In this document: piece after piece, positions 1-64,000 of the stretch
Layout: each line of letters begins with the position of its first letter
How positions within the stretch are numbered: the first letter of the stretch is position 1
The notes under the pieces: generated by a model
Seen by the model: the letters and a program-made list of their open reading frames with translations, nothing else
Told to the model about the DNA's origin: nothing
The model's database searches: none
Origin: Gammaproteobacteria bacterium
GTDB lineage: Bacteria; Pseudomonadota; Gammaproteobacteria; SZUA-229
Length of the DNA stretch: 64,000 bases
Reading direction: 5' to 3'
Assembly (NCBI GenBank): GCA_015488295.1
Contig: WFOC01000079.1
Location: 39,009 to 103,008, forward strand
Position numbers and translations under genes: made by a program

Positions 1-1146
1 TACAACCTGAACCAGCTGAGTAACTGGCTGGCAAAACCGTCAAAGCACACACCGGAAGTTATCGGCATCTGGGACGAAGTGTATTACCAGCTATATCAGC
101 TGTATCAGCGGCAGCGAAAGTCACGACGCAAGCTCACATCCATTCTTAACAAGTTTCAAAAATCCACACAGGCGCTACCCTACGCCACTATTATTTTGAA
201 CGCACTGAATGAAATCGAATGGTTCAACCCGGCGGCCAGCCAGATGTTTAACCTGCATAGCAAGATCGACATCGGACAGCGCATCGACAACCTGATTCGC
301 CAGCCAAAATTTTCACGCTACCTGCTAAAAAAAGATTTTTCAAAACCACTGAAACTTTTAATCGGCCAGAAAAAAGTCATATTCAATATCACGCCATATG
401 GCAGCGGACAGTTTCTGATAAGCGCAAGAGACATCACCTCACTCAGCCAGCTCGATGACATGCGACGCGATTTTATTTCCAACGCCTCGCACGAACTACG
501 CACGCCGCTGACCGTGATGTCCGGTTACATTGAAATATTACAGCACACTGCTGATGAAAAAACCGAAATGCCACTCGACAAAATTCAACAACAGATCGTG
601 CGTATGAACAAGATCATCACCGAACTGATTGAACTGGCAAGACTGGAATCATCTGCCGCTATCGACCACACCATGAAAGTCGATGTAAAAGAAATATTAA
701 ACGATGTTTATAACGAAGCGCTGTCTCTTGATAACGGCAAACATCATATCGAGCTGGTTATCGATGCCTGCGAAAAGCAGTCATCAAAATTACACGGCAG
801 CTATGAAGAATTGCGCATGGCGTTCTCCAACCTGCTGACCAACGCCATTCGCTACACACCGGAAAACGGCAACATTAAACTGTTCTGTACTGTCAATGAA
901 TCAACTATTTCCGTCGGCGTTGAAGACAGCGGGCTGGGCATCAACTACGAACACATCCCAAGACTGACCGAACGTTTCTACCGTGTTGATGAAGGCCGCT
1001 CCAGAGAACAGGGAGGCACCGGTCTCGGCCTGGCCATCGTCAAACACGTGCTTGATCGTCACAATGCCAGCCTTGCTATACAGAGCGAAACCGGCAAAGG
1101 CAGCACCTTCCGCTGCGACTTTCCTGTCTCACACCAAAAGCAGTGA
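1..1146 (+). CDS. phoR: Phosphate regulon sensor histidine kinase PhoR, 5'-truncated by window edge
   Basis: Reading frame is open from base 1 with no stop before the listed ORF at 79. H-box DMRRDFISNASHELRTPLTV and G-box GGTGLGLAIVKHV identify HisKA plus HATPase domains. pstS lies directly downstream. Confidence 0.85.
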   Translation, partial: YNLNQLSNWLAKPSKHTPEVIGIWDEVYYQLYQLYQRQRKSRRKLTSILNKFQKSTQALPYATIILNALNEIEWFNPAASQMFNLHSKIDIGQRIDNLIRQPKFSRYLLKKDFSKPLKLLIGQKKVIFNITPYGSGQFLISARDITSLSQLDDMRRDFISNASHELRTPLTVMSGYIEILQHTADEKTEMPLDKIQQQIVRMNKIITELIELARLESSAAIDHTMKVDVKEILNDVYNEALSLDNGKHHIELVIDACEKQSSKLHGSYEELRMAFSNLLTNAIRYTPENGNIKLFCTVNESTISVGVEDSGLGINYEHIPRLTERFYRVDEGRSREQGGTGLGLAIVKHVLDRHNASLAIQSETGKGSTFRCDFPVSHQKQ

Positions 1147-1195
1147 CAAGGTAAAAAGCAGGTGAAAAATCACTTGTCACAATATTGTAATAACT

Positions 1196-1217
1196 CTGTC
1201 ATTTTAATTTCATAATT
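1196..1217 (+). promoter_or_regulatory. Pho-box-like sequence (CTGTCATTTTAATTTCATAATT) upstream of pstS
   Basis: CTGTCAT half-site followed about 11 bp later by a TTTCATA half-site, in the 116-bp phoR-pstS gap. Resembles the PhoB box consensus CTGTCATA-N4-CTGTCAT. Confidence 0.35.
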
Positions 1218-1262
1218 AAAACACAAAATGTTCACACTTACTTAATCTGGAGTTCTAACATA

Positions 1263-2252
1263 ATGAAACACAATCGTATTACATCCGTAATAAATACAGC
1301 TTTGGCCGGCACCCTTCTCAGCATTGGCATACTGGCAAGCAGCAGTGCTTACGCCGTAGCCGTTGATGAAGGCATTCCTGAATATAAAGCTGTTAGCGGT
1401 ATTTCCGGCAACCTGTCCAGCGTCGGTTCTGATACATTGGCCAACCTGATGACTTTATGGGCGGAATCATTTAAACGTGCTTACCCGAACGTTAACATCC
1501 AGATACAGGCCGCCGGCTCATCCACTGCACCACCCGCACTGACCGAAGCAACTTCCAACTTCGGCCCGATGAGTCGCAAGATGAAGTCAAAAGAAATTGC
1601 CGCTTTCGAAGACCGTTACGGTTATAAACCAACCGCTATTCCTGTTGCTATTGATGCGCTGGCTGTTTATGTCAACAAGGACAATCCGATCAAAGGCATG
1701 TCTATTCCTGATGTCGATGCAGTATTCTCTTCAACCAGAAAATGCGGTGGCGATAAAAACATCAGCAAATGGGGCGACCTGGGTCTAACCGGCGCATGGA
1801 AAAACCGCGACATCCAGATCTATGGTCGCAACTCTGTTTCCGGCACCTACGGTTACTTCAAAAAGAAAGCACTGTGTAAAGGCGATTACAAAAACAACGT
1901 CAACGAGCAGCCCGGTTCTGCTTCAGTGGTACAGTCTGTATCCAGCTCTATCAATGGCATCGGTTACTCCGGTATCGGTTATAAAACATCCGGCGTACGC
2001 GCGGTTCCTCTGAGCAAAAAAGTCGGCGGTAAACTTATCGAAGCAACACCGGATAACGCTGTTGCCGGCAAGTACCCGCTGTCTCGCTTCCTGTATGTTT
2101 ATGTAAACAAGCATCCTAATAAAGAGCTTGCGCCTCTGGACAGGGAATTTATCAAGCTGATACTTTCCAGACAGGGTCAGGAAGTGGTTATCAAAGATGG
2201 TTATATTCCTCTACCTGAAAAAGTTGTACAGAAATACCTGAAAGAACTTTAA
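1263..2252 (+). CDS. pstS: Phosphate ABC transporter substrate-binding protein PstS
   Basis: Signal peptide, then PstS-family motifs [12 protein letters not shown] and [15 protein letters not shown]. Length 329 aa. Confidence 0.9.
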
Positions 2253-2274
2253 GACACAGTCAGTCTTATAGAAA

Positions 2275-2300
2275 ATGCCGGGCTATCCCGGCATTTTTTA
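2275..2300 (+). terminator. Rho-independent terminator after pstS
   Basis: GCCGGGCTATCCCGGC hairpin followed by ATTTTTTA. Confidence 0.6.
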
Positions 2301-2606
2301 TTTGCTGCATTAGATACATTCTTTCAGCAAAAACAATAGATTGCATCTATTATCGCGACAGTACCACACCTGAAAACCTGATCTGAATCAAGAAAATAAC
2401 TACCCTTTTTGAGCACTACGCAAGTCGTCAGGTTTAGGTTAGAATACGCCCGCATTTTACGTGGTTGATGTTTTGCACACCGAAACAGGCTTCATCAGAA
2501 ATTGTTTCATCTGTCAGCAGCACACTAATCACAACTACAGAATTTTTAATTATTAGGCTGGTGCAGCATTTTGCAAAACCGGCGTGATCAACACTTGGAG
2601 ATACAG

Positions 2607-3800
2607 ATGATTAAACCTCATGGTTCTGATGAACTTAATCCGTTGTTCGTATACGACCCTGCTGAAAATGAAAAACTGCAGAAAGAAGCCGAAGGCCTGC
2701 CTTCTATCGTAGTCAGCTCTGCCTCTGCAGCCAATGCTGTGATGCTGGGCGCAGGTTATTTCAACCCACTGACCGGTTACATGAATAAAGCGGATGCGCT
2801 TTCTGTCGCCAAAGACATGAAAACCACATCAGGCCTGTTCTGGCCAACACCGGTTTTAAACCTGGTTGAAGACGCTGGCAACATCAAAGCCGGTGACCGC
2901 ATCGCGCTGAAAGATCCTAACGTTGAAGGCAACCCGGTTGTTGCAGTGATGGACGTTGAAGCCGTTGAAGAATTTTCTGACGATGACATCGAATTCATCT
3001 CAAAAAATGTTTACCGCCCAAGCCCGGATGAAGATCATCCTGGTGTGGATGCATTTAAAGCACAGGGTAAAGTTCTGCTTTCCGGCCCTATCCAGGTTCT
3101 GAACTTCTCTTACTTCCAGACTGAATTCCCTGACACTTTCCGCACTGCGGTTGAAATTCGTAACGAAATCGCTGAGCGCGGCTGGAAAAAAGTTGTTGCT
3201 TTCCAGACTCGTAACCCGATGCACCTGGCGCACGAAGAACTGTGTCACATGGCAATGGATCGTTTAGGTTGTGATGGCCTGGTTATCCACATGCTGTTAG
3301 GTAAGCTGAAACCTGGCGATATTCCTGCGCCTGTTCGTGACGCAGCGATTCGTAAAATGGTTGAGCTGTACTTCCCTGAAAACAGCGCCATGGTTACCGG
3401 TTACGGTTTCGACATGCTGTACGCTGGTCCTAAAGAAGGTGTGCTGCACGCTGTGTTCCGTCAGAACATGGGCGCAACGCATTTCATCATCGGTCGTGAC
3501 CACGCGGGCGTTGGCGATCACTACGGCGCGTTTGATGCACAGACTATCTTTGATGAAGAAGTACCAGCCGGTGCTCTGGAAATCGAAATCTTCAAAGCTG
3601 ACCACACTGCTTACTCTAAGAAATTAGATAAAGTTGTCATGATGTGTGAAGCACCTGACCACGAAAAAGATGATTTCGTTCTGCTGTCAGGTACAAAAGT
3701 ACGCGAGATGTTAGGCAACGGTATTGCACCGCCTAAAGAATTCTCACGTCCGGAAGTTGCACAGATCCTGATGGACTACTATGCAGGTCTGAATAAATAA
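2607..3800 (+). CDS. sat: Sulfate adenylyltransferase (ATP sulfurylase), dissimilatory type
   Basis: QTRNPMHLAHEEL and GRDHAGVG motifs. ATG at 2607 is preceded by GGAG; the listed ORF starts at an upstream TTG at 2571. Confidence 0.9.
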   Translation: MIKPHGSDELNPLFVYDPAENEKLQKEAEGLPSIVVSSASAANAVMLGAGYFNPLTGYMNKADALSVAKDMKTTSGLFWPTPVLNLVEDAGNIKAGDRIALKDPNVEGNPVVAVMDVEAVEEFSDDDIEFISKNVYRPSPDEDHPGVDAFKAQGKVLLSGPIQVLNFSYFQTEFPDTFRTAVEIRNEIAERGWKKVVAFQTRNPMHLAHEELCHMAMDRLGCDGLVIHMLLGKLKPGDIPAPVRDAAIRKMVELYFPENSAMVTGYGFDMLYAGPKEGVLHAVFRQNMGATHFIIGRDHAGVGDHYGAFDAQTIFDEEVPAGALEIEIFKADHTAYSKKLDKVVMMCEAPDHEKDDFVLLSGTKVREMLGNGIAPPKEFSRPEVAQILMDYYAGLNK

Positions 3801-3821
3801 AGTTCTTTCAGAGCTTTCATA

Positions 3822-3860
3822 AAAACGGCGCTGTCTCTTTTTGAGCAGCGCCGTTTTTTT
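3822..3860 (+). terminator. Rho-independent terminator after sat
   Basis: AACGGCGCTG...CAGCGCCGTT stem followed by T7. Confidence 0.7.
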
Positions 3861-3871
3861 ATGCATATAAA

Positions 3872-4015
3872 GATTAAAAGCATTTTTCACCACAGAGGCA
3901 CAGAGCACACAGAGTTTTTTTATCGTTAGCCGCGTCTGCGACGCATCTAACAATATATTATTTTTTCTCTGTGTGCTCTGTGCCTCTGTGGTGAATTACT
4001 TTTAAGCTTTTAATC
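3872..4015. repeat. Long palindromic element: perfect 28-bp inverted repeat (3887-3914 / 3967-3994) inside 10-bp outer arms
   Basis: TCACCACAGAGGCACAGAGCACACAGAG pairs perfectly with CTCTGTGTGCTCTGTGCCTCTGTGGTGA. Outer GATTAAAAGC/GCTTTTAATC arms overlap the apbE stop codon. The 52-nt loop contains a small GCGTCTGCGACGC hairpin. Confidence 0.8.
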
Positions 4016-4900
4016 AAGCCAGTAATCCACTTCCTGCAATTTCAAAAATGCTTCTGCATCGCCGCCCTGCAACATAGCCAGCGTTGACATCATGCCCGCC
4101 TCTACGCAGGTAGGCGCTGCGACACTCACCGTGTGCGGCGCACCAACCACAGGCCAGCCTGTTAGCGGATTTAATATGTGGCTGTAACGCACGCCGTCTT
4201 TTAGCAAATAACGATTGGCATCCCCGCTGGTGGCAATGGCACCACTGTATAACTGGAACATGCCACAGGCTTCATCAGAACCGGTAATCAAACGCCCGAC
4301 CGACCAGAAGGCTTTATCTTTACGTGCGGTAGTCATCGACAGGTCACCACCAAAATTCACCAGCACGCTTTGCCCGGTTTTTTGCCGCGCAATCTGCACA
4401 CAGCGATCAACGGCATACTCTTTACCGATGCCACCAAGATCGATCTCCATACCTGCCGGCAAAACGATGGTTGCATTTTCATGGCTAACTTTTTGCCAGC
4501 CGATATTTTTCAAAACCTTTTTCACCTGCTTTTTTGCTGGCAGATGATCACTACCATCAAAGTTCCAGACCTGGCGCAACACACCGGAGGTCACATCAAA
4601 CAGGCCGTCGCTTATTTCAAACAGCTCGTTGGAAAAATCCAGCAGGCGTGAGGTTTCTTCATCAATAGCAACAGCCTCACCCTGCGAATGATTTATTTTA
4701 AAAATAATATTATCTTTTTTATAACGACTGAACTTGTCTTCGATACGCCAGGCTTCGTCAGCCACAGCGTTGAGAATTTCCTGTGCCAGCAATTCGCCTT
4801 CGACTTCCATCAAAACATCGCAGGGACTGGCCATCGCCATGAAGGTGCCTTTCCAGAAATCGTTTTCTTTTTTTAATTCAGTGGCACGCATGTTTTTCAA
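4010..4900 (-). CDS. apbE: FAD:protein FMN transferase (ApbE family)
   Basis: ApbE signature GGIGKEYAVD and TSGDANRYL motifs. Length 296 aa. Confidence 0.85.
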   Translation of the reverse strand: MKNMRATELKKENDFWKGTFMAMASPCDVLMEVEGELLAQEILNAVADEAWRIEDKFSRYKKDNIIFKINHSQGEAVAIDEETSRLLDFSNELFEISDGLFDVTSGVLRQVWNFDGSDHLPAKKQVKKVLKNIGWQKVSHENATIVLPAGMEIDLGGIGKEYAVDRCVQIARQKTGQSVLVNFGGDLSMTTARKDKAFWSVGRLITGSDEACGMFQLYSGAIATSGDANRYLLKDGVRYSHILNPLTGWPVVGAPHTVSVAAPTCVEAGMMSTLAMLQGGDAEAFLKLQEVDYWLD

Positions 4901-4927
4901 AATCGTTAGAAAATTAAAAACATTATT

Positions 4928-5050
4928 TGTCCACAGATAAACACAAATAAACGCAAATATAAAAGCCGTATAACAAATACAGTAAAAAAATATTTTCTTT
5001 GCGTTTATTTGCGTTCATCTGTGGACGGTTAAACTTTTTAAGCTTTTATT
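4928..5050. repeat. Second long imperfect inverted-repeat element (arms 4928-4957 / 4998-5028) plus shared AAGCTTTTA flank
   Basis: TGTCCACAGATAAACACAAATAAACGCAAA pairs with TTTGCGTTTATTTGCGTTCATCTGTGGACGG with 2 mismatches. The flank CTTTTTAAGCTTTTATT resembles the 4001-4015 flank of the first element. Lies at the 3' end of the DUF971 gene. Confidence 0.75.
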
Positions 5051-5681
5051 TAGGCCGGGGCACAAACGCCACTTCATCACCATGCTCGATCAACGTGTAC
5101 GGCTCGGAAAACTGTTTGTTCACCGTCACCTGCAAACGGTCATCAGCAAAAGCTTCCTGCCAGCGCTCGCCACGTTTTCGCATCCACACCAGCAGGCTCT
5201 CGACATTAGTCACCGACTCGGGAACAATAACCTCCTCCTCGTCCTTGCCGGAGATTCTGGCCAGGTCAATAAAGTAAAGCAGCTTGATAACCACCTTGCC
5301 TTCCTGGTCAGTGATACGGGCATCACCCCGGCTCAGGCCGTGCTTTTCCAGACGCTCAAGATAAGCCTGCCAGTTGGCTTCATAATTTTTACCCAGCTCA
5401 TGCAACGTCGCCCAGGAATAAATACCGGTATCATGACCGTCATCAAAAGTGATCTTCAGTGCATAGGTACCCTGCGGGTCAAGCATGGAAATATTGACCA
5501 TCTGCTTGCCATGCACGGGCTTGTCCATCACCTTCACTTCTGCCGCAGTGGAAAACACGCGCAAATACTCACACGGGTACTGAAAGCGAAAACCATCGGT
5601 ATAGGCAATTTCCAGCAGACGTGATTTCTGGTGAAGTTTGATTTCGGTCGGACTAAAGTGGTTGTTTTCTGTTTCTGACAT
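5046..5681 (-). CDS. DUF971 domain fused to a MoaD/ThiS-like beta-grasp domain lacking the C-terminal GG
   Basis: N-terminal FRFQYPCEYLRV...ITFDDGHDTGIYSW matches the DUF971 pattern. C-terminal LQVTVNKQF...GDEVAFVPRPK is MoaD-like but ends in PRPK instead of GG. Confidence 0.6.
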   Translation of the reverse strand: MSETENNHFSPTEIKLHQKSRLLEIAYTDGFRFQYPCEYLRVFSTAAEVKVMDKPVHGKQMVNISMLDPQGTYALKITFDDGHDTGIYSWATLHELGKNYEANWQAYLERLEKHGLSRGDARITDQEGKVVIKLLYFIDLARISGKDEEEVIVPESVTNVESLLVWMRKRGERWQEAFADDRLQVTVNKQFSEPYTLIEHGDEVAFVPRPK

Positions 5682-6280
5682 TTAAAACTACATGCTCTCT
5701 GCTTGAATGATAACCGGGCCAGGCTATCAGGCCCGGCATAAAACAGCGCATATTCTACCTGTATTTTAAGCGCTGCAAGATTAATTCCCGTAAGGATAAT
5801 GATTCTCACTTAATATTGGCCGCCCGCCCTTGCAAGCCATTGATTTTTATAGACATAAAAACCATGCCACACTCATAAATAAAACTTATTGCAACCACAG
5901 CATTATTGTTTGGCGTTTGACCTCTTAGGGTCTAATCTGCACGCCTGAAAAGCGACTTGTTGTGTCGTTTTAATTGCTTTTACAGGTGCTTTGGGCATAC
6001 AATACGTGCCCCAACTTTAGCACCCTGGGCTCATTGTAATGATTCAACCGAATCCGGATGGGAACAGATAAAGCTGATATAACAGCAACTGTTATGTTGC
6101 TGGTAAACGAATTTTGATTCTAAACGGTAGCCTCTTCGGTAGTACCATTTTGGTAGTACAAGGGCGGCATCCAGAAAGATGAAAAAAGGTAGTTGTGAAA
6201 GAAATAGCCCTGCTGTCTTTTTCAACAAAACTATCGCAATTGCAATTGCATAAACTTTAAAACTCTAGGAGTTAATAATA

Positions 6281-6754
6281 ATGCCTACTTTTGTACGTAC
6301 TGAAAAGTGTGATGGATGTAAAGGCCAAGACCGTACAGCTTGCATGTACATCTGCCCACACGATTTAATGAAATTAGACAAAGATGGTTCTGACACAGGT
6401 CACGCCATGAAGTCTTACAACCAGGAACCAGAGCAATGCTGGGAATGTTATTCTTGCGTTAAAATCTGTCCTCAAAATGCTATCGAATGTCGTCACTATG
6501 CTGACGTTGTACCTCTGGGCGGCTCTGTACAGCCTTTACGTGGTACTGATTCAATTATGTGGACTATCAAGTTCCGTAACGGAAACATGAAGCGTTTCAA
6601 ATTCCCAATTCGCACCACTGCTGAAGGCTCTATCGATCCTTATGCTGGCAAACCAGAAGCTGACATGGCTAAGATCGAAGAGAACGGTTTCTTCAATCAC
6701 ATGGAACAGAACGGTTACCGTGCTGGTGATCCAAGCGAACTGATCTGTAAGTAA
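6281..6754 (+). CDS. aprB: Adenylylsulfate (APS) reductase beta subunit
   Basis: MPTFVRTEKCDGCKG...CMYICPHD ferredoxin-like N-terminus typical of AprB, immediately upstream of aprA. Confidence 0.9.
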   Translation: MPTFVRTEKCDGCKGQDRTACMYICPHDLMKLDKDGSDTGHAMKSYNQEPEQCWECYSCVKICPQNAIECRHYADVVPLGGSVQPLRGTDSIMWTIKFRNGNMKRFKFPIRTTAEGSIDPYAGKPEADMAKIEENGFFNHMEQNGYRAGDPSELICK

Positions 6755-6802
6755 TCGTATTACAATCAAATAAATAATTTTAGAATATTAGAGGATATAA
6801 AG

Positions 6803-8788
6803 ATGGCCGAATTTGGTAATCCAGATGTCGTCGAAGAAGAAGTAGACATTCTTCTTATCGGCGGTGGTATGGCTTGTTGTGGTACAGCGTTCGAACTTCC
6901 ACGTTGGATCGAAGCATCAGGCAAAGACATTTCTGTTAAATTAGTTGATAAAGCTGCAATGGACCGTTCAGGTGCTGTTGCTCAGGGTTTGTCTGCTATT
7001 AACACTTACATTGGTCCTGAACAGGATCCAGCTGACTACGCTCGTATGGTTTCTAACGACCTTATGGGTATTACTCGTGATGACCTCGCGTACGACCTGG
7101 GTCGCCACGTAGATGAGTCTGTTCACCTGTTTGAAGAATGGGGTCTGCCTATTTGGAAAACTGACGAGAACGGCGAGCGTTTCGACGGTTCTAAAGGCAT
7201 GACTTCACTGAAAGACGGTGGCAAGCCTGTACGTTCTGGTAAATGGCAAATCATGATTAATGGTGAGTCTTACAAATGGATTGTTGCTGAAGCTGCGAAA
7301 AAAGCTTTAGGTATCGACAATATCCAGGAACGTATTTTCATCGTTAAGCTGATCAACGACAAAAACGACCCTAGCAGAATTGCTGGCGCGGTTGGTTTCT
7401 CAACTCGTGAAGACAAGATCGTTATCTACAAAGCGAAAGCTATCCTGCTGGCTGCCGGTGGTTGTGTAAACATCTTCCGTCCACGTTCAGTTGGTGAAGG
7501 TACAGGTCGTGCATGGTACCCAGTATGGAACGCTGGTTCTACTTACTCAATGGCTGCTGAAGCAGGCGCTGAGCTGACTCTGATGGAAAACCGTTTCGTA
7601 CCGACTCGTTTCAAAGACGGTTACGGTCCTGTTGGCGCATGGTTCCTGCTGTTTAAAGCACAGGCTACTAACGCTTACGGCGAAGCTTACATGCAGAAAA
7701 ACAAAGAAATGCTGGATGACTACCCTCCATACGGTCAGGCTGCGGTTCCTGCTTCTTGTCTGCGTAACCACTTAATGCTGAAAGAGATGAAAGACGGTCA
7801 CGGTCCTATCTGGATGGATACTGTTACAGCTCTGGGCAACCTGCGCGAAACACTGTCTCCACGTGAAGTTAAGCACCTTGAAGCTGAAGCATGGGAAGAT
7901 TTCCTTGACATGTGTGTTGGCCAATGTGGTATCTGGGTTGGTGAAAACATTGAGCCAGAGAAGAAAAACTCTGAGTTAATGCCTACCGAACCGTACCTGC
8001 TGGGTTCTCACTCTGGTTGTTGTGGTATCTGGACTTCAGGTCCTACAGACGTAGGCGCGCCTACAACTGAAACTGAAGAAGGCGTACCTGAGCATCTGCC
8101 ACAGGGCTGGAACTGGGGCTACCGTGGTATGACCACAGTAAACGGTCTGTTCACAGCTGGTGACGGTGTTGGTGCTTCTGGCCACAAATTCTCTTCAGGC
8201 TCTCACGCTGAAGGTCGTATGTGTGCTAAATCAATGCTGAAGTACGTTTTAGACAATGAAGATTACAAACCAGAATTAGATACTTCTGTTGAAGATCTGG
8301 TTGCTGCAATCTATCAGCCTGTTCGTACTTACCTTGAGTTTAAAGACTACACAACAGCTATCGACGTTAACCCTAACTACATCACTCCTAAAATGCTGCA
8401 GTTCCGTCTGCAGAAAATCATGGACGAGTATGTAGCTGGTGTTGCAACTTACTACAACACTAACGCCGAAATGATGAAAGTTGCTGGTGAAAAACTGGAC
8501 GAACTGAAAATCGACGCTAAGAAGATGCGTGCTAAAGACCTTCACGAATTACTTCGTGCATGGGAAAACTATCACCGCATCCTGACAGCTGAAGCTCACT
8601 TGAAACACATCGAATTCCGTCAGGAATCTCGTTACCCTGGTTTCTACTACCGCACTGACAAGAACTTCGTTGATGAAGAAAACTGGCATTGCTTCGTAAA
8701 CTCTATTTACGATAAAGAGACTGGTAAGTGGACTTGCTTCAAACGTGCACACGTTGATTTGGTAGACAAGTCTAAACTGTTCAAATAA
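6803..8788 (+). CDS. aprA: Adenylylsulfate (APS) reductase alpha subunit (FAD)
   Basis: MAEFGNPDVVEEEVDILLIGGGMACCG FAD-binding N-terminus. 661 aa, typical AprA size. Confidence 0.95.
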   Translation: MAEFGNPDVVEEEVDILLIGGGMACCGTAFELPRWIEASGKDISVKLVDKAAMDRSGAVAQGLSAINTYIGPEQDPADYARMVSNDLMGITRDDLAYDLGRHVDESVHLFEEWGLPIWKTDENGERFDGSKGMTSLKDGGKPVRSGKWQIMINGESYKWIVAEAAKKALGIDNIQERIFIVKLINDKNDPSRIAGAVGFSTREDKIVIYKAKAILLAAGGCVNIFRPRSVGEGTGRAWYPVWNAGSTYSMAAEAGAELTLMENRFVPTRFKDGYGPVGAWFLLFKAQATNAYGEAYMQKNKEMLDDYPPYGQAAVPASCLRNHLMLKEMKDGHGPIWMDTVTALGNLRETLSPREVKHLEAEAWEDFLDMCVGQCGIWVGENIEPEKKNSELMPTEPYLLGSHSGCCGIWTSGPTDVGAPTTETEEGVPEHLPQGWNWGYRGMTTVNGLFTAGDGVGASGHKFSSGSHAEGRMCAKSMLKYVLDNEDYKPELDTSVEDLVAAIYQPVRTYLEFKDYTTAIDVNPNYITPKMLQFRLQKIMDEYVAGVATYYNTNAEMMKVAGEKLDELKIDAKKMRAKDLHELLRAWENYHRILTAEAHLKHIEFRQESRYPGFYYRTDKNFVDEENWHCFVNSIYDKETGKWTCFKRAHVDLVDKSKLFK

Positions 8789-8822
8789 GTCCCGACTTAT
8801 TAGATAGTTGAGTTACAGAAGT

Positions 8823-8850
8823 CCGGGCATCATTAGATGCCCGGATTTTT
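8823..8850 (+). terminator. Rho-independent terminator after aprA
   Basis: CCGGGCATCATTAGATGCCCGG hairpin plus ATTTTT. Confidence 0.7.
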
Positions 8851-9050
8851 CAATTAAGGGCACAACAATTGTCTTTAATTGAGAAATCATAAACATCTGA
8901 TAATTTTCAAAATACCCGTAGGCTGGGCCAGGCGCTTTTTGCCGTAACCCGACAACAAGGTAGCCTGTATTAACCTGCTAAATGCCGGGTTGCGACGAAA
9001 AACACCTGACCTAACCTACGAATAATATCTTCCATTGCCAAGAGTTACTT

Positions 9051-9962
9051 ATGAGCCAAGACGACACTTTCAAATTTGAACTGCCCCACTCAAGCCCAGT
9101 GGAACCTACCCGACTTGAACTGGACGACAAATTAAAATTTCGTTGCCACCGCGGCGTGTCCTGCTGGAACCGCTGTTGTTCACGTGCAGACGTAACGCTC
9201 GCGCCTTACGACATCCTGCGCATGAAGGATGCCCTCGGTATGGACACCACAGAATTCCTTAAACAACACACCGTTCCTTTCGAACTCGACATGCATAGCG
9301 TTCCCGGCTTAAAGCTGCGCACCGATGATGAAGGAGCCTGCCTGTTCATGGGCAAAGAAGGCTGCTCGGTTTATGACAACCGCCCCACTGCCTGCCGTTA
9401 TTACCCGTCCGGCCTGCTGTCAATGAAATCCATCAGCGAAGCCACTGACGAACGTCACTTCCTGCTGATCAAGGAAGACCACTGTAAAGGCCATGACGAA
9501 GACCAGATTCAAACCATCGGCGAATACCGCAAGGCACAGGGCGTGGAAGAATACGACGACCTCAACCACGAGTGGTACCAGATCATCCTGAAGAAAAAAT
9601 CCACCGGCCCCAGCATCGGCAAACCATCCGACATGAGCCTGCAGATGTTCTTCATGGCCAGCTACGACATGGACCGCTTCCGCCGCTTCGTAATGAGCGA
9701 TTCCTTCATCAAGATGTACGACCTGAGCGACGACGAATACGCCGAACTGGAAAAAGATGATATCGCACTGATGAAATTCGGTTTCAGATTAATGAAGCAG
9801 GTTTTCTTCGGTGAGCTAACCATCAAGGAACGTGAAGGTGCCTGGGAAGAGCGCATCAAGGAACGCAAGGAAATTCTTGAGTTCCGCAAGCAGGCGGAAA
9901 TTGCTGCACATCAGAAAAGAGAAGAAGAAGCACGCAACGCATCGATAGACGATAAAGAGTAA
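9051..9962 (+). CDS. YkgJ/UPF0153-family putative Fe-S (Cys-cluster) protein with K/E-rich C-terminal tail
   Basis: CHRGVSCWNRCC cluster plus ACLFMGKEGCSVYDNRPTACRYYP matches the CxxCxxCC zinc/iron-chelating domain family. The C-terminal 50 aa are highly charged. Confidence 0.7.
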   Translation: MSQDDTFKFELPHSSPVEPTRLELDDKLKFRCHRGVSCWNRCCSRADVTLAPYDILRMKDALGMDTTEFLKQHTVPFELDMHSVPGLKLRTDDEGACLFMGKEGCSVYDNRPTACRYYPSGLLSMKSISEATDERHFLLIKEDHCKGHDEDQIQTIGEYRKAQGVEEYDDLNHEWYQIILKKKSTGPSIGKPSDMSLQMFFMASYDMDRFRRFVMSDSFIKMYDLSDDEYAELEKDDIALMKFGFRLMKQVFFGELTIKEREGAWEERIKERKEILEFRKQAEIAAHQKREEEARNASIDDKE

Positions 9963-9967
9963 AAGAT

Positions 9968-10048
9968 AGTTGGCAGTCGTTAGTTTGCAGTTAGCAGCAA
10001 AAGCTGGAAACAAAAAAACTTTTAACTACTAACTGACGACTGCCAACT
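9968..10048. repeat. GTTGGCAG palindromic repeat element, copy A
   Basis: AGTTGGCAGTCGTTAGTT ... AACTAACTGACGACTGCCAACT inverted repeat followed by TTTT. Probable terminator between the ykgJ-like gene and the phosphoesterase gene. Confidence 0.6.
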
Positions 10049-10063
10049 TTTCAATAAAAAACT

Positions 10064-10591
10064 ATGACGAACAAAAACGTAACCGTCGGCATCCTGTCCG
10101 ACTCGCATGGCTACCTTGACCCGAGAGTCGCAGAAGTTGTCAACCAGTGTGACTATATCGTACACGCCGGCGACATTTTCAATGCACAGGTTTTAGCGCA
10201 GCTGAAGCCTGCGAAAAAGCTGGTCGCGGTTAGCGGCAATAACGATTACCCGGCCTTCTGGAAAGCGGAAGAAGCAGCTATCGTTAAAGCCTTACCCCCT
10301 ACCGCAAAACTACAACTGCCCGGCGGCACCATCTACGTCGAACACGGCCACCGTCTGGGCAACCACCCCGACCACAACGAACTGCGCCGCGACCACGCCG
10401 AAGCCAAACTGATCGTTTACGGTCATACCCATCACCGCATCATCGACCAGCAGGCCGAACCCTGGGTGGTAAATCCTGGCGCTTCAGGCAAGGTAAGAAC
10501 ACACGGCGGGCCTTCGTGTCTGGTGTTGCATGCCAGCGAAGAGGAATGGAAAATTGAGACGGTTCTGTTTGCAGATTCTGCTGCAGCTTAA
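10064..10591 (+). CDS. Metallophosphoesterase (YfcE/MJ0936-like calcineurin-type phosphoesterase)
   Basis: DSHG, GD, GNND, HGH and GHTHH metal-binding motifs in canonical order. Confidence 0.8.
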   Translation: MTNKNVTVGILSDSHGYLDPRVAEVVNQCDYIVHAGDIFNAQVLAQLKPAKKLVAVSGNNDYPAFWKAEEAAIVKALPPTAKLQLPGGTIYVEHGHRLGNHPDHNELRRDHAEAKLIVYGHTHHRIIDQQAEPWVVNPGASGKVRTHGGPSCLVLHASEEEWKIETVLFADSAAA

Positions 10592-10594
10592 CAA

Positions 10595-10682
10595 AAGTTG
10601 GCAGTTGGCAGTTGGCAAAAGTCTAAAAAAACAACCTTGGAACCGTCAAGTTTTTATACTGCAAACTGACGGCTGCCAACTT
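10595..10682. repeat. GTTGGCAG palindromic repeat element, copy B, with (GTTGGCA)x3 tandem
   Basis: AAGTTGGCAGTTGGCAGTTGGC ... GCAAACTGACGGCTGCCAACTT. The unit AGTTGGCAGYCGTYAGTTTGCAG is shared with copy A. Sits between convergent genes. Confidence 0.6.
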
Positions 10683-10686
10683 CAAA

Positions 10687-11421
10687 CTACGCTTTTATAT
10701 AAACCCAGCCCTTCTTCAAACGCTCGGGAATCAACTCTCTGGCAGCTCTATCTGTTGTCACACCATCCATTAGCACAATTTCAACCCCTTCTTTTTTATG
10801 CGCTTTATCGATAGAGCGCTGACAGGCAAAAACTGCAACATCCTCGTCATCAACCAGCTTTTTTATGCGCGCAAGATAAGGCGACACACCAGGGCGCAAG
10901 ACATTAATGCCAGCCTTGTTGGTCACAATATCCAGCTTTATAGGCTTGTCCGCTTTACGGTAACTCGCCAGTAAATTATCAGCCTCATCTAATGCCGCTT
11001 TAACAATCTGCTGATTATTGGAGTCGATGTGTAATATGATCCTGCGCTCTTTATGGTCGACAGTGACATGGTTGGCAACAAACTGAAAAGTATTCTCAGC
11101 CGAAACTGCATTCACCGAATTAGGACTGTATTCATAAGTTGACCAGCCCAGCAACACACCCACAACCAGCGTCACAGAAGCGGCCACAGCCCTGTTTACA
11201 AATGAACCTGAACGTCGTCTGTCGGGACTCCTGTGGCGCGATGGCGGCACTTCACTGTAGGCATAGCCAATCAGCTCGCGTACCGCTTTTAACTGGCACA
11301 CCTGTTCACGCAAATCTTTGTTATCCAGCAAAGCTTCGTGTATCTCATTCATTTCATCGGTATCGAGCTGTTCATCGATGAATAGATTTAATTTATCTTC
11401 TGTAATGTCCTTGATGTTCAT
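10687..11421 (-). CDS. Anti-sigma factor with a single TM helix and a periplasmic DsrE/YchN-like domain
   Basis: Translationally coupled to the ECF sigma gene, sharing base 11421. TM segment AVAASVTLVVGVLLGW. The C-terminal 140 aa are paralogous to the two secreted DsrE-like proteins and carry the conserved Cys in FACQRS. Confidence 0.7.
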   Translation of the reverse strand: MNIKDITEDKLNLFIDEQLDTDEMNEIHEALLDNKDLREQVCQLKAVRELIGYAYSEVPPSRHRSPDRRRSGSFVNRAVAASVTLVVGVLLGWSTYEYSPNSVNAVSAENTFQFVANHVTVDHKERRIILHIDSNNQQIVKAALDEADNLLASYRKADKPIKLDIVTNKAGINVLRPGVSPYLARIKKLVDDEDVAVFACQRSIDKAHKKEGVEIVLMDGVTTDRAARELIPERLKKGWVYIKA

Positions 11422-11969
11422 TATTTAACCCTCCGCAATTTGAACTCGGATAAATCATCCGAACCAAATTCAAGTAACTGCTGTTTCAAGTTTTTGCGAG
11501 CTCTGAACAAACGACTCATGACAGTACCGATTGGCACTTCTGTAATCTCTGCAATCTGCGCATAACTAAAACCGGCAAAATCAGCCAGTGTAACGACTTC
11601 ACGTAATGGTAGCGGCAACTGCTCAACAGAAGCCCTGACGCGTTTGACAATTTGTGATTGTTGATAGTTCTCAGAATGGCCGGCCTGATCTTCGTCATGC
11701 ATCTCAACAAACTCGACATTGCGTCCTTTCACTCGCAGATAGTCCTGCCAGCAATTGTACAAAATCCGGTATAACCAGCTATCCATGGTCTCCACATCGC
11801 GCAGCCTGGATGCATTTTTTATCGCTTTGTAGATCGTCTCCTGCACCAGGTCATCAGCCAGCGCCGGATCGTGACACCATGTGTACGCAATGCGATACAA
11901 CTTGTTTCGCCGGGCGGCAAACTCCGATTTTAATGAGAACGCGGCCACCAGATCTTTAACTATTTTCAT
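11421..11969 (-). CDS. ECF-type RNA polymerase sigma factor
   Basis: Region 2 LVQETIYKAIKN...WLYRILYNCWQDYLR and region 4 FSYAQIAEITEVPIGTVMSRLFRARKNL. Start taken at MKIVKDL. Confidence 0.85.
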   Translation of the reverse strand: MKIVKDLVAAFSLKSEFAARRNKLYRIAYTWCHDPALADDLVQETIYKAIKNASRLRDVETMDSWLYRILYNCWQDYLRVKGRNVEFVEMHDEDQAGHSENYQQSQIVKRVRASVEQLPLPLREVVTLADFAGFSYAQIAEITEVPIGTVMSRLFRARKNLKQQLLEFGSDDLSEFKLRRVK

Positions 11970-12080
11970 AAAAACTCCCAATAACATAATAGAGACGCAG
12001 CAACAGGAAAAATATTCTCAAAAATAATTGTGAATATTTTACGCCCCCGCCCCGTCTCTTAGCTGTCGGAATTTATCAAG

Positions 12081-12614
12081 ATGTATGCAGAAAAACAAAT
12101 GATTCAGAAAATTTACCTGATAGTGCTCACTTTATTCACGGTTCAGAGCAACATCGCTCATGCCAACCTCGATCTCCCGCTTGAAGGAATCGATGGCAGA
12201 CAGCACAAGGTTTCAGAATATCTCAACCAGGGCAAATGGGTGGTTTTGAATATTTTGGGCACCCGCTGCCCACCCTGCCGTGAAGAAATGCCTGAACTGG
12301 TACATTTTCACGACGAACAGAATGGAGCCATGGTGGTAGCCATCGCCATTGACTTTCCCAGCTACGGTTACGCAAAACAGGGCGAAGTCGCAAGCTTTGC
12401 AGACGACTACCTCATTGACTTCCCCGTCCTCCTGAGCGACTCGAGCATCACAGAAAAGCTGGGGCTGGGCACACTGGAAGGCCTGCCGACAACATACATA
12501 TTCAGCCCGGAAGGCAAGGTCGCTGGCATGCAGGTCGGCGGCATCAATCAGAACATACTGAAGAACTTTATAAAAAAATCAAAGCTGCAAGTTCCCGGCA
12601 GCGAAAACCAATAA
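12081..12614 (+). CDS. TlpA/ResA-like periplasmic thiol:disulfide oxidoreductase (thioredoxin fold, CPPC)
   Basis: Signal peptide, then GKWVVLNILGTRCPPCREEMPEL thioredoxin-like CxxC motif. Confidence 0.75.
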   Translation: MYAEKQMIQKIYLIVLTLFTVQSNIAHANLDLPLEGIDGRQHKVSEYLNQGKWVVLNILGTRCPPCREEMPELVHFHDEQNGAMVVAIAIDFPSYGYAKQGEVASFADDYLIDFPVLLSDSSITEKLGLGTLEGLPTTYIFSPEGKVAGMQVGGINQNILKNFIKKSKLQVPGSENQ

Positions 12615-12659
12615 TAACCGGGATCAAACCTGAAAACTTAAACCAAAAAGAGGAAAAAA

Positions 12660-13148
12660 ATGAAAACACTACAAACAAAACTACTGGCCGCTTTTTTGAT
12701 GAGCATGTGCCTGTTGATGATGAACGCTGCCAATGCAGGCGACCGTTACGGAAAACAAAAAGTGGTCTATCACATCAATTATGACAACCCCAAAAAACAG
12801 TCCGGTGCACTGCGCAACATCCAGAATCACATCAACGCTGTCGGTGCCGAAAATCTTGACCTGAGAGTTGTATTACACGGCCACGGTCTGTCCTTACTGC
12901 TGGACCCGGATTCATTAGCCAAGCTGAAAAAATTCAAGCATGCCAATGCAAATGAAACCATGACAGCCAAAATCGACAATCTGAAAAACCAGGGTATCAA
13001 ATTCAACGTCTGCGCTAACACCGTTCGCGGCAGAAAAGTTGACATCGACTCTGACCTGCACAATGTTGACAAGAGCGACATCGTTCCTAGCGGCGTTGCC
13101 GAACTGGCTCATCTGCAATCATTAGGGTACGCCTACGTTAAACCATAA
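12660..13148 (+). CDS. Secreted DsrE/DsrF-like (YchN-fold) family protein, paralog 1
   Basis: Signal peptide MKTLQTKLLAAFLMSMCLLMMNAANA. KVVYHINYDNP...ALRNIQNHI...LRVVLHGHGL...FNVCANT matches the DsrE-family topology with the conserved Cys. Confidence 0.65.
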   Translation: MKTLQTKLLAAFLMSMCLLMMNAANAGDRYGKQKVVYHINYDNPKKQSGALRNIQNHINAVGAENLDLRVVLHGHGLSLLLDPDSLAKLKKFKHANANETMTAKIDNLKNQGIKFNVCANTVRGRKVDIDSDLHNVDKSDIVPSGVAELAHLQSLGYAYVKP

Positions 13149-13343
13149 GACTGCATATTCATGTCATTACGTGACTCTCACAGCTTGCTAAAAGCAGATA
13201 TTTTATCTGCCTCCTGCCGAGCGCCACGTGATGACAGTTTTTAAAAACATGTGAATAAATTATTACTCACGCCGTCTTGTAGTAATGGAATAGCAAAACC
13301 AAAACCATTATTTTAAAAATAAAAACCTAAATAGGAGATATTC

Positions 13344-13784
13344 ATGAAAAAATTAACTTCCATCTTTTTACTATTGATAGCAATGACGGGAAGCTATCAG
13401 ATACAGGCTGGTGAAGATGACAAGCCTTTTGCAGAAGAAAGAATCGTACTTCAAATCAGTGATCCCAACCCTTTCAAACAAACACTGGTACTCAATGTCG
13501 CAACCAACCTGATCAAATACTACGGCCAGGACAAAGTTGATATTGAAATCGTCGCCTTCGGCCCCGGCCTGCGTCTGATGTTCAAGGACAACGTAAACCA
13601 CAAGCGTATTAAAGGCCTGTCAAACAGCGGTGTAAAATTTGCAGCATGTAAAAACACCATTGCAGGCATGACCAAAAAACTAGGTCACGCACCTGAATTA
13701 CATGCCAGCGCAGTACCAGTCTCTGCCGGCGTAGTACGCATTATCGAATTAGAAAATCAGGGTTTCAAACTGATCAAACCATAA
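13344..13784 (+). CDS. Secreted DsrE/DsrF-like (YchN-fold) family protein, paralog 2
   Basis: Signal peptide. RIVLQISDPNP...LVLNVATNL...IEIVAFGPGL...FAACKNT. C-terminal GFKLIKP resembles paralog 1 GYAYVKP. Confidence 0.65.
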   Translation: MKKLTSIFLLLIAMTGSYQIQAGEDDKPFAEERIVLQISDPNPFKQTLVLNVATNLIKYYGQDKVDIEIVAFGPGLRLMFKDNVNHKRIKGLSNSGVKFAACKNTIAGMTKKLGHAPELHASAVPVSAGVVRIIELENQGFKLIKP

Positions 13785-13838
13785 TAAAAATCATACCTAA
13801 CAAAATATAAAAGCTTTTTCCTTTCGGGAGGATGAACA

Positions 13839-15200
13839 ATGAATTTAAAAAGAAACATGTTATTAAAAACAGCTGGAGTTGTGCTGTTATCAGGCGCTTC
13901 AACTGTACATTCCGCAAACTGGCTGGCACTACAGGGCACAGAACCTGACGGTCAGTCGGCACGTGCCAGAGTATGGGGTTTTGTACAACCTGAATATCAG
14001 TCAATGAGCGGCAGCAAAGTTGAAGCCGGCGCATGGAAAGGCAGCGAAGCTGTTTTTAACCAGATCGGTCCAGACCTGAAAACCAGCAGCTCATTCAATA
14101 TACGACGCGCCCGTATCGGTGTACGTGGCACCGGTTTTCCACTAGACAACAAAGTCAACTATTTCTTCCTGGCTGAATTTGGTAACAACGGCATCACTCG
14201 CCCGGGCAACGGAACAGGTAGTGCAAAAGTTACTGATGCCAGCGTAACACTGAGCCACATTCCCGGTGCCCGCATTCGTGTTGGTCAATTCAAAACACCC
14301 GGCGCGGAAGAAGGCCTGCAAGCTATTCACGTTTTTGACTACATCAACTTTACCGGCGTAACCAACGGCCTGTTACTGGAACGTTTCTTTGATAGTGATG
14401 GGTCAGACACCTTCTTCACACCAAGCAGCAACTCCGGTGCCGGCGGCAACAAGAATGGCGCAAATGGCCCTGTCGGTGCCTTCCGTGACATTGGTGTCCA
14501 GGTATTTGATACCTTCAAAGTCAATGACTGGGAACTCAGTTACGCTGCCATGCTTGGTAACGGAAACGGCATAACCCGTGGTGACAATGATGACAACAAG
14601 GAAACTTATCTGTACGCATCTGCAGAACTGGTCTTTGGTGGTAAAGGTGGTCGTCGCCAGGGCTGGAAAATGTTCGTATGGAACCAGGATGGCAAACGCA
14701 CAATTAAAGCAACACCCGCTCAGGTCGAAGGCGAATTTGATCGCACACGTAGCGGTCTGGGCACAACCTTCCGCAAAGGAAAATACCGAGCAGCCGCTGA
14801 ATACATTACAGCTGACGGCATGATCTTTAACGGCACAGATGGTGGTGCAGTACCTGGCTCAACTTCTGCTGGCCCGGGTGTGACAGCTTCTTTCAACATG
14901 GAAACAGTCGGCGAAGCAAATGGTTATTACGCCCACTTTGGTTACATGATTATGCCTAACCTCGAACTGGATATTCGCTATGACGTTTATAACCGTATGA
15001 CTGATGTTGCAGCAAAAGAAAGAAAGTTCACAACAACAACACTTGGTGCACAGTACTTCTTTAACAAGAAGAGCCGTTTCACTTTAAACTACGAACTACG
15101 CGATGCCGAAGCACCTAACCTTGCTTCAACACACAATGCCAACAAGATATTGGGTGAAATCGACAATCGTATTTCAGCACAATTGCTGATCATCTTCTAA
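13839..15200 (+). CDS. Outer-membrane beta-barrel porin (phosphate-selective porin O/P-like)
   Basis: Signal peptide, alternating amphipathic beta-strand pattern, and a C-terminal aromatic residue (...SAQLLIIF). Confidence 0.6.
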   Translation: MNLKRNMLLKTAGVVLLSGASTVHSANWLALQGTEPDGQSARARVWGFVQPEYQSMSGSKVEAGAWKGSEAVFNQIGPDLKTSSSFNIRRARIGVRGTGFPLDNKVNYFFLAEFGNNGITRPGNGTGSAKVTDASVTLSHIPGARIRVGQFKTPGAEEGLQAIHVFDYINFTGVTNGLLLERFFDSDGSDTFFTPSSNSGAGGNKNGANGPVGAFRDIGVQVFDTFKVNDWELSYAAMLGNGNGITRGDNDDNKETYLYASAELVFGGKGGRRQGWKMFVWNQDGKRTIKATPAQVEGEFDRTRSGLGTTFRKGKYRAAAEYITADGMIFNGTDGGAVPGSTSAGPGVTASFNMETVGEANGYYAHFGYMIMPNLELDIRYDVYNRMTDVAAKERKFTTTTLGAQYFFNKKSRFTLNYELRDAEAPNLASTHNANKILGEIDNRISAQLLIIF

Positions 15201-15280
15201 GGAATATTTTTCCTGGATAGATTTAAAAAATAAAGGTAAATCCTGCGTTAATCATCATGCTATGTGATACACGCTTTGAG

Positions 15281-15312
15281 GGGGTCGAAAGATCCCCTCT
15301 TTTTTTGTTTAC
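15281..15312 (+). terminator. Rho-independent terminator after porin gene
   Basis: GAGGGGGTCGAAAGATCCCCTC hairpin followed by T7. Confidence 0.7.
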
Positions 15313-15363
15313 GCATTTCGCATCACGATATATATTCATAAATTCAAACAAGGACTAATCAAC

Positions 15364-15831
15364 ATGAACAGCAAAACACTAAAAATAATTTTCAGCCTCA
15401 TAACACTCAGCTCTGGCTGCACTACTGTTATCGCAAGCGAAACAGATGGCATAATAAAAACGAAAAGCGCACACAGCGTTACAGAAACAATAAACAGACT
15501 GGAAGCCGTATTAAACAAAAAAGGCATGACCATATTCAAACGCGTCAACCACACTGCTGGCGCAAACAAGGCCGGCCTGCAACTGCGCCCCACCGAATTG
15601 CTGATATTCGGCAACCCGAAAGTCGGCACACCATTGATGCAATGCTCACAAACCGCAGCACTGGACCTTCCACAAAAAGCACTGGCATACAAGGATAAAA
15701 AGGGACAGGTATGGCTGATCTACAATGACCCGGCCTACATGGCAGAAAGACACCATCTTCACGGCTGCGAGAAAGCAGTTCAGAAAGTCACCAATGCACT
15801 GGCTAGATTTGCCAGTGCAGCTACAAAATAA
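15364..15831 (+). CDS. DUF302 domain lipoprotein
   Basis: Lipobox LSSGC. ETINRLEAVLNKKGMTIFKRVNH...LRPTELLIFGNPKVGTPLM...DLPQKALAYKDKKGQVWLIYNDPAYM matches the DUF302 pattern. Confidence 0.7.
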   Translation: MNSKTLKIIFSLITLSSGCTTVIASETDGIIKTKSAHSVTETINRLEAVLNKKGMTIFKRVNHTAGANKAGLQLRPTELLIFGNPKVGTPLMQCSQTAALDLPQKALAYKDKKGQVWLIYNDPAYMAERHHLHGCEKAVQKVTNALARFASAATK

Positions 15832-16017
15832 AAAAGTTTCAAGTTATATGCTTTAAGTTATAAAAAACTCAAACCTAAAACATGTAACTTAATACCCTCA
15901 TCCCGAATTTCCAGACAGACAGGCAAAACCGGCATTGACTCAAAACCCCTCCACCATGCTAGTATATGAAATCTTTTCCAGAAACTAATAAACTCTAACT
16001 GCAAAGGGGATTTATTC

Positions 16018-16404
16018 ATGAAATCATTCAAGCGCACACTGGCTCTGATCCTGTCAATTTCATTATTCAGCATTTCTTTTGGCCATGCTCATGCCGCCAT
16101 AGTCACAAACGACCAAATCATACATCAAGCCCAACAGGAAATAGATAAAACAACTCTGCTAACAATGATCAATCACTTAGATGTTCAGGAACAATTACTC
16201 AGCATGGGTGTCTCCAGCACCGACATAAAAGAGCGCATCAAGCAGATGACACAGGAAGAAATTGCACAACTCAACTCGCAACTTGATAATTTACCCGCCG
16301 GTGGCGATATACTTGGTATCGCCGTTCTCATATTTATTGTTTTTGTCGTTACAGATGTCATTGGCGCAACAGATCTATTCCCGTTCATTCACCCCATCAA
16401 ATAA
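16018..16404 (+). CDS. PA2779-family small protein (signal peptide, GG motif, C-terminal hydrophobic segment)
   Basis: 128-aa protein. It resembles the PA2779 family and sits upstream of a PA2778-type peptidase. Confidence 0.55.
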   Translation: MKSFKRTLALILSISLFSISFGHAHAAIVTNDQIIHQAQQEIDKTTLLTMINHLDVQEQLLSMGVSSTDIKERIKQMTQEEIAQLNSQLDNLPAGGDILGIAVLIFIVFVVTDVIGATDLFPFIHPIK

Positions 16405-16410
16405 TAATGA

Positions 16411-17379
16411 ATGAAAACACTGATACTGCCTATATGCCTGCTAGTCTTAAGCGGCTGCGCATCAACACCACAAAGCAGTCACATAAAAGCTAATGGCCCG
16501 GGCTTCCTGCCATCAGCTATCGAATTGACAGACACACCTTTTTTTCCACAGACACAACATCAATGTGGGCCTGCGGCATTGGCAACCGTGCTACAGGCTC
16601 ACAACATAAAAGCCACACCAGAAACCCTGTCCAGCCAGGTCTACATTCCTGAACGTCAGGGCAGCCTGCAGATAGAAATGGCTGTCGCTGCACGTCGACA
16701 CGGGATGTTGCCATATCCTCTGGACACCCAAATGACCGCACTTTTCGCAGAAATAGCTGCCGGTAACCCGGTGCTGGTTTTACAGAACCTCAGTTTTGAA
16801 TGGTATCCAAAATGGCACTACGCAGTGGTCGTTGGATATGATTATGACAATCAGGAAATCACCCTTCGATCCGGTACAAGCAAACGCTGGGTTACACCTT
16901 TTGAAGTATTCGAACGAACATGGCAACGTGCTGATTTCTGGGCACTGGTCATCGTACCTGCAGGTGTGGTGCCCGCAACAGCAGAACCACTGCGTTATCT
17001 AAAAACCGCCTATGCCTTCGAAGAAACAGGTCACTATAAACTTGCTCTCAAAACATACCGGTCAGCTAGCAAACGCTGGCCTGAAATCAGCATCACCTGG
17101 ATAACACTGGGAAACATGGCTTATAAAAATCATTATTGGCTTGAGGCCATTAATGCATTTAATACCGCTTTAAACATTGACCCAAAATCAATCACCAGTT
17201 GGAATAATCTGGCTTATACACTACATGCCTATGGCTGTCAGAAACCAGCCATAAAGGCGCTCCAATGTGGTTTAAACATTACGCCAACTGATAAAAACCT
17301 ATTAAATTCATGGAAAGAGTTACATAACAACCCTGCTAACAATCAAATAAACTGCCCAAACATTCAATGTTACAAATAA
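16411..17379 (+). CDS. PA2778-family C39-like cysteine peptidase with C-terminal TPR repeats
   Basis: QCGPAALATVLQAH papain-like/C39 catalytic Cys motif. The C-terminal half carries TPR-like AYKNHYWLEAINAFNTALNIDP repeats. Confidence 0.7.
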   Translation: MKTLILPICLLVLSGCASTPQSSHIKANGPGFLPSAIELTDTPFFPQTQHQCGPAALATVLQAHNIKATPETLSSQVYIPERQGSLQIEMAVAARRHGMLPYPLDTQMTALFAEIAAGNPVLVLQNLSFEWYPKWHYAVVVGYDYDNQEITLRSGTSKRWVTPFEVFERTWQRADFWALVIVPAGVVPATAEPLRYLKTAYAFEETGHYKLALKTYRSASKRWPEISITWITLGNMAYKNHYWLEAINAFNTALNIDPKSITSWNNLAYTLHAYGCQKPAIKALQCGLNITPTDKNLLNSWKELHNNPANNQINCPNIQCYK

Positions 17380-17504
17380 ACTTTTTTACTAAACACCCTG
17401 ACATCCTGTTACTAAATTCAACACCAGACCACTAGCATTATTTCTAATGCATCCTGTCAACGATTAATCATCATCCGCCTGCTAAATTATTATAAAATGA
17501 GCAA

Positions 17505-18611
17505 ATGAACCTCCCCCAAATTGATGACTACCGCTCTATTTTATTAAACGACACTCCGTTACTGGATGTCCGTGCTCCGGTAGAATTTGAGCAGGGCGCT
17601 TTCCCCTTTACAGAAAACCTCCCGCTGATCAACAATCAGGAACGCGAGGCTATCGGCATTTGCTATAAGAATCAGGGACAGGACGAAGCCATAAAGCTTG
17701 GCCATAAACTGGTACAGGGCGAAATAAAATCACAGCGTGTAAATGGCTGGCAGGATTTTTTTGAACGCTATCCTCAGGGCGTGCTTTACTGCTTTCGTGG
17801 CGGCATGCGTTCAAAAATATCACAACAGTGGATCTATGAACAAACAGGGAAAATCTATCCACGGATAAAGGGCGGCTACAAAGCCATGCGCCGTTTTCTG
17901 ATTGATGAACTAGAAGCATCAACCCGGCAGATCAGTCCTGTCATGCTGGGTGGCCGCACCGGCATCGGCAAAACACTTTTGTTACATGAATTAAAACAGC
18001 AGGTCGACCTCGAAGGTATCTATCACCATCGTGGCTCGGTGTTTGGCAAGCACGTCACGCCACAACCGTCACAGATCGATATTGAAAATACACTGTCTAT
18101 CAAACTACTAAAACTTCTGGATAAAAAACATTCACGAATTGTTTTTGAAGATGAAGGCACCAATATCGGCTCACGACTGATTCCCGATGTGTTATACCAA
18201 AAAATGAAACAATCGCCTCTCATTCTGCTTGAAGCAAACACCGATGAACGGGTCGATATAACATTTCAGGAATACATCATCGAGTCATTGTCCGAGCACC
18301 AGAAACATCTCGGTGAAGAACAGGGGTTTAAATCATGGTGCGAACAGTTACAACTATCCATCGACAAAATACAGCGCCGTCTGGGCGGCGTTCGATACAA
18401 AGAACTTAAAGCTCTGCTTACCGATGCCATCCAGCAGCAAATAACAAGCGGCGATAACGAGCACCACAAACAGTGGATAAAAACGTTATTAGTCGATTAT
18501 TACGACCCGATGTATGATTTTCAGACACAAAAAAAACAGGATCGTGTTGTCTTTAAAGGGCAGAAAAATGAGGTCCTTTCCTATTTGAAAGAGCAATATC
18601 AAATAACTTGA
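17505..18611 (+). CDS. selU: tRNA 2-selenouridine/geranyl-2-thiouridine synthase
   Basis: N-terminal rhodanese domain (LLDVRAPVEFEQGAFP...CFRGGMRS) plus P-loop GGRTGIGKT. Confidence 0.85.
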   Translation: MNLPQIDDYRSILLNDTPLLDVRAPVEFEQGAFPFTENLPLINNQEREAIGICYKNQGQDEAIKLGHKLVQGEIKSQRVNGWQDFFERYPQGVLYCFRGGMRSKISQQWIYEQTGKIYPRIKGGYKAMRRFLIDELEASTRQISPVMLGGRTGIGKTLLLHELKQQVDLEGIYHHRGSVFGKHVTPQPSQIDIENTLSIKLLKLLDKKHSRIVFEDEGTNIGSRLIPDVLYQKMKQSPLILLEANTDERVDITFQEYIIESLSEHQKHLGEEQGFKSWCEQLQLSIDKIQRRLGGVRYKELKALLTDAIQQQITSGDNEHHKQWIKTLLVDYYDPMYDFQTQKKQDRVVFKGQKNEVLSYLKEQYQIT

Positions 18612-18670
18612 TATTTCACAAGCGGCCCTGATATTAGGTATAAGAACGACATACTATTCAGGAGGTTTAC

Positions 18671-19495
18671 GTGTTTCATATTCGTCAACCCGCTGTCGCC
18701 GGCGCTTTTTATCCGGCACAAAAACAACTGCTGGCAGAGGACATCGATGCCTTGCTGGAAGCTGCCCGCCTTAGCCGGCACACCAGCACGGATGAGGCTG
18801 AACCTTTACCCAAGGCCATCATCGTTCCCCATGCCGGCTACATCTACTCGGGCGAAGTCGCCGCGGCTGCTTACAGCCTGTTAGCCGCCGCCCACAACAT
18901 TATCAAACGCGTTATTTTATTGGGCCCGGTGCACCGTGTACCGGTACGTGGCCTGGCGCTTCCCGGCTTCGAAGCTTTCGCCACACCACTGGGTGAAGTC
19001 CAGATCGATTACACCGCCGTGGCAACCATTGAAAGCCTGCCACAGGTAGTCATCAGCCCGGAAGCTCACCTTCCCGAGCACTCCCTTGAAGTGCAGCTGC
19101 CTTTTCTGCAATCGGTGCTCGACGATTTCAAAATCGTACCACTGGCCATTGGTGATGCCTCCCCGGCCGAAGTTGCCGAAGTGCTGGAAACATTGTGGGG
19201 CGGAAAAGAAACGCTGATCGTGGTCAGTTCAGATCTGTCACATTTTTTTCCTTACCAGACAGCGCAGCTGCTGGACTCACAAACAGTAAAAGACATTCTC
19301 AGCCTGGCACACACCCTGAATCATGAGCAGGCCTGCGGCGGCACCACGATCAACGGCCTGTTGCTGGCGGCCAAACACCGTCATTTGCAACCCCATCTGC
19401 TCGACCTGCGCAACTCCGGTGACACCGCTGGCGATAAAAGCCGCGTCGTAGGTTATGCCTCATTCGCATTTACCGAAGAGACAGACAGTGCCTGA
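18671..19495 (+). CDS. amrB: AmmeMemoRadiSam system protein B (MEMO1-like)
   Basis: GTG start. AGAFYPA and IIVPHAGYIYSGEVAAAAY motifs of the Memo family. Confidence 0.8.
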   Translation: MFHIRQPAVAGAFYPAQKQLLAEDIDALLEAARLSRHTSTDEAEPLPKAIIVPHAGYIYSGEVAAAAYSLLAAAHNIIKRVILLGPVHRVPVRGLALPGFEAFATPLGEVQIDYTAVATIESLPQVVISPEAHLPEHSLEVQLPFLQSVLDDFKIVPLAIGDASPAEVAEVLETLWGGKETLIVVSSDLSHFFPYQTAQLLDSQTVKDILSLAHTLNHEQACGGTTINGLLLAAKHRHLQPHLLDLRNSGDTAGDKSRVVGYASFAFTEETDSA

Positions 19496-20078
19496 TAATA
19501 AAGGAAAAATATTATTATCAATCGCGCGTGCGGCCATCACCGAAACATTAGGGCTGCCGCATACACCTGTCGAAGCGCTTGCGCAAAACAGGCCCTGGCT
19601 TCAGGAAAAAGCCGCCTGTTTTGTCACGCTCATGCAAAACGGTCAGTTACGTGGTTGCATCGGCACCCTGGAAGCACACCGCTCTTTACTGGAAGATGTA
19701 ATACACAATGCCAACGCAGCCGCTTTTTATGACAGCCGTTTTTCACCCCTGACTCACGATGAGCTGGATACCACTGAAATCGAAATTTCATTATTGTCTG
19801 ATATGCAGCCACTGATTTTTTCAGGCGAACAGGAGGCACTCACACAGCTTCGCCCCGGCATTGATGGCGTGCTGCTGGAATCTGGTCAGCACCGTGGCAC
19901 ATTTCTGCCCCAGGTATGGCAGCAGTTACCTGATAAAAAAGATTTTATGGCGCATCTGAAAAACAAAGCCGGGCTACCCTCAGACTTCTGGTCAGATGAA
20001 ATCAAGCTTTATCGCTACACCGTAACAAAATGGAAGGAAACTGATTTTCCCGCATCAAACAAGGCAGAAACACGATGA
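19455..20078 (+). CDS. amrA: AmmeMemoRadiSam system protein A (AMMECR1 domain)
   Basis: AACFVTLMQNGQLRGCIGTLEA AMMECR1 core. The true start may be the GTG at 19488, giving a short overlap with amrB. Confidence 0.8.
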   Translation: MPHSHLPKRQTVPDNKGKILLSIARAAITETLGLPHTPVEALAQNRPWLQEKAACFVTLMQNGQLRGCIGTLEAHRSLLEDVIHNANAAAFYDSRFSPLTHDELDTTEIEISLLSDMQPLIFSGEQEALTQLRPGIDGVLLESGQHRGTFLPQVWQQLPDKKDFMAHLKNKAGLPSDFWSDEIKLYRYTVTKWKETDFPASNKAETR

Positions 20079-21163
20079 TACAAGGCTCAAACTACCGCGG
20101 GCGTTACTGGCACATGCTCGAAGACGGGCGCATGCAGTGCGACCTGTGCCCACGTGACTGCAAGTTGCACGAAGGCCAGCGCGGAGCCTGCTTTGTACGT
20201 AAACGTGAAGGCGATCAAATGTTGCTGACCACTTACGGACGCTCTTCCGGTTTTTGCATCGACCCCATCGAAAAAAAACCACTCAACCATTTTTACCCCG
20301 GCAGCAGCGTGCTTTCATTTGGCACTGCCGGTTGTAACCTGGCCTGTAAATTCTGCCAGAACTGGGACATCAGCAAATCCCGGGATATGGATCGCCTGAT
20401 GGATCAGGCATCACCCGAAGCCATCGCCATCGCGGCTGAAAAACATAATTGCAAAAGCGTGGCCTTCACCTACAACGACCCGGTTATCTTCGCCGAATAC
20501 GCCATGGACACCGCCGATGCCTGCCATGCACACGGCATCAAAACTGTTGCCGTCACCGCTGCTTATATACACGAAGAAGCACGACGTGATTTCTTTGCAA
20601 AAATCGATGCCGCCAATGTTGATTTAAAAGCCTTCAGCGACGAGTTTTATTACAAACTCACCGGCGCACACCTGCAACCAGTGCTGGACACCCTGATCTA
20701 TCTCAAGCACAAAACCGATGTCTGGTTCGAGATAACCACCCTGCTCATCCCCGGAAAAAATGATTCGGATGAAGAACTAACCGCGATGTGTCAATGGATA
20801 AAAAAGGAACTGGGGCCGGATATCCCCCTGCACTTCACCGCCTTTCATCCTGATCACAAAATGCCGGACATCCCCGCTACCCCGCCCGCAACACTGATTC
20901 GCGCCCGCGACATCGCGCTCAAACAGGGCCTGCATTATATTTACACCGGCAACGTGCACAACATCGAAGGCGACACCACTTTCTGCCCAGGCTGCCACAG
21001 CCCATTGATTGTGCGAGACTGGTACCAGATCAAACAATACCGTCTGACCGACGATGCACATTGCCCGGACTGCGGTTTCCATCTGGCGGGAAGGTTTGAT
21101 AAAAAAGCGGGAGATTTTGGTGCAAGACGCATCCCGATTGCCATTCAGGATAGCCGCGTTTAA
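20075..21163 (+). CDS. amrS: AmmeMemoRadiSam system radical SAM enzyme
   Basis: N-terminal Cys cluster CDLCPRDC...GACFVRK plus radical SAM CNLACKFCQNW. Confidence 0.85.
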   Translation: MIQGSNYRGRYWHMLEDGRMQCDLCPRDCKLHEGQRGACFVRKREGDQMLLTTYGRSSGFCIDPIEKKPLNHFYPGSSVLSFGTAGCNLACKFCQNWDISKSRDMDRLMDQASPEAIAIAAEKHNCKSVAFTYNDPVIFAEYAMDTADACHAHGIKTVAVTAAYIHEEARRDFFAKIDAANVDLKAFSDEFYYKLTGAHLQPVLDTLIYLKHKTDVWFEITTLLIPGKNDSDEELTAMCQWIKKELGPDIPLHFTAFHPDHKMPDIPATPPATLIRARDIALKQGLHYIYTGNVHNIEGDTTFCPGCHSPLIVRDWYQIKQYRLTDDAHCPDCGFHLAGRFDKKAGDFGARRIPIAIQDSRV

Positions 21164-21185
21164 TACGATTCACTCAACATAATCA

Positions 21186-21245
21186 AAAAGACACACATAA
21201 AAACGGCCCCTGTGAAGGAGCCGTTTTTATGTGTGTCTTTTTGAA
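21186..21245. terminator. Bidirectional terminator: 19-bp perfect palindrome arms AAAAAGACACACATAAAAA / TTTTTATGTGTGTCTTTTT around an inner GC hairpin
   Basis: Perfect long inverted repeat with A/T runs on both sides, between convergent genes. Confidence 0.75.
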
Positions 21246-21249
21246 AGAA

Positions 21250-22014
21250 TTATGCCTTTCGTCTGGCAAAAGCAAGCAGACCAATCAGACCCGAACCAAA
21301 TAACCAGACCGCCGCAGGAACAGGTATAACCGTCGTTACAATTGAAAGATCAATACCACCACCAACAAGTTTTTTCTCGATCCAGGCAGACTCACCAAAA
21401 GCCGCACTGCTTGCCAGCAGATTGTTTTGCAATTGAAGACCGATGTAGTTAATGCCATCCCAGGTTGCACCGCTGAGATCAAAAACAGTTGAGCCTGTCC
21501 AGGTATGAACAGCGCCATCATTGATTGTAAGATCACCTGAAATCGCCAGAGTCTGCTGAACAGATGGCCCCCAAAGATCATTCCAGTCCCAGACATCAGC
21601 CCATCCGTCAACATCCACAGATGTCCCCGCACCGGACATACGGTAGTCTCCGCGCTCCAGAATATTCACGCCGTCAATCTGATAACCCGATTTGGCAATA
21701 ACCTGAATAGCACCGTTATCACTAACCGAAACAGCACCCGCTCCATTAAGCGATTCCGCACGAAAATTCGTTGGCGTGGCAACAATGCTGTCCCCCACAA
21801 CTTCAATGGTACCGAACAGTCCCATGCTGCTGGTTGTGCCGACATACTTAAAGATAACGGTATCACCGACACCAATGCAATACCCGGGCTGTGAGGCGCA
21901 ATCGAAAAGCGCTGCATGACTGACGGAACTCATAGAAAGCGCACCGATAGAAGACAACGCCAGCAAAAGCTGTTTAAATTTTATTCCTTTAAATTGATCA
22001 TTTCTCTGCTTCAT
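21250..22014 (-). CDS. PEP-CTERM sorting-domain secreted protein
   Basis: N-terminal signal peptide. C-terminus VPAAVWLFGSGLIGLLAFARRKA matches PEP-CTERM (VPxxxW...hydrophobic...ARRK). Confidence 0.7.
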   Translation of the reverse strand: MKQRNDQFKGIKFKQLLLALSSIGALSMSSVSHAALFDCASQPGYCIGVGDTVIFKYVGTTSSMGLFGTIEVVGDSIVATPTNFRAESLNGAGAVSVSDNGAIQVIAKSGYQIDGVNILERGDYRMSGAGTSVDVDGWADVWDWNDLWGPSVQQTLAISGDLTINDGAVHTWTGSTVFDLSGATWDGINYIGLQLQNNLLASSAAFGESAWIEKKLVGGGIDLSIVTTVIPVPAAVWLFGSGLIGLLAFARRKA

Positions 22015-22340
22015 GATTTCCCCTTGGTTTTTTCTCACAGCTTATACTTAGACTAAGTCATAATGTAGTAAGCAAATTCCATGCCTAAATAATAAACTGC
22101 TGGCATTTCAACAAGATAAAGCAATATTAGCATTTCATTAAATTTTAACGTGTAAAAAACCCCAACCAAAAACTTCAGAATAAAGTTCGATACCCCAGAA
22201 ATATGCGTGCTGCTCAAGCAGCCAGAAGGCAGATTAACGCTACTATACAAACATATAACACGTTATTAAGCAGCAATAGCAACATGTAAGAAAAACCGAC
22301 GAGACACGTCGGATATATAGAAAAACCGCTGCTCTGGCGC

Positions 22341-22739
22341 TCAAAATCGTCGCGGACGAACCCAGAACCAGCTGGCCACCACTACAGCGGCAAACGCTGT
22401 GTAGCAAACAACAAAAACCCACGGCGGCACGTGGTAATACAGAATGCTTTCCAGCCAGTATTGCATGAAAGTACCGGAATATACGCTATCACCGGCACGC
22501 GAACGCAGCGCCATTTCAATGTGAGTAAGCGGGCAGACAAGACCCAGCCATGACTGGACAACAACCACCCCTATCGCAGCAAGGTGCGCCAGTCGAAACC
22601 GGGGATTGCGAACCCACGACCAGGCGCGAAACCTGCCCACAAAAACAAGCAGCAGGCCGATAACAACAAAGGCAACAAAAAGCACGTGCAACAAAAGAAC
22701 CACATCGGCCGCTAATAAAAAAAGCCCTGATGCGTCCAT
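22341..22739 (-). CDS. DUF2784-like polytopic small membrane protein
   Basis: Four predicted TM helices. The family assignment rests only on general resemblance. Confidence 0.4.
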   Translation of the reverse strand: MDASGLFLLAADVVLLLHVLFVAFVVIGLLLVFVGRFRAWSWVRNPRFRLAHLAAIGVVVVQSWLGLVCPLTHIEMALRSRAGDSVYSGTFMQYWLESILYYHVPPWVFVVCYTAFAAVVVASWFWVRPRRF

Positions 22740-22882
22740 TGTTGCTGGTTATCTATTGCTGCTGGTCATCATTGATTACACCAACTCAACAAAACTCTCA
22801 GGCCTGATAACGATTTTTTATTGGCCTGAACAAAACCGCACGGAATAGAAATCCGGAACAGAATTCAATAAAGCAGAATCCG

Positions 22883-24127
22883 CTAGAGCAGACCCTCAAA
22901 GGCAAGATAGCTCACCGCATCACCCTTTTTGATTTCACTGTCCATCGCTACCTCAACCAGACCATTTGCCCAGCTGGCAGAAGACAGCACACCAGAGCCC
23001 TGATGCGGATAGATCTGCGCCACCATCTGGCCGTCTTTTTGCAGCAAACGCACGCGCAGGTATTCCTGGCGTTTTATTTTTGGCCAGTCAAAATCAGCAA
23101 TCACTGAAACGCGTTTCGCCAGATAATCTTCCGCCCCCTGCATCTTGAGAATCAAGCCACGGGCGAACAATAAAAAGGTGACGAACACCGACACCGGGTT
23201 GCCCGGCAGCCCCATAAACAGGGTATCACCGACCTTGCCAAACGCCACCGGCTTGCCCGGCTTCATCGCGATGCGCCACATGGAAAGCTCACCGAGCTGC
23301 TGCAGTGCGATACGCACATAATCTTCTTCGCCAACAGACACGCCACCGCTGGTAATCACCAGGTCCGCGCTGGCCGCTGCTTCATTTAAAACGTCAACAG
23401 TCGCTTCCAGGGTATCGGGCACAATGCCAAGATCAATGATCTCACAGCCCACACTCTGCAGCAGGCCGCGCAGCGTGTAGCGGTTTGAGTTATAGATTTG
23501 CCCGGCCGCCAGCGGCTGACCGGGGGCGATGATTTCATCACCAGTGAAAAAGATGGCAACTTTTAATTTTCGTCTGACCTTGAATTCAGCCAGCCCCACG
23601 GAGGCCAGCAATCCCAGCTCCTGAGCGCGCAGGCGTTTGCCCGCCTGCAAAACCACGCTGCCATTTTTGATGTCTTCACCGGCGCGGCGTACATTGCTGC
23701 CGGCTTTAACCACGGTGTTGACCACCACCATGTCATCGTCCTGCTGACACAGCTCCTGCATCACCACCGCATCAGCTCCTTCGGGTATCGGTGCACCGGT
23801 AAAAATCCGTGCTGCCGTACCCGGCTCCAGCGGCAAACCGACCTGACCGGCAGCAATACGCTGCGAGATCGGCAGCTCGTTCGCTTCCGCCTGACAGTCC
23901 ACGCTGCGCACCGCGTAGCCGTCCATGGCACTGTTATCATAGCCCGGCACATCAATGCTCGAATGCAGGTCTTCTGCCAGCACCCGGTTTAAAGCATCAA
24001 GAATATCAACCGTTTCAGTCTCATCCAGCGGCACTGCCTGCGACAGAATTTTTTCAATTGCCTGCTCAACACTGATCAAACCGGGCGAAGCGCAACAATC
24101 AACAGCTTTTGTCTCTGTATTTTTCAT
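22883..24127 (-). CDS. moeA: Molybdopterin molybdotransferase MoeA
   Basis: 414 aa with MoeA N-terminal, MoCF-biosynthesis (GGVSVGEEDY) and C-terminal domains. Confidence 0.9.
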   Translation of the reverse strand: MKNTETKAVDCCASPGLISVEQAIEKILSQAVPLDETETVDILDALNRVLAEDLHSSIDVPGYDNSAMDGYAVRSVDCQAEANELPISQRIAAGQVGLPLEPGTAARIFTGAPIPEGADAVVMQELCQQDDDMVVVNTVVKAGSNVRRAGEDIKNGSVVLQAGKRLRAQELGLLASVGLAEFKVRRKLKVAIFFTGDEIIAPGQPLAAGQIYNSNRYTLRGLLQSVGCEIIDLGIVPDTLEATVDVLNEAAASADLVITSGGVSVGEEDYVRIALQQLGELSMWRIAMKPGKPVAFGKVGDTLFMGLPGNPVSVFVTFLLFARGLILKMQGAEDYLAKRVSVIADFDWPKIKRQEYLRVRLLQKDGQMVAQIYPHQGSGVLSSASWANGLVEVAMDSEIKKGDAVSYLAFEGLL

Positions 24128-24136
24128 GCTAAAAAT

Positions 24137-24655
24137 TCACTTCTCCAGAAGGCGCGGCATCAGCGCCACGATATTGCACGGTTTGGTATTGCAATCCAGC
24201 TGCGGCGCAATCACCTTATCCCAGCCGGTGCGGCAGGCACCGGTCGAACCCGGCAGGCAGAAAATAAAGGTGCCATTGGCCAGACCACCAACACAGCGTG
24301 AAGCAATGGTCGAAGTGCCGATTTCCTGATAAGAAACCCAGCGAAACAGTTCACCGACTCCATCGATCACTTTGTCAAACAGCGGCTCTACCGCTTCCGG
24401 TGTAATATCACGCCCGGTCAGGCCGGTACCACCGGTGGTAATCACCACATCAACCTCCTCATCTGCAATCCACTGTGATACGGCAGCGCGAATTTTGTAT
24501 TTATCATCCGCTAAAATACGCTTTTCAACCAGGGTATGCCCCGCCTGCGTCAGGCGTTCGACCAGCGCATCACCCGAGGTATCATCAGCTTCGGTGCGGC
24601 TGTCGGAAACCGTTAATATTGCAATTTTTATGGGCACCCATTTTTTGTCATTCAT
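24137..24655 (-). CDS. moaB: Molybdenum cofactor biosynthesis protein MoaB/Mog family
   Basis: IAILTVSDSR...VVITTGGTGLTGRD MoCF_biosynth domain. Length 172 aa. Confidence 0.85.
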   Translation of the reverse strand: MNDKKWVPIKIAILTVSDSRTEADDTSGDALVERLTQAGHTLVEKRILADDKYKIRAAVSQWIADEEVDVVITTGGTGLTGRDITPEAVEPLFDKVIDGVGELFRWVSYQEIGTSTIASRCVGGLANGTFIFCLPGSTGACRTGWDKVIAPQLDCNTKPCNIVALMPRLLEK

Positions 24656-24689
24656 GGTTCACTACTCTTTGCCGTTGCCGGCAGGCTGA

Positions 24690-26645
24690 TTAATTATCGA
24701 TGGTCGGTAATATTAAACGAACAACCACGCCTTGTTTATCCCCACGATTAGCTATTTTTAACTGCCCGTGATGAAACTGCGCGATTTGAAATGCCACATA
24801 CAGGCCAATGCCTAAATGCGGTGTCGCCGCTTTTACTGACCGGTGTGAGACCATTCCCTGAAACAAACCATCAAGCTGCGCCTGCGGAATCGTTTCTCCT
24901 TCATTTTTTATACTTATTGTGAGCTGTTGACGCTGACTTACATCAAGCTGAAACGAGATTTCCGTTTCCGGCAAAGCAAAGTCCAGTGCATTATCTTTAA
25001 GCTTGTCGAGCAGTTGAACAATACGAATATCATTCGCCAATACATAAACCCCGGACTCCACACCATAATAATGCAATTTTGCATCCGCATGTTTAAGCTG
25101 TGAATTGCTGACATATTCACTGATCAAGGCAGCAATGTCGGTTTTTTCAAGCTCATCCTGCATCAGGGCTTCATCAATACTTGCCGCTTCGGTCAGGCTC
25201 GAAACAATCACCTGCAACTGCCGGATGGCCTTGCTGGCGATAACAATGTCTGCCGAGTCCTCTTTTTTCCGGATATTCTGCAGCGACATGCTTATCGTGT
25301 TCACCGGGTTTAATATTTCATGGCGCAACATGCGTGGCACGGTTTCCAGAAAACAGGTATAGCTGTTTAACTTGCCCAGCAATGAGGAAAAGCTGCGCGA
25401 CAGTTCTCCGATCTCGTCACTGCAATCACTGTCTGGCAGTTCAACATGATTGATAAAACGGCCACTGTCATCAATCAGCGATGCGGTCTGTTTTTTAAGT
25501 CGGTTAATACGAAACGCCAGCCACGAACTAAAGAAAAGCAGGCTGATAAAAACCAGCGAAAAAATCCCCAGCGTGACAAACATTACATCGTTTAAAGTGT
25601 CACGTTGCAGCGCCAGAATCTGCCGGCTGTTTTTGCTAACCAGCACCGCACCAATCACTTCCTCACCATCAAACACCGGGCGTGCAGCAACAATAATCGT
25701 CTCACCATCATCTTCGATGCGCTTTACCTGCGCCTCACCCAGCAGCACTTTATCGACCAGTGTCGTACTCACCTTATCGATGGCATGACACAGTGAGGCG
25801 CGTAATGTCTGGCCACCGGTCACGGCACGCACCCGACGGTATTTGTCGATGACACAAATCCGCGAATCTGATTCACTCAGGTTTTTCAACACGCTGGTAA
25901 TTTCAGAGGACTGAAACAACAGGGGATTTAAAATATTGTTATCCAGATTATGGGTCGAAACAATGCGTTCGATATTGCGCTCGTTTTCACCGAACACATC
26001 GACCACACTCAACGACAGGCGACGGTTTGGTTCCAGCCAGTTTTCCGGCAGACGTATTTCAACATCATATCCTGAAGCCGTCTCGCGCCACACACCATAA
26101 ACCGCATTAACGTGTTTGCCACTTTTCCAGTCACGCCAGTTTTCCTTTACCCGATACACACTGACGCTGCCCTGCGCCGCAGTTAACAGAACCAGGCGCT
26201 GACGTTGATTGTTTTTATCGATGTACTCCAGCCGGATATGGTCACTGGCATCCAGCGAACGATAACGCGGATTACGGTAAACAATATCCTTATCAATAAC
26301 TTTTAAATAGATGTACAGATATTGCGAATCATTTGCCAGCAATAATGAAAACGCATTTTCACCATACCAGGTAAACTGTTCTTTAAGTTGCCGCCAGTCT
26401 TCATCATAACCATCAACATGAATGCTTTGTTTAAACGGGTAAACATACAGCGCGTGTTCATCGGTATCAAACAGGCCGGTGTAACCGTTCAACACAGTGG
26501 CGATGGCAGATGCCGCCATCGACTGCGCTTCTTCCTGACCCTGCAGCAAAGACGACTCGATCTTCTTGACAAAGTGATAACCGAACCAGGGCAGCATCAC
26601 CAGAAACACCGAACTGAAAACCAGTAATCGCGTACCCAGCTTCAT
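24690..26645 (-). CDS. Sensor histidine kinase with large periplasmic domain (about 300 aa) between two TM helices
   Basis: TM1 near residue 5-25, TM2 FVTLGIFSLVFISLLFF. HisKA box EILNPVNTISM and HATPase (GIGLYVAFQIAQFHHG). Confidence 0.8.
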   Translation of the reverse strand: MKLGTRLLVFSSVFLVMLPWFGYHFVKKIESSLLQGQEEAQSMAASAIATVLNGYTGLFDTDEHALYVYPFKQSIHVDGYDEDWRQLKEQFTWYGENAFSLLLANDSQYLYIYLKVIDKDIVYRNPRYRSLDASDHIRLEYIDKNNQRQRLVLLTAAQGSVSVYRVKENWRDWKSGKHVNAVYGVWRETASGYDVEIRLPENWLEPNRRLSLSVVDVFGENERNIERIVSTHNLDNNILNPLLFQSSEITSVLKNLSESDSRICVIDKYRRVRAVTGGQTLRASLCHAIDKVSTTLVDKVLLGEAQVKRIEDDGETIIVAARPVFDGEEVIGAVLVSKNSRQILALQRDTLNDVMFVTLGIFSLVFISLLFFSSWLAFRINRLKKQTASLIDDSGRFINHVELPDSDCSDEIGELSRSFSSLLGKLNSYTCFLETVPRMLRHEILNPVNTISMSLQNIRKKEDSADIVIASKAIRQLQVIVSSLTEAASIDEALMQDELEKTDIAALISEYVSNSQLKHADAKLHYYGVESGVYVLANDIRIVQLLDKLKDNALDFALPETEISFQLDVSQRQQLTISIKNEGETIPQAQLDGLFQGMVSHRSVKAATPHLGIGLYVAFQIAQFHHGQLKIANRGDKQGVVVRLILPTIDN

Positions 26646-27346
26646 TCACACAACCACTGATAACCAAAACCGTAACGCGTTTTTATGCACTTAAATCCAG
26701 CATCAATTTTTTTAAATTTTTTCCGGATATGCAGGATATGTGTATTGATTGTATTATCTTCCACCACGCCCTGGCGAGTGGCTTTAATCAAGGCATCGAC
26801 ACTGACAGCTTCATCAGTTTCAGCCAGCGCAACTAATAACGAAAACTCGGTCGGCGTTAAATTGACTTCTTCCGCTTTCCAGAAGCACTGCATTGATTTC
26901 TGGTTAATATTTAAATCACCAATTTTTTTATTGTGAACCTTGTTTGAACCGGCATTACCCGCATCCGAAGCAAACTGTTTAATCTGAAAAAAAGATTCGA
27001 TACGCACAATCAGGTATTCCAGCGACACCGGTTTGGTCTGGTAATCCCAGGCACCGAGTTGCAGACCATAAATCCTGTCCAGCTCATCACCACGGCTGGT
27101 AAGAAAAACAATCGGCAGACTGGCATCACGCTGTTTCAGGTAACGGCATATTTCATAACCACCACCAACTTCAGACTTCAGGGCGATGTCAAGTATCGCC
27201 AGCTCGGGCAGTTCTGAATCAAACGCTGCAATAGCCTGTTGCCGGTCTTCGTATTCACGCACATCATAATTCTGTGCACGCAAGGCCTCAGCATAATAAC
27301 GGCGCTGCTGCGCATCATCTTCAACAATGGCTATGCTCTGTTTCAC
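26642..27346 (-). CDS. OmpR/PhoB-family response regulator
   Basis: Receiver domain (IAIVEDD...LDIAL) and C-terminal winged-helix (TPTEFSLLVALAE...YGFGYQW). Overlaps the kinase gene by 4 nt. Confidence 0.8.
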   Translation of the reverse strand: MKQSIAIVEDDAQQRRYYAEALRAQNYDVREYEDRQQAIAAFDSELPELAILDIALKSEVGGGYEICRYLKQRDASLPIVFLTSRGDELDRIYGLQLGAWDYQTKPVSLEYLIVRIESFFQIKQFASDAGNAGSNKVHNKKIGDLNINQKSMQCFWKAEEVNLTPTEFSLLVALAETDEAVSVDALIKATRQGVVEDNTINTHILHIRKKFKKIDAGFKCIKTRYGFGYQWLCE

Positions 27347-27525
27347 TCAATAACTACCTGCGGTTTTCTCTGTGCTGCCATCTTAAAGGATATTGCCAGC
27401 CAAAAATGCCGGCTCCATTTTTTCTCCATATTTCCTCCAGCCACTGCCAAAGATTGAATCCCCGGGCATTGCTTTAATAACGCCGTGGCAACACAAAACA
27501 TTTTAAAAATTACCCGGAGAAAAAT

Positions 27526-28404
27526 ATGAAAAAATCTTTACTGAACATCGCTGTCACCCTGGCATTCAGCAGCGCCGTATTTTCTGGCACGGCTCTGTCA
27601 ACACAGGCCTTTGCCAGCGAGCTGGTCGCTGATAATACTACCAGTAACAACACGGCGACTGAAACCTATCTGTACCCCGGCATGGGTGTCGGCGCAGCGT
27701 CCGGTGCCGTTATCGCCGGCCCGGTGGGGCTGCTGGTCGGTGGTTTAATCGGTGCCATCGCTGGCGCAAACAATGAAGTGGCGACAATGCCTGAAACAAC
27801 AGCCGCGCTGTCTGAAAATACCGTGCAAAAAAGTACGGCTGCACCTGCAACCACAAAGCAGATCGCACCTGATAACAACGTGCAACTGGCACAGTTAGGC
27901 GAACTGGCAACGGTGGTCGAAACCCCGATTGAATCGCAAAAAGAAGCACTGCTGGATATCTTCTCCAGCAACCTCAGCCTCGACATTTATTTCCGCTCCG
28001 GCAGCACAAAGATCGAATCATTTTACCCCGCTCGCCTGGCAGCCATTGCTGAGCTGATGGACACCATGAATCAACTGGAAATTCATCTCGATGGCTACGC
28101 CGACCGCCGTGGCGATAAAACAAAAAATATCGAACTGGCCAGTCAACGCATCGAAAAAGTACGGGCACAACTAATCAGTGCCGGTGTCGATGAAAACCGT
28201 ATCATCAGCAAAGCATTCGGTGAAACAAAAATGGTTTCCAGCCCCGGTGATCTCGAAGCCTATACTTTCGACCGTAAAGTTGTGATTCGTTTTCAGCGCA
28301 TCACGGCAGATTCTATCGCCGCCATGACCACCGCACTTTCAGAAGTCAACACTGAAGCAGAAAGCACGAACGCGGTCATCACTGACACGCGCATCGAGTT
28401 TTGA
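27526..28404 (+). CDS. Glycine-zipper plus OmpA-like peptidoglycan-binding domain protein
   Basis: Signal peptide, glycine zipper GVGAASGAVIAGPVGLLVGGLIGAIAG, and C-terminal OmpA-like GYADRRGDKTKNIELASQRIEKVRAQL. Confidence 0.65.
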   Translation: MKKSLLNIAVTLAFSSAVFSGTALSTQAFASELVADNTTSNNTATETYLYPGMGVGAASGAVIAGPVGLLVGGLIGAIAGANNEVATMPETTAALSENTVQKSTAAPATTKQIAPDNNVQLAQLGELATVVETPIESQKEALLDIFSSNLSLDIYFRSGSTKIESFYPARLAAIAELMDTMNQLEIHLDGYADRRGDKTKNIELASQRIEKVRAQLISAGVDENRIISKAFGETKMVSSPGDLEAYTFDRKVVIRFQRITADSIAAMTTALSEVNTEAESTNAVITDTRIEF

Positions 28405-28772
28405 ACGCTGATAACCAGGTAACGATGATGAAAACAAACATCAGCACCCTGAGCGGCGTGAATATGATCTCGATGAATATTTTCAGCAAGACCTCCGGTT
28501 TTCGCATGACCAATCACGCACTGGAAAGATCACAGCAACGCTGTATTCCGCCGCTTATTATTCACTGGCTTTGTCAGTACGGCTCACGCAAAAGAAACAA
28601 CAACGGCACCATCGTTTGTTATTTTGACAGGAAAAGCCTGCGCCTGATTGCATCGGATGTCGGCCATATCGTCATCCGGCGATTATCCGGTCTGCTGAAC
28701 GCCTACCTGGTAATCGCAGGTGACCAGATCCTTACCGTCGGCCACCGTTACAAACGCATCAAAAACCCATAA
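28401..28772 (+). CDS. Small hypothetical protein, DUF4258-like (HALERSQQRCI motif)
   Basis: The weak N-terminal motif H-A-x-E-R-x3-R-x-I resembles the DUF4258 toxin-like family. The start is uncertain and no RBS was checked. Confidence 0.3.
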   Translation: MNADNQVTMMKTNISTLSGVNMISMNIFSKTSGFRMTNHALERSQQRCIPPLIIHWLCQYGSRKRNNNGTIVCYFDRKSLRLIASDVGHIVIRRLSGLLNAYLVIAGDQILTVGHRYKRIKNP

Positions 28773-29242
28773 CACAACAATTGCAGGTGACACACAGGGT
28801 GTCACCTGCAGGAGCAGTGACATGAACGCCATGAAGAATGATTATTTTCTTCGCCTCAGGCGACCGCACATTACATACCAAAAAATCCTGGGATTCATTC
28901 GCAAAACAGCCATCGTCATCAGCGTCTATTTAATTTTCGGCCTGTTATTCCAGTACATTTACGTCGATATAAAAACAGACAGCAATCCTGCCTGGCTACG
29001 ACCCTGACCATATTCAGACCGCCAACAGTAAAAGCAATTGCATTGCAGACCGAAACAAAAGAATAAACAACAGGTACCGACCACCCGTTATCTCTTCAAA
29101 TCCATAACAACAAACAGCTCATCACGCGCCCTGTTTTTTGCTCATTCAAAAGATTTTACATTGCAGTAAAAACTCACTAATATCTGCCATAATTACGGAC
29201 GTGTACAGAGTAAAAAAAGACTGTTATTTTTCCTCACTGGAT

Positions 29243-29256
29243 TTGATATAAGTCAA
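29243..29256 (+). promoter_or_regulatory. FNR/Dnr-type box TTGATATAAGTCAA upstream of napF
   Basis: TTGAT-N4-GTCAA, one mismatch from the FNR consensus, centred about 70 bp upstream of the napF ATG. Confidence 0.45.
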
Positions 29257-29318
29257 GCATAATATTACGAACCACTTATACACTCGCCAACAAAGACATG
29301 AGGTTTTAGTTACAGCGA

Positions 29319-29813
29319 ATGAGTGTACCAGTCAGCAGAATGCAATTCCTTCGCGGCGATTTCAAAGGCAAAGAATCGCCCCTGCGCCCGCCGTGGGCAA
29401 TCGCTGAAAACCTGTTCACCGAAATATGCACCAACTGCGGCGAGTGTGTCTCGCACTGCCCGACGCACATCATCAAACAGGGGCGAGCAAATTTCCCCGT
29501 GGTCGATTTCAGTACCGATGAGTGCCTGTTCTGTGAACAATGTGTCGATGTCTGCAAGCCGCAGGCCCTGCTCAAAAAAGCCGACAAACCCCCGTGGTCA
29601 ATCAAGGTTTCCATCGACGAAAACACCTGTATTGCCCACAAAGGCGTGGAATGCCGCAGTTGTTATGACCCCTGCGAGAGCCGCGCCATAAAAATGCCAC
29701 CACGACTGGGCGGCATATCCATCCCCCTTATTAACACAGACAGTTGCACCGGTTGCGGTGCCTGCGTTTCAGTCTGCCCGGTGCAGGCAGTAACCATAGG
29801 TCAGCAACAATGA
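29319..29813 (+). CDS. napF: Ferredoxin-type protein NapF
   Basis: Three 4Fe-4S motifs (CTNCGECVSHCP, CLFCEQCVDVC, CTGCGACVSVCP), first gene of the nap operon. Confidence 0.8.
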   Translation: MSVPVSRMQFLRGDFKGKESPLRPPWAIAENLFTEICTNCGECVSHCPTHIIKQGRANFPVVDFSTDECLFCEQCVDVCKPQALLKKADKPPWSIKVSIDENTCIAHKGVECRSCYDPCESRAIKMPPRLGGISIPLINTDSCTGCGACVSVCPVQAVTIGQQQ

Positions 29814-29867
29814 AACATTGCAAAACAACGTCAGGCACAAGCCATTTAAATCTCACAGGAGAACACG

Positions 29868-30101
29868 ATGAATATTAGCGGCGTTCTGGTAAAAGCTTAC
29901 CCGGAAAATCTGACAACAATTCAGGAAACACTCGCCACCATGAACGGTGTCGAGATTCACGGCAACAATGATGACGGCCGCATCGTAATCACCGTCGAAG
30001 ATGTCAGCGCAAACAACATCACTGACACGTTAACCGAAATACAGGCTGTGCCCGGCGTATTATCCGCCGCCATGATTTATCACCAGTTTGAAGAAGAGTA
30101 A
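29868..30101 (+). CDS. napD: NapA chaperone NapD
   Basis: 77-aa protein beginning MNISGVLVKAYPE, typical of NapD, immediately upstream of napA. Confidence 0.8.
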   Translation: MNISGVLVKAYPENLTTIQETLATMNGVEIHGNNDDGRIVITVEDVSANNITDTLTEIQAVPGVLSAAMIYHQFEEE

Positions 30102-30313
30102 ATAACACAAAAGATTTAACACATATACATATTGAAAAATAAGAGGGCTTTGCACGATATAGATTTTTCGTTATGGCAGGGCAGAAGTTGTCGAAAAAGC
30201 ACCGTTGGCATGAAGTCAATGAACCTTTTGAAACCATTTTTAACGCCGCCGCAACAAAGAAGATACTTCGCACAGGACTCTCAATAAACACAAGGTCAAC
30301 AGGAGGCCATGTA

Positions 30314-32851
30314 ATGAAACTAACACGTAGAGATTTCATTAAGACAAATGCTATCGCCGCCACCGCAACGGCAGCAGGCATAACAATACCGGGAGTCAAA
30401 GAAGCTCTGGCAAAAACCAAAGATGACATTCGCTGGGACAAAGCACCCTGCCGTTTCTGCGGCACCGGTTGCAGCGTACTGGTCGGCACCAAAAACGGCC
30501 GCATCATCGCCACCCAGGGTGACCCGGACGCACCGGTCAACCGCGGGCTTAACTGCATCAAAGGTTACTTCCTGTCCAAGATCATGTACGGCAAGGACCG
30601 CCTGACCACACCGCTGTTACGTATGAGCAACGGCAAATACGACAAGGAAGGCGAGTTCACCCCGGTCAGCTGGGACCAGGCATTTGATATCATGGAAGAA
30701 AAATTCAAAGCCGCCTTAAAACACGACATGGAAGTAAACAAGGGCAAAAAACCGGAAGAGATTGTTTCCACTGTCGGCATGTTCGGTTCTGGCCAGTGGA
30801 CAATATGGGAAGGTTACGCCGCATCCAAATTATATAAAGCCGGTTTCCGTTCAAACAACATCGACCCGAATGCCCGCCATTGCATGGCCTCCGCTGTAGG
30901 CGCTTTCATCCGCGGCTTCGGTTCAGATGAACCCATGGGCTGTTACGACGATCTGGAACACGCCGATGCTTTTGTTCTGTGGGGTTCAAATATGGCCGAG
31001 ATGCACCCGATTCTATGGTCACGTTTAACCGATACCCGCCTCACCAAAAAAGGCTGCGAAGTACACGTACTGTCCACCTTCGAGCATCGCAGTTTCGATC
31101 TCGGCGACAACAACATGATCTTCACCCCGCAGACCGATCTGGCAATTCTCAACTACATCGCCAACTACATCGTGCAGAACAAAGCCTACAGTAAAGACTT
31201 TATTGGCAAGCACGTTAACTTTAAAAAGACACCGACTGACATCGGTTACGGCCTGCGCCCCACTCACCCGCTGGAGAAAAAGAAAACCGGCAAGGGCGGC
31301 AAGCTCAGCAAAATCTCGTTTGACGAATACAAAAAATCACTGGAACCCTACACCCTGGAATACACCGCAAAACTTTCCGGCGTGCCCGAAGAAAAACTTT
31401 TACGACTGGCACAGCTTTATGCTGATCCGAAAAAGAAAATCACTTCTTTCTGGACCATGGGTTTCAACCAGCACACCCGCGGTGTCTGGGCCAACGGCCT
31501 GATGTACAACATACACTTGCTGACCGGAAAAATTTCCACTCCCGGCAGCGGCCCGTTCTCACTCACCGGTCAGCCTTCTGCCTGTGGCACCGCACGCGAA
31601 GTCGGCACCTTTGCCCACCGCCTGCCTGCCGATTACGTGGTGAAGAAAAAGACTCACCGCGACCTGGCTGAAAAAATCTGGAAACTGCCTGAAGGCACCA
31701 TTCCCGGCAAACCCGGTTACCACGCTGTGTTGCAAAACCGCATGTTGAAAGACGGCAAACTCAACGCTTACTGGGTGCAATGTAATAACAACATGCAGGC
31801 CGCCGCCAACCTCAACGAGGAAACGCTGCCCGGCTATCGCAACCCCGATAACTTCATCGTGGTTTCCGACCCCTACCCAACCGTTACCGCCATGGCAGCC
31901 GACCTGATTCTGCCGACCGCTATGTGGACAGAAAAAGAAGGTGCCTACGGTAACGCTGAACGCCGCACACAGTTCTGGCGACAGCAGGTTGACGCTCCGG
32001 GCGAATCAAAATCCGACCTGTGGCAACTGGTCGAGTTTTCCAAACGCTTCAAAGTAGAAGATGTCTGGCCCGAAGAGCTGATCGCCAAACAACCTGAAGT
32101 TCGCGGCAAAACCCTGTACGAAATCCTGTACGCAAACGACCAGATCAACCAGTTCCCTGCACAGGAAGTAACCGACAGTGAAGGCAATCAATACAGCAAC
32201 GACGAGATGAAAGACTTCGGTTTCTACATCCAGAAAGGCCTGTTTGAAGAATATCGCCGCTTCCAGCATGAAGGACCGAAAAAAGGTCACGAACAGGCAC
32301 CGTTTGAGGTCTACCACAATTCCCGCGGACTGCGCTGGCCGGTAATCGACGGCAAGGAAACCCTGTGGCGCTACCGTGAAGGCTATGACCCTTATGTGAA
32401 AGCCGGTGAAGATGTCCGTTTCTACGGCAAAAAAGATGGTCGCGCCAACATCATCACCGCACCTTATGAACCGGCGGCCGAAAGTCCCGATGAAGAATTC
32501 GATCTGTGGTTAAGCACGGGTCGTGTGCTGGAACACTGGCATTCAGGCTCCATGACACGTCGTGTGCCCGAGCTGTACCGCGCCTTCCCGGACGCAGTCA
32601 TCTACATGCACCCGGATGACGCAAAAGAACGCGGTCTGCGTCGTGGTCTGCCGGCTAAAGTTCAGAGTCGCCGCGGTGAGATCGTGGCACGCATCGAAAC
32701 CCGTGGCCGTAACAAAGTGCCCAGAGGCCTGATTTTTGTGCCCTGGTTTGATGCCAGCCGTCTGATCAACAAAGTCACACTGGACGCAACCGATCCGCTG
32801 TCCAAAGAGACTGACTACAAAAAATGTGCGGTTAGAGTCGTCAAGACCTAA
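30314..32851 (+). CDS. napA: Periplasmic nitrate reductase catalytic subunit NapA
   Basis: Tat signal [11 protein letters not shown]-terminal CRFCGTGC Fe-S motif. AGGAGG RBS before the ATG at 30314. The listed ORF extends upstream to 30173. Confidence 0.95.
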
Positions 32852-32878
32852 ACCACATCAACGGTAGAAAACGACATA

Positions 32879-33781
32879 ATGAGTACCCAGCCCACAACAG
32901 CACGACACAGTGTAACGCGCAACAGCCGACGGAAGTTTTTACTTGATTCCGCACGTGCTGGCGGCGCGGCTACACTGCTCGCGCTGGGTGTCGGTCTGTA
33001 CTCACGTCAATCTGTATCATTACCTGCTTCAGCCATTCGCCCGCCGGGCGCACTGGATGAAGACGATTTTCTTGGTGCCTGTGTGCGTTGCGGCTTATGT
33101 GTACGAGACTGCCCCTTCGATACCTTAAAGCTGGCAACTTTTGGCGATAAAGTCACCACCGGCACCCCCTATTTCACCGCCCGCGATGTGCCCTGCGAAA
33201 TGTGCGATGACATTCCCTGCGTCAAGGCCTGCCCCACCGGCGCACTGGATCACTCACTGGAAAACATCGACAATGCACGCATGGGGCTGGCGGTACTCAT
33301 CGACGAAGAGAACTGCCTGAACTTTCAGGGCCTGCGTTGCGATGTCTGTTACCGCGTATGCCCGGTCATCGACAAGGCCATCACGCTGGAAATGAAACAC
33401 AATGCACGCAGCGGCAGTCACGCGCTGTTTATTCCCACCGTGCATTCAGACCATTGCACCGGCTGCGGCAAATGTGAGCGCGCCTGCGTACTGGAAGACA
33501 CGGCTATCCGGGTCATGCCCTTTGAGCTGGCAAAAGGCGAACTGGGTCATCACTATCGCTGGGGCTGGAAAGAAAAAAGCAAGGCCGGCAAAAGTCTGGT
33601 GGCCCCTGATGTAGAACATCAATACAACATGCCACAGGGACAGTCTTATGACCTGCAGGGCGAAGGCCTTATCATCGAAGGTAAAAATGCTGCCGGCGCA
33701 GACGATGCCTCACCGTTTGGCGGTAGCCCGCTGGATACATTGAACAGCAACAACTTCAACACACGGGGGGCGCAGGAATGA
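32879..33781 (+). CDS. napG: Ferredoxin-type protein NapG
   Basis: Tat-like [13 protein letters not shown] signal and four 4Fe-4S CxxCxxCxxxCP motifs. Confidence 0.9.
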
Positions 33782-34725
33782 ACCAGACACATGCCGCACG
33801 CCACCCGGGCGCAGAAGCCATCGCTGACAAAGGCTGGTTAGCCGCCAATAAATGGTTACTCGCCAGGCGCGGCAGCCAGCTCTCCATCCTGTTACTGTTT
33901 ATGCTCGGCCCCTGGTTTGGCATCTGGCTGATCAAGGGCAACCTGAGTTCCAGCCTGATTCTGGAAACCGTACCGCTGACCGACCCCTACATCTTGTTGC
34001 AAAGCCTGTTTGCCGGACACACGCTGGAAAGCACCGCGATCATCGGCGCACTTATCGTCAGTGCATTTTATATCCTGCTCGGCGGCCGGGTTTATTGCTC
34101 CTGGGTGTGCCCGGTAAACATCATCACCGACACAGCACAATGGCTGCGCGACCATTTTAAAATCACCGGCGCATCCAGCCTGTCGCGCAACACCCGTTAC
34201 TGGATTCTGGCAGCAACACTCATTCTGGCACTGGTCACCGGCGGCATCGGCTGGGAACTGGTGAACCCGGTTTCCATGTTGCACCGTGGCCTGATCTTCG
34301 GCATGGGGCTGGCCTGGTTTATCATCTTCGCAGTTTTCCTGCTTGACCTGCTGGTCAGCCGGCGCGCCTGGTGCAGCCACCTGTGTCCGGTGGGCGCATT
34401 TTACAGTTTACTCGGCACACACAGTTTAATCCGCATTCGCGCCGATGCACGCGACCAATGCGACGACTGCATGGACTGCTTTAAAGTCTGCCCGGAACAA
34501 CAGGTCATTCGCCCGGCACTGAAAGGCCATTTAAAAGACAGCACTGAAATTATTGGCCCGGTGATCACCTCATCGAACTGCACCAACTGCGGCCGCTGTA
34601 TTGATGTTTGCGCCAAAGACGTTTTTCACTTTGGCCTGCGCAGCAACAATACTGTAAACCACACAACGAATTCAAAAAACATTAACAAACAACACAATCA
34701 TTCTTCTGGAGTAGAGGTCTTATGA
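33778..34725 (+). CDS. napH: Membrane quinol dehydrogenase subunit NapH
   Basis: Four TM helices plus C-terminal ferredoxin motifs [12 protein letters not shown] and [11 protein letters not shown]. Overlaps napG. Confidence 0.9.
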
Positions 34726-35171
34726 TGATGAAAAAAATAACCACAATCGTAGTATTACTGGCTACTGTAGGTTTCGGCGCTCAAGTAATTGCAGAACCTG
34801 TCAGTTCACTAAGGGGTCCACATGATATTGATCAGGACTCCAGCATACCCACATCAAAAAGATACAACAAAGACGGTGAACCAATCGCGCGCGATTATGT
34901 GCAACAGCCACCGCTGATTCCGCACAAGATCGATAGCTACCGGGTTAATCTCAAATCCAATAAATGCATGAGCTGTCACAGCTGGTCAAATTACCGTGAA
35001 GCGGGCGCAACAAAAATAAGTCAGACACATTTTGAATCACGCGATAAACACGTACTGGCCAATGTTTCAGCCCGACGTTATTTCTGTACGCAGTGCCACG
35101 TTCCACAGGTTGGCGCAAAACCATTAGTCGAAAACGATTTCCAGCCGGTCACTGCCATTACCGGACGTTAG
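34722..35171 (+). CDS. napB: Diheme cytochrome c NapB
   Basis: Signal peptide and two heme motifs CMSCH and CTQCH. Confidence 0.85.
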   Translation: MMMKKITTIVVLLATVGFGAQVIAEPVSSLRGPHDIDQDSSIPTSKRYNKDGEPIARDYVQQPPLIPHKIDSYRVNLKSNKCMSCHSWSNYREAGATKISQTHFESRDKHVLANVSARRYFCTQCHVPQVGAKPLVENDFQPVTAITGR

Positions 35172-35224
35172 GCAACTAAAAAATATTGACGTGCAGTAAA
35201 AATAATTTTTATGGAACATAGATC

Positions 35225-35854
35225 ATGAGCAACAAAAAAACAAAAGAATGTAACGACATGATACTTTGCAGAATATGGCAGGTATTAAAAAAACCCTCCG
35301 TAAGCTATTCACTGGGGACACTGCTGGTTGTCGGCTTCATTTCAGGCATCATTTTCTGGGGTGGTTTTAACACCGCCATGGAGATGACAAACAGTGAAGA
35401 ATTCTGTATTTCCTGCCACGAGATGAAGGACAATGCCTACCAGGAATACAAACAGACCATCCACTACAGCAACCGCACCGGCGTGCGCGCAACCTGTCCG
35501 GACTGTCACGTACCCAAAGAATGGAATCACAAAGTGGTGCGTAAAATACAGGCCAGTAACGAGCTTTTACACAAGGCTCTGGGCACCATCAACACCCGTG
35601 AAAAATTTGAAGCCAAGCGATTGCAGCTGGCACAGAATGTCTGGCGTGCAATGAAAGCAACAGATTCACGTGAGTGCCGGAACTGCCATAACTTTGATTA
35701 CATGGACTTCGGCGAGCAGGGTCGACGTGCAGTTGCAGCGCACTCGGAAGGCCTTGATGCCGGCAAAACCTGTATCGACTGCCACAAAGGTATCGCACAC
35801 GAACTGCCTGATATGCATGATATCGACCCCGGTTCATCAATCGGTAATATTTAA
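35225..35854 (+). CDS. napC: Tetraheme cytochrome c NapC (NapC/NirT family)
   Basis: TM anchor plus CISCH, CPDCH, CRNCH and CIDCH. Confidence 0.85.
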   Translation: MSNKKTKECNDMILCRIWQVLKKPSVSYSLGTLLVVGFISGIIFWGGFNTAMEMTNSEEFCISCHEMKDNAYQEYKQTIHYSNRTGVRATCPDCHVPKEWNHKVVRKIQASNELLHKALGTINTREKFEAKRLQLAQNVWRAMKATDSRECRNCHNFDYMDFGEQGRRAVAAHSEGLDAGKTCIDCHKGIAHELPDMHDIDPGSSIGNI

Positions 35855-35990
35855 CCGGGCATTTAACCCCGTGCTTAGTAGGCAATAATTGAAGCCCATC
35901 GGCTGTATCCTCAACACAGCCGGTGGCGCAGCGATGTGCCCCAAAGGCGATATTGATTGAATCATCACACGGCTTTAGCATCCACCAGGC

Positions 35991-36995
35991 ATGAATACAG
36001 GCACCACACAAAACAACAGCGCACTCATTGACCCGTTCGGTCGTCGCATCGAATACGTGCGCCTGTCACTCACCGACAAATGCAATCTGCGCTGTTTCTA
36101 CTGCATGCCCAAAGGCTTTACCGATTTTGAACAACCGGAAAACTGGCTGACCTTTGACGAAATAGAACGCGTCATCAAGGCCTTCACCGAACTTGGCGTA
36201 GCGCGTGTACGGCTCACCGGCGGCGAACCTCTGGTACGAAAAAATATCGCATCACTGGCGCAGCAACTCACCGCCCTGCCCGGCCTGAGTGACCTTTCAC
36301 TCAGCACCAATGCCACCCTGCTCGACAAACAGGCCGATGCGCTGAAACAGGCCGGCCTCTCAAGAATCAACGTCAGCCTCGACAGCTTAAAACCCGAAGT
36401 ATTTAAAAACATCACCGGCGGCGAACTTCAACCCGTGCTCGATGGTTTGATGGCGGCAAAAAAAGTCGGCATGTCACCAATAAAAATCAACATGGTGGCA
36501 ATGAAAGGCATTAATGATGACGAGTTTGAAGACATGGTCAACTTTTGTCTGCAACACGGCTTCACCCTGCGCTTCATCGAAACCATGCCCATGGGCGCAA
36601 CCGGTGATGATGCAACAAACCACTACCTCGACCTGCAACAGGTCAAAAAACAACTGGCCGAAAAACTTGACTTAATCCCCGGTGTCATGCCCGGCGGCGG
36701 CCCGGCGCGGTACATGCAGATAAAAAACACCGACCTGCGCATCGGCTTTATCACCCCCATCTCACAACATTTTTGCGAAACCTGTAATCGTGTGCGTCTA
36801 TCCGTCGATGGCACACTTTACCTGTGTTTAGGACAGGATGACAAAGTCGAGCTACAGCCGTTACTGCGCCAGGGCATCAGTGACAGCGCATTAAAAACTG
36901 TTTTAATTAATGCCATCGGCCTTAAACCTGAAAAACACGAGTTCAAAGACAAGCCAGAACAGGTTGTGCGCCTGATGAGCATGACCGGCGGCTAG
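35991..36995 (+). CDS. moaA: GTP 3',8-cyclase MoaA
   Basis: Radical SAM CNLRCFYC near the N-terminus and a MoaA C-terminal domain. Confidence 0.9.
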   Translation: MNTGTTQNNSALIDPFGRRIEYVRLSLTDKCNLRCFYCMPKGFTDFEQPENWLTFDEIERVIKAFTELGVARVRLTGGEPLVRKNIASLAQQLTALPGLSDLSLSTNATLLDKQADALKQAGLSRINVSLDSLKPEVFKNITGGELQPVLDGLMAAKKVGMSPIKINMVAMKGINDDEFEDMVNFCLQHGFTLRFIETMPMGATGDDATNHYLDLQQVKKQLAEKLDLIPGVMPGGGPARYMQIKNTDLRIGFITPISQHFCETCNRVRLSVDGTLYLCLGQDDKVELQPLLRQGISDSALKTVLINAIGLKPEKHEFKDKPEQVVRLMSMTGG

Positions 36996-37177
36996 ACTAT
37001 TTCCTTTAAAAACAGCACACTGCTCACTTTAAAAAAAACCGCCCGCATAAATTTACCCGGCAGCTGAATTTTTAATAGAAATTCACCTCAAATAAAAACT
37101 TCCACACCCCCCCTGACAAACCATAAAAAAAACCATAAAACTCTTATTTAGAGACTATCCAGCCTGACTCTTATCAT

Positions 37178-37191
37178 TTGACGTAGGTCAA
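37178..37191 (+). promoter_or_regulatory. FNR/Dnr-type box TTGACGTAGGTCAA upstream of nirS (site 1)
   Basis: Same TTGAYNTARGTCAA pattern as the napF site. Confidence 0.45.
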
Positions 37192-37226
37192 CAAACTTAA
37201 AACCCGGCAAAAACTCCTTTTATTAT

Positions 37227-37240
37227 TTGATGTAAGTCAA
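37227..37240 (+). promoter_or_regulatory. FNR/Dnr-type box TTGATGTAAGTCAA upstream of nirS (site 2)
   Basis: Lies 49 bp downstream of site 1 and about 115 bp upstream of the nirS ATG. Confidence 0.45.
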
Positions 37241-37351
37241 ACAATCATGGAACCATTGGGAATAGTGTCAAGCCTGCAAAAAATTAATCAATGCAACTTA
37301 ATAGTTATTCGTAAAAAAAATCTATCGCAAATAAAGATCAGGAGTCTTTCG

Positions 37352-39013
37352 ATGAATTTAAAACACACCACTAAATACGGAGCTGCAGCACTGGCCGTCT
37401 TCGTAGGCATGGCCGCATCCTCGGGCGTGGCCTTCGCCAAGAAAAAGTTCGAGCCGCTTAACGAAGCGGAGTTCGAGCAGGCAAAAAGCATGTACTTCCA
37501 GCGATGCGCTGGTTGTCACGGTGTTTTACGTCAGGGCGCAACAGGTAAAGCGCTTTTACCAAAACCCAACAAAGCTAAAAAGCAGAAAGGTACGCTTAAA
37601 CTTGGCACTAAACGTCTAACGAAAATTATCACCCTCGGTACCGAAGGTGGCATGAACAACTTCGACGATATTTTCACCAAGGAAGAAATTAATCTGTTAG
37701 CACGCTACATTCAGATGGAGCCACCGGTTCCACCAGAAATGTCTCTGGATTTAATGAAAGAACGTCACACCGTTTATGTGAAGCCCGAAGACTATCCTAC
37801 CAAACCTCTGCACAATCGTAACTGGCAAAACTTCTTCCTTGCTATCGAACGTGATGTCGGCAATATCGCAATCATCGACGGCGACACAAAAGAAGTCTTC
37901 GCTCGTGTAAAAACAGGTTATGCCGTACACGTGCTGAAAGCCGCAGAAAAAAACAAGGTACTGAAATCTAAAAATCCTGGTCGTTTCTGGTACACCATGG
38001 GCCGTGATGGCCTGATGACAAAAATCGACTTATGGCAAACACCGGACAAGATGAAAGTTGCCTCCGTACAAATCGCTTATGACGCACGTGACGTTGCCGT
38101 ATCCGGCGATGGCAAATACGTTATCGGCGGCGGCTACTGGCCACCTCATTTTGTCATTGCAGATGCTGAAACCATGGAGCCGCTGAAAGTTGTTTCTACA
38201 CGCGGTGTAAACGTCGATGGTGATTACGTCAACGAATCACGTGTTGCTGCAATCTATGACACACCACTGGCTCCTAGCTGGCTGGTTGCAATGAAAGAAC
38301 TGGGCCAGATGTGGCAGGTTGATTACAGCGATCTGGACAACCTTCAGATCACCCAGATCGACTCAGCCAAGTTCCTGCACGACGGTTTCTTTGATCCGAC
38401 TGGTCGTTACTTCCAGATTGCTGCGAACGCCTCTAACAAGATGGTGATCGTCGATAGTAAAACCCGCAAACTGGAAGCCATGATCGATGTCGACAAACTG
38501 CCTCACCCAGGCCCTGGCGCTAACTGGAACGACGAGAAGTGCGGTCCTGTCAGTGGTACCACTCACCTTGGTGTTGGTAAAGTCTCTGTCTGGGGTAACG
38601 ATCCTCAAGGTCATAAATCACAGGCCTGGAAGATCTGCTACACCGTTGATACCGACGGCCCTGGCGTATTCCTGCGTACCCATCCTAATAGCGACTATGT
38701 ATGGATAGACCAGACGAAACATCCAGAACCAGAAGTACAGCAGTCTATTAAAGTCCTCGACAAGAAGACTCGCAAGATTGTGAAAACCATCCGCGTAACC
38801 GAGAAGAAAGGTTATGTTGCGGTTCACTTCGAGTTCAACAAAGATGGTTCAGAAGTATGGGTATCTATCTGGAATCGCGCATCCAGCCTGAAGCCAAATG
38901 GCGAAATGGTTATCTATGATGCCAAGACGCTGAAAGAAAAAGCCCGTGTTAAAGGACTGTACGCACCAACAGGTAAGTTCAACGTATATAACCGCGTTAA
39001 CCACGTTACATAA
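37352..39013 (+). CDS. nirS: Cytochrome cd1 nitrite reductase NirS
   Basis: Signal peptide, heme c CAGCHGV, and a d1 beta-propeller domain. CAGGAG RBS before the ATG at 37352. Confidence 0.9.
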   Translation: MNLKHTTKYGAAALAVFVGMAASSGVAFAKKKFEPLNEAEFEQAKSMYFQRCAGCHGVLRQGATGKALLPKPNKAKKQKGTLKLGTKRLTKIITLGTEGGMNNFDDIFTKEEINLLARYIQMEPPVPPEMSLDLMKERHTVYVKPEDYPTKPLHNRNWQNFFLAIERDVGNIAIIDGDTKEVFARVKTGYAVHVLKAAEKNKVLKSKNPGRFWYTMGRDGLMTKIDLWQTPDKMKVASVQIAYDARDVAVSGDGKYVIGGGYWPPHFVIADAETMEPLKVVSTRGVNVDGDYVNESRVAAIYDTPLAPSWLVAMKELGQMWQVDYSDLDNLQITQIDSAKFLHDGFFDPTGRYFQIAANASNKMVIVDSKTRKLEAMIDVDKLPHPGPGANWNDEKCGPVSGTTHLGVGKVSVWGNDPQGHKSQAWKICYTVDTDGPGVFLRTHPNSDYVWIDQTKHPEPEVQQSIKVLDKKTRKIVKTIRVTEKKGYVAVHFEFNKDGSEVWVSIWNRASSLKPNGEMVIYDAKTLKEKARVKGLYAPTGKFNVYNRVNHVT

Positions 39014-39048
39014 TGGTGATTAACAACGTTATTAGTTAAACGGAACCG

Positions 39049-39076
39049 GGCGGGCATACAATCAGGTATGCCCGCC
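39049..39076 (+). terminator. Hairpin after nirS (GGCGGGCATAC...GTATGCCCGCC)
   Basis: 10-bp GC-rich stem with no clear T-run. Confidence 0.4.
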
Positions 39077-39194
39077 CCTCCCAAAACTTCACATTTTTAT
39101 TACACCAGAAGCTTGCAACAGGCATCTGACGTAATAGAAATCACAACGGAAAAAACAACAGCTGACTTAACAACAGCAAGGTGTATCTAAGACC

Positions 39195-40982
39195 ATGGCC
39201 AACTCATCAACAAAATCGTCTCACAGAAAATTCGGATTGATGTCGCGCAAAGTTCTACTCGGAACCACGCTCGGTGCAGCATTGTTCTTTATGATAATCG
39301 GTGTCATTTTTTGGGGCGGCTTTAATACCGCGATGGAAGTGACCAACTCTCTCGACTTCTGTATCTCCTGTCATGAGATGGAAGAGAATGTTTATCGCGA
39401 ATACCAGAAAACAATCCACTACACCAACCGCAGCGGCGTACGCGCCACCTGTTCCGACTGCCACGTACCCCGTCCATGGATACACAAGGTAGTACGTAAA
39501 ATCCAGGCGAGTAGAGAGGTCTTCCACAAGGTACTCGGCACCATCGACACCCCGGAAAAATTCAATGACAAGCGTTTACACCTGGCAACAAATGTCTGGC
39601 ACGCAATGAAAAACACAGATTCACGTGAATGCAGAAACTGCCACAACTTCGATTCAATGAATCCCGAAGATCAGAAAAAACGCGCACGTAAACAACATGC
39701 CACTGCGATGGAAGAAGGCAACACCTGTATCGATTGTCACAAAGGCATCGCTCACAGCAAAATCCACGACAAACTCAGCGAAGAAGAGCTGGAAGAAATT
39801 TCAAGACCCGTTCCCGAAAACAAGCGCCCCATCGCACCACAATGGCAGGCCTTTATCGATAACGGCAAAAAGCTGGTAACAAAAGATTCAGATAAAAAAC
39901 ACAGCACAACCAAAAAGCCTGCAGCTACCAAAACCGCACCTGCTGCTGCGCCGGTAGCCGCACCTGAAAAAGCGGCGGCCAAACCTGCCGCTGCCGCCAG
40001 TGGTTCAGGCTCAGGCTCAAACATTGACTGGAGCAGCATAGAACCCGCAGAAATCACCGTGTTCTTCCCCGGCCAGGCATCGCTGGAATGGGTACTCAAG
40101 GGCAGTGATCACGGCGGCAAGCGCGCCTTCACCAAAGGCGACCGTTGCTTCGAATGCCACGAGGACGAAGAAATTGATATCGGTGAACTGATTGTCTCCG
40201 GCGAAAAAATTGAATCTGAACCCATCCCCGGCAAACGTGGTTATATTCCGGTTCAGGTAAAAGCCGCACATGACAACGAAAATCTGTACATGCAATTCCA
40301 GTGGGAAGACACCGAGCACGTAGAAGTGCCATTTGCAGAAGGCGGCAAGATGGATGCCGAAAACCCCGTCAAACTGGCGATCATGCTGGCATACGAGGGT
40401 GAAGACGGCTCGAAAGTAGAATACGCTGACCGCGCCGGCTGCTGGCAGTCATGTCACCACGACGTTAACCACATGCCTCACGAACCCGATGCCTCCGCAC
40501 TGAGCGGTCCGCTGTCGGAACGTCTGGATCTGAGCCACGGCTTCACCAAGTACCTGAAAGAAAGCCGGACTTCAATCGAAATCGAAGGTAAAGACGGCAA
40601 GAAACGTGGCGGCTGGGACAAGCTGAAGAGCGAAGAAGAAATTCAGGCTCTGCTGAAAGACGGCGTATTCATGGATCTGCTGCGCTACAAATCGGGCACC
40701 GGTGAATCCGAAGACGGCTATATTCTTGACGAACGCGTGATGAGCGGCGGTCAGGGTGTACACTTTACCGGTGAGCTCAAAGACGGTATCTGGACAGTTG
40801 AGATGACACGCAAACTCACCTCTGACCAGCCCGGCGATGTCAACCTGGAACTGGACAAGATGTATGACTTCGGTTTTGCCATCCACGATGATTACAGCAA
40901 CAGCCGATTCCACCATGTATCACTGGGACTGAAGCTGGGCTTTGATAATGAGGATGCCGAAATCAATGCCGTAGCACAATAA
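39195..40982 (+). CDS. NapC/NirT-type tetraheme cytochrome c fused via an Ala/Pro-rich linker to a 330-aa periplasmic domain with two more CxxCH motifs (NirT-NirB-like fusion)
   Basis: N-terminal CISCH, CSDCH, CRNCH and CIDCH. Linker KKPAATKTAPAAAPVAAPEKAAAKPAAAASGSGSGS. The C-terminal domain carries CFECH and CWQSCH. Confidence 0.8.
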   Translation: MANSSTKSSHRKFGLMSRKVLLGTTLGAALFFMIIGVIFWGGFNTAMEVTNSLDFCISCHEMEENVYREYQKTIHYTNRSGVRATCSDCHVPRPWIHKVVRKIQASREVFHKVLGTIDTPEKFNDKRLHLATNVWHAMKNTDSRECRNCHNFDSMNPEDQKKRARKQHATAMEEGNTCIDCHKGIAHSKIHDKLSEEELEEISRPVPENKRPIAPQWQAFIDNGKKLVTKDSDKKHSTTKKPAATKTAPAAAPVAAPEKAAAKPAAAASGSGSGSNIDWSSIEPAEITVFFPGQASLEWVLKGSDHGGKRAFTKGDRCFECHEDEEIDIGELIVSGEKIESEPIPGKRGYIPVQVKAAHDNENLYMQFQWEDTEHVEVPFAEGGKMDAENPVKLAIMLAYEGEDGSKVEYADRAGCWQSCHHDVNHMPHEPDASALSGPLSERLDLSHGFTKYLKESRTSIEIEGKDGKKRGGWDKLKSEEEIQALLKDGVFMDLLRYKSGTGESEDGYILDERVMSGGQGVHFTGELKDGIWTVEMTRKLTSDQPGDVNLELDKMYDFGFAIHDDYSNSRFHHVSLGLKLGFDNEDAEINAVAQ

Positions 40983-41030
40983 GCGCTGGCTAAATCACCC
41001 CGGACGAATAGACCAGGTGGACAAAAACAG

Positions 41031-41062
41031 GTCGCAGGCTGTATAGCTTGCGGCCTTTTTTG
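41031..41062 (+). terminator. Probable terminator after nirT-fusion gene
   Basis: GC-rich hairpin ending in GGCCTTTTTTG. Confidence 0.5.
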
Positions 41063-41122
41063 TATACTGCGTCTATTAGCAAGGCCGTAAACCCAGATAC
41101 CCAATCACCGAGGGAAATAACT

Positions 41123-41449
41123 ATGAAATGGCAACCACTGTTACTGATATTCGCGCTGGCCGCCTTCAACCCGGCAGCCTCTGCCGGCAATGACATGCCG
41201 CAGGTCATCATCAAGGACTTCAAATTCATCCCGCAGGAAATCACCATCAAACGCGGTCAGACCATAAACTGGGATAACCAGGAAAAACGCCAGTACCACA
41301 GCGTCTGGTTCGAGGCGCTGGGTGAAGAAGAACCCGATTATTTTTTTCCTGAAGAAAACTACCAGCGCGAATTTAAACAGACCGGCACGTTTCCCTACCG
41401 TTGCGGGCCGCACCCGAAGATGACCGGCATTGTGCACGTCATCGACTAA
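41123..41449 (+). CDS. Amicyanin-like type-1 copper cupredoxin
   Basis: Signal peptide. Type 1 Cu ligands His (HSVWF) plus C-x2-H-x2-M in YRCGPHPKMTGIVHV, as in amicyanin. GAGGGA RBS. Confidence 0.75.
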   Translation: MKWQPLLLIFALAAFNPAASAGNDMPQVIIKDFKFIPQEITIKRGQTINWDNQEKRQYHSVWFEALGEEEPDYFFPEENYQREFKQTGTFPYRCGPHPKMTGIVHVID

Positions 41450-41488
41450 AACCACTCCCCCCATTCATCAGCAGCCGACCCTATTAAA

Positions 41489-43090
41489 ATGAAGCGTTCC
41501 ACAATAATCAAAATTGTTTTTATCAAACTCGCACTGATCTTTGCCGTCGTTGCACTGGTGTATTTATTATTTCCGGAAAAATCTTATGGCGCAACCAGTG
41601 CCGCTACCGAAAAGCTGTATCAGGATAACTGCGCCGAGTGCCATAACGCCTATCGCCTTGGTGGTATGGGGCCGGCGCTGCTACCGGAAAATCTGAAACG
41701 TCTGCGCAAGAAAGCCGCTGCTGAAGTCATCAAAAACGGGCGCGAAGCCACGCAAATGCCTGCCTTCAAAGACAGGCTGAACAACGCACAAATTCAGTCA
41801 CTGGTTGACTTTGTTTATACGCCGTTAAAAGAAATTCCCCCCTGGGGCATGAAAGAAATCAAAGCCAGCCAGATCATCCACAACAAAGAAGCCGACCTGC
41901 CTGACAAACCGGTATACGAAGTCGACGATCTGCTCAACATGTTTCTCGTGGTCGAGCTGGGCGACCACCACGTCACCCTGCTCGACGGTGACAAGTTCGA
42001 ACCCATCCACCGCTTCAAGTCGCGTTTTGCGCTGCACGGTGGCCCCAAGTATTCACCCGATGGCCGCTTTGTTTATTTTGCTTCACGCGATGGCTGGATC
42101 AGCAAATACGATATTTATAATTTAAAACTGGTGGCCGAAGTACGCGCCGGTATCAACACCCGCAATCAGGCCGTATCTGCCGATGGCCGTTATGTAATGA
42201 TCGCCAACTACCTGCCACACACCCTGGTGCTGCTGGACGCAAAAGATTTAAGCCCGATAAAAGTTTTTGAAGTAAAAGACAACAACGGCAAATCATCGCG
42301 CGTCAGTGCTGTTTACACCGCACCACCGCGTGAAAGTTTTATCGCTGCGCTGAAAGACATTCCCGAACTGTGGGAAATTTCCTACGCTGACGAACCACCC
42401 CAGGGTTTCAACAGCTGGGTACATGACTACAACACCGAGTCCGGTGAAAATGCCGAAATCGAACCCTTCCCGGTACGCCGCATCACCGTGGCCGACTACC
42501 TCGATGATTTCTTTTTTGATCAGGAATACGTCTCGCTAATCGGTGCCTCCCGTGAGGGCAAGGGCCAGGTGGTGGACATGGATATTGGCCGCGTCATCGT
42601 GCCCGAGCTGGAACTGCCCGGCATGCCGCACCTCGGCTCCGGCATCACTTTTGAATACAAGGGTCGCACCGTGCTGGCCACGCCCAATCTGAAAAAAGGT
42701 GATGTCAGCATCATCGACATGGACACCTGGAAAACCATCAAACACATCAAAACCCTCGGTCCCGGTTTTTTCATGCGTAGCCACAAAAACACTCACTACG
42801 CCTGGGTTGATGTGTTCTTCGGCCCCGATAAAGATGCCATGCACATCATCGACAAGCGCACTCTGGAAATCGTCAAAACCCTGCGCCCGGCTCCCGGTAA
42901 AACCTCTGCCCATGTTGAGTTCACCCGCGACGGCAAGTACGCCCTGCTCAGTATCTGGGATCCCGATGGCGCGGTCATCATCTACGATGCCGACAGCCTG
43001 AAAGAAATAAAGCGCCTGCCGATGAACAAGCCCTCAGGCAAATATAACGTGTTCAACAAAACGCGCTATATGGAAGGTACCAGTCATTAG
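41489..43090 (+). CDS. Cytochrome cd1-family protein, NirN-like (heme c CAECH plus d1-type beta-propeller)
   Basis: N-terminal heme c domain resembling the NirS/NirN c-domain. At 533 aa it is shorter than NirS, consistent with NirN, but could be a second NirS-like paralog. Confidence 0.55.
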   Translation: MKRSTIIKIVFIKLALIFAVVALVYLLFPEKSYGATSAATEKLYQDNCAECHNAYRLGGMGPALLPENLKRLRKKAAAEVIKNGREATQMPAFKDRLNNAQIQSLVDFVYTPLKEIPPWGMKEIKASQIIHNKEADLPDKPVYEVDDLLNMFLVVELGDHHVTLLDGDKFEPIHRFKSRFALHGGPKYSPDGRFVYFASRDGWISKYDIYNLKLVAEVRAGINTRNQAVSADGRYVMIANYLPHTLVLLDAKDLSPIKVFEVKDNNGKSSRVSAVYTAPPRESFIAALKDIPELWEISYADEPPQGFNSWVHDYNTESGENAEIEPFPVRRITVADYLDDFFFDQEYVSLIGASREGKGQVVDMDIGRVIVPELELPGMPHLGSGITFEYKGRTVLATPNLKKGDVSIIDMDTWKTIKHIKTLGPGFFMRSHKNTHYAWVDVFFGPDKDAMHIIDKRTLEIVKTLRPAPGKTSAHVEFTRDGKYALLSIWDPDGAVIIYDADSLKEIKRLPMNKPSGKYNVFNKTRYMEGTSH

Positions 43091-43185
43091 TGGAAAAAAC
43101 GGCAGACACAAAATTATGCCCTGTGACTGAATAATTGCTAGAATCCGCCGCTTCATACTAATTTACAAAAAGCGGAAACTGTCAC

Positions 43186-44382
43186 GTGATCATCAAAGCA
43201 AAAACTCGCGGATTCATTTGTACCACAGCGCACCCCACCGGTTGCGAAGCCAATGTCAAAGAACAGATCGCACGCGTCAAAGCCGACGGCGCAGTGGCCA
43301 ACGGCCCGAAAAATGTTCTGGTCATCGGCGCATCCACCGGTTACGGCCTGGCATCTCGCATCACTGCGGCTTTTGGTTCCGGCGCTGCCACCCTGGGCGT
43401 GTTTCTGGAAAAACCGGCCACCGAGAAAAAACCCGGTTCAGCCGGCTGGTATAACTCCGGCGCGTTTGAAAAGCTGGCACACGCCGAAGGCCTGTATGCC
43501 AAAAGCATCAATGGCGATGCCTTCTCCAACGATATGCGCGACAAGGCTATCGAAATCATCAAACAGGATATGGGACAGGTCGATCTGGTGGTCTACTCAC
43601 TGGCTTCACCGGTACGCAAACTGCCGGACAGCGGCGAAGTTATTCGCTCGGTTCTAAAACCCATCGGTGAAACCTACAAAGCCACCGCAGTCGACACCAG
43701 CAAGGATGTACTCATCGACGCTGAAATTGAACCGGCCACGGAAGAAGAAGTCCAGAACACCGTCACCGTCATGGGTGGTGAAGACTGGGAACTATGGATG
43801 GCTGCGCTGAAAGAAGCCGGCGTACTGGCCGACGGCGTAAAAACCGTTTCCTACAGCTACATCGGCACCGACATCACCTGGCCGATCTACTGGCACGGCG
43901 CACTGGGCAAGGCCAAGGAAGACATGGATCGCGCTGCCGGCGCGCTGCGCGAGTCACTGGCAGATATCAACGGCACAGCCAATGTCGCGGTGCTAAAAAG
44001 CGTGGTCACCCAGGCTTCCGCCGCTATCCCGGTAATGCCGCTCTACATCGCTATCGGTTTTAAGGTCATGAAAGAACTGGGCATCCACGAAGGCTGCATC
44101 GAACAGATCAACCGCATGTTCCGCACACAGCTGTACAAAGACGGCGGTGCAGAACTGGACGACACATCACGCATCCGCATGGACGACTGGGAACTGCGCG
44201 ACGAAGTACAGAACGCCGTGAAAGAAATCTGGCCACAGGTGACCAATGAAAACATTTTTGAGATCACCGACTACCGTGGTTATAAAGATGAATTTCTGAA
44301 ACTGTTTGGTTTTGGTGTTGCCGGGGTTAATTATGAGGCTGAGGTTGATACGATTATCAAGTTTGAGCCTGAAACAATATAG
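43186..44382 (+). CDS. fabV: Enoyl-[acyl-carrier-protein] reductase FabV (trans-2-enoyl-CoA reductase family)
   Basis: GTG start. [20 protein letters not shown]...[17 protein letters not shown]-terminus characteristic of FabV. Confidence 0.85.
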
Positions 44383-44394
44383 ATAACAGGCACA

Positions 44395-44424
44395 GGGGGC
44401 AGAGACAAGCGTGTCTCTGCCCCC
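44395..44424. terminator. Perfect 13-bp-stem hairpin GGGGGCAGAGACA-AGCG-TGTCTCTGCCCCC between convergent genes
   Basis: Perfect stem directly observed. No T-run. Confidence 0.5.
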
Positions 44425-44451
44425 GCATCGCCTAAAACCTCTCAAACAGTG

Positions 44452-45177
44452 TTAATCCAAAACACATTGACAGCTCCCCTTCTCATGCCCGCAGGGCAAG
44501 ATCATGTAGTTCGATTGCTCGCCGATAGTTTGTTTAAGCACGGGCCAGTGTTCGACTTTGTCGGTGCCAAAGGTGAAGCTCAACATCACTCTTAAATTAT
44601 CTGTTTCCGGGTATGGCTGGGTAGCGTGTTCAAAGCCATCGCCAAAAACAACGGCTTCGTTCATTTTATATTCATGCACTTTTGTGGCGGATGTTTCATC
44701 TTTGTACATAAGCTGGCCGTGTGATTCATCAAGCTCAAACAATGGTGTGATCAGGGTGTAGGCGTTTGCGCCATCCTGAAAATCTTTATGCCAGGTTTCC
44801 CTGTCCATTTTTTTGCCAACCACAAAAAAACCGCAATAAACTTCTATTTTATTTTCAAAGTCGACCAGCTCTTTTATGTCATCCATGATGTCCAGTTCAT
44901 CCATAAATGATTTAAAAAGCGCATAAGTGTGAGCATTGTTATTTGATATCCACAACAGTGGTGCAGTACCATAGGATGTTACATGAAACTGCAGATCGTC
45001 AAATTTCATCTGGATATTGATCTGTTCCATGCCGGTGAACAGGTATGCATAACCTTCTCTGTTCAGGCGCTCTTTTAAAACCTCATCAAACATTGTTTGT
45101 AATGCTGTTAACAGGGATGGGTTAAAATTTACTTTGTAAGCGTTCAGGCCGGAGCCGATCTGTTGGAGTTTTTTCAT
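44452..45177 (-). CDS. Hypothetical protein, possible 2OG-Fe(II) oxygenase-like fold
   Basis: HKD...FGDGFEH could form an HxD...H facial triad. No other recognisable motif. Confidence 0.35.
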   Translation of the reverse strand: MKKLQQIGSGLNAYKVNFNPSLLTALQTMFDEVLKERLNREGYAYLFTGMEQINIQMKFDDLQFHVTSYGTAPLLWISNNNAHTYALFKSFMDELDIMDDIKELVDFENKIEVYCGFFVVGKKMDRETWHKDFQDGANAYTLITPLFELDESHGQLMYKDETSATKVHEYKMNEAVVFGDGFEHATQPYPETDNLRVMLSFTFGTDKVEHWPVLKQTIGEQSNYMILPCGHEKGSCQCVLD

Positions 45178-45288
45178 TATTGATTTTTGTATTGCGATTA
45201 TTAATTTAACGAATGTAGCGGGTGGTGATTAAATTTTACATTAATGCAAAACCGATCTGCGGCTTTTTTACCGCCGGATAAAACCCTT

Positions 45289-45897
45289 TTAATCACTCAT
45301 CTTCCACAGGTAAAAACTTGCAATGCTTCGATAAGGTCGCCAGGCTTCGGCAATGGCAATGTAGCGATCATGCTTCACATCATCCGCCAGCTGATAATGT
45401 TGCTGTATTGAGCGGCGAATCACCAGATCACCAACAGGAAAAATATCGGCTCTTTGCAACGAGAACATCATAAACATATCAACACTCCACGGACCGATGC
45501 CGGGATATTGAATCAGCGTCTGCCGCACAGCCTCATCACTTTTACGCACCAGTTTTCTGAAGTTCAACTCGCCATCAACAACCGCCTGCGCCAGTGTGCA
45601 GATGTAACGCACCTTGTTATCTGAAAGACCGCAGCGGCGTATTTCTGTGGTTTTTAATTCGAGTAATTTATCCGCCCGGAAAAAACGTCCTCCCTGTTTT
45701 TCCAGCAAGCGCTTTTCGATGGTTTGCCCGGCTTTGTATGAAAGCTGCTGGTTGATGATGGCACTGACCAGCGCATGATAATGCGGCTGTTTTGCTCGAC
45801 CCGGCGTAATCGGGCCGCACTGTTTTATCAGATCTGCCATAACGGTATCTGCTTTGCGAAAATGACGATGTGCTGCATTAATAAGACTTTTATCCAT
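45289..45897 (-). CDS. DNA-3-methyladenine glycosylase II-like (HhH-GPD superfamily)
   Basis: HhH-GPD motif LIQYPGIGPWSVDMFMMFSLQRADIFPVGD. Confidence 0.7.
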   Translation of the reverse strand: MDKSLINAAHRHFRKADTVMADLIKQCGPITPGRAKQPHYHALVSAIINQQLSYKAGQTIEKRLLEKQGGRFFRADKLLELKTTEIRRCGLSDNKVRYICTLAQAVVDGELNFRKLVRKSDEAVRQTLIQYPGIGPWSVDMFMMFSLQRADIFPVGDLVIRRSIQQHYQLADDVKHDRYIAIAEAWRPYRSIASFYLWKMSD

Positions 45898-46156
45898 GAA
45901 CAACATATTAGCCGATTAGAAGCGGCAAATTGAACCCTGCGCCAGCGATGTTTTCCATATAGACTGAGTCTTGACTATATTAGCATTTAATTATATTCTA
46001 TGTGACACCAGATGCGCACCTGGCCATGCTTTATTTCAGGCGCGCTTTATTAATAAAAACTATGCGTGATTTCTATCCATTCCCCGGGAAATCACAGGAC
46101 TCTTAACCCGCACTAAATACCCGTTTATTTAGCTGAAGAGAAAACAGGAGAAAAAG

Positions 46157-46540
46157 ATGTCTGATAAAAAAACGTTTATGGATTACATCAATGATGCAAA
46201 GTCCAGAATCACCGAGGTCGATATCGATAAGGCCGAGCAGCTAATATCGGAAGGTCACAAAGTACTCGATATTCGCGAGCCTCACGAATATTCCGCCAAC
46301 AAGATCAGGGATTCCATCAACATCCCGCGCGGTGTACTGGAAGCTGCTGCCTGTCATGCGTTTGAAGGAGCCAATCCAGCGTTGCGTGATGCACGCGATG
46401 ATCACTGGCTGGTTGTATGCGCCACTGGCGGTCGCGCAGCGCTGGCCACAGACACTTTGCAGGCGATGGGTTTTAATAATGTTGCCAGCATCGCTGGCGG
46501 TATCAATGCCTGGAAAAACGCCAATAAAGACATTCACTAA
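46157..46540 (+). CDS. Single-domain rhodanese sulfurtransferase
   Basis: Rhodanese fold with active-site loop CATGGRA. Confidence 0.8.
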   Translation: MSDKKTFMDYINDAKSRITEVDIDKAEQLISEGHKVLDIREPHEYSANKIRDSINIPRGVLEAAACHAFEGANPALRDARDDHWLVVCATGGRAALATDTLQAMGFNNVASIAGGINAWKNANKDIH

Positions 46541-46650
46541 ATTACTTTGGGATAATAAATAAGCTGAAGATGCCGATGCTGCTGGTATTGTTTTTTCGAT
46601 GCCAGCAGCTATTCCCTGCTTATGGCAGGCGCTTTTGTAACAGCTTGAAT

Positions 46651-47166
46651 TCAGATTCGGCAGCCTGAACCATCACAGCCACATTCTTTGCCCAGCGCGC
46701 GCTTCAAAATCTCACTGCGCTCAAAAGCAGATGACACCAGCTCCCGTGCCCGGGCCCTGACGGCTTCATCGCTTGCCGATTCTGCCACCGCATCATAAAA
46801 AGCAAAACTGCGGTCACAACAGGCACAGAGCCTCTGCAGCCTTGATACAGGGGTATCAAACTGCTCTTCCCTTTGTTCGTTATACAGGGTGATTTCTTTC
46901 AGATTACGGGTAACGTCTTCGCTCAGCTCGGTTTCCCCACTCAATACTTTATCATTCAGCACATATTTATTTTGGCTGAGCTGCTTAAACGTTTGTATGG
47001 TCAGCGAGTTTATTTGTTCAAAATCCTCATCCAGCCGGTCTATTGCATCCATGACATAACGGTCGATATAAATGGCGGCGGCCAGCAGGTCTGTTTCATT
47101 CTGAATAACGTCGGGATTTATTTTTGGTTCCATCATAACGGGCTCCCCCTCTACATGTAGACTCAT
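46651..47166 (-). CDS. Hypothetical protein sharing a C-terminal domain (CDRSFAFYDAV) with the rubrerythrin-like protein downstream, plus a Cys-rich tail
   Basis: IYIDRY...CDRSFAFYD domain paralogous to residues 175-316 of the 47363-48313 product. Ends GKECGCDGSGCRI. Confidence 0.45.
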   Translation of the reverse strand: MSLHVEGEPVMMEPKINPDVIQNETDLLAAAIYIDRYVMDAIDRLDEDFEQINSLTIQTFKQLSQNKYVLNDKVLSGETELSEDVTRNLKEITLYNEQREEQFDTPVSRLQRLCACCDRSFAFYDAVAESASDEAVRARARELVSSAFERSEILKRALGKECGCDGSGCRI

Positions 47167-47362
47167 CTGAAATACCCGACATCACCAGGCGAAGGGGATT
47201 CGCCCCTGCCATCATCCACTTTTACATTACTCATTGTTATCGCGTCGTTGTAATATCCCATAGAAATCCAGAATCTATTATCCCCCTGTTTTTCATAACG
47301 TTATTTGATTTTAGTCAAGAGCTGACAGTTTAAGTAAGCTCGTCGTAAATAACTGACATCTG

Positions 47363-48313
47363 TCAATTCGCAAAAACCTGCTTGATAACCGCAATACGAT
47401 CAAGCGCCGAAGCGGTCAGTTTTTGTGCAACCAGCATAATCGCCTCATCTACCGTGCTTTCCACAACGGAATCATAAAAAGCAAAGCTACGATCACAACT
47501 CGACCACAGACGTTTTATTTCTGAATCAAGATCCCGGGCCTGCTTGTCCAGCTCGGTATTGTACGACTCGAACTGTTTGAGCATGTTGACAGTGTCCTGG
47601 CTGGCAACCGGCTCCTCGCCCAGCATTTCTTCATGGCTGTCAATCTGTTGTTGCGTGCTTTCAATTAACGATTTCACCGCAGATGCAACGTCCGCTTCCA
47701 GCGAACCGCTTTCAACCAGCTTGTTCATGGCGCGCAGCAGGTAACGGTCGATATAAACAGCCACCGTTAACAGGTCACTTTCATTGTGTATCATCCGTGC
47801 CTCAAGAACTGACTCAACACGATTATTATCGCGCTCGGCATGATAGGCACGCCGCCGCTCTGCCCTCAGCAGGGCCGCATGCCCCAACTCTTCTCGCGCT
47901 AATACTTCAGCATATTTACACACCGCCTCATTTTCTGATTCGGCAGCCACATGCGTATAAAAATGAAAAGCAATTTCTTCATTATGCACAGCAAAAGCAA
48001 GCGCCCGATAAGGTGAGCTCTGGTAAGGGTCGCGAGCCTCTTCATCATAGGTGGTCGAGATATTGGGATCACGCCATTTAACCGGAGCAATATCGGGGTT
48101 CTCTTCAATACCTTCCTGCGCCATCCATTCCTGCAACAGGCGTTCATGCTCCTCTTCTTCTGCTACCATGCGTTCAAACAACGCAGCTGCTGATTCATTT
48201 TTAGCTTCACGCATCTTCACTGTCAGTTCAGAATACCGTCGAATAGCTTCGCGCTCTGCCTGTAAAGCAATAGACATCAAGTCGCTTGTGGTTTTTACAT
48301 TGATTGAAAACAC
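47363..48313 (-). CDS. Rubrerythrin/ferritin-like diiron domain protein with C-terminal paralogous helical domain
   Basis: Two E...ExxH pairs (EAIRRYSE/EEEEHERL and NEEIAFHFY/REELGHAAL) typical of a diiron four-helix bundle, then the VYIDRY...CDRSFAFYD domain. Confidence 0.55.
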   Translation of the reverse strand: MFSINVKTTSDLMSIALQAEREAIRRYSELTVKMREAKNESAAALFERMVAEEEEHERLLQEWMAQEGIEENPDIAPVKWRDPNISTTYDEEARDPYQSSPYRALAFAVHNEEIAFHFYTHVAAESENEAVCKYAEVLAREELGHAALLRAERRRAYHAERDNNRVESVLEARMIHNESDLLTVAVYIDRYLLRAMNKLVESGSLEADVASAVKSLIESTQQQIDSHEEMLGEEPVASQDTVNMLKQFESYNTELDKQARDLDSEIKRLWSSCDRSFAFYDSVVESTVDEAIMLVAQKLTASALDRIAVIKQVFAN

Positions 48314-48372
48314 GTTTTCCTCTACCTCAATTTAAGTGAAACCTATTATTTATTCATTAACTTAATTCTTGT

Positions 48373-48386
48373 TTGATATGAATCAA
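48373..48386. promoter_or_regulatory. Perfect FNR consensus box TTGATATGAATCAA in the divergent rubrerythrin-like/nosR intergenic region
   Basis: Exact TTGAT-N4-ATCAA palindrome, about 140 bp upstream of the nosR start and about 65 bp from the divergent gene start. Confidence 0.5.
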
Positions 48387-48521
48387 GTGATGCATGTCAT
48401 ATAACACACATAATTGCGCCATATGACACGCCGTAGTACTATGGCTTGGTCTAACGCTCTGCGATATCGAAAACGCCGTTGCGTTAAATACATATTCAAC
48501 CAGAAACGATACCTTTATTGT

Positions 48522-50699
48522 ATGAATTATCGCAGTTTTTTACGAATTCTTTTCTTTCTTCTGTTATCCCAATATTTACTGGTCAGCACCGCACACGCGG
48601 ACTCCGAGCTTCCGCGCTTTCTTGAAGCGGTTGATGTACAGGAAATCTATCCTGGTGCTGACAAAATTGGTTCTATAGAAGGTGACCCGGCTATCGCTCC
48701 CGTTTTCAAACAGGGCGAACAGGTCGGTTATGTTTTTCTGACTTCAGATTACGTTAACACCACTGGTTACTCCGGCAAGCCTATTCACCAGCTGGTATCC
48801 ATTAACAACGATGGTGTCATACAAAAAGCCCTGCTGGTTGAACACCACGAGCCGATTGTACTGATCGGTATTCCGGAAAGTCGCATCACGGCTATTCTTG
48901 AAGATTACGAAGGCATGGATGTTGGCAAGCTGGTCGCCGGCACGCTTGATCATGATGTTGATATTGTCACCGGTGCTACTGTTACCGTAATGGTAATGGA
49001 TGACAACATTCTGCACAGCGCCATCAAGGTCGCTCGCAACTACGGCCTGGCCGGACTCAAGCCCGAGCAGAAAGAAACCGGCCCTGTCGCTTCAATAAAT
49101 CCTGACATCAATAACGTCGAGGACTGGACATCACTGGTCAGAGAAGGCTCCGTACGCCGCCTGAAACTCACGGTAAGGCAGATCAACAACGCCTATGATC
49201 AGGTAGATGACTTTCGTGCCACTGATTTTGCCGAACAGGGCGACCCCGATGATGTTTTCGTTGAGGTTTATGCCGCTGTTGTTTCCATCCCCAGCATCGG
49301 TCGCAGCCTGCTCGGTGAAAGCGAATATAAAAACCTGCTGAAAAAACTGCAACCCGGTGAAGCCGCTATTTTGCTGGCCGGCGGTGGTCGCTTTTCGTTT
49401 AAAGGTTCAGGTTATGTACGCGGCGGCATCTTTGATCGCTTTCAGGTAATACAGGGCGACACAGCCATTCGCTTTCACGACCGCGACCACAAACGGCTAC
49501 GCCACATCGCCGCTGCCGGCGCACCGGAATTCAAGAACGTCGACCTGTTTCGTACACCGGCCAATATGAATTTTAATCCTGCCGAACCGTGGAAACTGGA
49601 GCTGCTGGTCGGTCGTGATGTTGGTCCCACAGAAAAATTATTTCTGACCTTCGATCTGAATTACAAAACGCCATCCAAATACCTGATATTCACTGAGCCT
49701 GACACCAGTGATGCTGAGGCAAAAGAAAAAGCCGAACCATTCTGGAAAAAAATGTGGCAACTGAAGGTTCCGGAAATTGCCGTACTCGGCATCGCCCTGC
49801 TCGTTCTGACACTGATCTTTTTCTTCCAGGACTGGCTGGTAAAACGTCCGGTGCTTACCTCACGGGTGCGCACGGTATACCTCATCTTCACTCTGGTGGT
49901 TATCGGCTGGTACTTTAATGCGCAGCTGTCGGTGGTTAATATCCTGGCCATGTTCAACGCGCTGGTCAGTGGTTTTGACTGGGGCTACTTCCTCATGGAG
50001 CCGCTGATATTTATCCTCTGGGGTTCGGTTGCTGCAGCACTGTTGTTCTGGGGACGCGGCCCGTATTGTGGCTGGTTATGTCCGTTTGGAGCCTTACAGG
50101 AGCTGATCAACAAGGTCGCAAAATCCTTCAAGATCAAACAGGTTGTCGTACCATGGTTCATTCACGAACGCGTCTGGACCTTCAAGTATCTAATCTTCCT
50201 GGCGCTGTTCGGGGTTTCGCTGTACTCACTGGGACTGGCAGAACAACTGGCTGAAGTCGAGCCATTTAAAACCGCCATCATCCTAAAGTTTGTACGCGAC
50301 TGGCCGTATGTATTGTTCGCGATAGCCATGTTAATTCCGGGCATTTTTATCGAACGCTTCTACTGCCGTTACTTATGCCCCATGGGCGCGGCACTGGCGA
50401 TTCCAGGCAAGCTGCGCATGTTCTCCTGGCTGAAGCGCTACAAAGAGTGTGGTTCACCCTGCCAGCGTTGCGCAAACGAATGTATGGTGCAGGCGATTCA
50501 TCCCGAGGGCAATATTAATGTCAACGAGTGCCTGTATTGTCTGCACTGCCAGGTGGTCTATGTTGATGACCATGCCTGTCCTGTGATGATACAGAAGCGC
50601 CTGAAAAAAGAACGACACACGGTCCGCAAAAATGCAGTGAACAAACATGCATCAACAATTGCGATGACCATAGAAAAGAATAAATCTGAGGCTGAATAG
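48522..50699 (+). CDS. nosR: Nitrous oxide reductase expression regulator NosR (FMN-binding membrane ferredoxin)
   Basis: Signal peptide and a periplasmic FMN-binding domain with flavinylation-site motif VDIVTGATVTVM. Six TM helices. C-terminal CPFGALQE and CRYLCPMGAAL plus ferredoxin-like Cys motifs. The listed ORF extends upstream to 48414. Confidence 0.85.
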   Translation: MNYRSFLRILFFLLLSQYLLVSTAHADSELPRFLEAVDVQEIYPGADKIGSIEGDPAIAPVFKQGEQVGYVFLTSDYVNTTGYSGKPIHQLVSINNDGVIQKALLVEHHEPIVLIGIPESRITAILEDYEGMDVGKLVAGTLDHDVDIVTGATVTVMVMDDNILHSAIKVARNYGLAGLKPEQKETGPVASINPDINNVEDWTSLVREGSVRRLKLTVRQINNAYDQVDDFRATDFAEQGDPDDVFVEVYAAVVSIPSIGRSLLGESEYKNLLKKLQPGEAAILLAGGGRFSFKGSGYVRGGIFDRFQVIQGDTAIRFHDRDHKRLRHIAAAGAPEFKNVDLFRTPANMNFNPAEPWKLELLVGRDVGPTEKLFLTFDLNYKTPSKYLIFTEPDTSDAEAKEKAEPFWKKMWQLKVPEIAVLGIALLVLTLIFFFQDWLVKRPVLTSRVRTVYLIFTLVVIGWYFNAQLSVVNILAMFNALVSGFDWGYFLMEPLIFILWGSVAAALLFWGRGPYCGWLCPFGALQELINKVAKSFKIKQVVVPWFIHERVWTFKYLIFLALFGVSLYSLGLAEQLAEVEPFKTAIILKFVRDWPYVLFAIAMLIPGIFIERFYCRYLCPMGAALAIPGKLRMFSWLKRYKECGSPCQRCANECMVQAIHPEGNINVNECLYCLHCQVVYVDDHACPVMIQKRLKKERHTVRKNAVNKHASTIAMTIEKNKSEAE

Positions 50700-50809
50700 A
50701 TTTTTAGTAAGTAACACCCCTTACCGGTTTTAGGATGGAGGGTTGCCGGAACAAGGGTTAATTAAATCTGCTTGCATAACGCGGGCACAATAACAAAGAG
50801 GAATCCAAT

Positions 50810-52735
50810 ATGGGTAACGAAAACGATAACAATGAAAATAAAGGTTTGACCCGACGAGCATTGCTCGGTGGTTCGGTCAAATTAACAGCCATGGCCGGCG
50901 TGGCCGGTGCAACAGGTCTGGTAGGCCTTGCCGGCATGACTCCAAAAGCTGCTATTGCAGCGTCGAAGCACAAGTACGAAGTAGCTCCCGGTGATCTAGA
51001 TGAGTACTACGGCTTCTGGAGTAGTGGTCAGGCGGGTGAGCTACGAATTCTGGGCATGCCGTCCATGCGTGAATTAATGCGCATACCGGTATTCAACCGC
51101 TGTAGTGCTTCAGGTTGGGGCTCTACCAACGAAAGCCGCAAGATCATGCGCGAGAAAATGCTGCCAGAAACCAAGAAATATCTGGATTCTAACGGCCGCT
51201 CTGGTATATGGGAAAATGGTGACTTACACCATCCTCACATGTCTTTCACCGACGGTACTTATGACGGTCGTTATGTCTTCGTCAACGACAAGGCCAACAC
51301 CCGTGTTGCTCGTATACGTTGTGACGTGATGAAGTGTGACAAGATTCTCGAAATTCCAAATGCCGCTGACATTCACGGTCTGCGCCCACAGAAATACCCG
51401 CGCACCGGTTACGTATTCGCCAACGGTGAGCACCGTGTGCCAATCCCTAATGACGGCAGCATTCTGGATCAACCTGAAAAATACCACGCTATCTTCACCG
51501 CTGTCGACGGCGATACCATGGAAGTTGCATGGCAGGTAATGGTCGACGGTAACCTGGATAACACCGATGCTGACTACCAGGGTCTGTACGCATTCTCTAC
51601 CTGTTACAACAGTGAAGAAGGCACCAACCTGAGCGAAATGATCGCCGACGAACGTGACTGGGCTGTCGTATTCGACATTAAAGCCATTGAAGCAGGCGTG
51701 AAAGCCGGTGACTTCGAGCGAATCAACGGCGTGCCCGTTCTGGACGGTCGTCACGGTTCAAAATACACCCGTTACATTCCTGTGCCAAACAGCCCACACG
51801 GTTGTAACACAGCACCTGACGGCATCCACGTTATGTTCGCCGGTAAACTGTCACCAACCGTGACCGTAATCGACGTACGTAAACTGCCTGACCTGTTCAA
51901 CGACAAGATCAAACCACGTGACTGTGTCGTTGCAGAACCTGAGCTGGGTCTGGGTCCACTGCACACCGCATTTGATAACAAGGGCAACGCCTACACTACC
52001 CTGTTCCTGGACAGCCAGGCAGTGAAGTGGAACATTCAAAAAGCGATTGATGCATACAACGGCAAGAAAGTTAATCCGATTCTGCACAAGATCGACGTGC
52101 ATTATCAGCCGGGTCACAACCATACTTCCATGGGTGAAACCAAAGAAGCTGATGGCAAGTGGCTGGTATCACTCAACAAGTTCTCTAAAGACCGCTTCAT
52201 TAACGTTGGTCCATTGAAACCTGAGAACGAGCAGTTGATCGACATCAGCGGCGAAAAGATGAACCTGGTACACGACGGCCCGACTTATGCCGAGCCACAC
52301 GATATCTGTATCGTTCGTGCCGACATCGTCAACCCTTCTTCAGTGTGGACCAAAGGTGATTCTTTCTGGGAAGAAACCAGCGCACAGGCGAAGAAAGACG
52401 GTATCGACCTGGGTGTTGATTCGAAGATCATTCGAGACGGCAACAAGGTTCGCGTTTACATGTGGTCTATCGCACCAAACTTCAGCATGGAGAAATTCAC
52501 TGTGAAGCAAGGTGATGAAGTAACCATCATCGTCAGCAACAGCGATGCCATCGACGATCTGACCCACGGCTTCACCATGGCAAACTACGGTGTAGCAATG
52601 GAGATTGGTCCACAGGCAACTTCTTCGATCACCTTCACAGCTGATCGTCCAGGGGTTCACTGGTTCTACTGCCAGTGGTTCTGTCATGCACTGCACATGG
52701 AAATGCGTGGCCGTATGCTGGTTGAGCCAGCATAG
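50810..52735 (+). CDS. nosZ: Nitrous oxide reductase NosZ (Tat-dependent, typical clade I)
   Basis: Tat signal [11 protein letters not shown]. CuA site HGFTM...[12 protein letters not shown] at the C-terminus. Confidence 0.95.
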
Positions 52736-54101
52736 TCACTTGACGCATAAGCAACATGGATATGGTTCGTCAGTCAGCTCAACGTTAAAGCGTGAGCTGG
52801 CCGGCGGGCCGTTGTTTTTTTTATTTTTTGCATTTTTATTTTTTTTCTCTTTTTCACTTCACGCAAAACAATGGCAGGTCAGCCCCGGTAACGGCACGCT
52901 GCAAAAAGCCATCGATTCTGCACAGCCCGGAGACACACTGCAACTGGTTTCAGGCAGGTATTTCGGCTCAATCAATATCAACAAACGCCTGACCCTTCTG
53001 GGTGTCGGCACAAACATCAACAGTGGCACCGGCAGCGTCATCGACGGCGAGAACACATCACACGTCATCACCGTCTCAGCGCCCGATGTCATTATTAAAG
53101 GCTTGAACATCCAGCATTCTGGCACGGTTCTGGAAGATGAGGACAGCGGCATTTTTATCACCAAAAAAGGTGACCGCGCTGTTATCGAAGCCAATTTTCT
53201 TGAATTTAACCAGATCGGTGTTTATCTAAAAGGCCCCAACGATGCCGTGGTCAGCAACAACACCATCATCGGCAGTCAGTTCCACCGCATCAATGATCGC
53301 GGCAACGCCGTCTACCTGTGGAATTCCCCCGGCTCGGTGATTAAAAACAACACCCTGCGCTACGGCCGCGACGGCATCTTCGTCAACGGCAGCCGCGACA
53401 ACACCTTTATCGGCAACCACATGTCCGACCTGCGTTTTGCCATACACTATATGTATGCACACGACAGCGAAGTCAGCGATAATATCTCGATCAACAATCA
53501 CGTCGGCTTTGCACTGATGTTTTCAGACCGCATCACCGTTAACAATAACCTGTCGTCTGGCGATGACAAACGCGGCCTGTTTTTTAACTTTGCCAACTAT
53601 TCGCTGATTGAAGGCAACCGTGTGATCGGTTCTGAAAAGTGCGTGTTTATCTACAACGCCAACTTTAACCAGATCAACAATAACTCGTTTGAAGAATGCC
53701 AGATCGGCATCCACTTCACCGCCGGCTCGGAAAAAAATGAAATCTACGGCAATGCTTTTATCAACAACCGCACACAGGTAAAATACGTCGGCACACGCAG
53801 CATCGAGTGGTCTAAAAACGGCCGTGGTAATTTCTGGAGCGACAACATTGCTTTTGATATTAACAACGATGGCATCGCCGATCAGATCTACCAGCCCAAC
53901 GACCTGGTTGACCAGATTGTATGGCGGCACCCGCTGGCAAAACTGTTGTTGAATAGTCCGTCCGTGCAGATTTTAAAATGGGCTCAGTCAGAATTTCCCG
54001 GCCTTCACCCCGGCGGTGTTACCGACAGCGCGCCATTGATGGTACCCTTGCCCATATCCCTAACAAAAAACGGCGACATCAAACAGGTCGCTGAACTATG
54101 A
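52686..54101 (+). CDS. nosD: NosD (periplasmic parallel beta-helix Cu-processing protein); start codon uncertain
   Basis: The mature region [28 protein letters not shown] and parallel beta-helix repeats match NosD. The only in-frame ATG lies upstream within the nosZ 3' end. The Phe-rich signal peptide is encoded by T-homopolymer runs. Confidence 0.75.
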
Positions 54102-54118
54102 AATAAACAGCTAATTTA

Positions 54119-55066
54119 ATGACAAGCAATAAAACCAACAACGTGATCTCATTGCACGCTGTCAAAAAACGCTACGGCAATGAAACCGTGGTATCCGATG
54201 TCAGCTTTGACATCCAGTCCGGTGAATGTGTGGTGCTGGTTGGCCATAATGGTGCCGGCAAGACCACGCTGATGAAACTGATGCTGGGGCTGACTCGCCC
54301 CAGCAGTGGCGAGGTCAACGTACTCGGTGCCAACCCGGCAGTAAGCAGCGCCATCGCGCAGCATAAAACCCTGGGCTATCTGCCCGAAAGCGTGGCGTTT
54401 TATGAAGCCATGACCGGCCGTGAAGTACTGGCGTTTTACGCTCGCCTGAAAGAAGCCTCAACCGTCGACTGCGACAACCTGCTCGACGTGGTCGGGCTGG
54501 CACACGCGGCAAAGCGCCGTGTCGGCACCTACTCCAAAGGCATGCGCCAACGACTTGGGCTGGCACAGGCAATGCTGGGCAACCCGCAGTTACTGTTTCT
54601 CGACGAGCCAACCACCGGCCTCGACCCCATTCTACGCCAGCAGTTTTACCAGCTGATTGATGCCCTGCACAAAGAAGGCGCGACCTCGGTGATCTCCTCA
54701 CATGCACTCAACGAAGTCGAAGCCCGTGCCAACCGTTTTATTATTATGAAGGCCGGCAACATGATCGCCAGCGGCACGCTGGATGAGCTCTACCAGCTGG
54801 CTGCACTACCGGTACGGCTGAAAGTCTCCGTCACGCCAGGACAAACAGCCAATGTCGCCGAGCGCTTGGGATCGGCAACAAACATCAGCGAGATCAACGA
54901 TCAGGTTCTGAACCTGACCTGCATCAACGGCGAAAAAATGCCGCTGATCCGCCGCATTACCGAACTTGGCGAGGTGGTCAACGACCTGCAAATTATGCCG
55001 CCCAAACTGGACGAGGTTTACAGCCACTTTATGAATAACCACCGCACAGACGGAGGCCAGCCATGA
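54119..55066 (+). CDS. nosF: ABC transporter ATP-binding protein NosF
   Basis: Walker A GHNGAGKTT, ABC signature YSKGMRQRLGLA, Walker B LLFLDEP. Confidence 0.85.
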   Translation: MTSNKTNNVISLHAVKKRYGNETVVSDVSFDIQSGECVVLVGHNGAGKTTLMKLMLGLTRPSSGEVNVLGANPAVSSAIAQHKTLGYLPESVAFYEAMTGREVLAFYARLKEASTVDCDNLLDVVGLAHAAKRRVGTYSKGMRQRLGLAQAMLGNPQLLFLDEPTTGLDPILRQQFYQLIDALHKEGATSVISSHALNEVEARANRFIIMKAGNMIASGTLDELYQLAALPVRLKVSVTPGQTANVAERLGSATNISEINDQVLNLTCINGEKMPLIRRITELGEVVNDLQIMPPKLDEVYSHFMNNHRTDGGQP

Positions 55067-55890
55067 AGATGCTATGGATACTGGCCACCAAAGAACTGCG
55101 TGATGGCCTGCGTAACCGCTGGATCGCCGCTGCCATCATCGTGCTCGGCACGCTGGCACTGGCGCTATCGCTGCTGGGCTCTGCTCCCACCGGCACGGTC
55201 AAGGCCAGCGCCATGGACATCAGCGTTATCAGCCTGGCCAGCCTCAGCGTTTACCTGATTCCACTGATCGCACTCATGCTGTCCTTTGATGCCCTGGTCG
55301 GTGAGTTCGAACGCGGCACCATGATGCTGCTGCTGACCTACCCGGTGAAACGCTGGCAGGTCATCATGGGCAAGTTTCTCGGCCATGTGCTGATTTTATT
55401 CATCGCCATCTTTGCCGGTTATGGCGGAGCCATGCTCATCCTCACCTTCGTCAACGGTGCCAGTCTCGACGGCTGGCAGGCCTATGTTTCAATGATGGCA
55501 AACTCGCTACTGCTGGGTGCGGTGTTCATCGCTCTGGGTTATCTGGTCAGCGTGCTAGTCAAGGAAAGAGCCACTGCCGCCGGTACGGCCATTGGACTCT
55601 GGCTGGTATTCGTGGTTTTATATGACCTGCTACTGTTTGGTCTGCTACTGGTCGATGAAGGCCAGGTGATCGGTCAGCAACTGTTTTCAATGTTGATGCT
55701 GATCAGCCCGACCGATACTTACCGCATTCTCAACCTGAGCATGTTTGATGGTGTTAGCCAGGCGGCCGGTATTGCCGGTATCGCCAGCGAAGCAGGTTTG
55801 AGCGGAACGTTGCTGATCAGCGTTCTACTGTTATGGATAGCCGCACCGCTGGCAGCAACGCTGCTGGTATTCCAGAAACGAGAACTATAA
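55063..55890 (+). CDS. nosY: ABC transporter permease NosY
   Basis: Six TM helices. Overlaps nosF by 4 nt in canonical nosDFY order. Confidence 0.8.
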   Translation: MKMLWILATKELRDGLRNRWIAAAIIVLGTLALALSLLGSAPTGTVKASAMDISVISLASLSVYLIPLIALMLSFDALVGEFERGTMMLLLTYPVKRWQVIMGKFLGHVLILFIAIFAGYGGAMLILTFVNGASLDGWQAYVSMMANSLLLGAVFIALGYLVSVLVKERATAAGTAIGLWLVFVVLYDLLLFGLLLVDEGQVIGQQLFSMLMLISPTDTYRILNLSMFDGVSQAAGIAGIASEAGLSGTLLISVLLLWIAAPLAATLLVFQKREL

Positions 55891-55902
55891 AAAACAAAGC
55901 CC

Positions 55903-56397
55903 ATGAATAAAATATACGCCCTGTTATTTATCATTTTACCCACTATCATTTTTTCTACCGCCTGCGAAAAAAACCAGGCGGTAGAAGCCCCGCCACCGCA
56001 AACACTGACCCGTGAAGCCACCGGTTATTATTGCCTGATGACAGTGGTTTATCATAACGGCCCCAAGGGCCAGATCATTCTTACTGACAGGGAACAACCG
56101 CTGTGGTTTACCTCGGTACGCGACACCATCGCCTTTACCCTGTCACCGGAAGAGCCCAAAAATATCGCCGCCATCTACGTCAACGACATGAGCGATGCAG
56201 ACTGGGATAACCCCGGTGAAGACAACTGGATTGATGCCCGCGATGCCTGGTACGTGCTCAACAGCAAACGTGCCGGCGGCATGGGCGCGCCCGAAGCGGT
56301 ACCTTTTTCCAGTGAGGAAAAAGCCAAAGCGTTTATCAGCGAACACGGCGGCAAGATTTTTCGCTTCAACGCCATTCCGCCGACCTACGTCAAATAA
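55903..56397 (+). CDS. nosL: Copper chaperone lipoprotein NosL
   Basis: Lipobox FSTAC, NosL-family core, terminal gene of the nos cluster. Confidence 0.8.
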   Translation: MNKIYALLFIILPTIIFSTACEKNQAVEAPPPQTLTREATGYYCLMTVVYHNGPKGQIILTDREQPLWFTSVRDTIAFTLSPEEPKNIAAIYVNDMSDADWDNPGEDNWIDARDAWYVLNSKRAGGMGAPEAVPFSSEEKAKAFISEHGGKIFRFNAIPPTYVK

Positions 56398-56404
56398 ATT
56401 ATAG

Positions 56405-56431
56405 CGTGGGCACGGGGCTTTCGTGCCCACG
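56405..56431. repeat. CGTGGGCACG hairpin (10-bp stem, 7-nt loop) with a third GCGTGGGCAC copy at 56481-56490
   Basis: CGTGGGCACG-GGGCTTT-CGTGCCCACG observed directly. Same decamer again 50 bp downstream. REP-like. Confidence 0.45.
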
Positions 56432-56514
56432 CGGGAAGGACTCAGACATGGCCACTTATTTCCCATCTTGAAACGCAGCCGCGTGGGCACAACCTCTGTG
56501 CTCACCCTGCGCAG

Positions 56515-58056
56515 TTACAAAGCGGTAAAGCCAGAATAAGATACGCCGGACAGCAACGCCATCTCGCGATGCCAGGTGGCCAGGTCGTCTTTATTGAACT
56601 TGCCAAAATCATCGTGACCACAGGCGCGCGCCATTACCTGCATCAGCTCGACAGATGCATCAAAAAAGTTATGTAGCTGCACAGCAGCTTTTTCCACATC
56701 CAGCTTCTGACGCAAATCCTGTTTTTGCGTGGCAATACCTGCCGGGCAATTGTTGGTGTTGCATATGCGAGCGGCAACACAACCAATCGCCTGCATGGCG
56801 CTGTTTGACACCGCAATACCATCAGCACCCAGTGCCAGTGCTTTGACAAAATCCACCGGTACACGCAGGCCGCCGGTAATAATCAGTGTCACCCGCCCGC
56901 TGGCTCCCTGCGCATCCAGATAACGCCGCGCACGCGCCAGCGCCGGAATGGTCGGCACACTGATGTGATCACGAAACATTTCAGGCGCAGCCCCGGTACC
57001 ACCACCACGACCATCAAGAATGATGTAATCGGCGCTGGCATCCAGCGCAAACTGAATATCTTTTTCGATATGGTTGGCGCTGAGCTTAAAGCCCACCGGA
57101 ATGCCACCGCTGATCTCACGCACACGGTCAGCAAAACGTTTGAAATCCGCCACCGTGGAAAGATCTTTAAAGGTCGGCGGCGAAACCGCCGGCGTGCCTT
57201 CAGCAAGCCCCCGCACCCGGGAAATCTTGCCGATGTTTTTGCTACCCGGCAGATGACCGCCCGTACCGGTTTTTGCGCCCTGACCACCCTTGAAATGAAA
57301 CGCCTGCACCTGCGTCAATAATTCTTCTTTATAACCAAAACCAGCGCTGGCCAGCTCATAAAAATAACGTGAGTTCGCCTGCTGTTCTTCAGGCAGCATG
57401 CCACCCTCACCGGAACAAATACCGGTACCAGAAAGCTCGGCACCACGCGCCAGTGCCAGCTTGGCTTCTTCTGACAGGGCTCCGAAACTCATGTCGGAAA
57501 CAAACAGGGGAATGTCCAGCTCCAGTGGTTTTTTTGCTTTCGGCCCGATCACCAGCTTCGTTGATACCGGATGGTCTTCCATCAGCGGTTTTGTTGCCAT
57601 CTGTGCCGCCATAATCTGCAGCTCATCCCACTGCGGTAACTCATAACGCGGCACCCCCATTGATGTCATCCGGCCGTGATGCCCCAGTTTCGATAAACCT
57701 TCACGCGCAAGCTGGTGAATATAAGTCACACTGGGCTCTTCACTGGTATCCACCGCGACCGGTAGATCAACCGTTTTCAGTTCAACGCCCGGCCCTTCTT
57801 TACCAACCTGATCATCACTGAACTGCTTATGCGCACCGTCACAAAAAGGTGTGTTCAAGGTGTGCTTGCAGGCACATAAATAAGCATCACCGTCTTCATC
57901 AGAAACAATAACCCGGGGCTTAAACGAAGTCCCCACGTGTGCACCATCACAAAAAGGCTGACTCTTTGATTTACCACAGGTGCAAAAATGATATTCCTGG
58001 CCTTTGGAAAGGCTGACCTTGACCGGTTTATTATCGGCGACAACGGGGTTACTCAT
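56515..58056 (-). CDS. Glutamate synthase-like FMN domain protein with two N-terminal CDGSH-type iron-sulfur domains
   Basis: Two C-x-C-x...CDGAH motifs (CTCGKSKSQPFCDGAHVG, CACKHTLNTPFCDGAHKQ). Then a GltS FMN-binding domain (GEGGMLPEE, GAKTGTGGHLPG, GGTGAAP). Confidence 0.8.
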   Translation of the reverse strand: MSNPVVADNKPVKVSLSKGQEYHFCTCGKSKSQPFCDGAHVGTSFKPRVIVSDEDGDAYLCACKHTLNTPFCDGAHKQFSDDQVGKEGPGVELKTVDLPVAVDTSEEPSVTYIHQLAREGLSKLGHHGRMTSMGVPRYELPQWDELQIMAAQMATKPLMEDHPVSTKLVIGPKAKKPLELDIPLFVSDMSFGALSEEAKLALARGAELSGTGICSGEGGMLPEEQQANSRYFYELASAGFGYKEELLTQVQAFHFKGGQGAKTGTGGHLPGSKNIGKISRVRGLAEGTPAVSPPTFKDLSTVADFKRFADRVREISGGIPVGFKLSANHIEKDIQFALDASADYIILDGRGGGTGAAPEMFRDHISVPTIPALARARRYLDAQGASGRVTLIITGGLRVPVDFVKALALGADGIAVSNSAMQAIGCVAARICNTNNCPAGIATQKQDLRQKLDVEKAAVQLHNFFDASVELMQVMARACGHDDFGKFNKDDLATWHREMALLSGVSYSGFTAL

Positions 58057-58274
58057 ACCTATCTCCTACAGTTTATACAGCACGGATTATTTTCGATGAG
58101 CACATAATAACCTGTGCCCTGACAAACACAACGCCTATTTAAAACCGGTTTCTGCAAAGATCAAACTGGCATGAAATGCGTTATAAATTAAAATAACAGA
58201 GGGCATAAAAAATACCCACCCTGCGGCCGCAGGGTGGGTACATTTTTATACCCGGACTGTAAACCAAAGTTTAA

Positions 58275-60608
58275 CTATGCCACATTCTTCTTTACAGAAG
58301 CATAATCAGCCGCCAGTTTTTTACTGGCTTCAACCATGTTTACCAGCGCCGGTTTTACTTCATCCCAGTGGCGGGTTTTTAAACCACAATCCGGGTTCAC
58401 CCAAAGCCGCTCTGCCGGAATACGCTGCGTAGCTTTTTCCATCAACTCAACCATCGATTCCACAGTCGGAATGTTTGGCGAGTGAATATCGTATACGCCG
58501 GGGCCGATCTGGTTGGGATACTGGAACTCGTCAAACACATCCAGCAGTTCCATGTCCGAGCGTGAGGTTTCGATGGTAATCACATCGGCATCCATATCGG
58601 CAATGGCTTCAATAATGTCGTTAAACTCGGAGTAACACATGTGCGTGTGAATCTGGGTTTCATCGGCAACACCATTGGCAGTAATACGAAACGCCTTGAT
58701 CGCCCAGTCGAGATAAGTCGTCCATTGCTTTTTGCGCAGAGGCAGACCTTCACGCAACGCCGCTTCATCAATCTGGATAATCTGCACGCCGGCTTTTTCC
58801 AGGTCCAGCACTTCATCACGAATCGCCAGTGCCAGTTGTAAACAGGTTTCAGCACGTGGCTGGTCATCGCGCACAAACGACCAGTTGAGAATGGTCACCG
58901 GTCCGGTCAACATGCCTTTCATCGGTTTCTCGGTAAGCGACTGCGCGTAATTGATCCAGTCCACGGTCATGGCTTCGGGACGTGTTATGTCACCGAAAAT
59001 AACCGGCGGTTTAACACAGCGTGAACCGTAAGACTGCACCCAGCCAAAGCGGGTGAAAACATAACCAGTGAGCTGCTCACCAAAATATTCCACCATGTCA
59101 TTTCGTTCCGGCTCACCATGAACCAGCACATCCAGCCCCAGCGCTTCCTGCTCACGCACACAATCGGCGATTTCTTTTTTCATCACCTCGACATATTGCT
59201 GCTCGGAAATATCACCCTTGCGAAAATCACTGCGGGTCTGGCGGATTTCCTTCGTTTGCGGAAACGAACCGATGGTGGTGGTCGGGTACAACGGCAGCTG
59301 GAATTTTTGTTGCTGAATTTCAGCACGCTGAGCATAAGGCGACTGCCTGTCAGCCATGCTGTCATCCACGCTGGCAACACGCTCTCGCACAGCAGCAACA
59401 TGTACACGATCAGATTTTGTGCGCGTTTCAATGGCGGCAAAATTATCCACCAGTTTCTCACTGACGCTTTCACGACCTTCATTCAGCGCCTGCGCCAGCA
59501 CTTTCAACTCATCAAGTTTCTGCACTGCAAAGGCCAGCCAGGATTTCACTTCGCTGTCCAGTTCCTGTTCATTTTCCAGATCAACCGGTACGTGCAACAA
59601 GGAACATGACGGTGCCAGCCAGAGACGATTTTGCAACTGCGCATACACCGGCTCCAGCCAGTTAAGCGTTTCCGCCAGATTGGTTTTCCAGATGTTGCGA
59701 CCATTGATCACGCCCAGGGATAAAACTTTATCTTCAGACAGATGCGCAATCACCTCATCAACTTCGTGCTGCGCATTGATGGCATCGATGTGCAGACCAT
59801 CCACCGGCAGGGCACAGGCCAGCGTCAGATTCTCCTGCAACTCACCAAAGTAAGTCGCCAGCAGAATTTTTACCGGTGCCTGTGACAGCAGGTCATAAGC
59901 TTTTTTCATCGCCTGCTGCCACTCATCAGAAAGCTCGGTGACCAGAATCGGCTCATCAATCTGCATCCAGCGCACACCCGCTTTTGCCAGTGTCTGCAGT
60001 AATTCGAGATACACTTTCAGCAGATCATCAAGCAGCGCCAGCTTGTTGCTGTCATCTCTGGCCTTGCCCAGCCACAGATAAGTTACCGGGCCGATGATCA
60101 CCGGCTTAACATTAACGCACTGCTCACGAGCCTGTTTGATCTGTTGCAACAGAACCTCGGCATTCAATGAAAACTGCGTGTCTTTATCAAACTCCGGCAC
60201 GATGTAGTGATAATTGGTGTCGAACCATTTGGTCATCTCCCCTGCACTAACGCAGGAGCAGGCTGACTCATCCACCGCCGAACGACCGCGGGCAACACGG
60301 AAATAGTTGTCCAGTGTGTTGTCATCCTTATCATGAGCATGGTCGTGAGCATGATTGAGCTCGCGCACACGTGCCGGCACATTGCCCAGCAAAAAGCTCA
60401 TGTCCAGCACCTGGTCATAAAATGAAAAGTCACCGACCGGTGTCAGGTCAAGGCCCTCCTGAATCTGCCAGTGCTGCTGACGCAGCTCGCTGCCGGTCTG
60501 CTCCAGAGCTTTTTGCGTAATTTCTCGCCGCCAGTATTTTTCCAGAGCAAACTTCAGCTCACGCTTTTTACCGATACGGGGAAAACCAAGGTTGTGTGTT
60601 GTGATCAT
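58275..60608 (-). CDS. metE: Cobalamin-independent methionine synthase MetE
   Basis: Starts [23 protein letters not shown]. About 777 aa with duplicated (beta/alpha)8 halves. The listed ORF extends upstream of the true ATG at 60608. Confidence 0.9.
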
Positions 60609-60693
60609 GTTCTTTCTCTCGACAATTGCAAATAATATGGACGCATTGTATGCTTTGCCATAAATGAGAAAAAGTGATTTAAATTTAACAAAG

Positions 60694-60708
60694 CATGAGG
60701 TTTTCTCA
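60694..60708. promoter_or_regulatory. MetR-box-like palindrome ATGAGGTTTTCTCAT in the metE-metR divergent intergenic region
   Basis: TGAG-N5-CTCA dyad resembling the MetR site TGAA-N5-TTCA, located between divergent metE and metR. Confidence 0.35.
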
Positions 60709-60735
60709 TGCATGTAACGCGACAGTAAAACCCTC

Positions 60736-61647
60736 ATGATCGAACACAGTCATTTAAGAATCATCCAGGCACTGTACAGCAACGGCACCCTCACCGAAGC
60801 AGCCAACAGCCTGTGCCTGAGCCAGTCAGCGCTGTCACACCAGATTCGCTACCTGGAAAAGAAGCTGGCCCTGTCGCTGTGGGAGCGTGATGGCCGCTGC
60901 CTGCGCCTGACTCAGGCTGGTCAGCTTCTGCTGCAAACCGCACAGCAGGTGTTGCCGGTTTTGTCGCAGGCAGAAAAAACCCTGAAGGCCTACAGCGAAG
61001 GCCGCCAGGGTGTACTGCGCATCGGCGTGGAATGTTACCCCTGTTATGAATGGCTGACCGGTGTGGTCGGTACATTTCTTGAGGTGATGCCGGATGTGGA
61101 AATCGACATCGTCAACAAATTCCAGTTTTCCGGACTGGAAGGTTTGCTCAACCACCACATCGATGTGCTCATCACCCCCGACCCGGTACGCAAAAAAGAA
61201 ATCCAGTACGAACCGCTGGCCGAGTATGAAACCGTGCTGGTGGTCGCCAAAACACACCCGCTGGCCACCCTCAAAACACTGAAACCCGAACACCTGGTCA
61301 GCGAAACCCTGCTCACCTTTCCGGTGCCACAGGATCGGCTCGACATTCTCACCCAGTTTTTAAAACCGGCACAGCTCAGCCCGGAAAAACTCAAGGAAAT
61401 TGAGTCCATCGATCTCATGCTGCAACTGGTCGCACTGCAACGCGGTGTCTGCGTGCTGCCCGAATGGCTGGCGGATAATTACTGCAAAACCATGTCGCTG
61501 AAAAAAATTCGCATCGGCCGAACCGGTCTGCACAAGGAGCTGCTGATTGCTTTACGAAAGAGTGATTTGAAGATTCCTTACATCGAACGTTTTATCGAGT
61601 TCGGTCGAAAAACAGCAAGCAAATCCTTTCACCACACAGCCGGATAA
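60736..61647 (+). CDS. metR: LysR-family transcriptional activator MetR
   Basis: N-terminal [38 protein letters not shown]. Divergent from metE. Confidence 0.85.
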
Positions 61648-61783
61648 AGTCACCGCTATGGTTTTCCTGTAGTAATATAAGTTTCATGTCGGCCACCCGC
61701 TCTCGGCTCTACACATGCCTGCCAGCGCTTCTATCGCTCTTTCTAGTGAGCAATATCACCATGGCGCAGAATGAAAGTCCCTA

Positions 61784-61888
61784 CTAGAAAATAAACAATG
61801 CAGAAAAACAGGCAATACCAAAAATAATTACCCATGCAGCAATCTCTATAATTATTTTTTCCTGATCAATCATTGTTTTAACTTTCAT
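61784..61888 (-). CDS. Possible 34-aa hydrophobic small protein (MKVKTMIDQEKIIIEIAAWVIIFGIACFSALFIF) with strong AGGAGA RBS
   Basis: Hand-translated from the minus strand. The Shine-Dalgarno AGGAGA lies 8 nt upstream of the ATG, and the product has a single predicted TM helix. Too short to appear in the ORF track. Confidence 0.25.
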   Translation of the reverse strand: MKVKTMIDQEKIIIEIAAWVIIFGIACFSALFIF

Positions 61889-62174
61889 AATTACCATCTC
61901 CTAAATTCTGGTTAATACTACCAACCAGCAAGTCGCATGCCAGAAACAGGCCTTGCCTCAAAAGCCTGGAAAACACCTCAGATAAAAAAACCTTAAACCC
62001 CGGAAAACGCTTTATACAGGCGGTTTCCTGATGATTTCGTAAAAACACAGCCGCCTTTATTATCCCGCCCGGCATGCAGTCATTCACGCGAAAAATGAGA
62101 GAAAAAGTCAGGTTTCAGTCAAACCTGTAATTAATCTGACATTCGATATTTTTTTTCAGACAATTTTAAAAAAC

Positions 62175-62537
62175 ATGGCACTGGCAAAAAGGGGAGGAAC
62201 AGGTCATTTGACACTGTCGCATTTAGTCAAACAGCAGACACAGGCCGATACACGGCGAAAGCGTCGCTGGAAAAGGCGCTTAAAAACGCGTGCCGCAACA
62301 ATAAAAAAACAACTGCAAACAGAAAACCGTCTCCACAAAGCCATGCAGGAAATACACACCACCAGCGACCACTACCGCCACTCTTGCCTGCTCTGGATTT
62401 TGCTACAGATGTTCAGCCTGTTCGACTACGAGACCGGCCTGCAGGCCATCAACGATAAAACCGCTTATAGCTCATGGTTATCGACTAACAGAAAGAGTAA
62501 TAACCGGATTCATCAGACCTGCATACCTCCAGTGTGA
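62175..62537 (+). CDS. Hypothetical basic protein
   Basis: ORF only. Arg/Lys-rich N-terminus, no recognisable motif. Confidence 0.2.
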   Translation: MALAKRGGTGHLTLSHLVKQQTQADTRRKRRWKRRLKTRAATIKKQLQTENRLHKAMQEIHTTSDHYRHSCLLWILLQMFSLFDYETGLQAINDKTAYSSWLSTNRKSNNRIHQTCIPPV

Positions 62538-62638
62538 TTATTCCATAGATCATATTCATCTTTAAAATTAGCATGCCAAAGTATCAATATATATGCCACT
62601 CGTATACACTAATCGACAACCATCTTCTGTGAAAAACT

Positions 62639-64000
62639 ATGTTTGGTGTCAGGTTAAAAAACATTATAAAAACGTGGAATAATCTACGCATTGGCACACG
62701 CCTGACCATCGGTGTGACCATCATTTTATTGCTCACCCTCATCGTCGGTCTGGTGGGCTGGGTCACACTGGAATCACAGGCGCGCTCGCAGATACTGGCA
62801 ACCCAGTCCATCGACCTGGTCAGCGCATTACGCGCTGCACGACAGGGTGAAAAAAACTACATGCTCAGCGGCGATGCCCGCCACATCAAAGAAACCCTGG
62901 AAGCCATCGAAAACATCCGTAAAAATGCGGAGAAACTCAAAGCAGCACTACCGGAAAACAAACGCGAAAACATCACCCAGCTACTCACACAGCGCGACAA
63001 TTACCAGACCGAGTTTGAAAATTTCGTCAAGCTCAATAATAAAAAAGCACAAAGTTTAAATGAGATGGTGGCGCAGGGGCGCGAACTGGAAAACACTGCG
63101 GTTACCCTGCGTGATGACCAGAAAAAAGAGCTGCAACGGCTGGAAACACTGGCCATCACCTCCTCCAACGAGCGCCAGGAAAAAAGCAAAAAGGCAGATG
63201 ATGCAAACCGCATGATCAAGCTCATGGGAGAGGCTCGCCAGCAGGAGAAAAACTTTCTGTTACGCAATAACCCGCGTTATGCCGAAACAACCCATAATCT
63301 GGTCGACAAGCTCATCCATCAGGCAACATCAACCAGGGCACGTTTCTCCGATAAAGAAAACAAAGACCTGGCGCAGCAAATCATTCTGGCTGCCAGACAA
63401 TATCTCAATGAGCTGGATAAAGTAAAAGCCGGCAGAAAAAAGAACGATGCCGCACTAGCAACCATGATCCAGCTGGGGCGTTCAGTTGAAAAACACTCAA
63501 TAAAACTGCGTGAAAACCAGAAACAGGAACTACTTAAACTCGAACAGTTAACCAACCAGGATATTGAACAACGCTCGAACAAACGCAAAAAAGTCGAATC
63601 CGCAAACCGCATCATCAAACTCATGAGCGAAGCACGGCATCAGGAGAAAAATTTCCTGCTACGCAAAGAAAAGCCCTATGCCGACATCACCCGCACACTG
63701 GTATCCGAAATGATCAACGAAGCCAGTCTATTACGTGATCAGTTTAATGACCCGGAAAATCAGGCACTGACAACACAGATTATTGAAGCGGCAAAAACCT
63801 ATCTCAAAGAATTCAATAAAGTAGTAAAAATCACAGCAACAAACACCCATGCCCAGGACACCATGGCCTCACTCGGGCGAAAGGTAGAAGATCGCGCCTC
63901 ACAGTTACGCGGTGACCAGAAACACGAACTGCAACGTCTGGAACACTTATCAACCTACTCATCAAAACAACGTCTTGATAAACGCATCAAGGCCGACGCT
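62639..64000 (+). CDS. Membrane-anchored sensor protein with an N-terminal CHASE3-like module followed by two tandem repeats carrying a CHASE3-like motif; 3'-truncated by window edge
   Basis: Frame is open from the ATG at 62639 to the window end (454 codons, hand-translated). N-terminal TM anchor. The CHASE3-like motif occurs three times: once as ARQGEKNYMLSGD in the N-terminal module, and as ARQQEKNFLLR and ARHQEKNFLLR in two longer tandem repeats of about 115 aa. Confidence 0.6.
   Translation, partial: MFGVRLKNIIKTWNNLRIGTRLTIGVTIILLLTLIVGLVGWVTLESQARSQILATQSIDLVSALRAARQGEKNYMLSGDARHIKETLEAIENIRKNAEKLKAALPENKRENITQLLTQRDNYQTEFENFVKLNNKKAQSLNEMVAQGRELENTAVTLRDDQKKELQRLETLAITSSNERQEKSKKADDANRMIKLMGEARQQEKNFLLRNNPRYAETTHNLVDKLIHQATSTRARFSDKENKDLAQQIILAARQYLNELDKVKAGRKKNDAALATMIQLGRSVEKHSIKLRENQKQELLKLEQLTNQDIEQRSNKRKKVESANRIIKLMSEARHQEKNFLLRKEKPYADITRTLVSEMINEASLLRDQFNDPENQALTTQIIEAAKTYLKEFNKVVKITATNTHAQDTMASLGRKVEDRASQLRGDQKHELQRLEHLSTYSSKQRLDKRIKADA

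Follow-up and report, generated by a model that had tools for sequence, protein, structure and literature searches.

The closest described regulators are the ECF26 systems, in which sorT/sorAB are switched on by sulfite-generating compounds through RpoE4/RpoE1 in Sinorhizobium meliloti and RpoE in Starkeya novella (PMC3511301). We compare the locus described here with them by layout, regulation, targets and promoter. In the ECF26 systems the sigma factor is co-transcribed with a membrane anti-sigma factor, is autoregulated and activates adjoining periplasmic sulfur-oxidation genes, an arrangement that we also predict here, and the promoters predicted here share with theirs a GAA at -35 and a GT at -10. 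On the other hand, the ECF26 anti-sigma factors bear a COG5662 domain instead of a DsrE-like one, and their targets are sulfite dehydrogenase and electron acceptors, where our locus has DsrE-like proteins and a porin.

The DsrE-like proteins of the locus can be compared with the DsrEFH/TusBCD sulfur relay, which has the same superfamily fold (Foldseek match 2HY5_A), a functional cysteine that comes after the third strand, where a helix begins, and several paralogous subunits encoded together. However, DsrEFH and TusBCD form heterohexamers in the cytoplasm and act together with TusA and DsrC/TusE, whereas the proteins here are exported or membrane-anchored, face the periplasm and are members of the MTH1491/COG1416 branch, one of them being fused to an anti-sigma domain. 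No TusA or DsrC gene was found near the locus. The nearest relatives by both sequence and structure (TM 0.87-0.89) are MTH1491 (1L1S) and ST0148 (2PD2) of COG1416, which match over their full length and have the same A-C-x-N-T cysteine motif; in contrast, these are archaeal, cytoplasmic proteins of unknown function with neither signal peptide nor fusion. According to work on Metallosphaera DsrE3A cited in PMC13047784, DsrE-family cysteines carry persulfide or thiosulfonate. In the literature, sulfur-transfer activity has been demonstrated for no member of the MTH1491/COG1416 branch.

In function, not family, the locus also recalls SoxYZ with SoxS/SoxW/SoxV, a periplasmic single-cysteine sulfur carrier with a dedicated thioredoxin-fold reductase, and in several lineages the module lies within or beside sox genes. 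The folds are nevertheless unrelated, SoxYZ being all-beta. Positions 10687-15831 encode no SoxYZ, and the Sox proteins of a related locus (L065) matched none of the ORFs of the window (the whole 64-kb stretch of DNA analyzed) when all were searched with phmmer.

Two earlier studies noted secreted DsrE-like proteins in association with sox genes and a thioredoxin: Methylovirgula thiovorans HY1 has a periplasmic DsrE-like gene, MHY1_00068, in its sox operon (PMC9371685), and in Sulfurovum indicum a thiosulfate-induced dsrE lies beside soxW (PMC10045233). The authors of both studies proposed periplasmic sulfur transferases (PMC9371685, PMC10045233). We compare these proteins with ours by description and not by COG1416 branch; they are entries in genome or transcriptome surveys with no reported ECF regulator, porin partner or biochemistry. 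The initial annotation of the window had considered both periplasmic DsrE-like proteins and a DsrE-like anti-sigma sensor to be new. The first of these claims goes slightly too far, but the second stands: none of the papers searched connects DsrE with ECF or anti-sigma factors, and to judge by them a sigma switch with a DsrE-like sensor has not been described previously.

Gene organization and the anti-sigma factor

All seven ORFs of the initial annotation are present (Table 1), and the start of the sigma factor gene is the only one revised (11969, not 11987). The ORF at 11421-11987 matched Pfam Sigma70_r2 and Sigma70_r4_2, NCBIfam sigma70-ECF above its cut-off, and SigH/SigE/RpoE in the PDB. 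ATG 11969 is most likely the start, and the longer ORF from 11987 is probably unused; a Shine-Dalgarno sequence, GGGAG, lies at 11975-11979, 5 nt before this ATG, and the public gene call on an identical contig also gives a protein of 182 aa.

Table 1. Genes, domains and predicted regulatory elements of the locus, with positions in the window
Feature	Position	Strand	Basis or sequence
Anti-sigma factor, 244 aa	10687..11421	-	ORF, AlphaFold model, Foldseek, PDB phmmer, family alignment
Periplasmic DsrE/MTH1491-like domain of the anti-sigma factor, residues 125-244	10690-11049
Cys200 codon, sole cysteine of the anti-sigma periplasmic domain	10822..10824	-
ECF sigma factor, 182 aa	11421..11969	-	Pfam, NCBIfam, PDB, Shine-Dalgarno, public gene call
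Predicted ECF promoter of the sigma/anti-sigma operon	11993..12017	-	GAATATTTTTCCTGTTGCTGCGTCT
Predicted ECF promoter of tlpA and DsrE-like A	12032..12057	+	GAATATTTTACGCCCCCGCCCCGTCT
Exported TlpA/ResA-type thiol:disulfide oxidoreductase	12081..12614	+	Pfam, NCBIfam, PDB
DsrE-like A, secreted, 162 aa	12660..13148	+	Pfam DsrE, 1L1S, alignment
Predicted ECF promoter of DsrE-like B and porin	13253..13277	+	GAATAAATTATTACTCACGCCGTCT
DsrE-like B, secreted, 146 aa	13344..13784	+	1L1S, family profile, anti-sigma similarity
Outer-membrane porin, OprO/OprP family, 453 aa	13839..15200	+	Pfam, AlphaFold, Foldseek
Terminator-like hairpin and T-run, 3' of the porin gene	15278..15299	+
DUF302 protein, 155 aa	15364..15831	+	Pfam, PDB

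The anti-sigma start overlaps the sigma stop as ATGA. Its product has an N-terminal helical, sigma-binding region (about residues 8-56), a single membrane helix (74-97) and a disordered linker (99-120) ahead of the periplasmic domain; no curated anti-sigma model of Pfam or NCBIfam matched the N-terminal domain.

Three DsrE-like domains with one conserved cysteine

The DsrE/YchN fold had been proposed for the anti-sigma C-domain and both secreted proteins, and is confirmed here. Pfam DsrE matched all three, DsrE-like A over the gathering score (43.9 bits) and DsrE-like B and anti-sigma residues 161-216 under it (15.5 and 14.3 bits); stronger tests uphold these weak matches. In the PDB, 1L1S (MTH1491) was matched over the full length by DsrE-like A (E = 2.5e-8), DsrE-like B (E = 2.2e-7) and the anti-sigma domain (phmmer, E = 1.2e-4), and by a profile of the secreted homologues at 5.9e-26. 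The anti-sigma C-domain as modelled by AlphaFold (pLDDT ~95) superposed on MTH1491 at TM 0.89 in Foldseek, with further superpositions on ST0148, YchN and the DsrE of DsrEFH. Within the DsrE/YchN superfamily, all three proteins fall into the MTH1491-like (COG1416) branch.

Homology of the anti-sigma domain to the secreted proteins, also suggested beforehand, was confirmed by profile-profile comparison of the two families (99.6% probability, E = 1.2e-24, 118 columns, cysteines aligned). DsrE-like A, which has a 15-residue insertion relative to B, is 29% identical to it (E = 2e-16), while B and the anti-sigma domain are 27% identical (E = 3e-4); each domain is about as distant from the other two as from archaeal MTH1491. 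Judged by these identities (~27-29%), the three are old paralogues and not recent duplicates. By eye, the signal peptides end at ANA/G in A and IQA/G in B, with AHA/N and VHS/A elsewhere in the locus.

The quoted motifs FACQRS, FNVCANT and FAACKNT were all found, and their cysteine aligns across the three proteins as well as with that of MTH1491. It is Cys200 of the anti-sigma factor, which in the AlphaFold model comes after strand 195-199 and before helix 201-211, Cys118 (nt 13011-13013, FNVCANT) of DsrE-like A and Cys102 (nt 13647-13649, FAACKNT) of DsrE-like B. The Cys200 column holds cysteine in 144 of 144 aligned anti-sigma sequences, exactly one cysteine occurs within the last 125 residues, in the same column, in 143/143 representatives, and 26 of 26 secreted homologues keep it. 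The C-x-N-T motif is nearly invariant in the secreted proteins but relaxed in the anti-sigma domain, so the chemistry of the sensor may differ from theirs.

Reductase, porin and DUF302 protein

The TlpA-like protein has a CPPC motif at residues 63-66 (nt 12267-12278) and matched Pfam AhpC-TSA/Redoxin, NCBIfam ResA/StoA/TlpA and, in the PDB, ResA (E = 8e-13) and TlpA (1JFU). On Rhizobium plasmids, too, the gene for a secreted DsrE-like protein shows translational coupling to one of the TlpA family, which points to a carrier-reductase pair.

The porin scored 38.9 bits against Pfam Porin_O_P (cut-off 20.9). A sequence search of the PDB gave it no match, OprP/OprO included, but its AlphaFold model, a beta-barrel of moderate quality (pLDDT 71), had OprP (2O4V, E = 2e-14, TM ~0.5) as its top Foldseek match in the PDB and OprO (4RJW) at rank 10. 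At ~15% identity in the structural alignment, the likeness to the anion-specific OprP/OprO of Pseudomonas aeruginosa is described here at the level of family and fold; those porins are controlled by the Pho regulon, whereas control by an ECF sigma factor is predicted here. We infer from its family membership only that the porin may be anion selective.

The DUF302 protein matched Pfam DUF302 (71.9 bits) and PDB 7TJ1 (E = 1e-33). Its signal sequence ends LSSGC, by eye an approximate lipobox, and it is possibly a lipoprotein. The initial annotation had included it in the circuit; the gene, however, lies after the terminator-like hairpin, no ECF motif was found upstream of it, and it is probably a separate transcription unit.

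Predicted ECF promoters

The window contains three copies of a conserved ECF-type motif, GGAATAwwT-N12-14-CGTCT, one each upstream of the sigma factor gene, of tlpA and of the second DsrE-like gene; in ~70 species the same genes are preceded by it. This supports the suggestion that the divergent genes are connected to the sigma/anti-sigma pair. A promoter had been expected upstream of 12081 and 12660; a predicted one lies before 12081, and we assign it to tlpA together with DsrE-like A (12660). It lies back to back with the predicted sigma promoter, and the -35 boxes of the two form an inverted repeat (12009-12021 / 12028-12040). We predict that the sigma/anti-sigma operon is autoregulated through this promoter of its own.

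A looser first scan (GAAT-N15-18-CGTCT) gave 4 matches in the window versus 1.35 expected, and the refined motif GAATA-N14-17-CGTC gave 3, all at this locus and correctly oriented. In 995 kb of related loci there were 184 matches against roughly 30 expected; of these matches, 70 lie upstream of sigma, 35 of DsrE-like B, 17 of tlpA and 9 of DsrE-like A.

Distribution and genomic neighborhood

The full-length anti-sigma architecture comprises 746 clusters at 50% identity, nearly all of 230-260 aa; 475 of them were found at E<=1e-10, and we give the family size as at least 475. The family is old and widespread. It was found in the genomes of 188 species, and nearly all of the hosts that have names are sulfur oxidizers (Thiotrichaceae, Sulfuriferula, Sideroxydans, Gallionellaceae, Sulfuricella, Thiohalobacter, Thiogranum, Ectothiorhodospiraceae, Woeseiaceae and Chromatiaceae). 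The window itself encodes sat and aprBA.

In 56 loci the upstream sequence was long enough for comparison: 40 have a divergent gene for a secreted DsrE-like protein, 33 a porin gene and 32 both; the porin gene follows DsrE-like B in 32/56. In about a quarter of the loci, those of the Thiohalobacter/Thiogranum type, neither a DsrE-like gene nor a porin gene lies close by. The targets that are conserved are DsrE-like B and the OprP-like porin, while tlpA (21 related loci), DsrE-like A and DUF302 (13 loci, with synteny kept in close relatives) are variable accessories. In Gallionellaceae a weak DUF302 match adjoins the DsrE-like gene (L058, 6181-6657, 19.8 bits, below the cut-off).

The proposed link to periplasmic sulfur chemistry is supported by host taxonomy and by the neighbors of the module elsewhere. 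The divergent operon of L065 reads soxY-soxA-soxB-porin-DsrE-like-soxX, and the motif stands upstream of soxY; in L073 it precedes soxX. Downstream of the module in L058 and L062 lie soxY-soxZ-soxB and a YeeE/TsuA-like transporter gene. L075 has genes for a YeeE/TsuA-like transporter, thioredoxin, porin and DsrE-like protein on one side and for a ModA/CysP-type binding protein on the other, with DsrE-like and soxB genes also in the locus. The YeeE neighbors scored best against the thiosulfate transporter TsuA. In four loci (L033, L036, L037 and L038) the motif precedes cutA-dsbD; DsbD is the source of reducing power for periplasmic thioredoxins.

A model for the switch and its alternatives

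With moderate confidence, we read the locus as an ECF sigma/anti-sigma module that senses periplasmic reduced-sulfur or thiosulfate-type species and induces a porin, carriers and a reductase. Such a switch probably controls how sulfur compounds are taken up and handled in the cell envelope. At rest, the N-terminal domain of the anti-sigma factor would hold sigma at the membrane. The DsrE-like domain would recognize, with Cys200 as the most likely site, a reduced-sulfur species in the periplasm; thiosulfate, polysulfide/persulfide and related sulfur oxyanions are the probable candidates. Sigma would then be released by conformational change or by regulated proteolysis; no protease for the latter is encoded nearby. 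Free sigma could then transcribe from the three predicted promoters, those of its own operon, of tlpA with DsrE-like A, and of DsrE-like B with the porin. An anionic sulfur compound may enter across the outer membrane via the porin and be bound or carried by the secreted DsrE-like proteins on their single cysteine, and the TlpA-like reductase may keep the carrier cysteines reduced or remove wrong adducts. In this model, the common fold of sensor and carriers would stem from their recognition of the same sulfur species.

The shared fold could also reflect self-monitoring, which the initial annotation proposed by analogy with a classic envelope circuit. The anti-sigma domain would then form mixed oligomers with one or both secreted paralogues, and sigma activity would report the level of free or loaded carrier and not sense a small molecule directly. 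MTH1491-type proteins are oligomeric, and ST0148, the closest solved relative, is the oligomeric building block of a designed protein cage (8UJA). The homology between sensor and target spans the whole domain, their genes are side by side in 40/56 loci, and a feedback loop is topologically possible as sigma drives the predicted promoter of the paralogue. We nonetheless consider this unlikely. At only ~27% identity, no closer than to archaeal MTH1491, conservation of an interface is not evident, the paralogue is missing nearby in about a quarter of the loci, and the strict invariance of a single cysteine is better explained by chemistry than by docking alone. Recognition of a common ligand is the simpler reading.

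Another possibility, to which we give less weight still, is a general sensor of thiol-redox or oxidant stress in the envelope. Its lone cysteine would be oxidized by oxidant, copper or disulfide stress, and the regulon (TlpA-type reductase, DsbD and cysteine proteins) would serve to repair thiols in the periplasm and have no particular part in sulfur lithotrophy. The TlpA-like reductase and the cutA-dsbD genes preceded by the motif in four loci are consistent with this, as is a PCuAC copper chaperone gene adjoining the module in L058; the DsrE-like/TlpA pair of Rhizobium, a non-lithotroph, indicates that the pair is not restricted to sulfur oxidizers. However, it is the DsrE-like protein and the porin that are conserved as targets, not the reductase, and a repair regulon leaves a dedicated porin unexplained. 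The almost exclusive presence of sulfur oxidizers among the named hosts, the recurrent sox, YeeE/TsuA-like and oxyanion-binding-protein neighbors, and the motif before soxY and soxX also argue against a general stress sensor.

It is very improbable that the porin and cysteine proteins take up or detoxify selenite or tellurite: the porin C-terminus weakly matches NCBIfam ExtI, a porin encoded in the selenite/tellurite reduction operon, a SelU-like gene lies 1.7 kb downstream and YeeE/YedE relatives include putative selenium transporters, but the ExtI score is far under its cut-off (25.6 bits versus 150), SelU is absent from the recurrent neighbor families of the census, the YeeE neighbors fit TsuA best, and the links to sox genes indicate sulfur.

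Gene organization of the module

All seven genes of the module are located as the initial annotation had placed them (see the table below). The stop codon of the sigma gene overlaps the start codon of the anti-sigma gene in the sequence ATGA, which couples the two ORFs. Translation of the sigma factor most probably begins at the ATG at 11969, which follows a GGGAG Shine-Dalgarno sequence and yields a protein of 182 aa. The 182-aa form is also found in public gene calls for related and identical contigs.

The arrangement of genes and signals makes three transcription units in the window likely: sigma with anti-sigma, tlpA with the gene for the secreted protein DsrE-like A, and the gene for the second secreted protein, DsrE-like B, with the porin gene. 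The gap from tlpA to DsrE-like A is 45 bp and the predicted ECF promoter motif (GGAATAwwT-N12-14-CGTCT) is absent from it, a hairpin with a T-run lies 3′ of the porin gene, and a motif scan of the window found no copy upstream of the DUF302 gene. We also observed an 18-nt inverted repeat (83% complementary, 39-nt loop, T-run from 13238) 3′ of DsrE-like A and just 5′ of the third predicted ECF promoter. This repeat may terminate the tlpA transcript or have a regulatory role.

Features of the window and of loci from other genomes (L-numbers) that hold relatives of the anti-sigma factor or of the secreted DsrE-like proteins
Feature	Position	Strand	Basis or remark
Anti-sigma factor	window 10687-11421	-	ORF
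Sigma factor	window 11421-11987	-	ORF
TlpA-like protein	window 12081-12614	+	ORF
DsrE-like A	window 12660-13148	+	ORF
DsrE-like B	window 13344-13784	+	ORF
Porin	window 13839-15200	+	ORF
DUF302 protein	window 15364-15831	+	ORF
Palindrome	window 12009-12040
Inverted repeat	window 13162-13179 / 13219-13236
Third motif copy	window 13253
Hairpin with T-run	window 15278-15299
Fourth loose motif match	window 52396-52422	-
PhoR and PstS-family phosphate-binding protein	window 79-3800	+	before sat
ApbE-like flavin transferase and 211-aa protein with MoaD-like C terminus	window 4010-5681	-	between sat and aprB
CxxCxxCC (YkgJ-like) zinc/iron-chelating-domain protein and YfcE-family phosphodiesterase	window 9051-10591	+	between aprA and anti-sigma
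PA2779-family (DUF6627) protein and PA2778-family C39-like cysteine peptidase with TPR repeats	window 16018-17379	+	directly after DUF302
tRNA 2-selenouridine synthase (SelU)-like	window 17505-18611	+	public annotation AAA_SelU; N terminus rhodanese-like by eye
Motif 5′ of cutA-dsbD	L033 about 11956-11982	+	motif scan
Motif 5′ of cutA-dsbD	L037 about 6392-6418	+	motif scan
Motif 5′ of cutA-dsbD	L036 about 4673-4698	+	motif scan
Motif 5′ of cutA-dsbD	L038 about 11796-11822	+	motif scan
PEGA/SHOCT lipoprotein	L063 5531-6031	-	sequence inspection; motif upstream
PEGA/SHOCT lipoprotein	L074 414-974	+	sequence inspection; motif upstream
PEGA/SHOCT lipoprotein	L070 5986-6663	+	Pfam scan
ModA/CysP-type oxyanion-binding protein	L001 7754-8755	-
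Split tlpA	L001 8795-9326	-
170-aa hypothetical protein with Tat-like signal, MTH1491-like DsrE domain, and conserved Cys, with the overlapping TlpA-family gene	L081 6857-7973		Rhizobium tumorigenes plasmid NZ_CP117265.1

The sigma and anti-sigma factors

ECF (group 4) sigma-70 factors consist of the sigma-2 and sigma-4 regions only, in about 180 to 200 aa. The sigma protein matched Pfam Sigma70_r2 (50.6 bits) and Sigma70_r4_2 (59.5 bits) as well as NCBIfam TIGR02937 (81 bits against a cut-off of 42.9), and its matches in the PDB were SigH, SigE, and RpoE. By its predicted domain content it is a member of this group.

Class I membrane anti-sigma factors have an N-terminal helical domain of about 60 to 80 aa, a single membrane helix, and an extracytoplasmic domain. 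AlphaFold modeled the anti-sigma factor with a mean pLDDT of 86 (about 95 in the C-terminal domain). The model has four parts: N-terminal helices (8-15, 21-33, and 35-56) are followed by a membrane helix (74-97), which a disordered linker joins to a compact alpha/beta domain. The membrane helix is preceded by basic residues and the DsrE-like domain is therefore predicted to face the periplasm. No Pfam anti-sigma family matched the N terminus, and with 15 bits the NCBIfam “antisigma” model stayed below its cut-off of 100; the family alignment revealed a conserved LNAFVDxELD motif in this region.

A DsrE-like, putatively sensory domain related to the secreted proteins

The initial annotation had read the anti-sigma periplasmic domain as a paralog of the two secreted proteins and assigned all three to the DsrE/YchN fold. 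The Pfam DsrE model (PF02635, threshold 22.7 bits) bore this out for DsrE-like A (43.9 bits) and not for DsrE-like B (15.5 bits) or the anti-sigma C terminus (14.3 bits). Distant homologs of B in other loci do pass it (28 to 36 bits). All three domains matched the archaeal COG1416 protein MTH1491 (PDB 1L1S) over their full length, with E values of 2.5e-8 for A, 2.2e-7 for B, and 1.2e-4 for the anti-sigma domain. DsrE-like A and B are 29% identical (E = 2e-16), and B is 27% identical to the anti-sigma domain (E = 3e-4). BLASTP gave no significant match between A and the anti-sigma factor, their homology being visible only via B, MTH1491, and profiles.

A profile built from 26 secreted homologs matched 1L1S at 5.9e-26 and a second archaeal COG1416 protein, ST0148 (PDB 2PD2), at 2.4e-18. 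When profiles of the anti-sigma family (33 sequences) and the secreted family were compared, they matched with 99.6% probability (E = 1.2e-24) over 118 columns, which comprise the whole mature secreted protein and anti-sigma residues 122-244 and place the cysteines in one column. The claimed alignment of the anti-sigma periplasmic region to the secreted proteins was thus recovered. Superposition agreed with the claimed fold, as Foldseek aligned the modeled anti-sigma C-terminal domain with MTH1491 (TM 0.89) and ST0148 (0.87). Its matches, among them two Sulfolobus DsrE/DsrF-like proteins, also included YchN (1JX7), 3MC3, and DsrE of DsrEFH (2HY5_A); these three structures and the two archaeal COG1416 proteins all had a probability of 1.00.

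As modeled, the anti-sigma domain has the three-layer alpha/beta fold common to YchN, DsrE, and TusD, and the full-length alignment with 1L1S indicates that the secreted proteins share the DsrE fold. The results place all three domains in the MTH1491/COG1416 branch of this superfamily. Their sequences mark them as old paralogs, about as distant from one another as from the archaeal protein.

Cys200 of the anti-sigma factor was invariant in 144 of 144 sequences (143 full-length representatives and the window) and was the sole cysteine of the C-terminal 125 residues in 143 of 143. W239 and Y241 were each conserved in 143 of the 144, and N168 in 136. The aligned cysteine occurs in all 26 secreted homologs, as part of a C-x-N-T motif that is near-invariant there and relaxed to C-x-(N/Q/R/K)-(T/A) in the sensor. 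In proteins of the DsrE superfamily a conserved cysteine follows the third strand at the start of the next helix, the position of Cys78 in DsrE/TusD, and in the sulfurtransferases among them a persulfide or thiosulfonate forms on this residue and is then transferred to a partner. Cys200 lies between strand 195-199 and helix 201-211 of the model and aligns with the cysteine of MTH1491; from topology and the DsrE sequence, it may be the equivalent of Cys78.

Predicted promoters and regulon

The 93-bp gap between sigma and tlpA contains two back-to-back copies of the motif (GAATAtttt-N-CGTCT), one in each direction, and a third copy lies in the gap 5′ of DsrE-like B. A loose scan of the window (GAAT-N15-18-CGTCT) returned four matches against 1.35 expected, and a refined pattern (GAATA-N14-17-CGTC) returned only these three in the 64 kb. 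The fourth loose match is without the GAATA core and was dropped as chance. The consensus was found 5′ of sigma in nearly all related loci and on the divergent strand in most. In 995 kb of loci there were 184 matches, compared to about 30 predicted from base counts: 70 upstream of sigma, 35 upstream of DsrE-like B homologs, 17 upstream of tlpA, 9 upstream of DsrE-like A homologs, and single matches upstream of soxY in L065, soxX in L073, and a SoxB-like gene in L070.

One alternative is that the palindrome between sigma and tlpA is the operator of a dimeric regulator. We rejected this as the main reading because each half of the palindrome has CGTCT at the right spacing, the third site is non-palindromic, and the distance between the two promoters varies in distant loci. 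ECF factors are typically cotranscribed with a cognate anti-sigma factor and autoregulate from a promoter with GAA at -35 and CGT at -10. With its coupled anti-sigma gene and predicted promoter, the sigma factor fits this description. The promoters are predicted by phylogenetic footprinting, and they are strong evidence for autoregulation by the sigma factor and for its control of the divergent genes.

Distant relatives of one lineage also carry the motif 5′ of cutA-dsbD, at a distance of 3 to 4 kb downstream from the anti-sigma gene. DsbD is the electron donor of periplasmic thioredoxin-fold reductases, and this placement of the motif suggests that the supply of periplasmic reducing power is part of the regulon in that lineage. 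A lipoprotein that has a PEGA domain and, at its C terminus, a SHOCT domain is another recurrent neighbor of the module.

The porin, TlpA-like, and DUF302 proteins

The porin matched Porin_O_P (PF07396; 38.9 against a cut-off of 20.9). It had no PDB match at the sequence level. It was modeled with moderate confidence (pLDDT 71) as a beta barrel, for which the phosphate porin OprP (2O4V, E = 2e-14) was the best structural match in the PDB. The Pfam score and this barrel of moderate confidence point to a member of the OprO/OprP family, 16-strand trimeric barrels that owe their anion specificity to an arginine ladder and a lysine cluster.

TlpA/ResA/CcmG oxidoreductases combine a thioredoxin fold, a CxxC motif, and export or membrane anchoring. 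The TlpA-like protein appears to have all three features: it matched Pfam AhpC-TSA (64.3 bits) and Redoxin (50.3 bits) and, in the PDB, ResA (E = 8e-13) and TlpA (1JFU, 4e-7), and it carries CPPC at residues 63-66 and an N-terminal hydrophobic signal. It missed all NCBIfam equivalog cut-offs and is therefore a family member, not an ortholog of any named enzyme. The DUF302 protein matched PF03625 (71.9 bits against 23) and PDB 7TJ1 (E = 1e-33).

Distribution and conserved neighborhood

An exhaustive search of 1.84 billion cluster representatives identified 746 clusters of the anti-sigma family at E≤0.001, or 475 with the cut-off at E≤1e-10. Nearly all of them are 230-260 aa long and align from about residue 5 to 243. 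The near-uniform length and full-length alignment imply that the fusion of anti-sigma factor and DsrE-like domain is ancient and stable. A scan of one genome per species with a 10-sequence anti-sigma alignment found a relative in 188 species. The named hosts are sulfur oxidizers: Thiotrichaceae, Sulfuriferula, Sideroxydans, Gallionellaceae, Sulfuricella, Thiohalobacter, Thiogranum, Ectothiorhodospiraceae, Woeseiaceae, Arenicellales, and Chromatiaceae.

Relatives with at least 60% identity keep the entire layout, including the position beside aprBA. The neighborhood census that the initial annotation had proposed found a conserved core in distant relatives as well (30-35% identity). The comparison covered the 56 loci that extend 2.5 kb or more upstream of sigma. 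Of these, 40 have a divergent gene for a secreted DsrE-like protein (two more in reality, L063 and L077 having been scored without one only through merged ORFs), 33 have a porin gene, and 32 have both. Greedy ORF calls gave antisense artifacts in GC-rich loci, and the counts rest on homology matches instead. tlpA was found in 21 loci and DUF302 in 13; both, like DsrE-like A, are accessories. In L001, whose anti-sigma factor is 72% identical, and likewise in L006, two overlapping ORFs make up tlpA, likely a frameshift or pseudogene, a ModA/CysP-type oxyanion-binding protein takes the place of DsrE-like A, and porin and DUF302 are absent at the locus.

DsrE-like and porin neighbors are absent from about a quarter of the loci, those of the Thiohalobacter type. 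In six such Thiohalobacter/Thiogranum-type loci (L038, L041, L044, L057, L061, and L078), no DsrE-like or porin gene was present within 8 kb, and by eye the sigma/anti-sigma pair is flanked by glnE- and pilT-like genes and, on the opposite side, by a groEL-like gene. The targets of these systems would have to lie elsewhere in the genome or be different.

Four sets of nearby genes were set aside as parts of the module. The PA2779/PA2778 peptidase pair accompanies it only in the close relatives L009, where it comes after the porin, and L082, and the SelU-like gene only in L082. The CxxCxxCC and YfcE genes keep the order aprBA, CxxCxxCC, phosphodiesterase, anti-sigma in about 17 relatives with at least 47% anti-sigma identity; they were set aside because they are absent from distant (30-36%) loci. 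The motif scan returned none of these genes with a motif upstream.

Links to sulfur metabolism

The initial annotation described the host as a sat/aprBA sulfur oxidizer, and sat, aprB, and aprA are indeed encoded in the window. In L065, from a Proteobacteria MAG, the operon divergent from sigma reads soxY-soxA-soxB-porin-DsrE-like-soxX. L058 (Gallionellaceae) and L062 (an unclassified Proteobacteria MAG) have a DsrE-like gene and a separate weak DUF302 match on the divergent side and, 3′ of the anti-sigma gene, soxY-soxZ-soxB and a YeeE/TsuA-like transporter. Two loci are from Woeseiaceae. In L075, one side of sigma/anti-sigma encodes a YeeE/TsuA-like transporter, a thioredoxin, a porin, and a DsrE-like protein, and the other a ModA/CysP-type binding protein; a second DsrE-like gene adjoins soxB. 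L073 encodes a ModA/CysP-type binding protein, and the motif stands 5′ of soxX in its soxX-Y-Z-A cluster. These data are strong circumstantial evidence that the module is linked to periplasmic sulfur oxidation.

Comparison with known systems

The initial annotation had considered periplasmic DsrE-like proteins undescribed. Genes for such proteins were in fact noted in two sox settings (PMC9371685, PMC10045233) but have never been studied, and the claim goes slightly too far. Our literature search found no paper connecting DsrE to ECF or anti-sigma factors, the text of the ECF re-classification paper does not mention DsrE, and literature on MTH1491, on COG1416, and on a thiosulfate-related sigma factor in Sideroxydans yielded nothing useful. 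JGI automatic annotation calls these anti-sigma factors “intracellular sulfur oxidation DsrE/DsrF family protein”, a label that recognizes the domain, gives the wrong location, and misses the regulatory role. The module is real and conserved, and as a sensor variant within the well-known ECF sigma/anti-sigma kind it is apparently undescribed; its predicted promoter and core regulon are well defined.

In its working the module is similar to the sulfite-responsive ECF26 systems of Sinorhizobium and Starkeya, from which it differs in sensor domain and targets (PMC3511301). The carrier-plus-thioredoxin logic resembles that of SoxYZ with SoxS/SoxW. DsrEFH/TusBCD is a cytoplasmic heterohexamer of three tandem-encoded paralogs that acts with TusA and DsrC/TusE. 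The module shares its fold and probably its cysteine position and lacks its defining features: from signal peptides and membrane topology the three DsrE-like domains are predicted to be exported or periplasm-facing, and Pfam and NCBIfam scans of the locus found no TusA, DsrC, DsrF, or DsrH.

A model for periplasmic sulfur sensing

The best-supported reading is a same-ligand design, in which sensor and induced carriers share a cysteine-bearing fold because, we propose, both recognize the same periplasmic sulfur species. An anionic sulfur compound would enter through the porin, the DsrE-like proteins would hold it on their cysteine, and TlpA, itself fed by DsbD, would maintain lone cysteines of the periplasm in the reduced state. 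Which chemistry takes place at Cys200, what the signal is, and how sigma is released are inferred parts of the model.

The initial annotation had suggested a self-monitoring circuit, which would imply mixed oligomers of the sensor and its paralogs. It stands as a less likely rival, for which we found no direct support. A general thiol-stress sensor and a selenium or tellurium role are weaker readings.

In a bolder reading, which we consider improbable, a periplasmic sulfur relay would end at the anti-sigma factor. A sulfane sulfur or thiosulfonate group would pass from the cysteine of the secreted DsrE-like carriers to Cys200, this covalent transfer would act as the signal for sigma release, and the TlpA/DsbD reductase branch would reset the system. 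Such transmembrane signaling by sulfur relay would have a logic analogous to that of a phosphorelay. If true, it would provide a first function for the uncharacterized COG1416 branch of the DsrE superfamily.

To our knowledge, little is understood of envelope sensing and outer-membrane entry of reduced sulfur in sulfur oxidizers, sox-type genes have few known regulators, and no porin has been proven to be specific for sulfur compounds. The module is a concrete and widespread candidate for a sensor, an entry pore, and a periplasmic carrier. Its carriers, at least 188 species, include the cultivable Sulfuriferula, Sideroxydans, and Thiohalobacter, and its promoter can be predicted well enough for the regulon to be defined in any genome. 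It would place in the periplasm DsrE-like proteins, so far studied as cytoplasmic sulfur relays, and it suggests a function for the MTH1491/ST0148 family, structurally solved and unexplained. A periplasmic anti-sigma sensor with a single invariant cysteine would, if true, represent unusual signaling chemistry.

DsrE-like proteins on Rhizobium plasmids

Translational coupling links a gene for a secreted DsrE-like protein to a TlpA-family gene on plasmids of Rhizobium. In L081, the DsrE-like gene overlaps the start of a gene annotated “TlpA disulfide reductase family protein” (WCVFC motif). Six more Rhizobium plasmids have the DsrE-like gene; the TlpA-family neighbor is annotated in one of them, H3, and the other five are unannotated at that position. 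An ECF system is absent near the Rhizobium DsrE-like/TlpA loci. The coupling suggests that carrier and reductase may form a unit in their own right.

Follow-up and report, generated by a model that had tools for sequence, protein, structure and literature searches.

A DsrE-fold domain with an invariant cysteine in the periplasmic part of a single-pass anti-sigma factor: a candidate sulfur or thiol switch on an ECF sigma factor

In the 64-kb stretch of DNA analysed here (the window), an ECF sigma factor gene is followed by the gene of a single-pass membrane anti-sigma factor whose periplasmic part adopts a DsrE fold. Our hypothesis is that this domain is the sensor of the pair, with an invariant cysteine (Cys200) that would be loaded by reactive sulfur and would thereby release the sigma factor; we put the probability of this reading at roughly 45%. 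Judged from the sequences, a sulfur or thiol switch based on Cys200 is plausible, and the role of the module is probably to turn on a porin and related sulfur-carrier proteins in response to reactive sulfur. What is new here is an ECF-type promoter motif together with a module layout, both of which recur in relatives whose anti-sigma factors are only 28–33% identical.

Results

Architecture of the anti-sigma factor

The anti-sigma factor gene (10687..11421, minus strand) is an open reading frame for 244 amino acids, composed of an anti-sigma domain, one transmembrane helix, and a periplasmic DsrE-fold domain. Its ATG and the TAA stop of the sigma factor gene overlap by one base (TAATG), and a GGAGG sequence lies just 5' of the ATG. 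The AlphaFold2 model of the protein (mean pLDDT 87.5) has helices at residues 8–15, 21–33, and 35–56 in the cytoplasmic part and a transmembrane helix at residues 74–96, followed by a disordered linker (residues 102–120) and an alpha/beta domain (residues 126–243). The cytoplasmic anti-sigma domain (residues 1–56; 11254..11421, minus strand) thus consists of three helices and carries no HxxxCxxC motif. The transmembrane helix (11134..11202, minus strand) was assigned from the model, from conservation, and from positive-inside bias, and the periplasmic domain is encoded by 10693..11046 (minus strand). The window protein contains two cysteines in all, Cys42 (codon 11296–11298, minus strand), which is the sole cytoplasmic one, and Cys200 (codon TGT, 10822..10824, minus strand).

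The distribution of charged residues places the DsrE-fold domain in the periplasm. Specifically, the 15 residues before the transmembrane helix contain 3.5 lysines and arginines on average, compared to 0.67 in the 15 residues after it (84 sequences), and the count before the helix exceeds that after it in 80 of the 84. Model and topology bias together confirm the order of domains given in the original prediction, namely an anti-sigma domain, one transmembrane helix, and a DsrE-like domain.

Conservation was assessed in a set of 146 sequences, comprising the window protein and 145 representatives of 50%-identity clusters that are 25–50% identical. Within the transmembrane helix, G88, G92, and W93 are conserved in 135, 141, and 132 of these members, respectively. 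The resulting G88-x3-G92-W93 motif could, as a sequence pattern, mark a site of helix–helix association or a helix-breaking site for an intramembrane protease.

Assignment to the anti-sigma factors

Several lines of evidence agree that the gene product is an anti-sigma factor of the single-pass membrane type, for which binding and inhibition of the sigma factor are predicted. An ECF sigma factor gene lies directly 5' and in the same orientation in 45 of the 46 places examined, that is, the window, 37 genome loci, five metagenome contigs (28–33% identity), and three genomes of cultured strains. Among the genome loci the pairing was seen in 36 of 37, the exception being locus L037, in which the contig ends inside the anti-sigma factor gene. 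The N-terminal part has the helical anti-sigma domain fold of class I transmembrane anti-sigma factors. Among 84 family members, Pfam matches were obtained to zf-HC2 (16/84) and to RseA_N (3/84); the window protein taken alone gave no significant anti-sigma match in Pfam. A profile of the N-domain compared with PDB sequences returned RseA_N and MucA as the two best matches (E about 0.02). Similarly, seven of the eight Foldseek matches to the isolated N-domain model were ChrR, RslA, or RskA, none of them individually significant.

No Pfam matches to FecR or DUF4880 domains were found in the window protein or its relatives, and the neighbouring outer-membrane protein is a porin of the Porin_O_P type; this sets the pair apart from cell-surface signalling systems, in which a FecR-like anti-sigma factor works with a TonB-dependent transducer. 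The zinc/redox motif of ZAS proteins (HxxxCxxC) occurs in 0 of 146 family members, which confirms the earlier statement that the cytoplasmic domain lacks it.

The periplasmic domain and the equivalence of Cys200 to Cys78

The periplasmic domain shows the three-layer alpha/beta arrangement of the DsrE fold. Its best match, in sequence as well as in structure, is the MTH1491/ST0148 (COG1416-type) branch, and the A-C-x-x-[ST] motif after strand 3 is present. The assignment to a DsrE-like fold therefore stands at the level of the superfamily; the domain is closest to the MTH1491/ST0148 branch and not to DsrE proper, so that acceptance of persulfide by Cys200 is an extrapolation. With the Pfam DsrE model (PF02635) the window protein scored 14.3 bits, under the gathering cut-off of 22.7, and superfamily membership hence rests on structure and on profile links. 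Matches to this model at E ≤ 0.01 were obtained for 23 of 84 relatives, the best with E = 1.2e-5.

The position of the cysteine was determined by a truncation test, in which fragments cut exactly at the cysteine were scanned against the Pfam DsrE model. TusD of E. coli K-12 and A. vinosum DsrE from PDB entry 2HY5 served as reference sequences. The fragments ending at Cys78 (TusD 1–78 and DsrE 1–78) stop at Pfam DsrE position 77, and the fragments beginning at Cys78 start there. Both halves of DsrE-like paralogue 1 of the window, cut at its cysteine, likewise map to position 77. Furthermore, the profile of the anti-sigma C-domain aligns Cys200 with the cysteines of both neighbouring DsrE-like paralogues, and the PDB alignment places it on the second cysteine of the CAC motif of MTH1491 (Cys72 in the numbering of PMC5495134). 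When the C-domain alignment was compared directly, by hhalign, with a DsrE/TusD profile of two sequences, no usable alignment resulted. Cys200 is consequently equivalent to Cys78 by transitivity, the link being the paralogue cysteine. In this form the original prediction of a DsrE/TusD-type cysteine is upheld; of the alignment with A. vinosum DsrE around Cys78 that had been proposed as a check, the comparison through the Pfam model succeeded and the direct profile alignment did not.

Cys78 of DsrE is described as carrying sulfur (Stockdreher et al. 2012, as cited in PMC6620896). In MTH1491, an engineered surface cysteine was selectively labelled over the endogenous cysteines (PMC5495134), which suggests that the cysteine equivalent to Cys200 may be partly buried.

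Family size, conservation, and hosts

A search of 1.84 billion cluster representatives retrieved 847 clusters at E ≤ 1e-3, of which 544 also satisfied E ≤ 1e-10. Counted in clusters of 50% identity, the family numbers 430 close homologues and no fewer than 544 distant ones; of the best 150, nearly all are full length (about 240 amino acids).

Cys200 is present in all 146 sequences of the conservation set, as are D16, W239, and Y241; H131, N168, G171, R234, and G238 are each conserved in more than 90%. The expectation that the cysteine is conserved across orthologous anti-sigma factors was thus borne out. Exactly one periplasmic cysteine was found in 145 of 146 members. Cys42, which lies in helix 3 of the cytoplasmic part, is retained by 107 of 146 members (73%) although the zinc motif is absent; going by this pattern, it could be a sigma factor contact or a second redox input.

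The named members come from sulfur oxidisers among the Beta- and Gammaproteobacteria (Sulfuricella, Sulfuritortus, Thiohalobacter, Thiotrichales, and Acidiferrobacterales), and cultured strains with a family member include Sulfuricella denitrificans skB26, Sulfuritortus calidifontis, and Thiohalobacter sp. IOR34. Additionally, the family is very common in marine and sediment metagenomes. Database labels are inconsistent, ranging from 'transmembrane anti-sigma factor' (Sulfuricella) and 'intracellular sulfur oxidation DsrE/DsrF family protein' (Sulfuritortus and JGI) to 'zinc-finger domain-containing protein' (one UniRef entry).

The sigma factor gene and ECF-type promoter motifs

The ECF sigma factor gene (11421..11987, minus strand) was recognized by Pfam Sigma70_r2 and r4_2 and by TIGR02937 above its cut-off. 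The listed open reading frame starts at 11987 (MLLGVFMKIVKD), and the homologues begin at the second methionine (MK[IV]VKN), after a GGGAG sequence. Given these homologue starts and the end of the predicted -10 element at 11993, translation probably starts at the ATG at 11969 (MKIVKD...) instead.

Three ECF-type promoter motifs were found in the window. The first (GAATA-N15-CGTCT; 11993..12017, minus strand) precedes the sigma/anti-sigma operon, the second (GAATA-N16-CGTCT; 12032..12057, plus strand) is divergent and precedes the gene of a TlpA-like protein, and the third (13253..13277, plus strand) precedes the gene of DsrE-like paralogue 2. The pattern GAATA-N15/16-CGTCT was expected 0.05 times in the 64 kb; its three occurrences all fall in the sigma/anti-sigma locus, and no shuffled sequence reached three. 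When the intergenic regions between the divergent genes were aligned, two motifs placed back to back (GGAATAww-N15/16-CGTCT) proved to be conserved, and the motif positions are repeated in almost every related locus of the close clade. With the relaxed pattern GAAT[AT]-N14-17-CGTC, a bidirectional pair was detected in the loci with 28–33% identity as well as in Sulfuricella and Sulfuritortus. In locus L012 (6245–6400), the two back-to-back motifs lie further apart, owing to a ~140-bp insertion that no other close locus has.

We infer from this sequence pattern, as a predicted promoter, that the sigma/anti-sigma operon is autoregulated. By the same motif, the sigma factor appears to control the periplasmic DsrE-like paralogues, which share the cysteine, and a periplasmic thiol-disulfide oxidoreductase.

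Genes and synteny of the module

The divergent genes encode exported proteins; N-terminal signal sequences were read from the sequences of the redoxin, both DsrE-like paralogues, the porin, and the DUF302 protein. The first (12081..12614, plus strand) encodes a TlpA/ResA-like thiol-disulfide oxidoreductase with a CPPC motif (Pfam AhpC-TSA and Redoxin; NCBIfam similarity to ResA/TlpA). It is followed by DsrE-like paralogue 1 (12660..13148, plus strand; Pfam DsrE, E = 3e-11), with its cysteine at Pfam DsrE position 77, and by DsrE-like paralogue 2 (13344..13784, plus strand), the closest relative of the anti-sigma sensor domain. The next gene (13839..15200, plus strand) encodes an outer-membrane anion-type porin (Porin_O_P) that is syntenic in distant loci. 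A terminator-like hairpin at 15278–15299, 3' of the porin gene, separates it from the gene of the DUF302 protein (15364..15831, plus strand), which has no promoter motif of its own and is syntenic with the module in many, not all, loci.

The kinship of sensor and paralogues is visible at different depths. The anti-sigma C-domain profile matched paralogue 2 with E = 4.8e-15 and paralogue 1 with E = 1e-9. In BLASTP, the sensor domain and paralogue 2 are 27% identical (E = 3e-4); the pairwise comparison with paralogue 1 yielded noise only, and this relationship is visible only with a profile. When 100 DsrE-fold domains from all loci were aligned, the cysteine column was filled in 98, and the two gapped rows (L001, 3–275; L036, 4838–5125) are probably open reading frames cut by a contig end or a frameshift. 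After strand 1, paralogue 2 has a glutamine where the anti-sigma domain and paralogue 1 have a histidine (LQIS vs. LHID and YHIN), and it lacks N168, R234, and W239, which are specific to the anti-sigma factor. Sensor and carriers therefore share the cysteine, not the whole pocket.

The genome loci cover the clade with 42–78% identity only, and the more distant context was taken from the five metagenome contigs and the three cultured genomes. Sigma factor, anti-sigma factor, a divergent DsrE-like gene, and the porin form the conserved core of the module. Frequent additions are the redoxin, which is absent from many loci, a second DsrE-like gene, and DUF302. The sigma/anti-sigma pair of Thiohalobacter is flanked by neither a DsrE-like gene nor a porin gene. 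In Thiohalobacter sp. IOR34 (L045, 5350–6340), the place that these genes take elsewhere, upstream of the sigma factor gene, is occupied by several copies of a GC-rich repeat of roughly 100–200 bp, with a lone promoter motif on the opposite strand (5500–5523) at the far end.

In NCBIfam, the porin matches only ExtI, weakly and partially (E = 5e-6); ExtI is the porin encoded in a selenite/tellurite reduction operon of Geobacter. This operon pairs the porin with a rhodanese-type sulfurtransferase and may, by analogy, be a possible parallel for the pairing of a porin with a sulfur-transfer protein.

On its other flank the module adjoins sat and aprBA, which identifies the host as a sulfur oxidiser. 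These genes belong to a conserved block (window 2571–10591 and loci L001–L036) comprising sat, apbE, a GBBH-like/ThiS fusion, aprBA, a CxxCxxCC (YkgJ-type) protein, and a metallophosphoesterase. Adjacency of this block is limited to the window clade (anti-sigma factors 42–78% identical) and is lost in distant members. Two further genes, 3' of the DUF302 gene (window 16018–17379), code for a DUF6627 protein and for a C39-like peptidase with TPR repeats; among the loci retrieved, only in L011 were they detected at the equivalent position.

Discussion

Proposed mechanism

In the resting state, the cytoplasmic domain would keep the sigma factor at the membrane. On reaching the periplasm, reactive sulfur (thiosulfate, or sulfane sulfur in forms such as polysulfide and persulfide) would load Cys200 covalently, either directly or with the soluble DsrE-like carriers as donors. 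Once modified, the domain would shift its conformation or oligomeric state and so expose the disordered juxtamembrane linker (about residues 97–125) to proteolysis, which, by analogy with RseA-type factors, would be followed by intramembrane cleavage; otherwise the cytoplasmic grip might be loosened in another way. The freed sigma factor would raise the expression of its own gene and of the porin, carrier, and redoxin genes, and removal of the adduct by the TlpA-like reductase could return the switch to its resting state. The proposed release of the sigma factor is strengthened by the genomic context, namely the apparent control of DsrE-like paralogues with the same cysteine and of a thiol-disulfide oxidoreductase.

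Two points of the original prediction had to be revised. A disulfide switch had been considered next to persulfidation. With one periplasmic cysteine in 145 of 146 members, an intramolecular disulfide is impossible, which leaves an adduct (persulfide or thiosulfonate) or an intermolecular disulfide. Similarly, the data do not compel the claim that sensing must take place in the periplasm, since the cytoplasmic Cys42 is kept in most members and could contribute.

More tentatively, a sulfur relay might double as the signalling route. Sulfur would enter through the porin and pass from the soluble DsrE-like carriers to the anti-sigma cysteine, releasing the sigma factor, and the TlpA-like reductase would erase the signal.

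Alternative explanations

A somewhat doubtful alternative, which nevertheless fares best among the competing explanations, is sensing by protein–protein contact. Here the anti-sigma domain would form mixed oligomers with the soluble paralogues or dock on the porin, and release of the sigma factor would follow the abundance or sulfur-loading of the partner, as a feedback or partner switch in which the cysteine matters only as part of an interface or relay common to the partners. Proteins with the DsrE fold oligomerise obligately, with MTH1491, the closest solved relative, being a homotrimer (PMC5495134) and DsrEFH and TusBCD hetero-oligomers (titles of PDB entries 2HY5 and 2D1P). The sensor is moreover paralogous to the soluble proteins that appear to be co-regulated with it, and the conserved GxxxG-W pattern of the transmembrane helix suggests helix–helix association. 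However, the absolute invariance of one cysteine in the sensor and its paralogues exceeds what an interface usually needs, and, in the window clade, the thiol-disulfide oxidoreductase in the same promoter-linked unit also argues against mere contact.

That oxidoreductase is central to a second, unlikely explanation, in which the domain senses the thiol-redox state of the periplasm (oxidative or disulfide stress). Under oxidising conditions, an intermolecular disulfide would link Cys200 to another anti-sigma chain or to a different protein, and the TlpA-like reductase would be the induced repair enzyme. The protein has a single cysteine of the reactive type in its periplasmic part, one of the predicted promoters has the TlpA/ResA-like CPPC redoxin as its first gene, and RsrA is a precedent for a thiol-based anti-sigma switch. 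Yet the redoxin is missing in many loci that keep the DsrE-like gene and the porin; an anion porin and proteins of the sulfur-carrier type would make an odd oxidative-stress regulon, and the origin of the named members in sulfur oxidisers likewise speaks for sulfur.

We consider it more unlikely still that the C-terminal domain is a membrane-tethered sulfur-handling protein with a catalytic cysteine, in which case some generic envelope signal, or simple turnover of the anti-sigma factor, would set the sigma factor free. The cysteine and its surrounding motif were indeed inherited from a family with free-standing members, but the fusion to an anti-sigma domain is kept across at least 544 clusters (50% identity) at almost constant length, and the tight coupling to the promoters of the paralogues points to a regulatory role of the periplasmic domain. 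Finally, the idea that the protein is no anti-sigma factor at all, its N-terminal helices being a mere membrane anchor for a periplasmic DsrE-like protein next to a sigma factor gene by chance, could draw on the Pfam result for the window protein alone and on the individually non-significant Foldseek matches of the N-domain, and is very improbable.

Relation to known systems

The anti-sigma factor described here resembles the class I anti-sigma factors of the RseA/MucA and zf-HC2 types (RseA–sigmaE, RsiW–sigmaW, RslA–sigmaL). It shares with them a short N-terminal helical domain, one transmembrane helix with the N-terminus inside, an extracytoplasmic sensor, translational coupling to the sigma factor gene, and an operon that is apparently autoregulated. 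Unlike in these factors, the periplasmic part has a DsrE fold instead of binding RseB or being unstructured, zinc ligands are found in 0 of 146 members, and the model has three helices before the transmembrane segment. With RsrA–sigmaR and other ZAS proteins it has in common the idea that cysteine chemistry on the anti-sigma factor frees the sigma factor. RsrA, however, is a soluble, cytoplasmic, zinc-binding protein that forms an intramolecular disulfide, whereas the candidate cysteine described here is single, periplasmic, and set in another fold. Regulators of the SqrR, CstR, BigR, and FisR types are soluble cytoplasmic DNA-binding persulfide sensors in which two cysteines form di- to tetrasulfide bridges. 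Modification of cysteine by sulfane sulfur would be the common input, but here a periplasmic, sigma factor-based route with one cysteine would apply.

DsrE (DsrEFH of A. vinosum) and TusD (TusBCD of E. coli) are subunits of cytoplasmic heterohexamers that relay sulfur to DsrC and TusE, respectively. The anti-sigma domain has the fold and the cysteine position in common with them, but is periplasmic, tethered, and about 11% identical to DsrE. No DsrF- or DsrH-type genes are present in the locus, and in a profile search the only DsrE-fold open reading frames of the window besides the sensor were the two MTH1491-like neighbours. MTH1491 (1L1S) and ST0148 (2PD2) differ from the sensor domain in being free-standing cytoplasmic archaeal proteins of the COG1416 type, for which no function or regulatory role is known.

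The ECF26-type sigma factors RpoE1 and RpoE4 of Sinorhizobium meliloti respond to sulfite and thiosulfate (PMC3511301). As predicted for the system described here, an autoregulated ECF sigma/anti-sigma pair with a small local regulon stands over periplasmic sulfur-oxidation genes; in contrast, their anti-sigma factor has a COG5662 domain and not a DsrE fold, and the regulon is a sulfite dehydrogenase (PMC3511301). A lead from an arsenite transcriptome of Thioalkalivibrio, in which DsrE/F-like genes and a porin respond (PMC6620896), was rejected because no sigma/anti-sigma pair adjoins them. Our search of the full-text literature found no paper on an anti-sigma/DsrE fusion or on the gene module, and DsrE is unmentioned in the main text of both the ECF re-classification paper and the class I anti-sigma paper.

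Significance

To our knowledge, the known sulfur-responsive regulators are cytoplasmic DNA-binding proteins. Little is understood about the way in which chemolithotrophic sulfur oxidisers perceive reduced sulfur outside the cytoplasm, and the family is a compact candidate for this task, with a single cysteine, a single sigma factor, and three predicted promoters. It adds a new type of sensor domain to the repertoire of ECF sigma/anti-sigma pairs, and it offers a first functional handle on the MTH1491-type DsrE-like proteins, on the pairing of a DsrE-like protein with a porin, and on the frequently adjacent DUF302 gene. If the relay reading is true, this would be the first periplasmic sensor of sulfane sulfur or thiosulfate acting through a sigma factor, the first function for the MTH1491/COG1416 branch, and the first regulatory and periplasmic use of the DsrE fold.

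Follow-up and report, generated by a model that had tools for sequence, protein, structure and literature searches.

To our knowledge, all characterised sulfur carriers of the DsrE fold (DsrEFH, TusBCD, and DsrE2/E3) are cytoplasmic, and the periplasmic handling and movement of reactive or stored sulfur in sulfur oxidisers is still poorly understood. What, then, do two tandem proteins of this fold with apparent export signals do in a contig of a sulfur-oxidising gammaproteobacterium, and what controls them? The preliminary description of the analysed window (the whole 64-kb stretch of DNA) saw them as secreted DsrE/YchN-type paralogs in an unusual periplasmic location and suggested an extracytoplasmic persulfide shuttle, feeding, for example, sulfur globules or Sox intermediates. 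The genes concerned are the following:

10687–11421, minus strand: anti-sigma-like membrane protein, its start overlapping the stop of the sigma factor gene
11421–11987, minus strand: ECF sigma factor gene (Pfam Sigma70_r2 and r4_2; NCBIfam sigma70-ECF, 81 bits against 42.9)
12081–12614, plus strand: secreted TlpA/ResA-like thioredoxin-fold protein with CPPC (Pfam AhpC-TSA and Redoxin)
12660–13148, plus strand: P1, secreted MTH1491-type DsrE-like protein, 162 aa
13344–13784, plus strand: P2, secreted MTH1491-type DsrE-like paralog, 146 aa
13839–15200, plus strand: outer-membrane porin, weakly OprO/P-related (anion-selective family), 54 nt after P2
15364–15831, plus strand: exported DUF302 protein (Pfam DUF302, E 4e-20)

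Both the P1 and P2 open reading frames lie where the preliminary description had placed them and are preceded by Shine-Dalgarno-like sequences (gaggaaaaaaATG and taggagatattcATG, respectively). The two proteins are 29% identical (BLASTP, E 2e-16), their families reach 98.5% in hhalign, and sequence comparison indicates that they are real, conserved paralogs. Their signal peptides were called by sequence rules. The P1 leader comprises residues 1–26 (12660–12737), with the n-region MKTLQTK, a 14-residue hydrophobic core, and the site A-N-A↓G; the P2 leader comprises residues 1–22 (13344–13409), where MKK precedes a core of 11 residues and the site is I-Q-A↓G. In the alignments of the two ortholog sets, the –1 Ala never changes, and the remaining leader is more variable than the mature part. 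Compared with cytoplasmic MTH1491, which starts at strand 1, the leaders are N-terminal extensions, and in the AlphaFold model of P2 the leader is a detached helix of low confidence. P1 and P2 are thus predicted to carry Sec-type signal peptides, as had been proposed.

Each mature protein contains a single Cys, C118 in P1 (codon 13011–13013) and C102 in P2 (codon 13647–13649), which is invariant in both ortholog sets. In the P2 model, C102 lies between the end of strand 98–102 and the start of helix 103–113, so that the Cys would sit where the fold topology predicts, at the strand-end/helix-start position of TusD and DsrE; the “catalytic-position” Cys of the preliminary description is supported as to its place in the fold. 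It is followed by basic residues in P1 (CANTVRGRK), P2 (CKNTIAGMTKK), and the anti-sigma protein described below (CQRSIDKAHKK). The common C-terminal tail was also found, as GYAYVKP in P1 and GFKLIKP in P2 (pattern G[YF]x[YL][VI]KP), with equivalents in MTH1491 (GWAYIRP) and in the anti-sigma domain (GWVYIKA). Since this tail recurs throughout the family and makes up the last beta-strand of the fold, it is no special sorting tag.

P1 matches the Pfam DsrE/DsrF-like family PF02635 with 43.9 bits against a gathering score of 22.7 (E 3e-11). P2 has no match in Pfam or NCBIfam, the anti-sigma domain stays below the PF02635 gathering threshold by sequence, and NCBIfam lacks a model for the anti-sigma protein as well as for P1 and P2; the placement of P2 and of the anti-sigma domain in the DsrE-like superfamily follows from paralogy and fold. 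Structure prediction, which the preliminary description had proposed, supports this placement: the AlphaFold model of P2 (pLDDT 84, core >90) fits onto MTH1491 (1l1s) with a TM score of 0.89 and an rmsd of 1.9 Å, and the AF2 models of P2 and of the anti-sigma C-terminal domain match 1l1s, 2pd2, 3mc3, 2qs7, 3pnx, and 2hy5, having the three-layer alpha/beta architecture with a parallel sheet that is typical for the DsrE/DsrF-like superfamily.

The narrower DsrE/YchN-type assignment was not borne out. Among the PDB chains, the family profile finds only MTH1491 (1l1s, E 3.8e-23, chain residues 4–113 of 113) and ST0148 (E 1.9e-12), and no DsrEFH, TusBCD, or YchN chain at E<10; P1 alone finds 1l1s at E 2.5e-8. 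Comparison with E. coli TusD by hhalign gives a probability of 0.25%, with a sole, non-significant local match pairing the Cys with TusD Cys78, and Foldseek reaches the DsrEFH/TusBCD fold class at E of about 4e-3 to 6e-3. The similarity to MTH1491 and ST0148 extends from end to end and includes the C-x-N-T motif and the G-aromatic-x-Y-[IV]-[KR]-P C-terminus, and members of the P1, P2, and anti-sigma families are named COG1416 by JGI. Profile similarity thus assigns P1 and P2 to the MTH1491/ST0148 (COG1416) branch, not to DsrE/TusD/YchN proper. We know of no biochemical function for any MTH1491-type protein, and our literature searches on the exported MTH1491/COG1416 branch found no publication, returning cytoplasmic DsrE or unrelated work (DsRed).

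As a rule, members of this branch are predicted to lie outside the cytoplasm: of 101 full-length representatives of 50%-identity clusters, 88 have a signal peptide, a lipobox, or a membrane anchor, and 9 have none. The location called unusual in the preliminary description is odd only in comparison with the characterised cytoplasmic relays. The Cys is kept in 116 of 126 aligned family representatives (about 8% are devoid of it). Orthologs of P1 occur in 361 species-level genomes and are 65–86% identical across orders. Their hosts are largely sulfur oxidisers, including Thiotrichaceae, Thiothrix, Thiolinea, Cocleimonas, Ca. Thiodiazotropha, lucinid symbionts, Sedimenticolaceae, and Chromatiaceae, and the window itself also encodes Sat, AprBA, and NapAGHBC. 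Many P1 orthologs stand alone amid housekeeping genes (Cocleimonas flava, Burkholderiaceae, Arenicellales). Some P1-family hosts are not established sulfur oxidisers.

The control of P1 and P2 is suggested by the oppositely oriented operon beside them. Its first gene encodes a sigma factor with sigma70 regions 2 and 4 only, which probably starts at the ATG at 11969, preceded by GGGAG, and it is followed by a co-oriented gene for a membrane anti-sigma factor. The latter consists of an N-terminal three-helix cytoplasmic part, a TM helix at about residues 78–95 (11137–11190) with an Arg-rich cytoplasmic flank, and, C-terminal to this helix, an MTH1491/DsrE-like domain (residues 121–244, 10690–11061), which is predicted to be periplasmic and has a conserved Cys200 (10822–10824). 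The AF2 model of this domain (pLDDT about 80–90) matches 1l1s in Foldseek (E 9e-8, TM 0.88, rmsd 2.1); when the anti-sigma family is compared profile against profile with those of P1 and P2, the shallow alignments (Neff about 1.5) give probabilities of 0.5% and 27%. According to the model, the neighbouring anti-sigma factor has a further MTH1491-like domain, the third of the locus and with the same Cys, on its periplasmic side; this domain and the ECF regulon had both escaped the preliminary description. The sigma factor, the domain-bearing anti-sigma factor, and P1 co-travel in 25 loci of two architectures, and independent zf-HC2 fusions also occur (for example, P0448 from Nitrospirota). In the literature, we found no description of an anti-sigma factor with a DsrE-like sensor domain.

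The candidate transcription signals of the locus are as follows:

11993–12019, minus strand: ECF-type promoter-like motif GAGAATA-N15-CGTCT before the sigma/anti-sigma operon, one mismatch
12030–12057, plus strand: ECF-type promoter-like motif GTGAATA-N16-CGTCT before tlpA-P1, exact match
13162–13243, plus strand: long hairpin (12-bp outer stem) followed by a U-run, 3' of P1, found by RNA folding
13251–13277, plus strand: ECF-type promoter-like motif GTGAATA-N15-CGTCT before P2-porin, exact match
15278–15309, plus strand: intrinsic-terminator-like hairpin and T-run after the porin gene

Only two exact matches to GTGAATA-N15/16-CGTCT occur in the 64 kb, before tlpA and before P2 (0.02 expected), and a sigma-70 promoter scan gave the background level only. 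All three copies hold their position across loci with unlike spacers: the copy before sigma is kept in place in nine loci (L008, L010, L012, L013, L014, L017, L018, L020, and L021), the copy before P2 in eight (L003, L004, L006, L008, L010, L011, L013, and L017), and the position of the copy before tlpA-P1 is kept in relatives, where the spacers differ. The same motif is found upstream of sigma in seven of the eight distant type C loci, sometimes also before P1. Its presence before the sigma/anti-sigma operon implies autoregulation. These pattern matches are predicted promoters of the adjacent ECF sigma factor, which would drive an envelope regulon with P1 and P2 as its chief products.

The region 13146–13345, which spans the hairpin after P1, folds with –45.9 kcal/mol (z –4.3; 0 of 200 shuffles as good), and the hairpin is a probable terminator or attenuator parting P1 from P2; Rfam matched no family within 9000–18000, this hairpin included. 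In all 17 loci whose sequence extends far enough, P2 is accompanied by the porin (partial match to Pfam Porin_O_P, E 8.5e-10, in the window). The DUF302 gene is preceded by a terminator, occurs in 10 related loci, and is probably a conserved neighbour with its own transcription unit.

The adjoining TlpA-like protein was correctly recognised in the preliminary description: it combines a thioredoxin fold (Pfam AhpC-TSA and Redoxin above cut-off) with a leader ending in AHA↓N and a CPPC motif kept in 16 of 16 orthologs. No NCBIfam score for ResA, StoA, TlpA, or DsbE reaches its cut-off, so the protein is an ortholog of none of the named members. Among the 76 P1 loci for which gene partnerships were counted, 32 contain thioredoxin-fold CxxC proteins, all with signal peptides and of two non-orthologous kinds (CPPC and C[EQ][IV]C, about 25% identical); an ECF sigma factor is present in 25, a kinase of TtrS architecture with a LuxR-type regulator in 14–17, a SoxH-related metallohydrolase (match below the curated cut-off) in 12, and DUF302 in 10. 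In other lineages, P1 orthologs adjoin the different secreted CxxC protein, the SoxH-related hydrolase, and the TtrS-like sensor kinase. The kinases have the domains Phosphonate-bd+HisKA+HATPase_c, and the matches to NCBIfam TtrS (E 1e-94) and TtrR (E 1e-46) are below the curated cut-offs. Tetrathionate or thiosulfate is the signal sensed by TtrS-type kinases that have PhnD-like domains (PMC5408782), and in SoxCD-less sulfur oxidisers DUF302 genes occur within sox clusters (PMC5037610). The unit itself contains no sox, dsr, sgp, rhodanese, TusA, DsrC, TusE, or DsbD/CcdA gene. The upstream CxxCxxCC protein, the metallophosphoesterase, AprBA, and Sat were rejected as parts of the system, because they represent lineage synteny within the close clade only.

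The fold, paralogy, export signals, Cys conservation, conserved promoter motif, and recurrent gene partnerships are observed, whereas the ligand, the Cys chemistry, the electron flow from the TlpA-like protein, and the sensing mechanism of the following scheme are inferred. A reactive sulfur species in the periplasm (polysulfide, other sulfane sulfur, or a thiosulfonating oxyanion such as tetrathionate) would modify the sensor-domain Cys of the anti-sigma factor; the sigma factor would then be released and would transcribe its own operon, tlpA-P1, and P2-porin. The Cys of P1 and P2 may take up the sulfur group as a persulfide or S-thiosulfonate, making these proteins carriers or sinks, the secreted CPPC TlpA-like reductase would restore their free thiol, and the anion-type porin might pass the sulfur anion through the outer membrane. 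We give a probability of roughly 0.45 to this reading, in which P1 and P2 are Sec-exported single-Cys carriers or sinks of reactive sulfur, driven by an ECF factor through a homologous sensor domain and recycled by the TlpA-like protein. Because there is no significant similarity to DsrE, TusD, or YchN, its sulfur chemistry is extrapolated from fold and context. The persulfide shuttle of the preliminary description is plausible and is strengthened by the two-form TlpA-like partners, the TtrS-like sensors, the SoxH-related and DUF302 neighbours, and the sulfur-oxidising hosts; nothing points specifically to sulfur globules or Sox. A bolder version, which we regard as speculative and rather unlikely, makes the locus an extracytoplasmic counterpart of the cytoplasmic relay: the MTH1491-type Cys would carry sulfane or thiosulfonate sulfur between the porin, the TlpA-like reductase, and the inner membrane, its load being sensed by the carrier-domain-fused anti-sigma factor as a “dummy substrate”.

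The single Cys per exported domain and the CxxC thioredoxin-fold partner in 32 of the 76 loci would also suit a general periplasmic thiol or oxidant defence, in which sulfur compounds have no special role and P1 and P2 are sacrificial or redox-buffering: peroxide, hypochlorite, or disulfide stress would turn their Cys into a sulfenic acid or a mixed disulfide, reduction would fall to the TlpA-like protein, and the anti-sigma factor would sense oxidation of its own Cys. ECF sigma/anti-sigma pairs often respond to envelope or oxidative stress, and the many P1 genes standing alone in ordinary neighbourhoods agree with such a role. However, we know of no peroxidase-like activity of the DsrE-like fold, and the concentration in sulfur oxidisers, as well as the TtrS-architecture kinases, SoxH-related hydrolases, DUF302, and anion-type porin partners, would be left unexplained, so we hold this explanation to be unlikely. 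A mainly regulatory role seems more doubtful still. Here P1 and/or P2 would oligomerise with the anti-sigma domain in RseB- or CpxP-like feedback, leaving the TlpA-like protein and the porin as effectors; sensor and outputs indeed have one fold and the same C-terminal strand, the three genes occur together in the 25 loci of two architectures, MTH1491-type proteins form trimers in crystals, and DsrEFH and TusBCD are hetero-oligomers of paralogs. Yet the invariant Cys would have no explanation, and the high identity of P1 across orders, with 51 of the 76 loci devoid of this anti-sigma factor, argues for an autonomous function.

The least probable explanation is the handling of metals or metalloids (Cu, Hg, Se, or Te), with the Cys and nearby His residues of P1 binding a soft metal or selenium species, the TlpA-like protein acting as in copper-centre assembly, and the porin admitting selenite or tellurite. 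TlpA-type proteins do reduce Cu-site cysteines in other systems, H38, H57, and H73 are conserved among P1 orthologs, the porin weakly matches ExtI of the selenite/tellurite operon (NCBIfam, E 5e-6), the TlpA-like protein has a weak SelL-related NCBIfam match, and mnmH, the tRNA 2-selenouridine synthase gene, lies at 17505–18611. Nevertheless, in the alignments these His positions are not kept in P2, the anti-sigma domain, or MTH1491, the ExtI and SelL matches are far below cut-offs, and there are no cop, mer, or czc metal-resistance genes nearby; the proximity of mnmH is not conserved, the gene being missing from all 80 related loci, and a selenium link through it was rejected.

The probable role of the large, mostly exported P1/P2 family is the extracytoplasmic handling of reactive sulfur compounds. 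A conserved branch of the fold now has defined partners, including two kinds of secreted CxxC reductase, a SoxH-related hydrolase, an anion-type porin, and DUF302, and two dedicated kinds of regulator, the ECF sigma factor with a same-domain anti-sigma factor and the TtrS-type kinases. If the periplasmic-relay reading is true, the family (hundreds of 50%-identity clusters) provides candidate periplasmic carriers mobilising polysulfide or stored sulfur; should sulfur have no part in it, the locus would still represent an undocumented class of ECF anti-sigma sensor domain together with its regulon.

Among known systems, the archaeal COG1416 proteins MTH1491 (1l1s) and ST0148 (2pd2) are the closest to P1 and P2, being similar over the full length (TM 0.87–0.89, rmsd about 2 Å) and sharing C-x-N-T/S after strand 3 and the C-terminal strand G[WYF]xY[IV][KR]P. 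However, they start at strand 1 without a leader and are thus cytoplasmic, they do not have the insertion of roughly 15 residues seen in P1 (DPDSLAKLKKFKHANA), and here a third domain copy is fused to an anti-sigma factor. DsrEFH and TusBCD (2hy5; E. coli TusD) resemble P1 and P2 in the alpha/beta fold class, in the Cys at the end of strand 3 and start of a helix, and in the paralogous copies encoded together. They are cytoplasmic, whereas P1 and P2 are periplasmic by their sequence-rule leaders; instead of an E-F-H or B-C-D gene triplet, there are two free paralogs with a hairpin and a separate promoter motif between them, and the place of TusA, DsrC, and TusE as partners is taken by a secreted thioredoxin-fold CxxC protein.

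In Metallosphaera cuprina DsrE3A/TusA, the DsrE-family Cys carries a thiosulfonate gained from tetrathionate (PMC4175335). This precedent fits the TtrS-like regulators beside P1 orthologs, although the M. cuprina proteins act in the cytoplasm in connection with TusA and Hdr and come from a different branch of the family. In the Sox system, SoxS/SoxW is the periplasmic thioredoxin that keeps the carrier Cys of SoxY functional, and by analogy the locus would likewise join a periplasmic Cys sulfur carrier with a secreted thioredoxin-fold reductase; the SoxH-related hydrolases and DUF302 recurring beside P1 also recall Sox/SoxH, but the SoxYZ fold is unrelated to the DsrE-like fold and sox genes are absent from the P1 loci. 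Finally, the regulatory part corresponds to the RpoE-RseA type in its sigma2 and sigma4 regions, the co-transcribed anti-sigma factor with one TM helix, and the predicted autoregulatory promoter, whose –35 element contains AAT and whose –10 element is of the CGTC type. It differs from this type in the sensor domain, which here is MTH1491/DsrE-like and paralogous to the regulon’s own products.

Both tandem ORFs proposed in the preliminary description, P1 and P2, are present where it had placed them, each preceded by a good ribosome-binding sequence. They stand between tlpA, which encodes a secreted TlpA/ResA-like thioredoxin-fold protein with a CPPC motif, and a porin gene.

10687-11421, divergent from tlpA: anti-sigma-like protein, 244 aa, overlapping the sigma gene
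11421-11987, divergent from tlpA: ECF sigma gene, probable true start 11969
12019-11993, strand opposite to the other two copies: ECF-type motif with one mismatch, before the sigma gene
12030-12057: ECF-type motif, exact pattern match, before tlpA-P1
12660-13148, +: P1, 162 aa ORF
13162-13243: long stable hairpin with U-run (z -4.3), between P1 and P2
13251-13277: ECF-type motif, exact pattern match, before P2
13344-13784, +: P2, 146 aa ORF

Database matches number 5162 for P1 and 3142 for P2. Among the best 120 of each, identity to the query is 76-99% and 82-99%, respectively, the sources are mostly Thiotrichaceae and Gammaproteobacteria MAGs, and the names, where given, are “DsrE family protein” or “intracellular sulfur oxidation DsrE/DsrF family protein”. 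A confirmed P1 ortholog (62-86% identical) occurs in 361 species-representative genomes, including Thiothrix, Thiolinea, Cocleimonas flava, Ca. Thiodiazotropha, lucinid symbionts, Arenicellales and some Burkholderiaceae. Both are genuine genes and subject to strong purifying selection; their family is itself already known but uncharacterised.

The assignment of both proteins to a DsrE/YchN fold holds for the DsrE-like fold in general. P1 is above the Pfam DsrE/DsrF-like threshold, and its closest solved structure is the archaeal MTH1491 (1l1s, E 2.5e-8), followed by ST0148 (2pd2). P2, which has no match in Pfam or NCBIfam, is paralogous to P1 (29% identity, E 2e-16; hhalign 98.5%), and its AlphaFold model (pLDDT 84, core >90) matches 1l1s (TM 0.89, rmsd 1.9 A) and 2pd2 (TM 0.87), with DsrEFH found among its structure matches only at E ~4e-3. 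A family profile combining P1 and P2 with the anti-sigma domain and 20 diverse representatives finds 1l1s (E 3.8e-23) and 2pd2 (E 1.9e-12); chains of DsrEFH, TusBCD and YchN are absent from its matches even at E<10. Therefore, P1 and P2 are members of the MTH1491/ST0148 (COG1416) branch of this fold. Their identity as DsrE, TusD or YchN is ruled out by the same profile and by a non-significant hhalign comparison with E. coli TusD. To our knowledge, no member of the COG1416 branch has an established biochemical function.

The cleavable signal peptides claimed earlier are recognised by sequence rules in both proteins, which are probably exported via a classical Sec leader: MKTLQTK, 14 hydrophobic residues and A-N-A before G in P1; MKK, 11 hydrophobic residues and I-Q-A before G in P2. 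The Ala at -1 is invariant among the orthologs of each, while the rest of the leader is more variable than the mature domain in ortholog alignments. MTH1491, in contrast, begins at strand 1, and in the P2 model the leader is a detached helix of low confidence. Each mature protein has a single Cys (C118 in P1, C102 in P2), invariant in orthologs and followed by basic residues. In the P2 model, C102 closes strand 98-102 immediately ahead of helix 103-113, which agrees in topology with the catalytic position suggested for it; the sole local TusD alignment, by itself non-significant, places the conserved Cys opposite Cys78. The shared tail G[YF]x[YL][VI]KP, likewise noticed beforehand, is the last beta-strand and a family signature, similar to the C-terminus of MTH1491 (GWAYIRP).

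A related domain occurs in the 244-aa protein, which begins with a short helical part and an Arg-rich stretch, has a single TM helix (~residues 78-95) and ends in a C-terminal domain; this domain has the tail GWVYIKA and a conserved cysteine, C200, in an “AC.RS” motif. BLAST links the protein to P2 weakly (E 3e-4), and profile comparisons of its shallow family alignment with those of P1 and P2 give probabilities of 0.5% and 27%. In its AlphaFold model, the C-terminal domain (pLDDT ~80-90) matches MTH1491 with TM 0.88, rmsd 2.1 A and 25% identity, and JGI labels the protein family COG1416. The locus therefore codes for three extracytoplasmic MTH1491-type domains, one as a predicted anti-sigma sensor. 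A separate zf-HC2 anti-sigma fusion of the same domain is found in Nitrospirota (family representative P0448). In almost every close relative, the anti-sigma gene keeps synteny with the genes at 9051-10591, which encode a CxxCxxCC protein (YkgJ-like, putative Zn/Fe-chelating) and a YfcE-like metallophosphoesterase; both are missing from more distant P1 contexts.

The pattern GTGAATA-N13-17-CGTCT has exactly two occurrences in the 64-kb window versus 0.02 expected. The position of all three motif sites is kept in related loci despite different spacers, and in two loci without tlpA (L009, L046) the motif directly precedes P1. In eight more distant loci, sigma (35-47% identical), anti-sigma (21-27%) and P1 genes are all on one strand, with GAATA-N15/16-CGTC before sigma in seven of eight and also before P1 in two. 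The listed sigma start, 11987, leaves just 6 nt to the promoter-like -10 element; translation more likely begins at the ATG at 11969, which has a GGGAG ribosome-binding site. The hairpin between P1 and P2, which matches no Rfam family, is probably a terminator or attenuator, and a terminator also follows the porin gene. From these patterns, sigma/anti-sigma, tlpA-P1 and P2-porin are each probably transcribed as a unit, with the DUF302 gene (15364-15831) probably separate.

The clustered neighbours of 76 P1 loci revealed the following recurrent partners.

Partners of P1 (loci out of 76)
Secreted thioredoxin-fold CxxC proteins: 32
ECF sigma: 25
LuxR-type response regulator: 17
Porin: 15
Kinase of TtrS architecture (Phosphonate-bd + HisKA + HATPase_c): 14
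LysE-like exporter: 14
SoxH-related metallohydrolase: 12
DUF302: 10

The CxxC partners are of two non-orthologous kinds, CPPC upstream and C[EQ][IV]C downstream of P1 (mutual identity ~25%), and a porin follows P2 in every locus having enough sequence. In another lineage, locus L027 (3431-9697) and ~14 similar loci encode, in order, a TtrS-like kinase, a LuxR-type regulator, P1, a secreted thioredoxin-fold C[EQ][IV]C protein and a SoxH-related protein of metallo-beta-lactamase fold, often continuing with a LysE-like exporter and a NUDIX hydrolase. Tetrathionate or thiosulfate is the signal for TtrS-type kinases that have PhnD-like domains (PMC5408782), and in oxidisers lacking SoxCD, DUF302 genes lie within the sox clusters (PMC5037610).

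Sat, AprBA and NapAGHBC are all encoded in the window, so its host is a sulfur oxidiser that respires nitrate. The sulfite-oxidation/APS cluster (2571-8788) comprises ATP sulfurylase (2571-3800) and AprB/AprA (6281-8788), with ApbE (4010-4900) and an unusual fusion of GBBH-like_N (DUF971) and MoaD/ThiS-type sulfur-carrier domains (5046-5681) on the opposite strand. The periplasmic nitrate reductase operon napAGHBC occupies 30173-35854; the NapA model covers the listed ORF only from residue 48 onward, so this ORF probably starts too far upstream. Directly downstream of DUF302, a gene pair (16018-17379) encodes a secreted PA2779-family protein (DUF6627, 128 aa) and a PA2778-family C39-like cysteine peptidase with TPR repeats; it travels with the P1 locus only in L009. 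The three genes of a complete AmmeMemoRadiSam system (Memo-like B, AMMECR1-like A, radical SAM enzyme) lie at 18671-21163; their NCBIfam models are only hypothetical equivalogs.

The persulfide shuttle proposed in the preliminary description is supported in part, while the observation behind it is confirmed. In the best-supported reading, P1 and P2 would be periplasmic Cys-based carriers or scavengers of reactive sulfur species. The data establish the fold, export signals, conservation, promoter motif and gene partnerships. As for ligand, chemistry and sensing mechanism, we infer that the species may be sulfane sulfur or a thiosulfonating oxyanion, that a secreted CxxC reductase would regenerate both proteins, and that they would be turned on by an ECF pathway with a sensor paralogous to its effectors, a TtrS-like two-component system possibly doing so for P1 orthologs of other lineages. 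Several points count against sulfur: the family has no known function and no sequence link to proven sulfur carriers, ~8% of its members lack the conserved Cys, many P1 orthologs are stand-alone genes, no sox, dsr or TusA genes neighbour P1, and the named-family matches of all partners fall under curated cut-offs (NCBIfam TtrS for the kinase, E 1e-94).

General thiol/oxidant defence and a purely regulatory feedback role are rivals to the carrier or scavenger reading. So is metal or metalloid handling, with the tRNA 2-selenouridine synthase gene mnmH/selU nearby (17505-18611; NCBIfam E 2e-153, no Pfam match), but this context is unconserved: mnmH is missing from all related P1 loci, and no selD is evident near it.

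The periplasmic location had been called unusual, which is true relative to the characterised cytoplasmic relays but not within the proteins' own branch. Searching 1.84 billion representatives (clustered at 50% identity) with the mature P1 domain only retrieves 800 clusters at E<=1e-3, of which 227 reach E<=1e-10. At the N-terminus, 88 of the 101 listed representatives spanning the whole domain have a hydrophobic signal, a lipobox or an anchor (nine begin directly at the domain, four are ambiguous); export is therefore the predicted rule in the COG1416 branch. The literature search found no paper on its exported proteins, nor any account of such exported proteins wired to an ECF pathway that has a homologous sensor domain. 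A DsrE-family protein can carry thiosulfonate from tetrathionate (PMC4175335). Of 126 aligned family sequences, 116 have the conserved Cys; exported representatives P0374, P0390 and P0399 have Ser or Asp instead (FLVSGLT, FFVDHHT, FLVSART), and such Cys-less exported members are reminiscent of the non-catalytic subunits of DsrF/TusC type.
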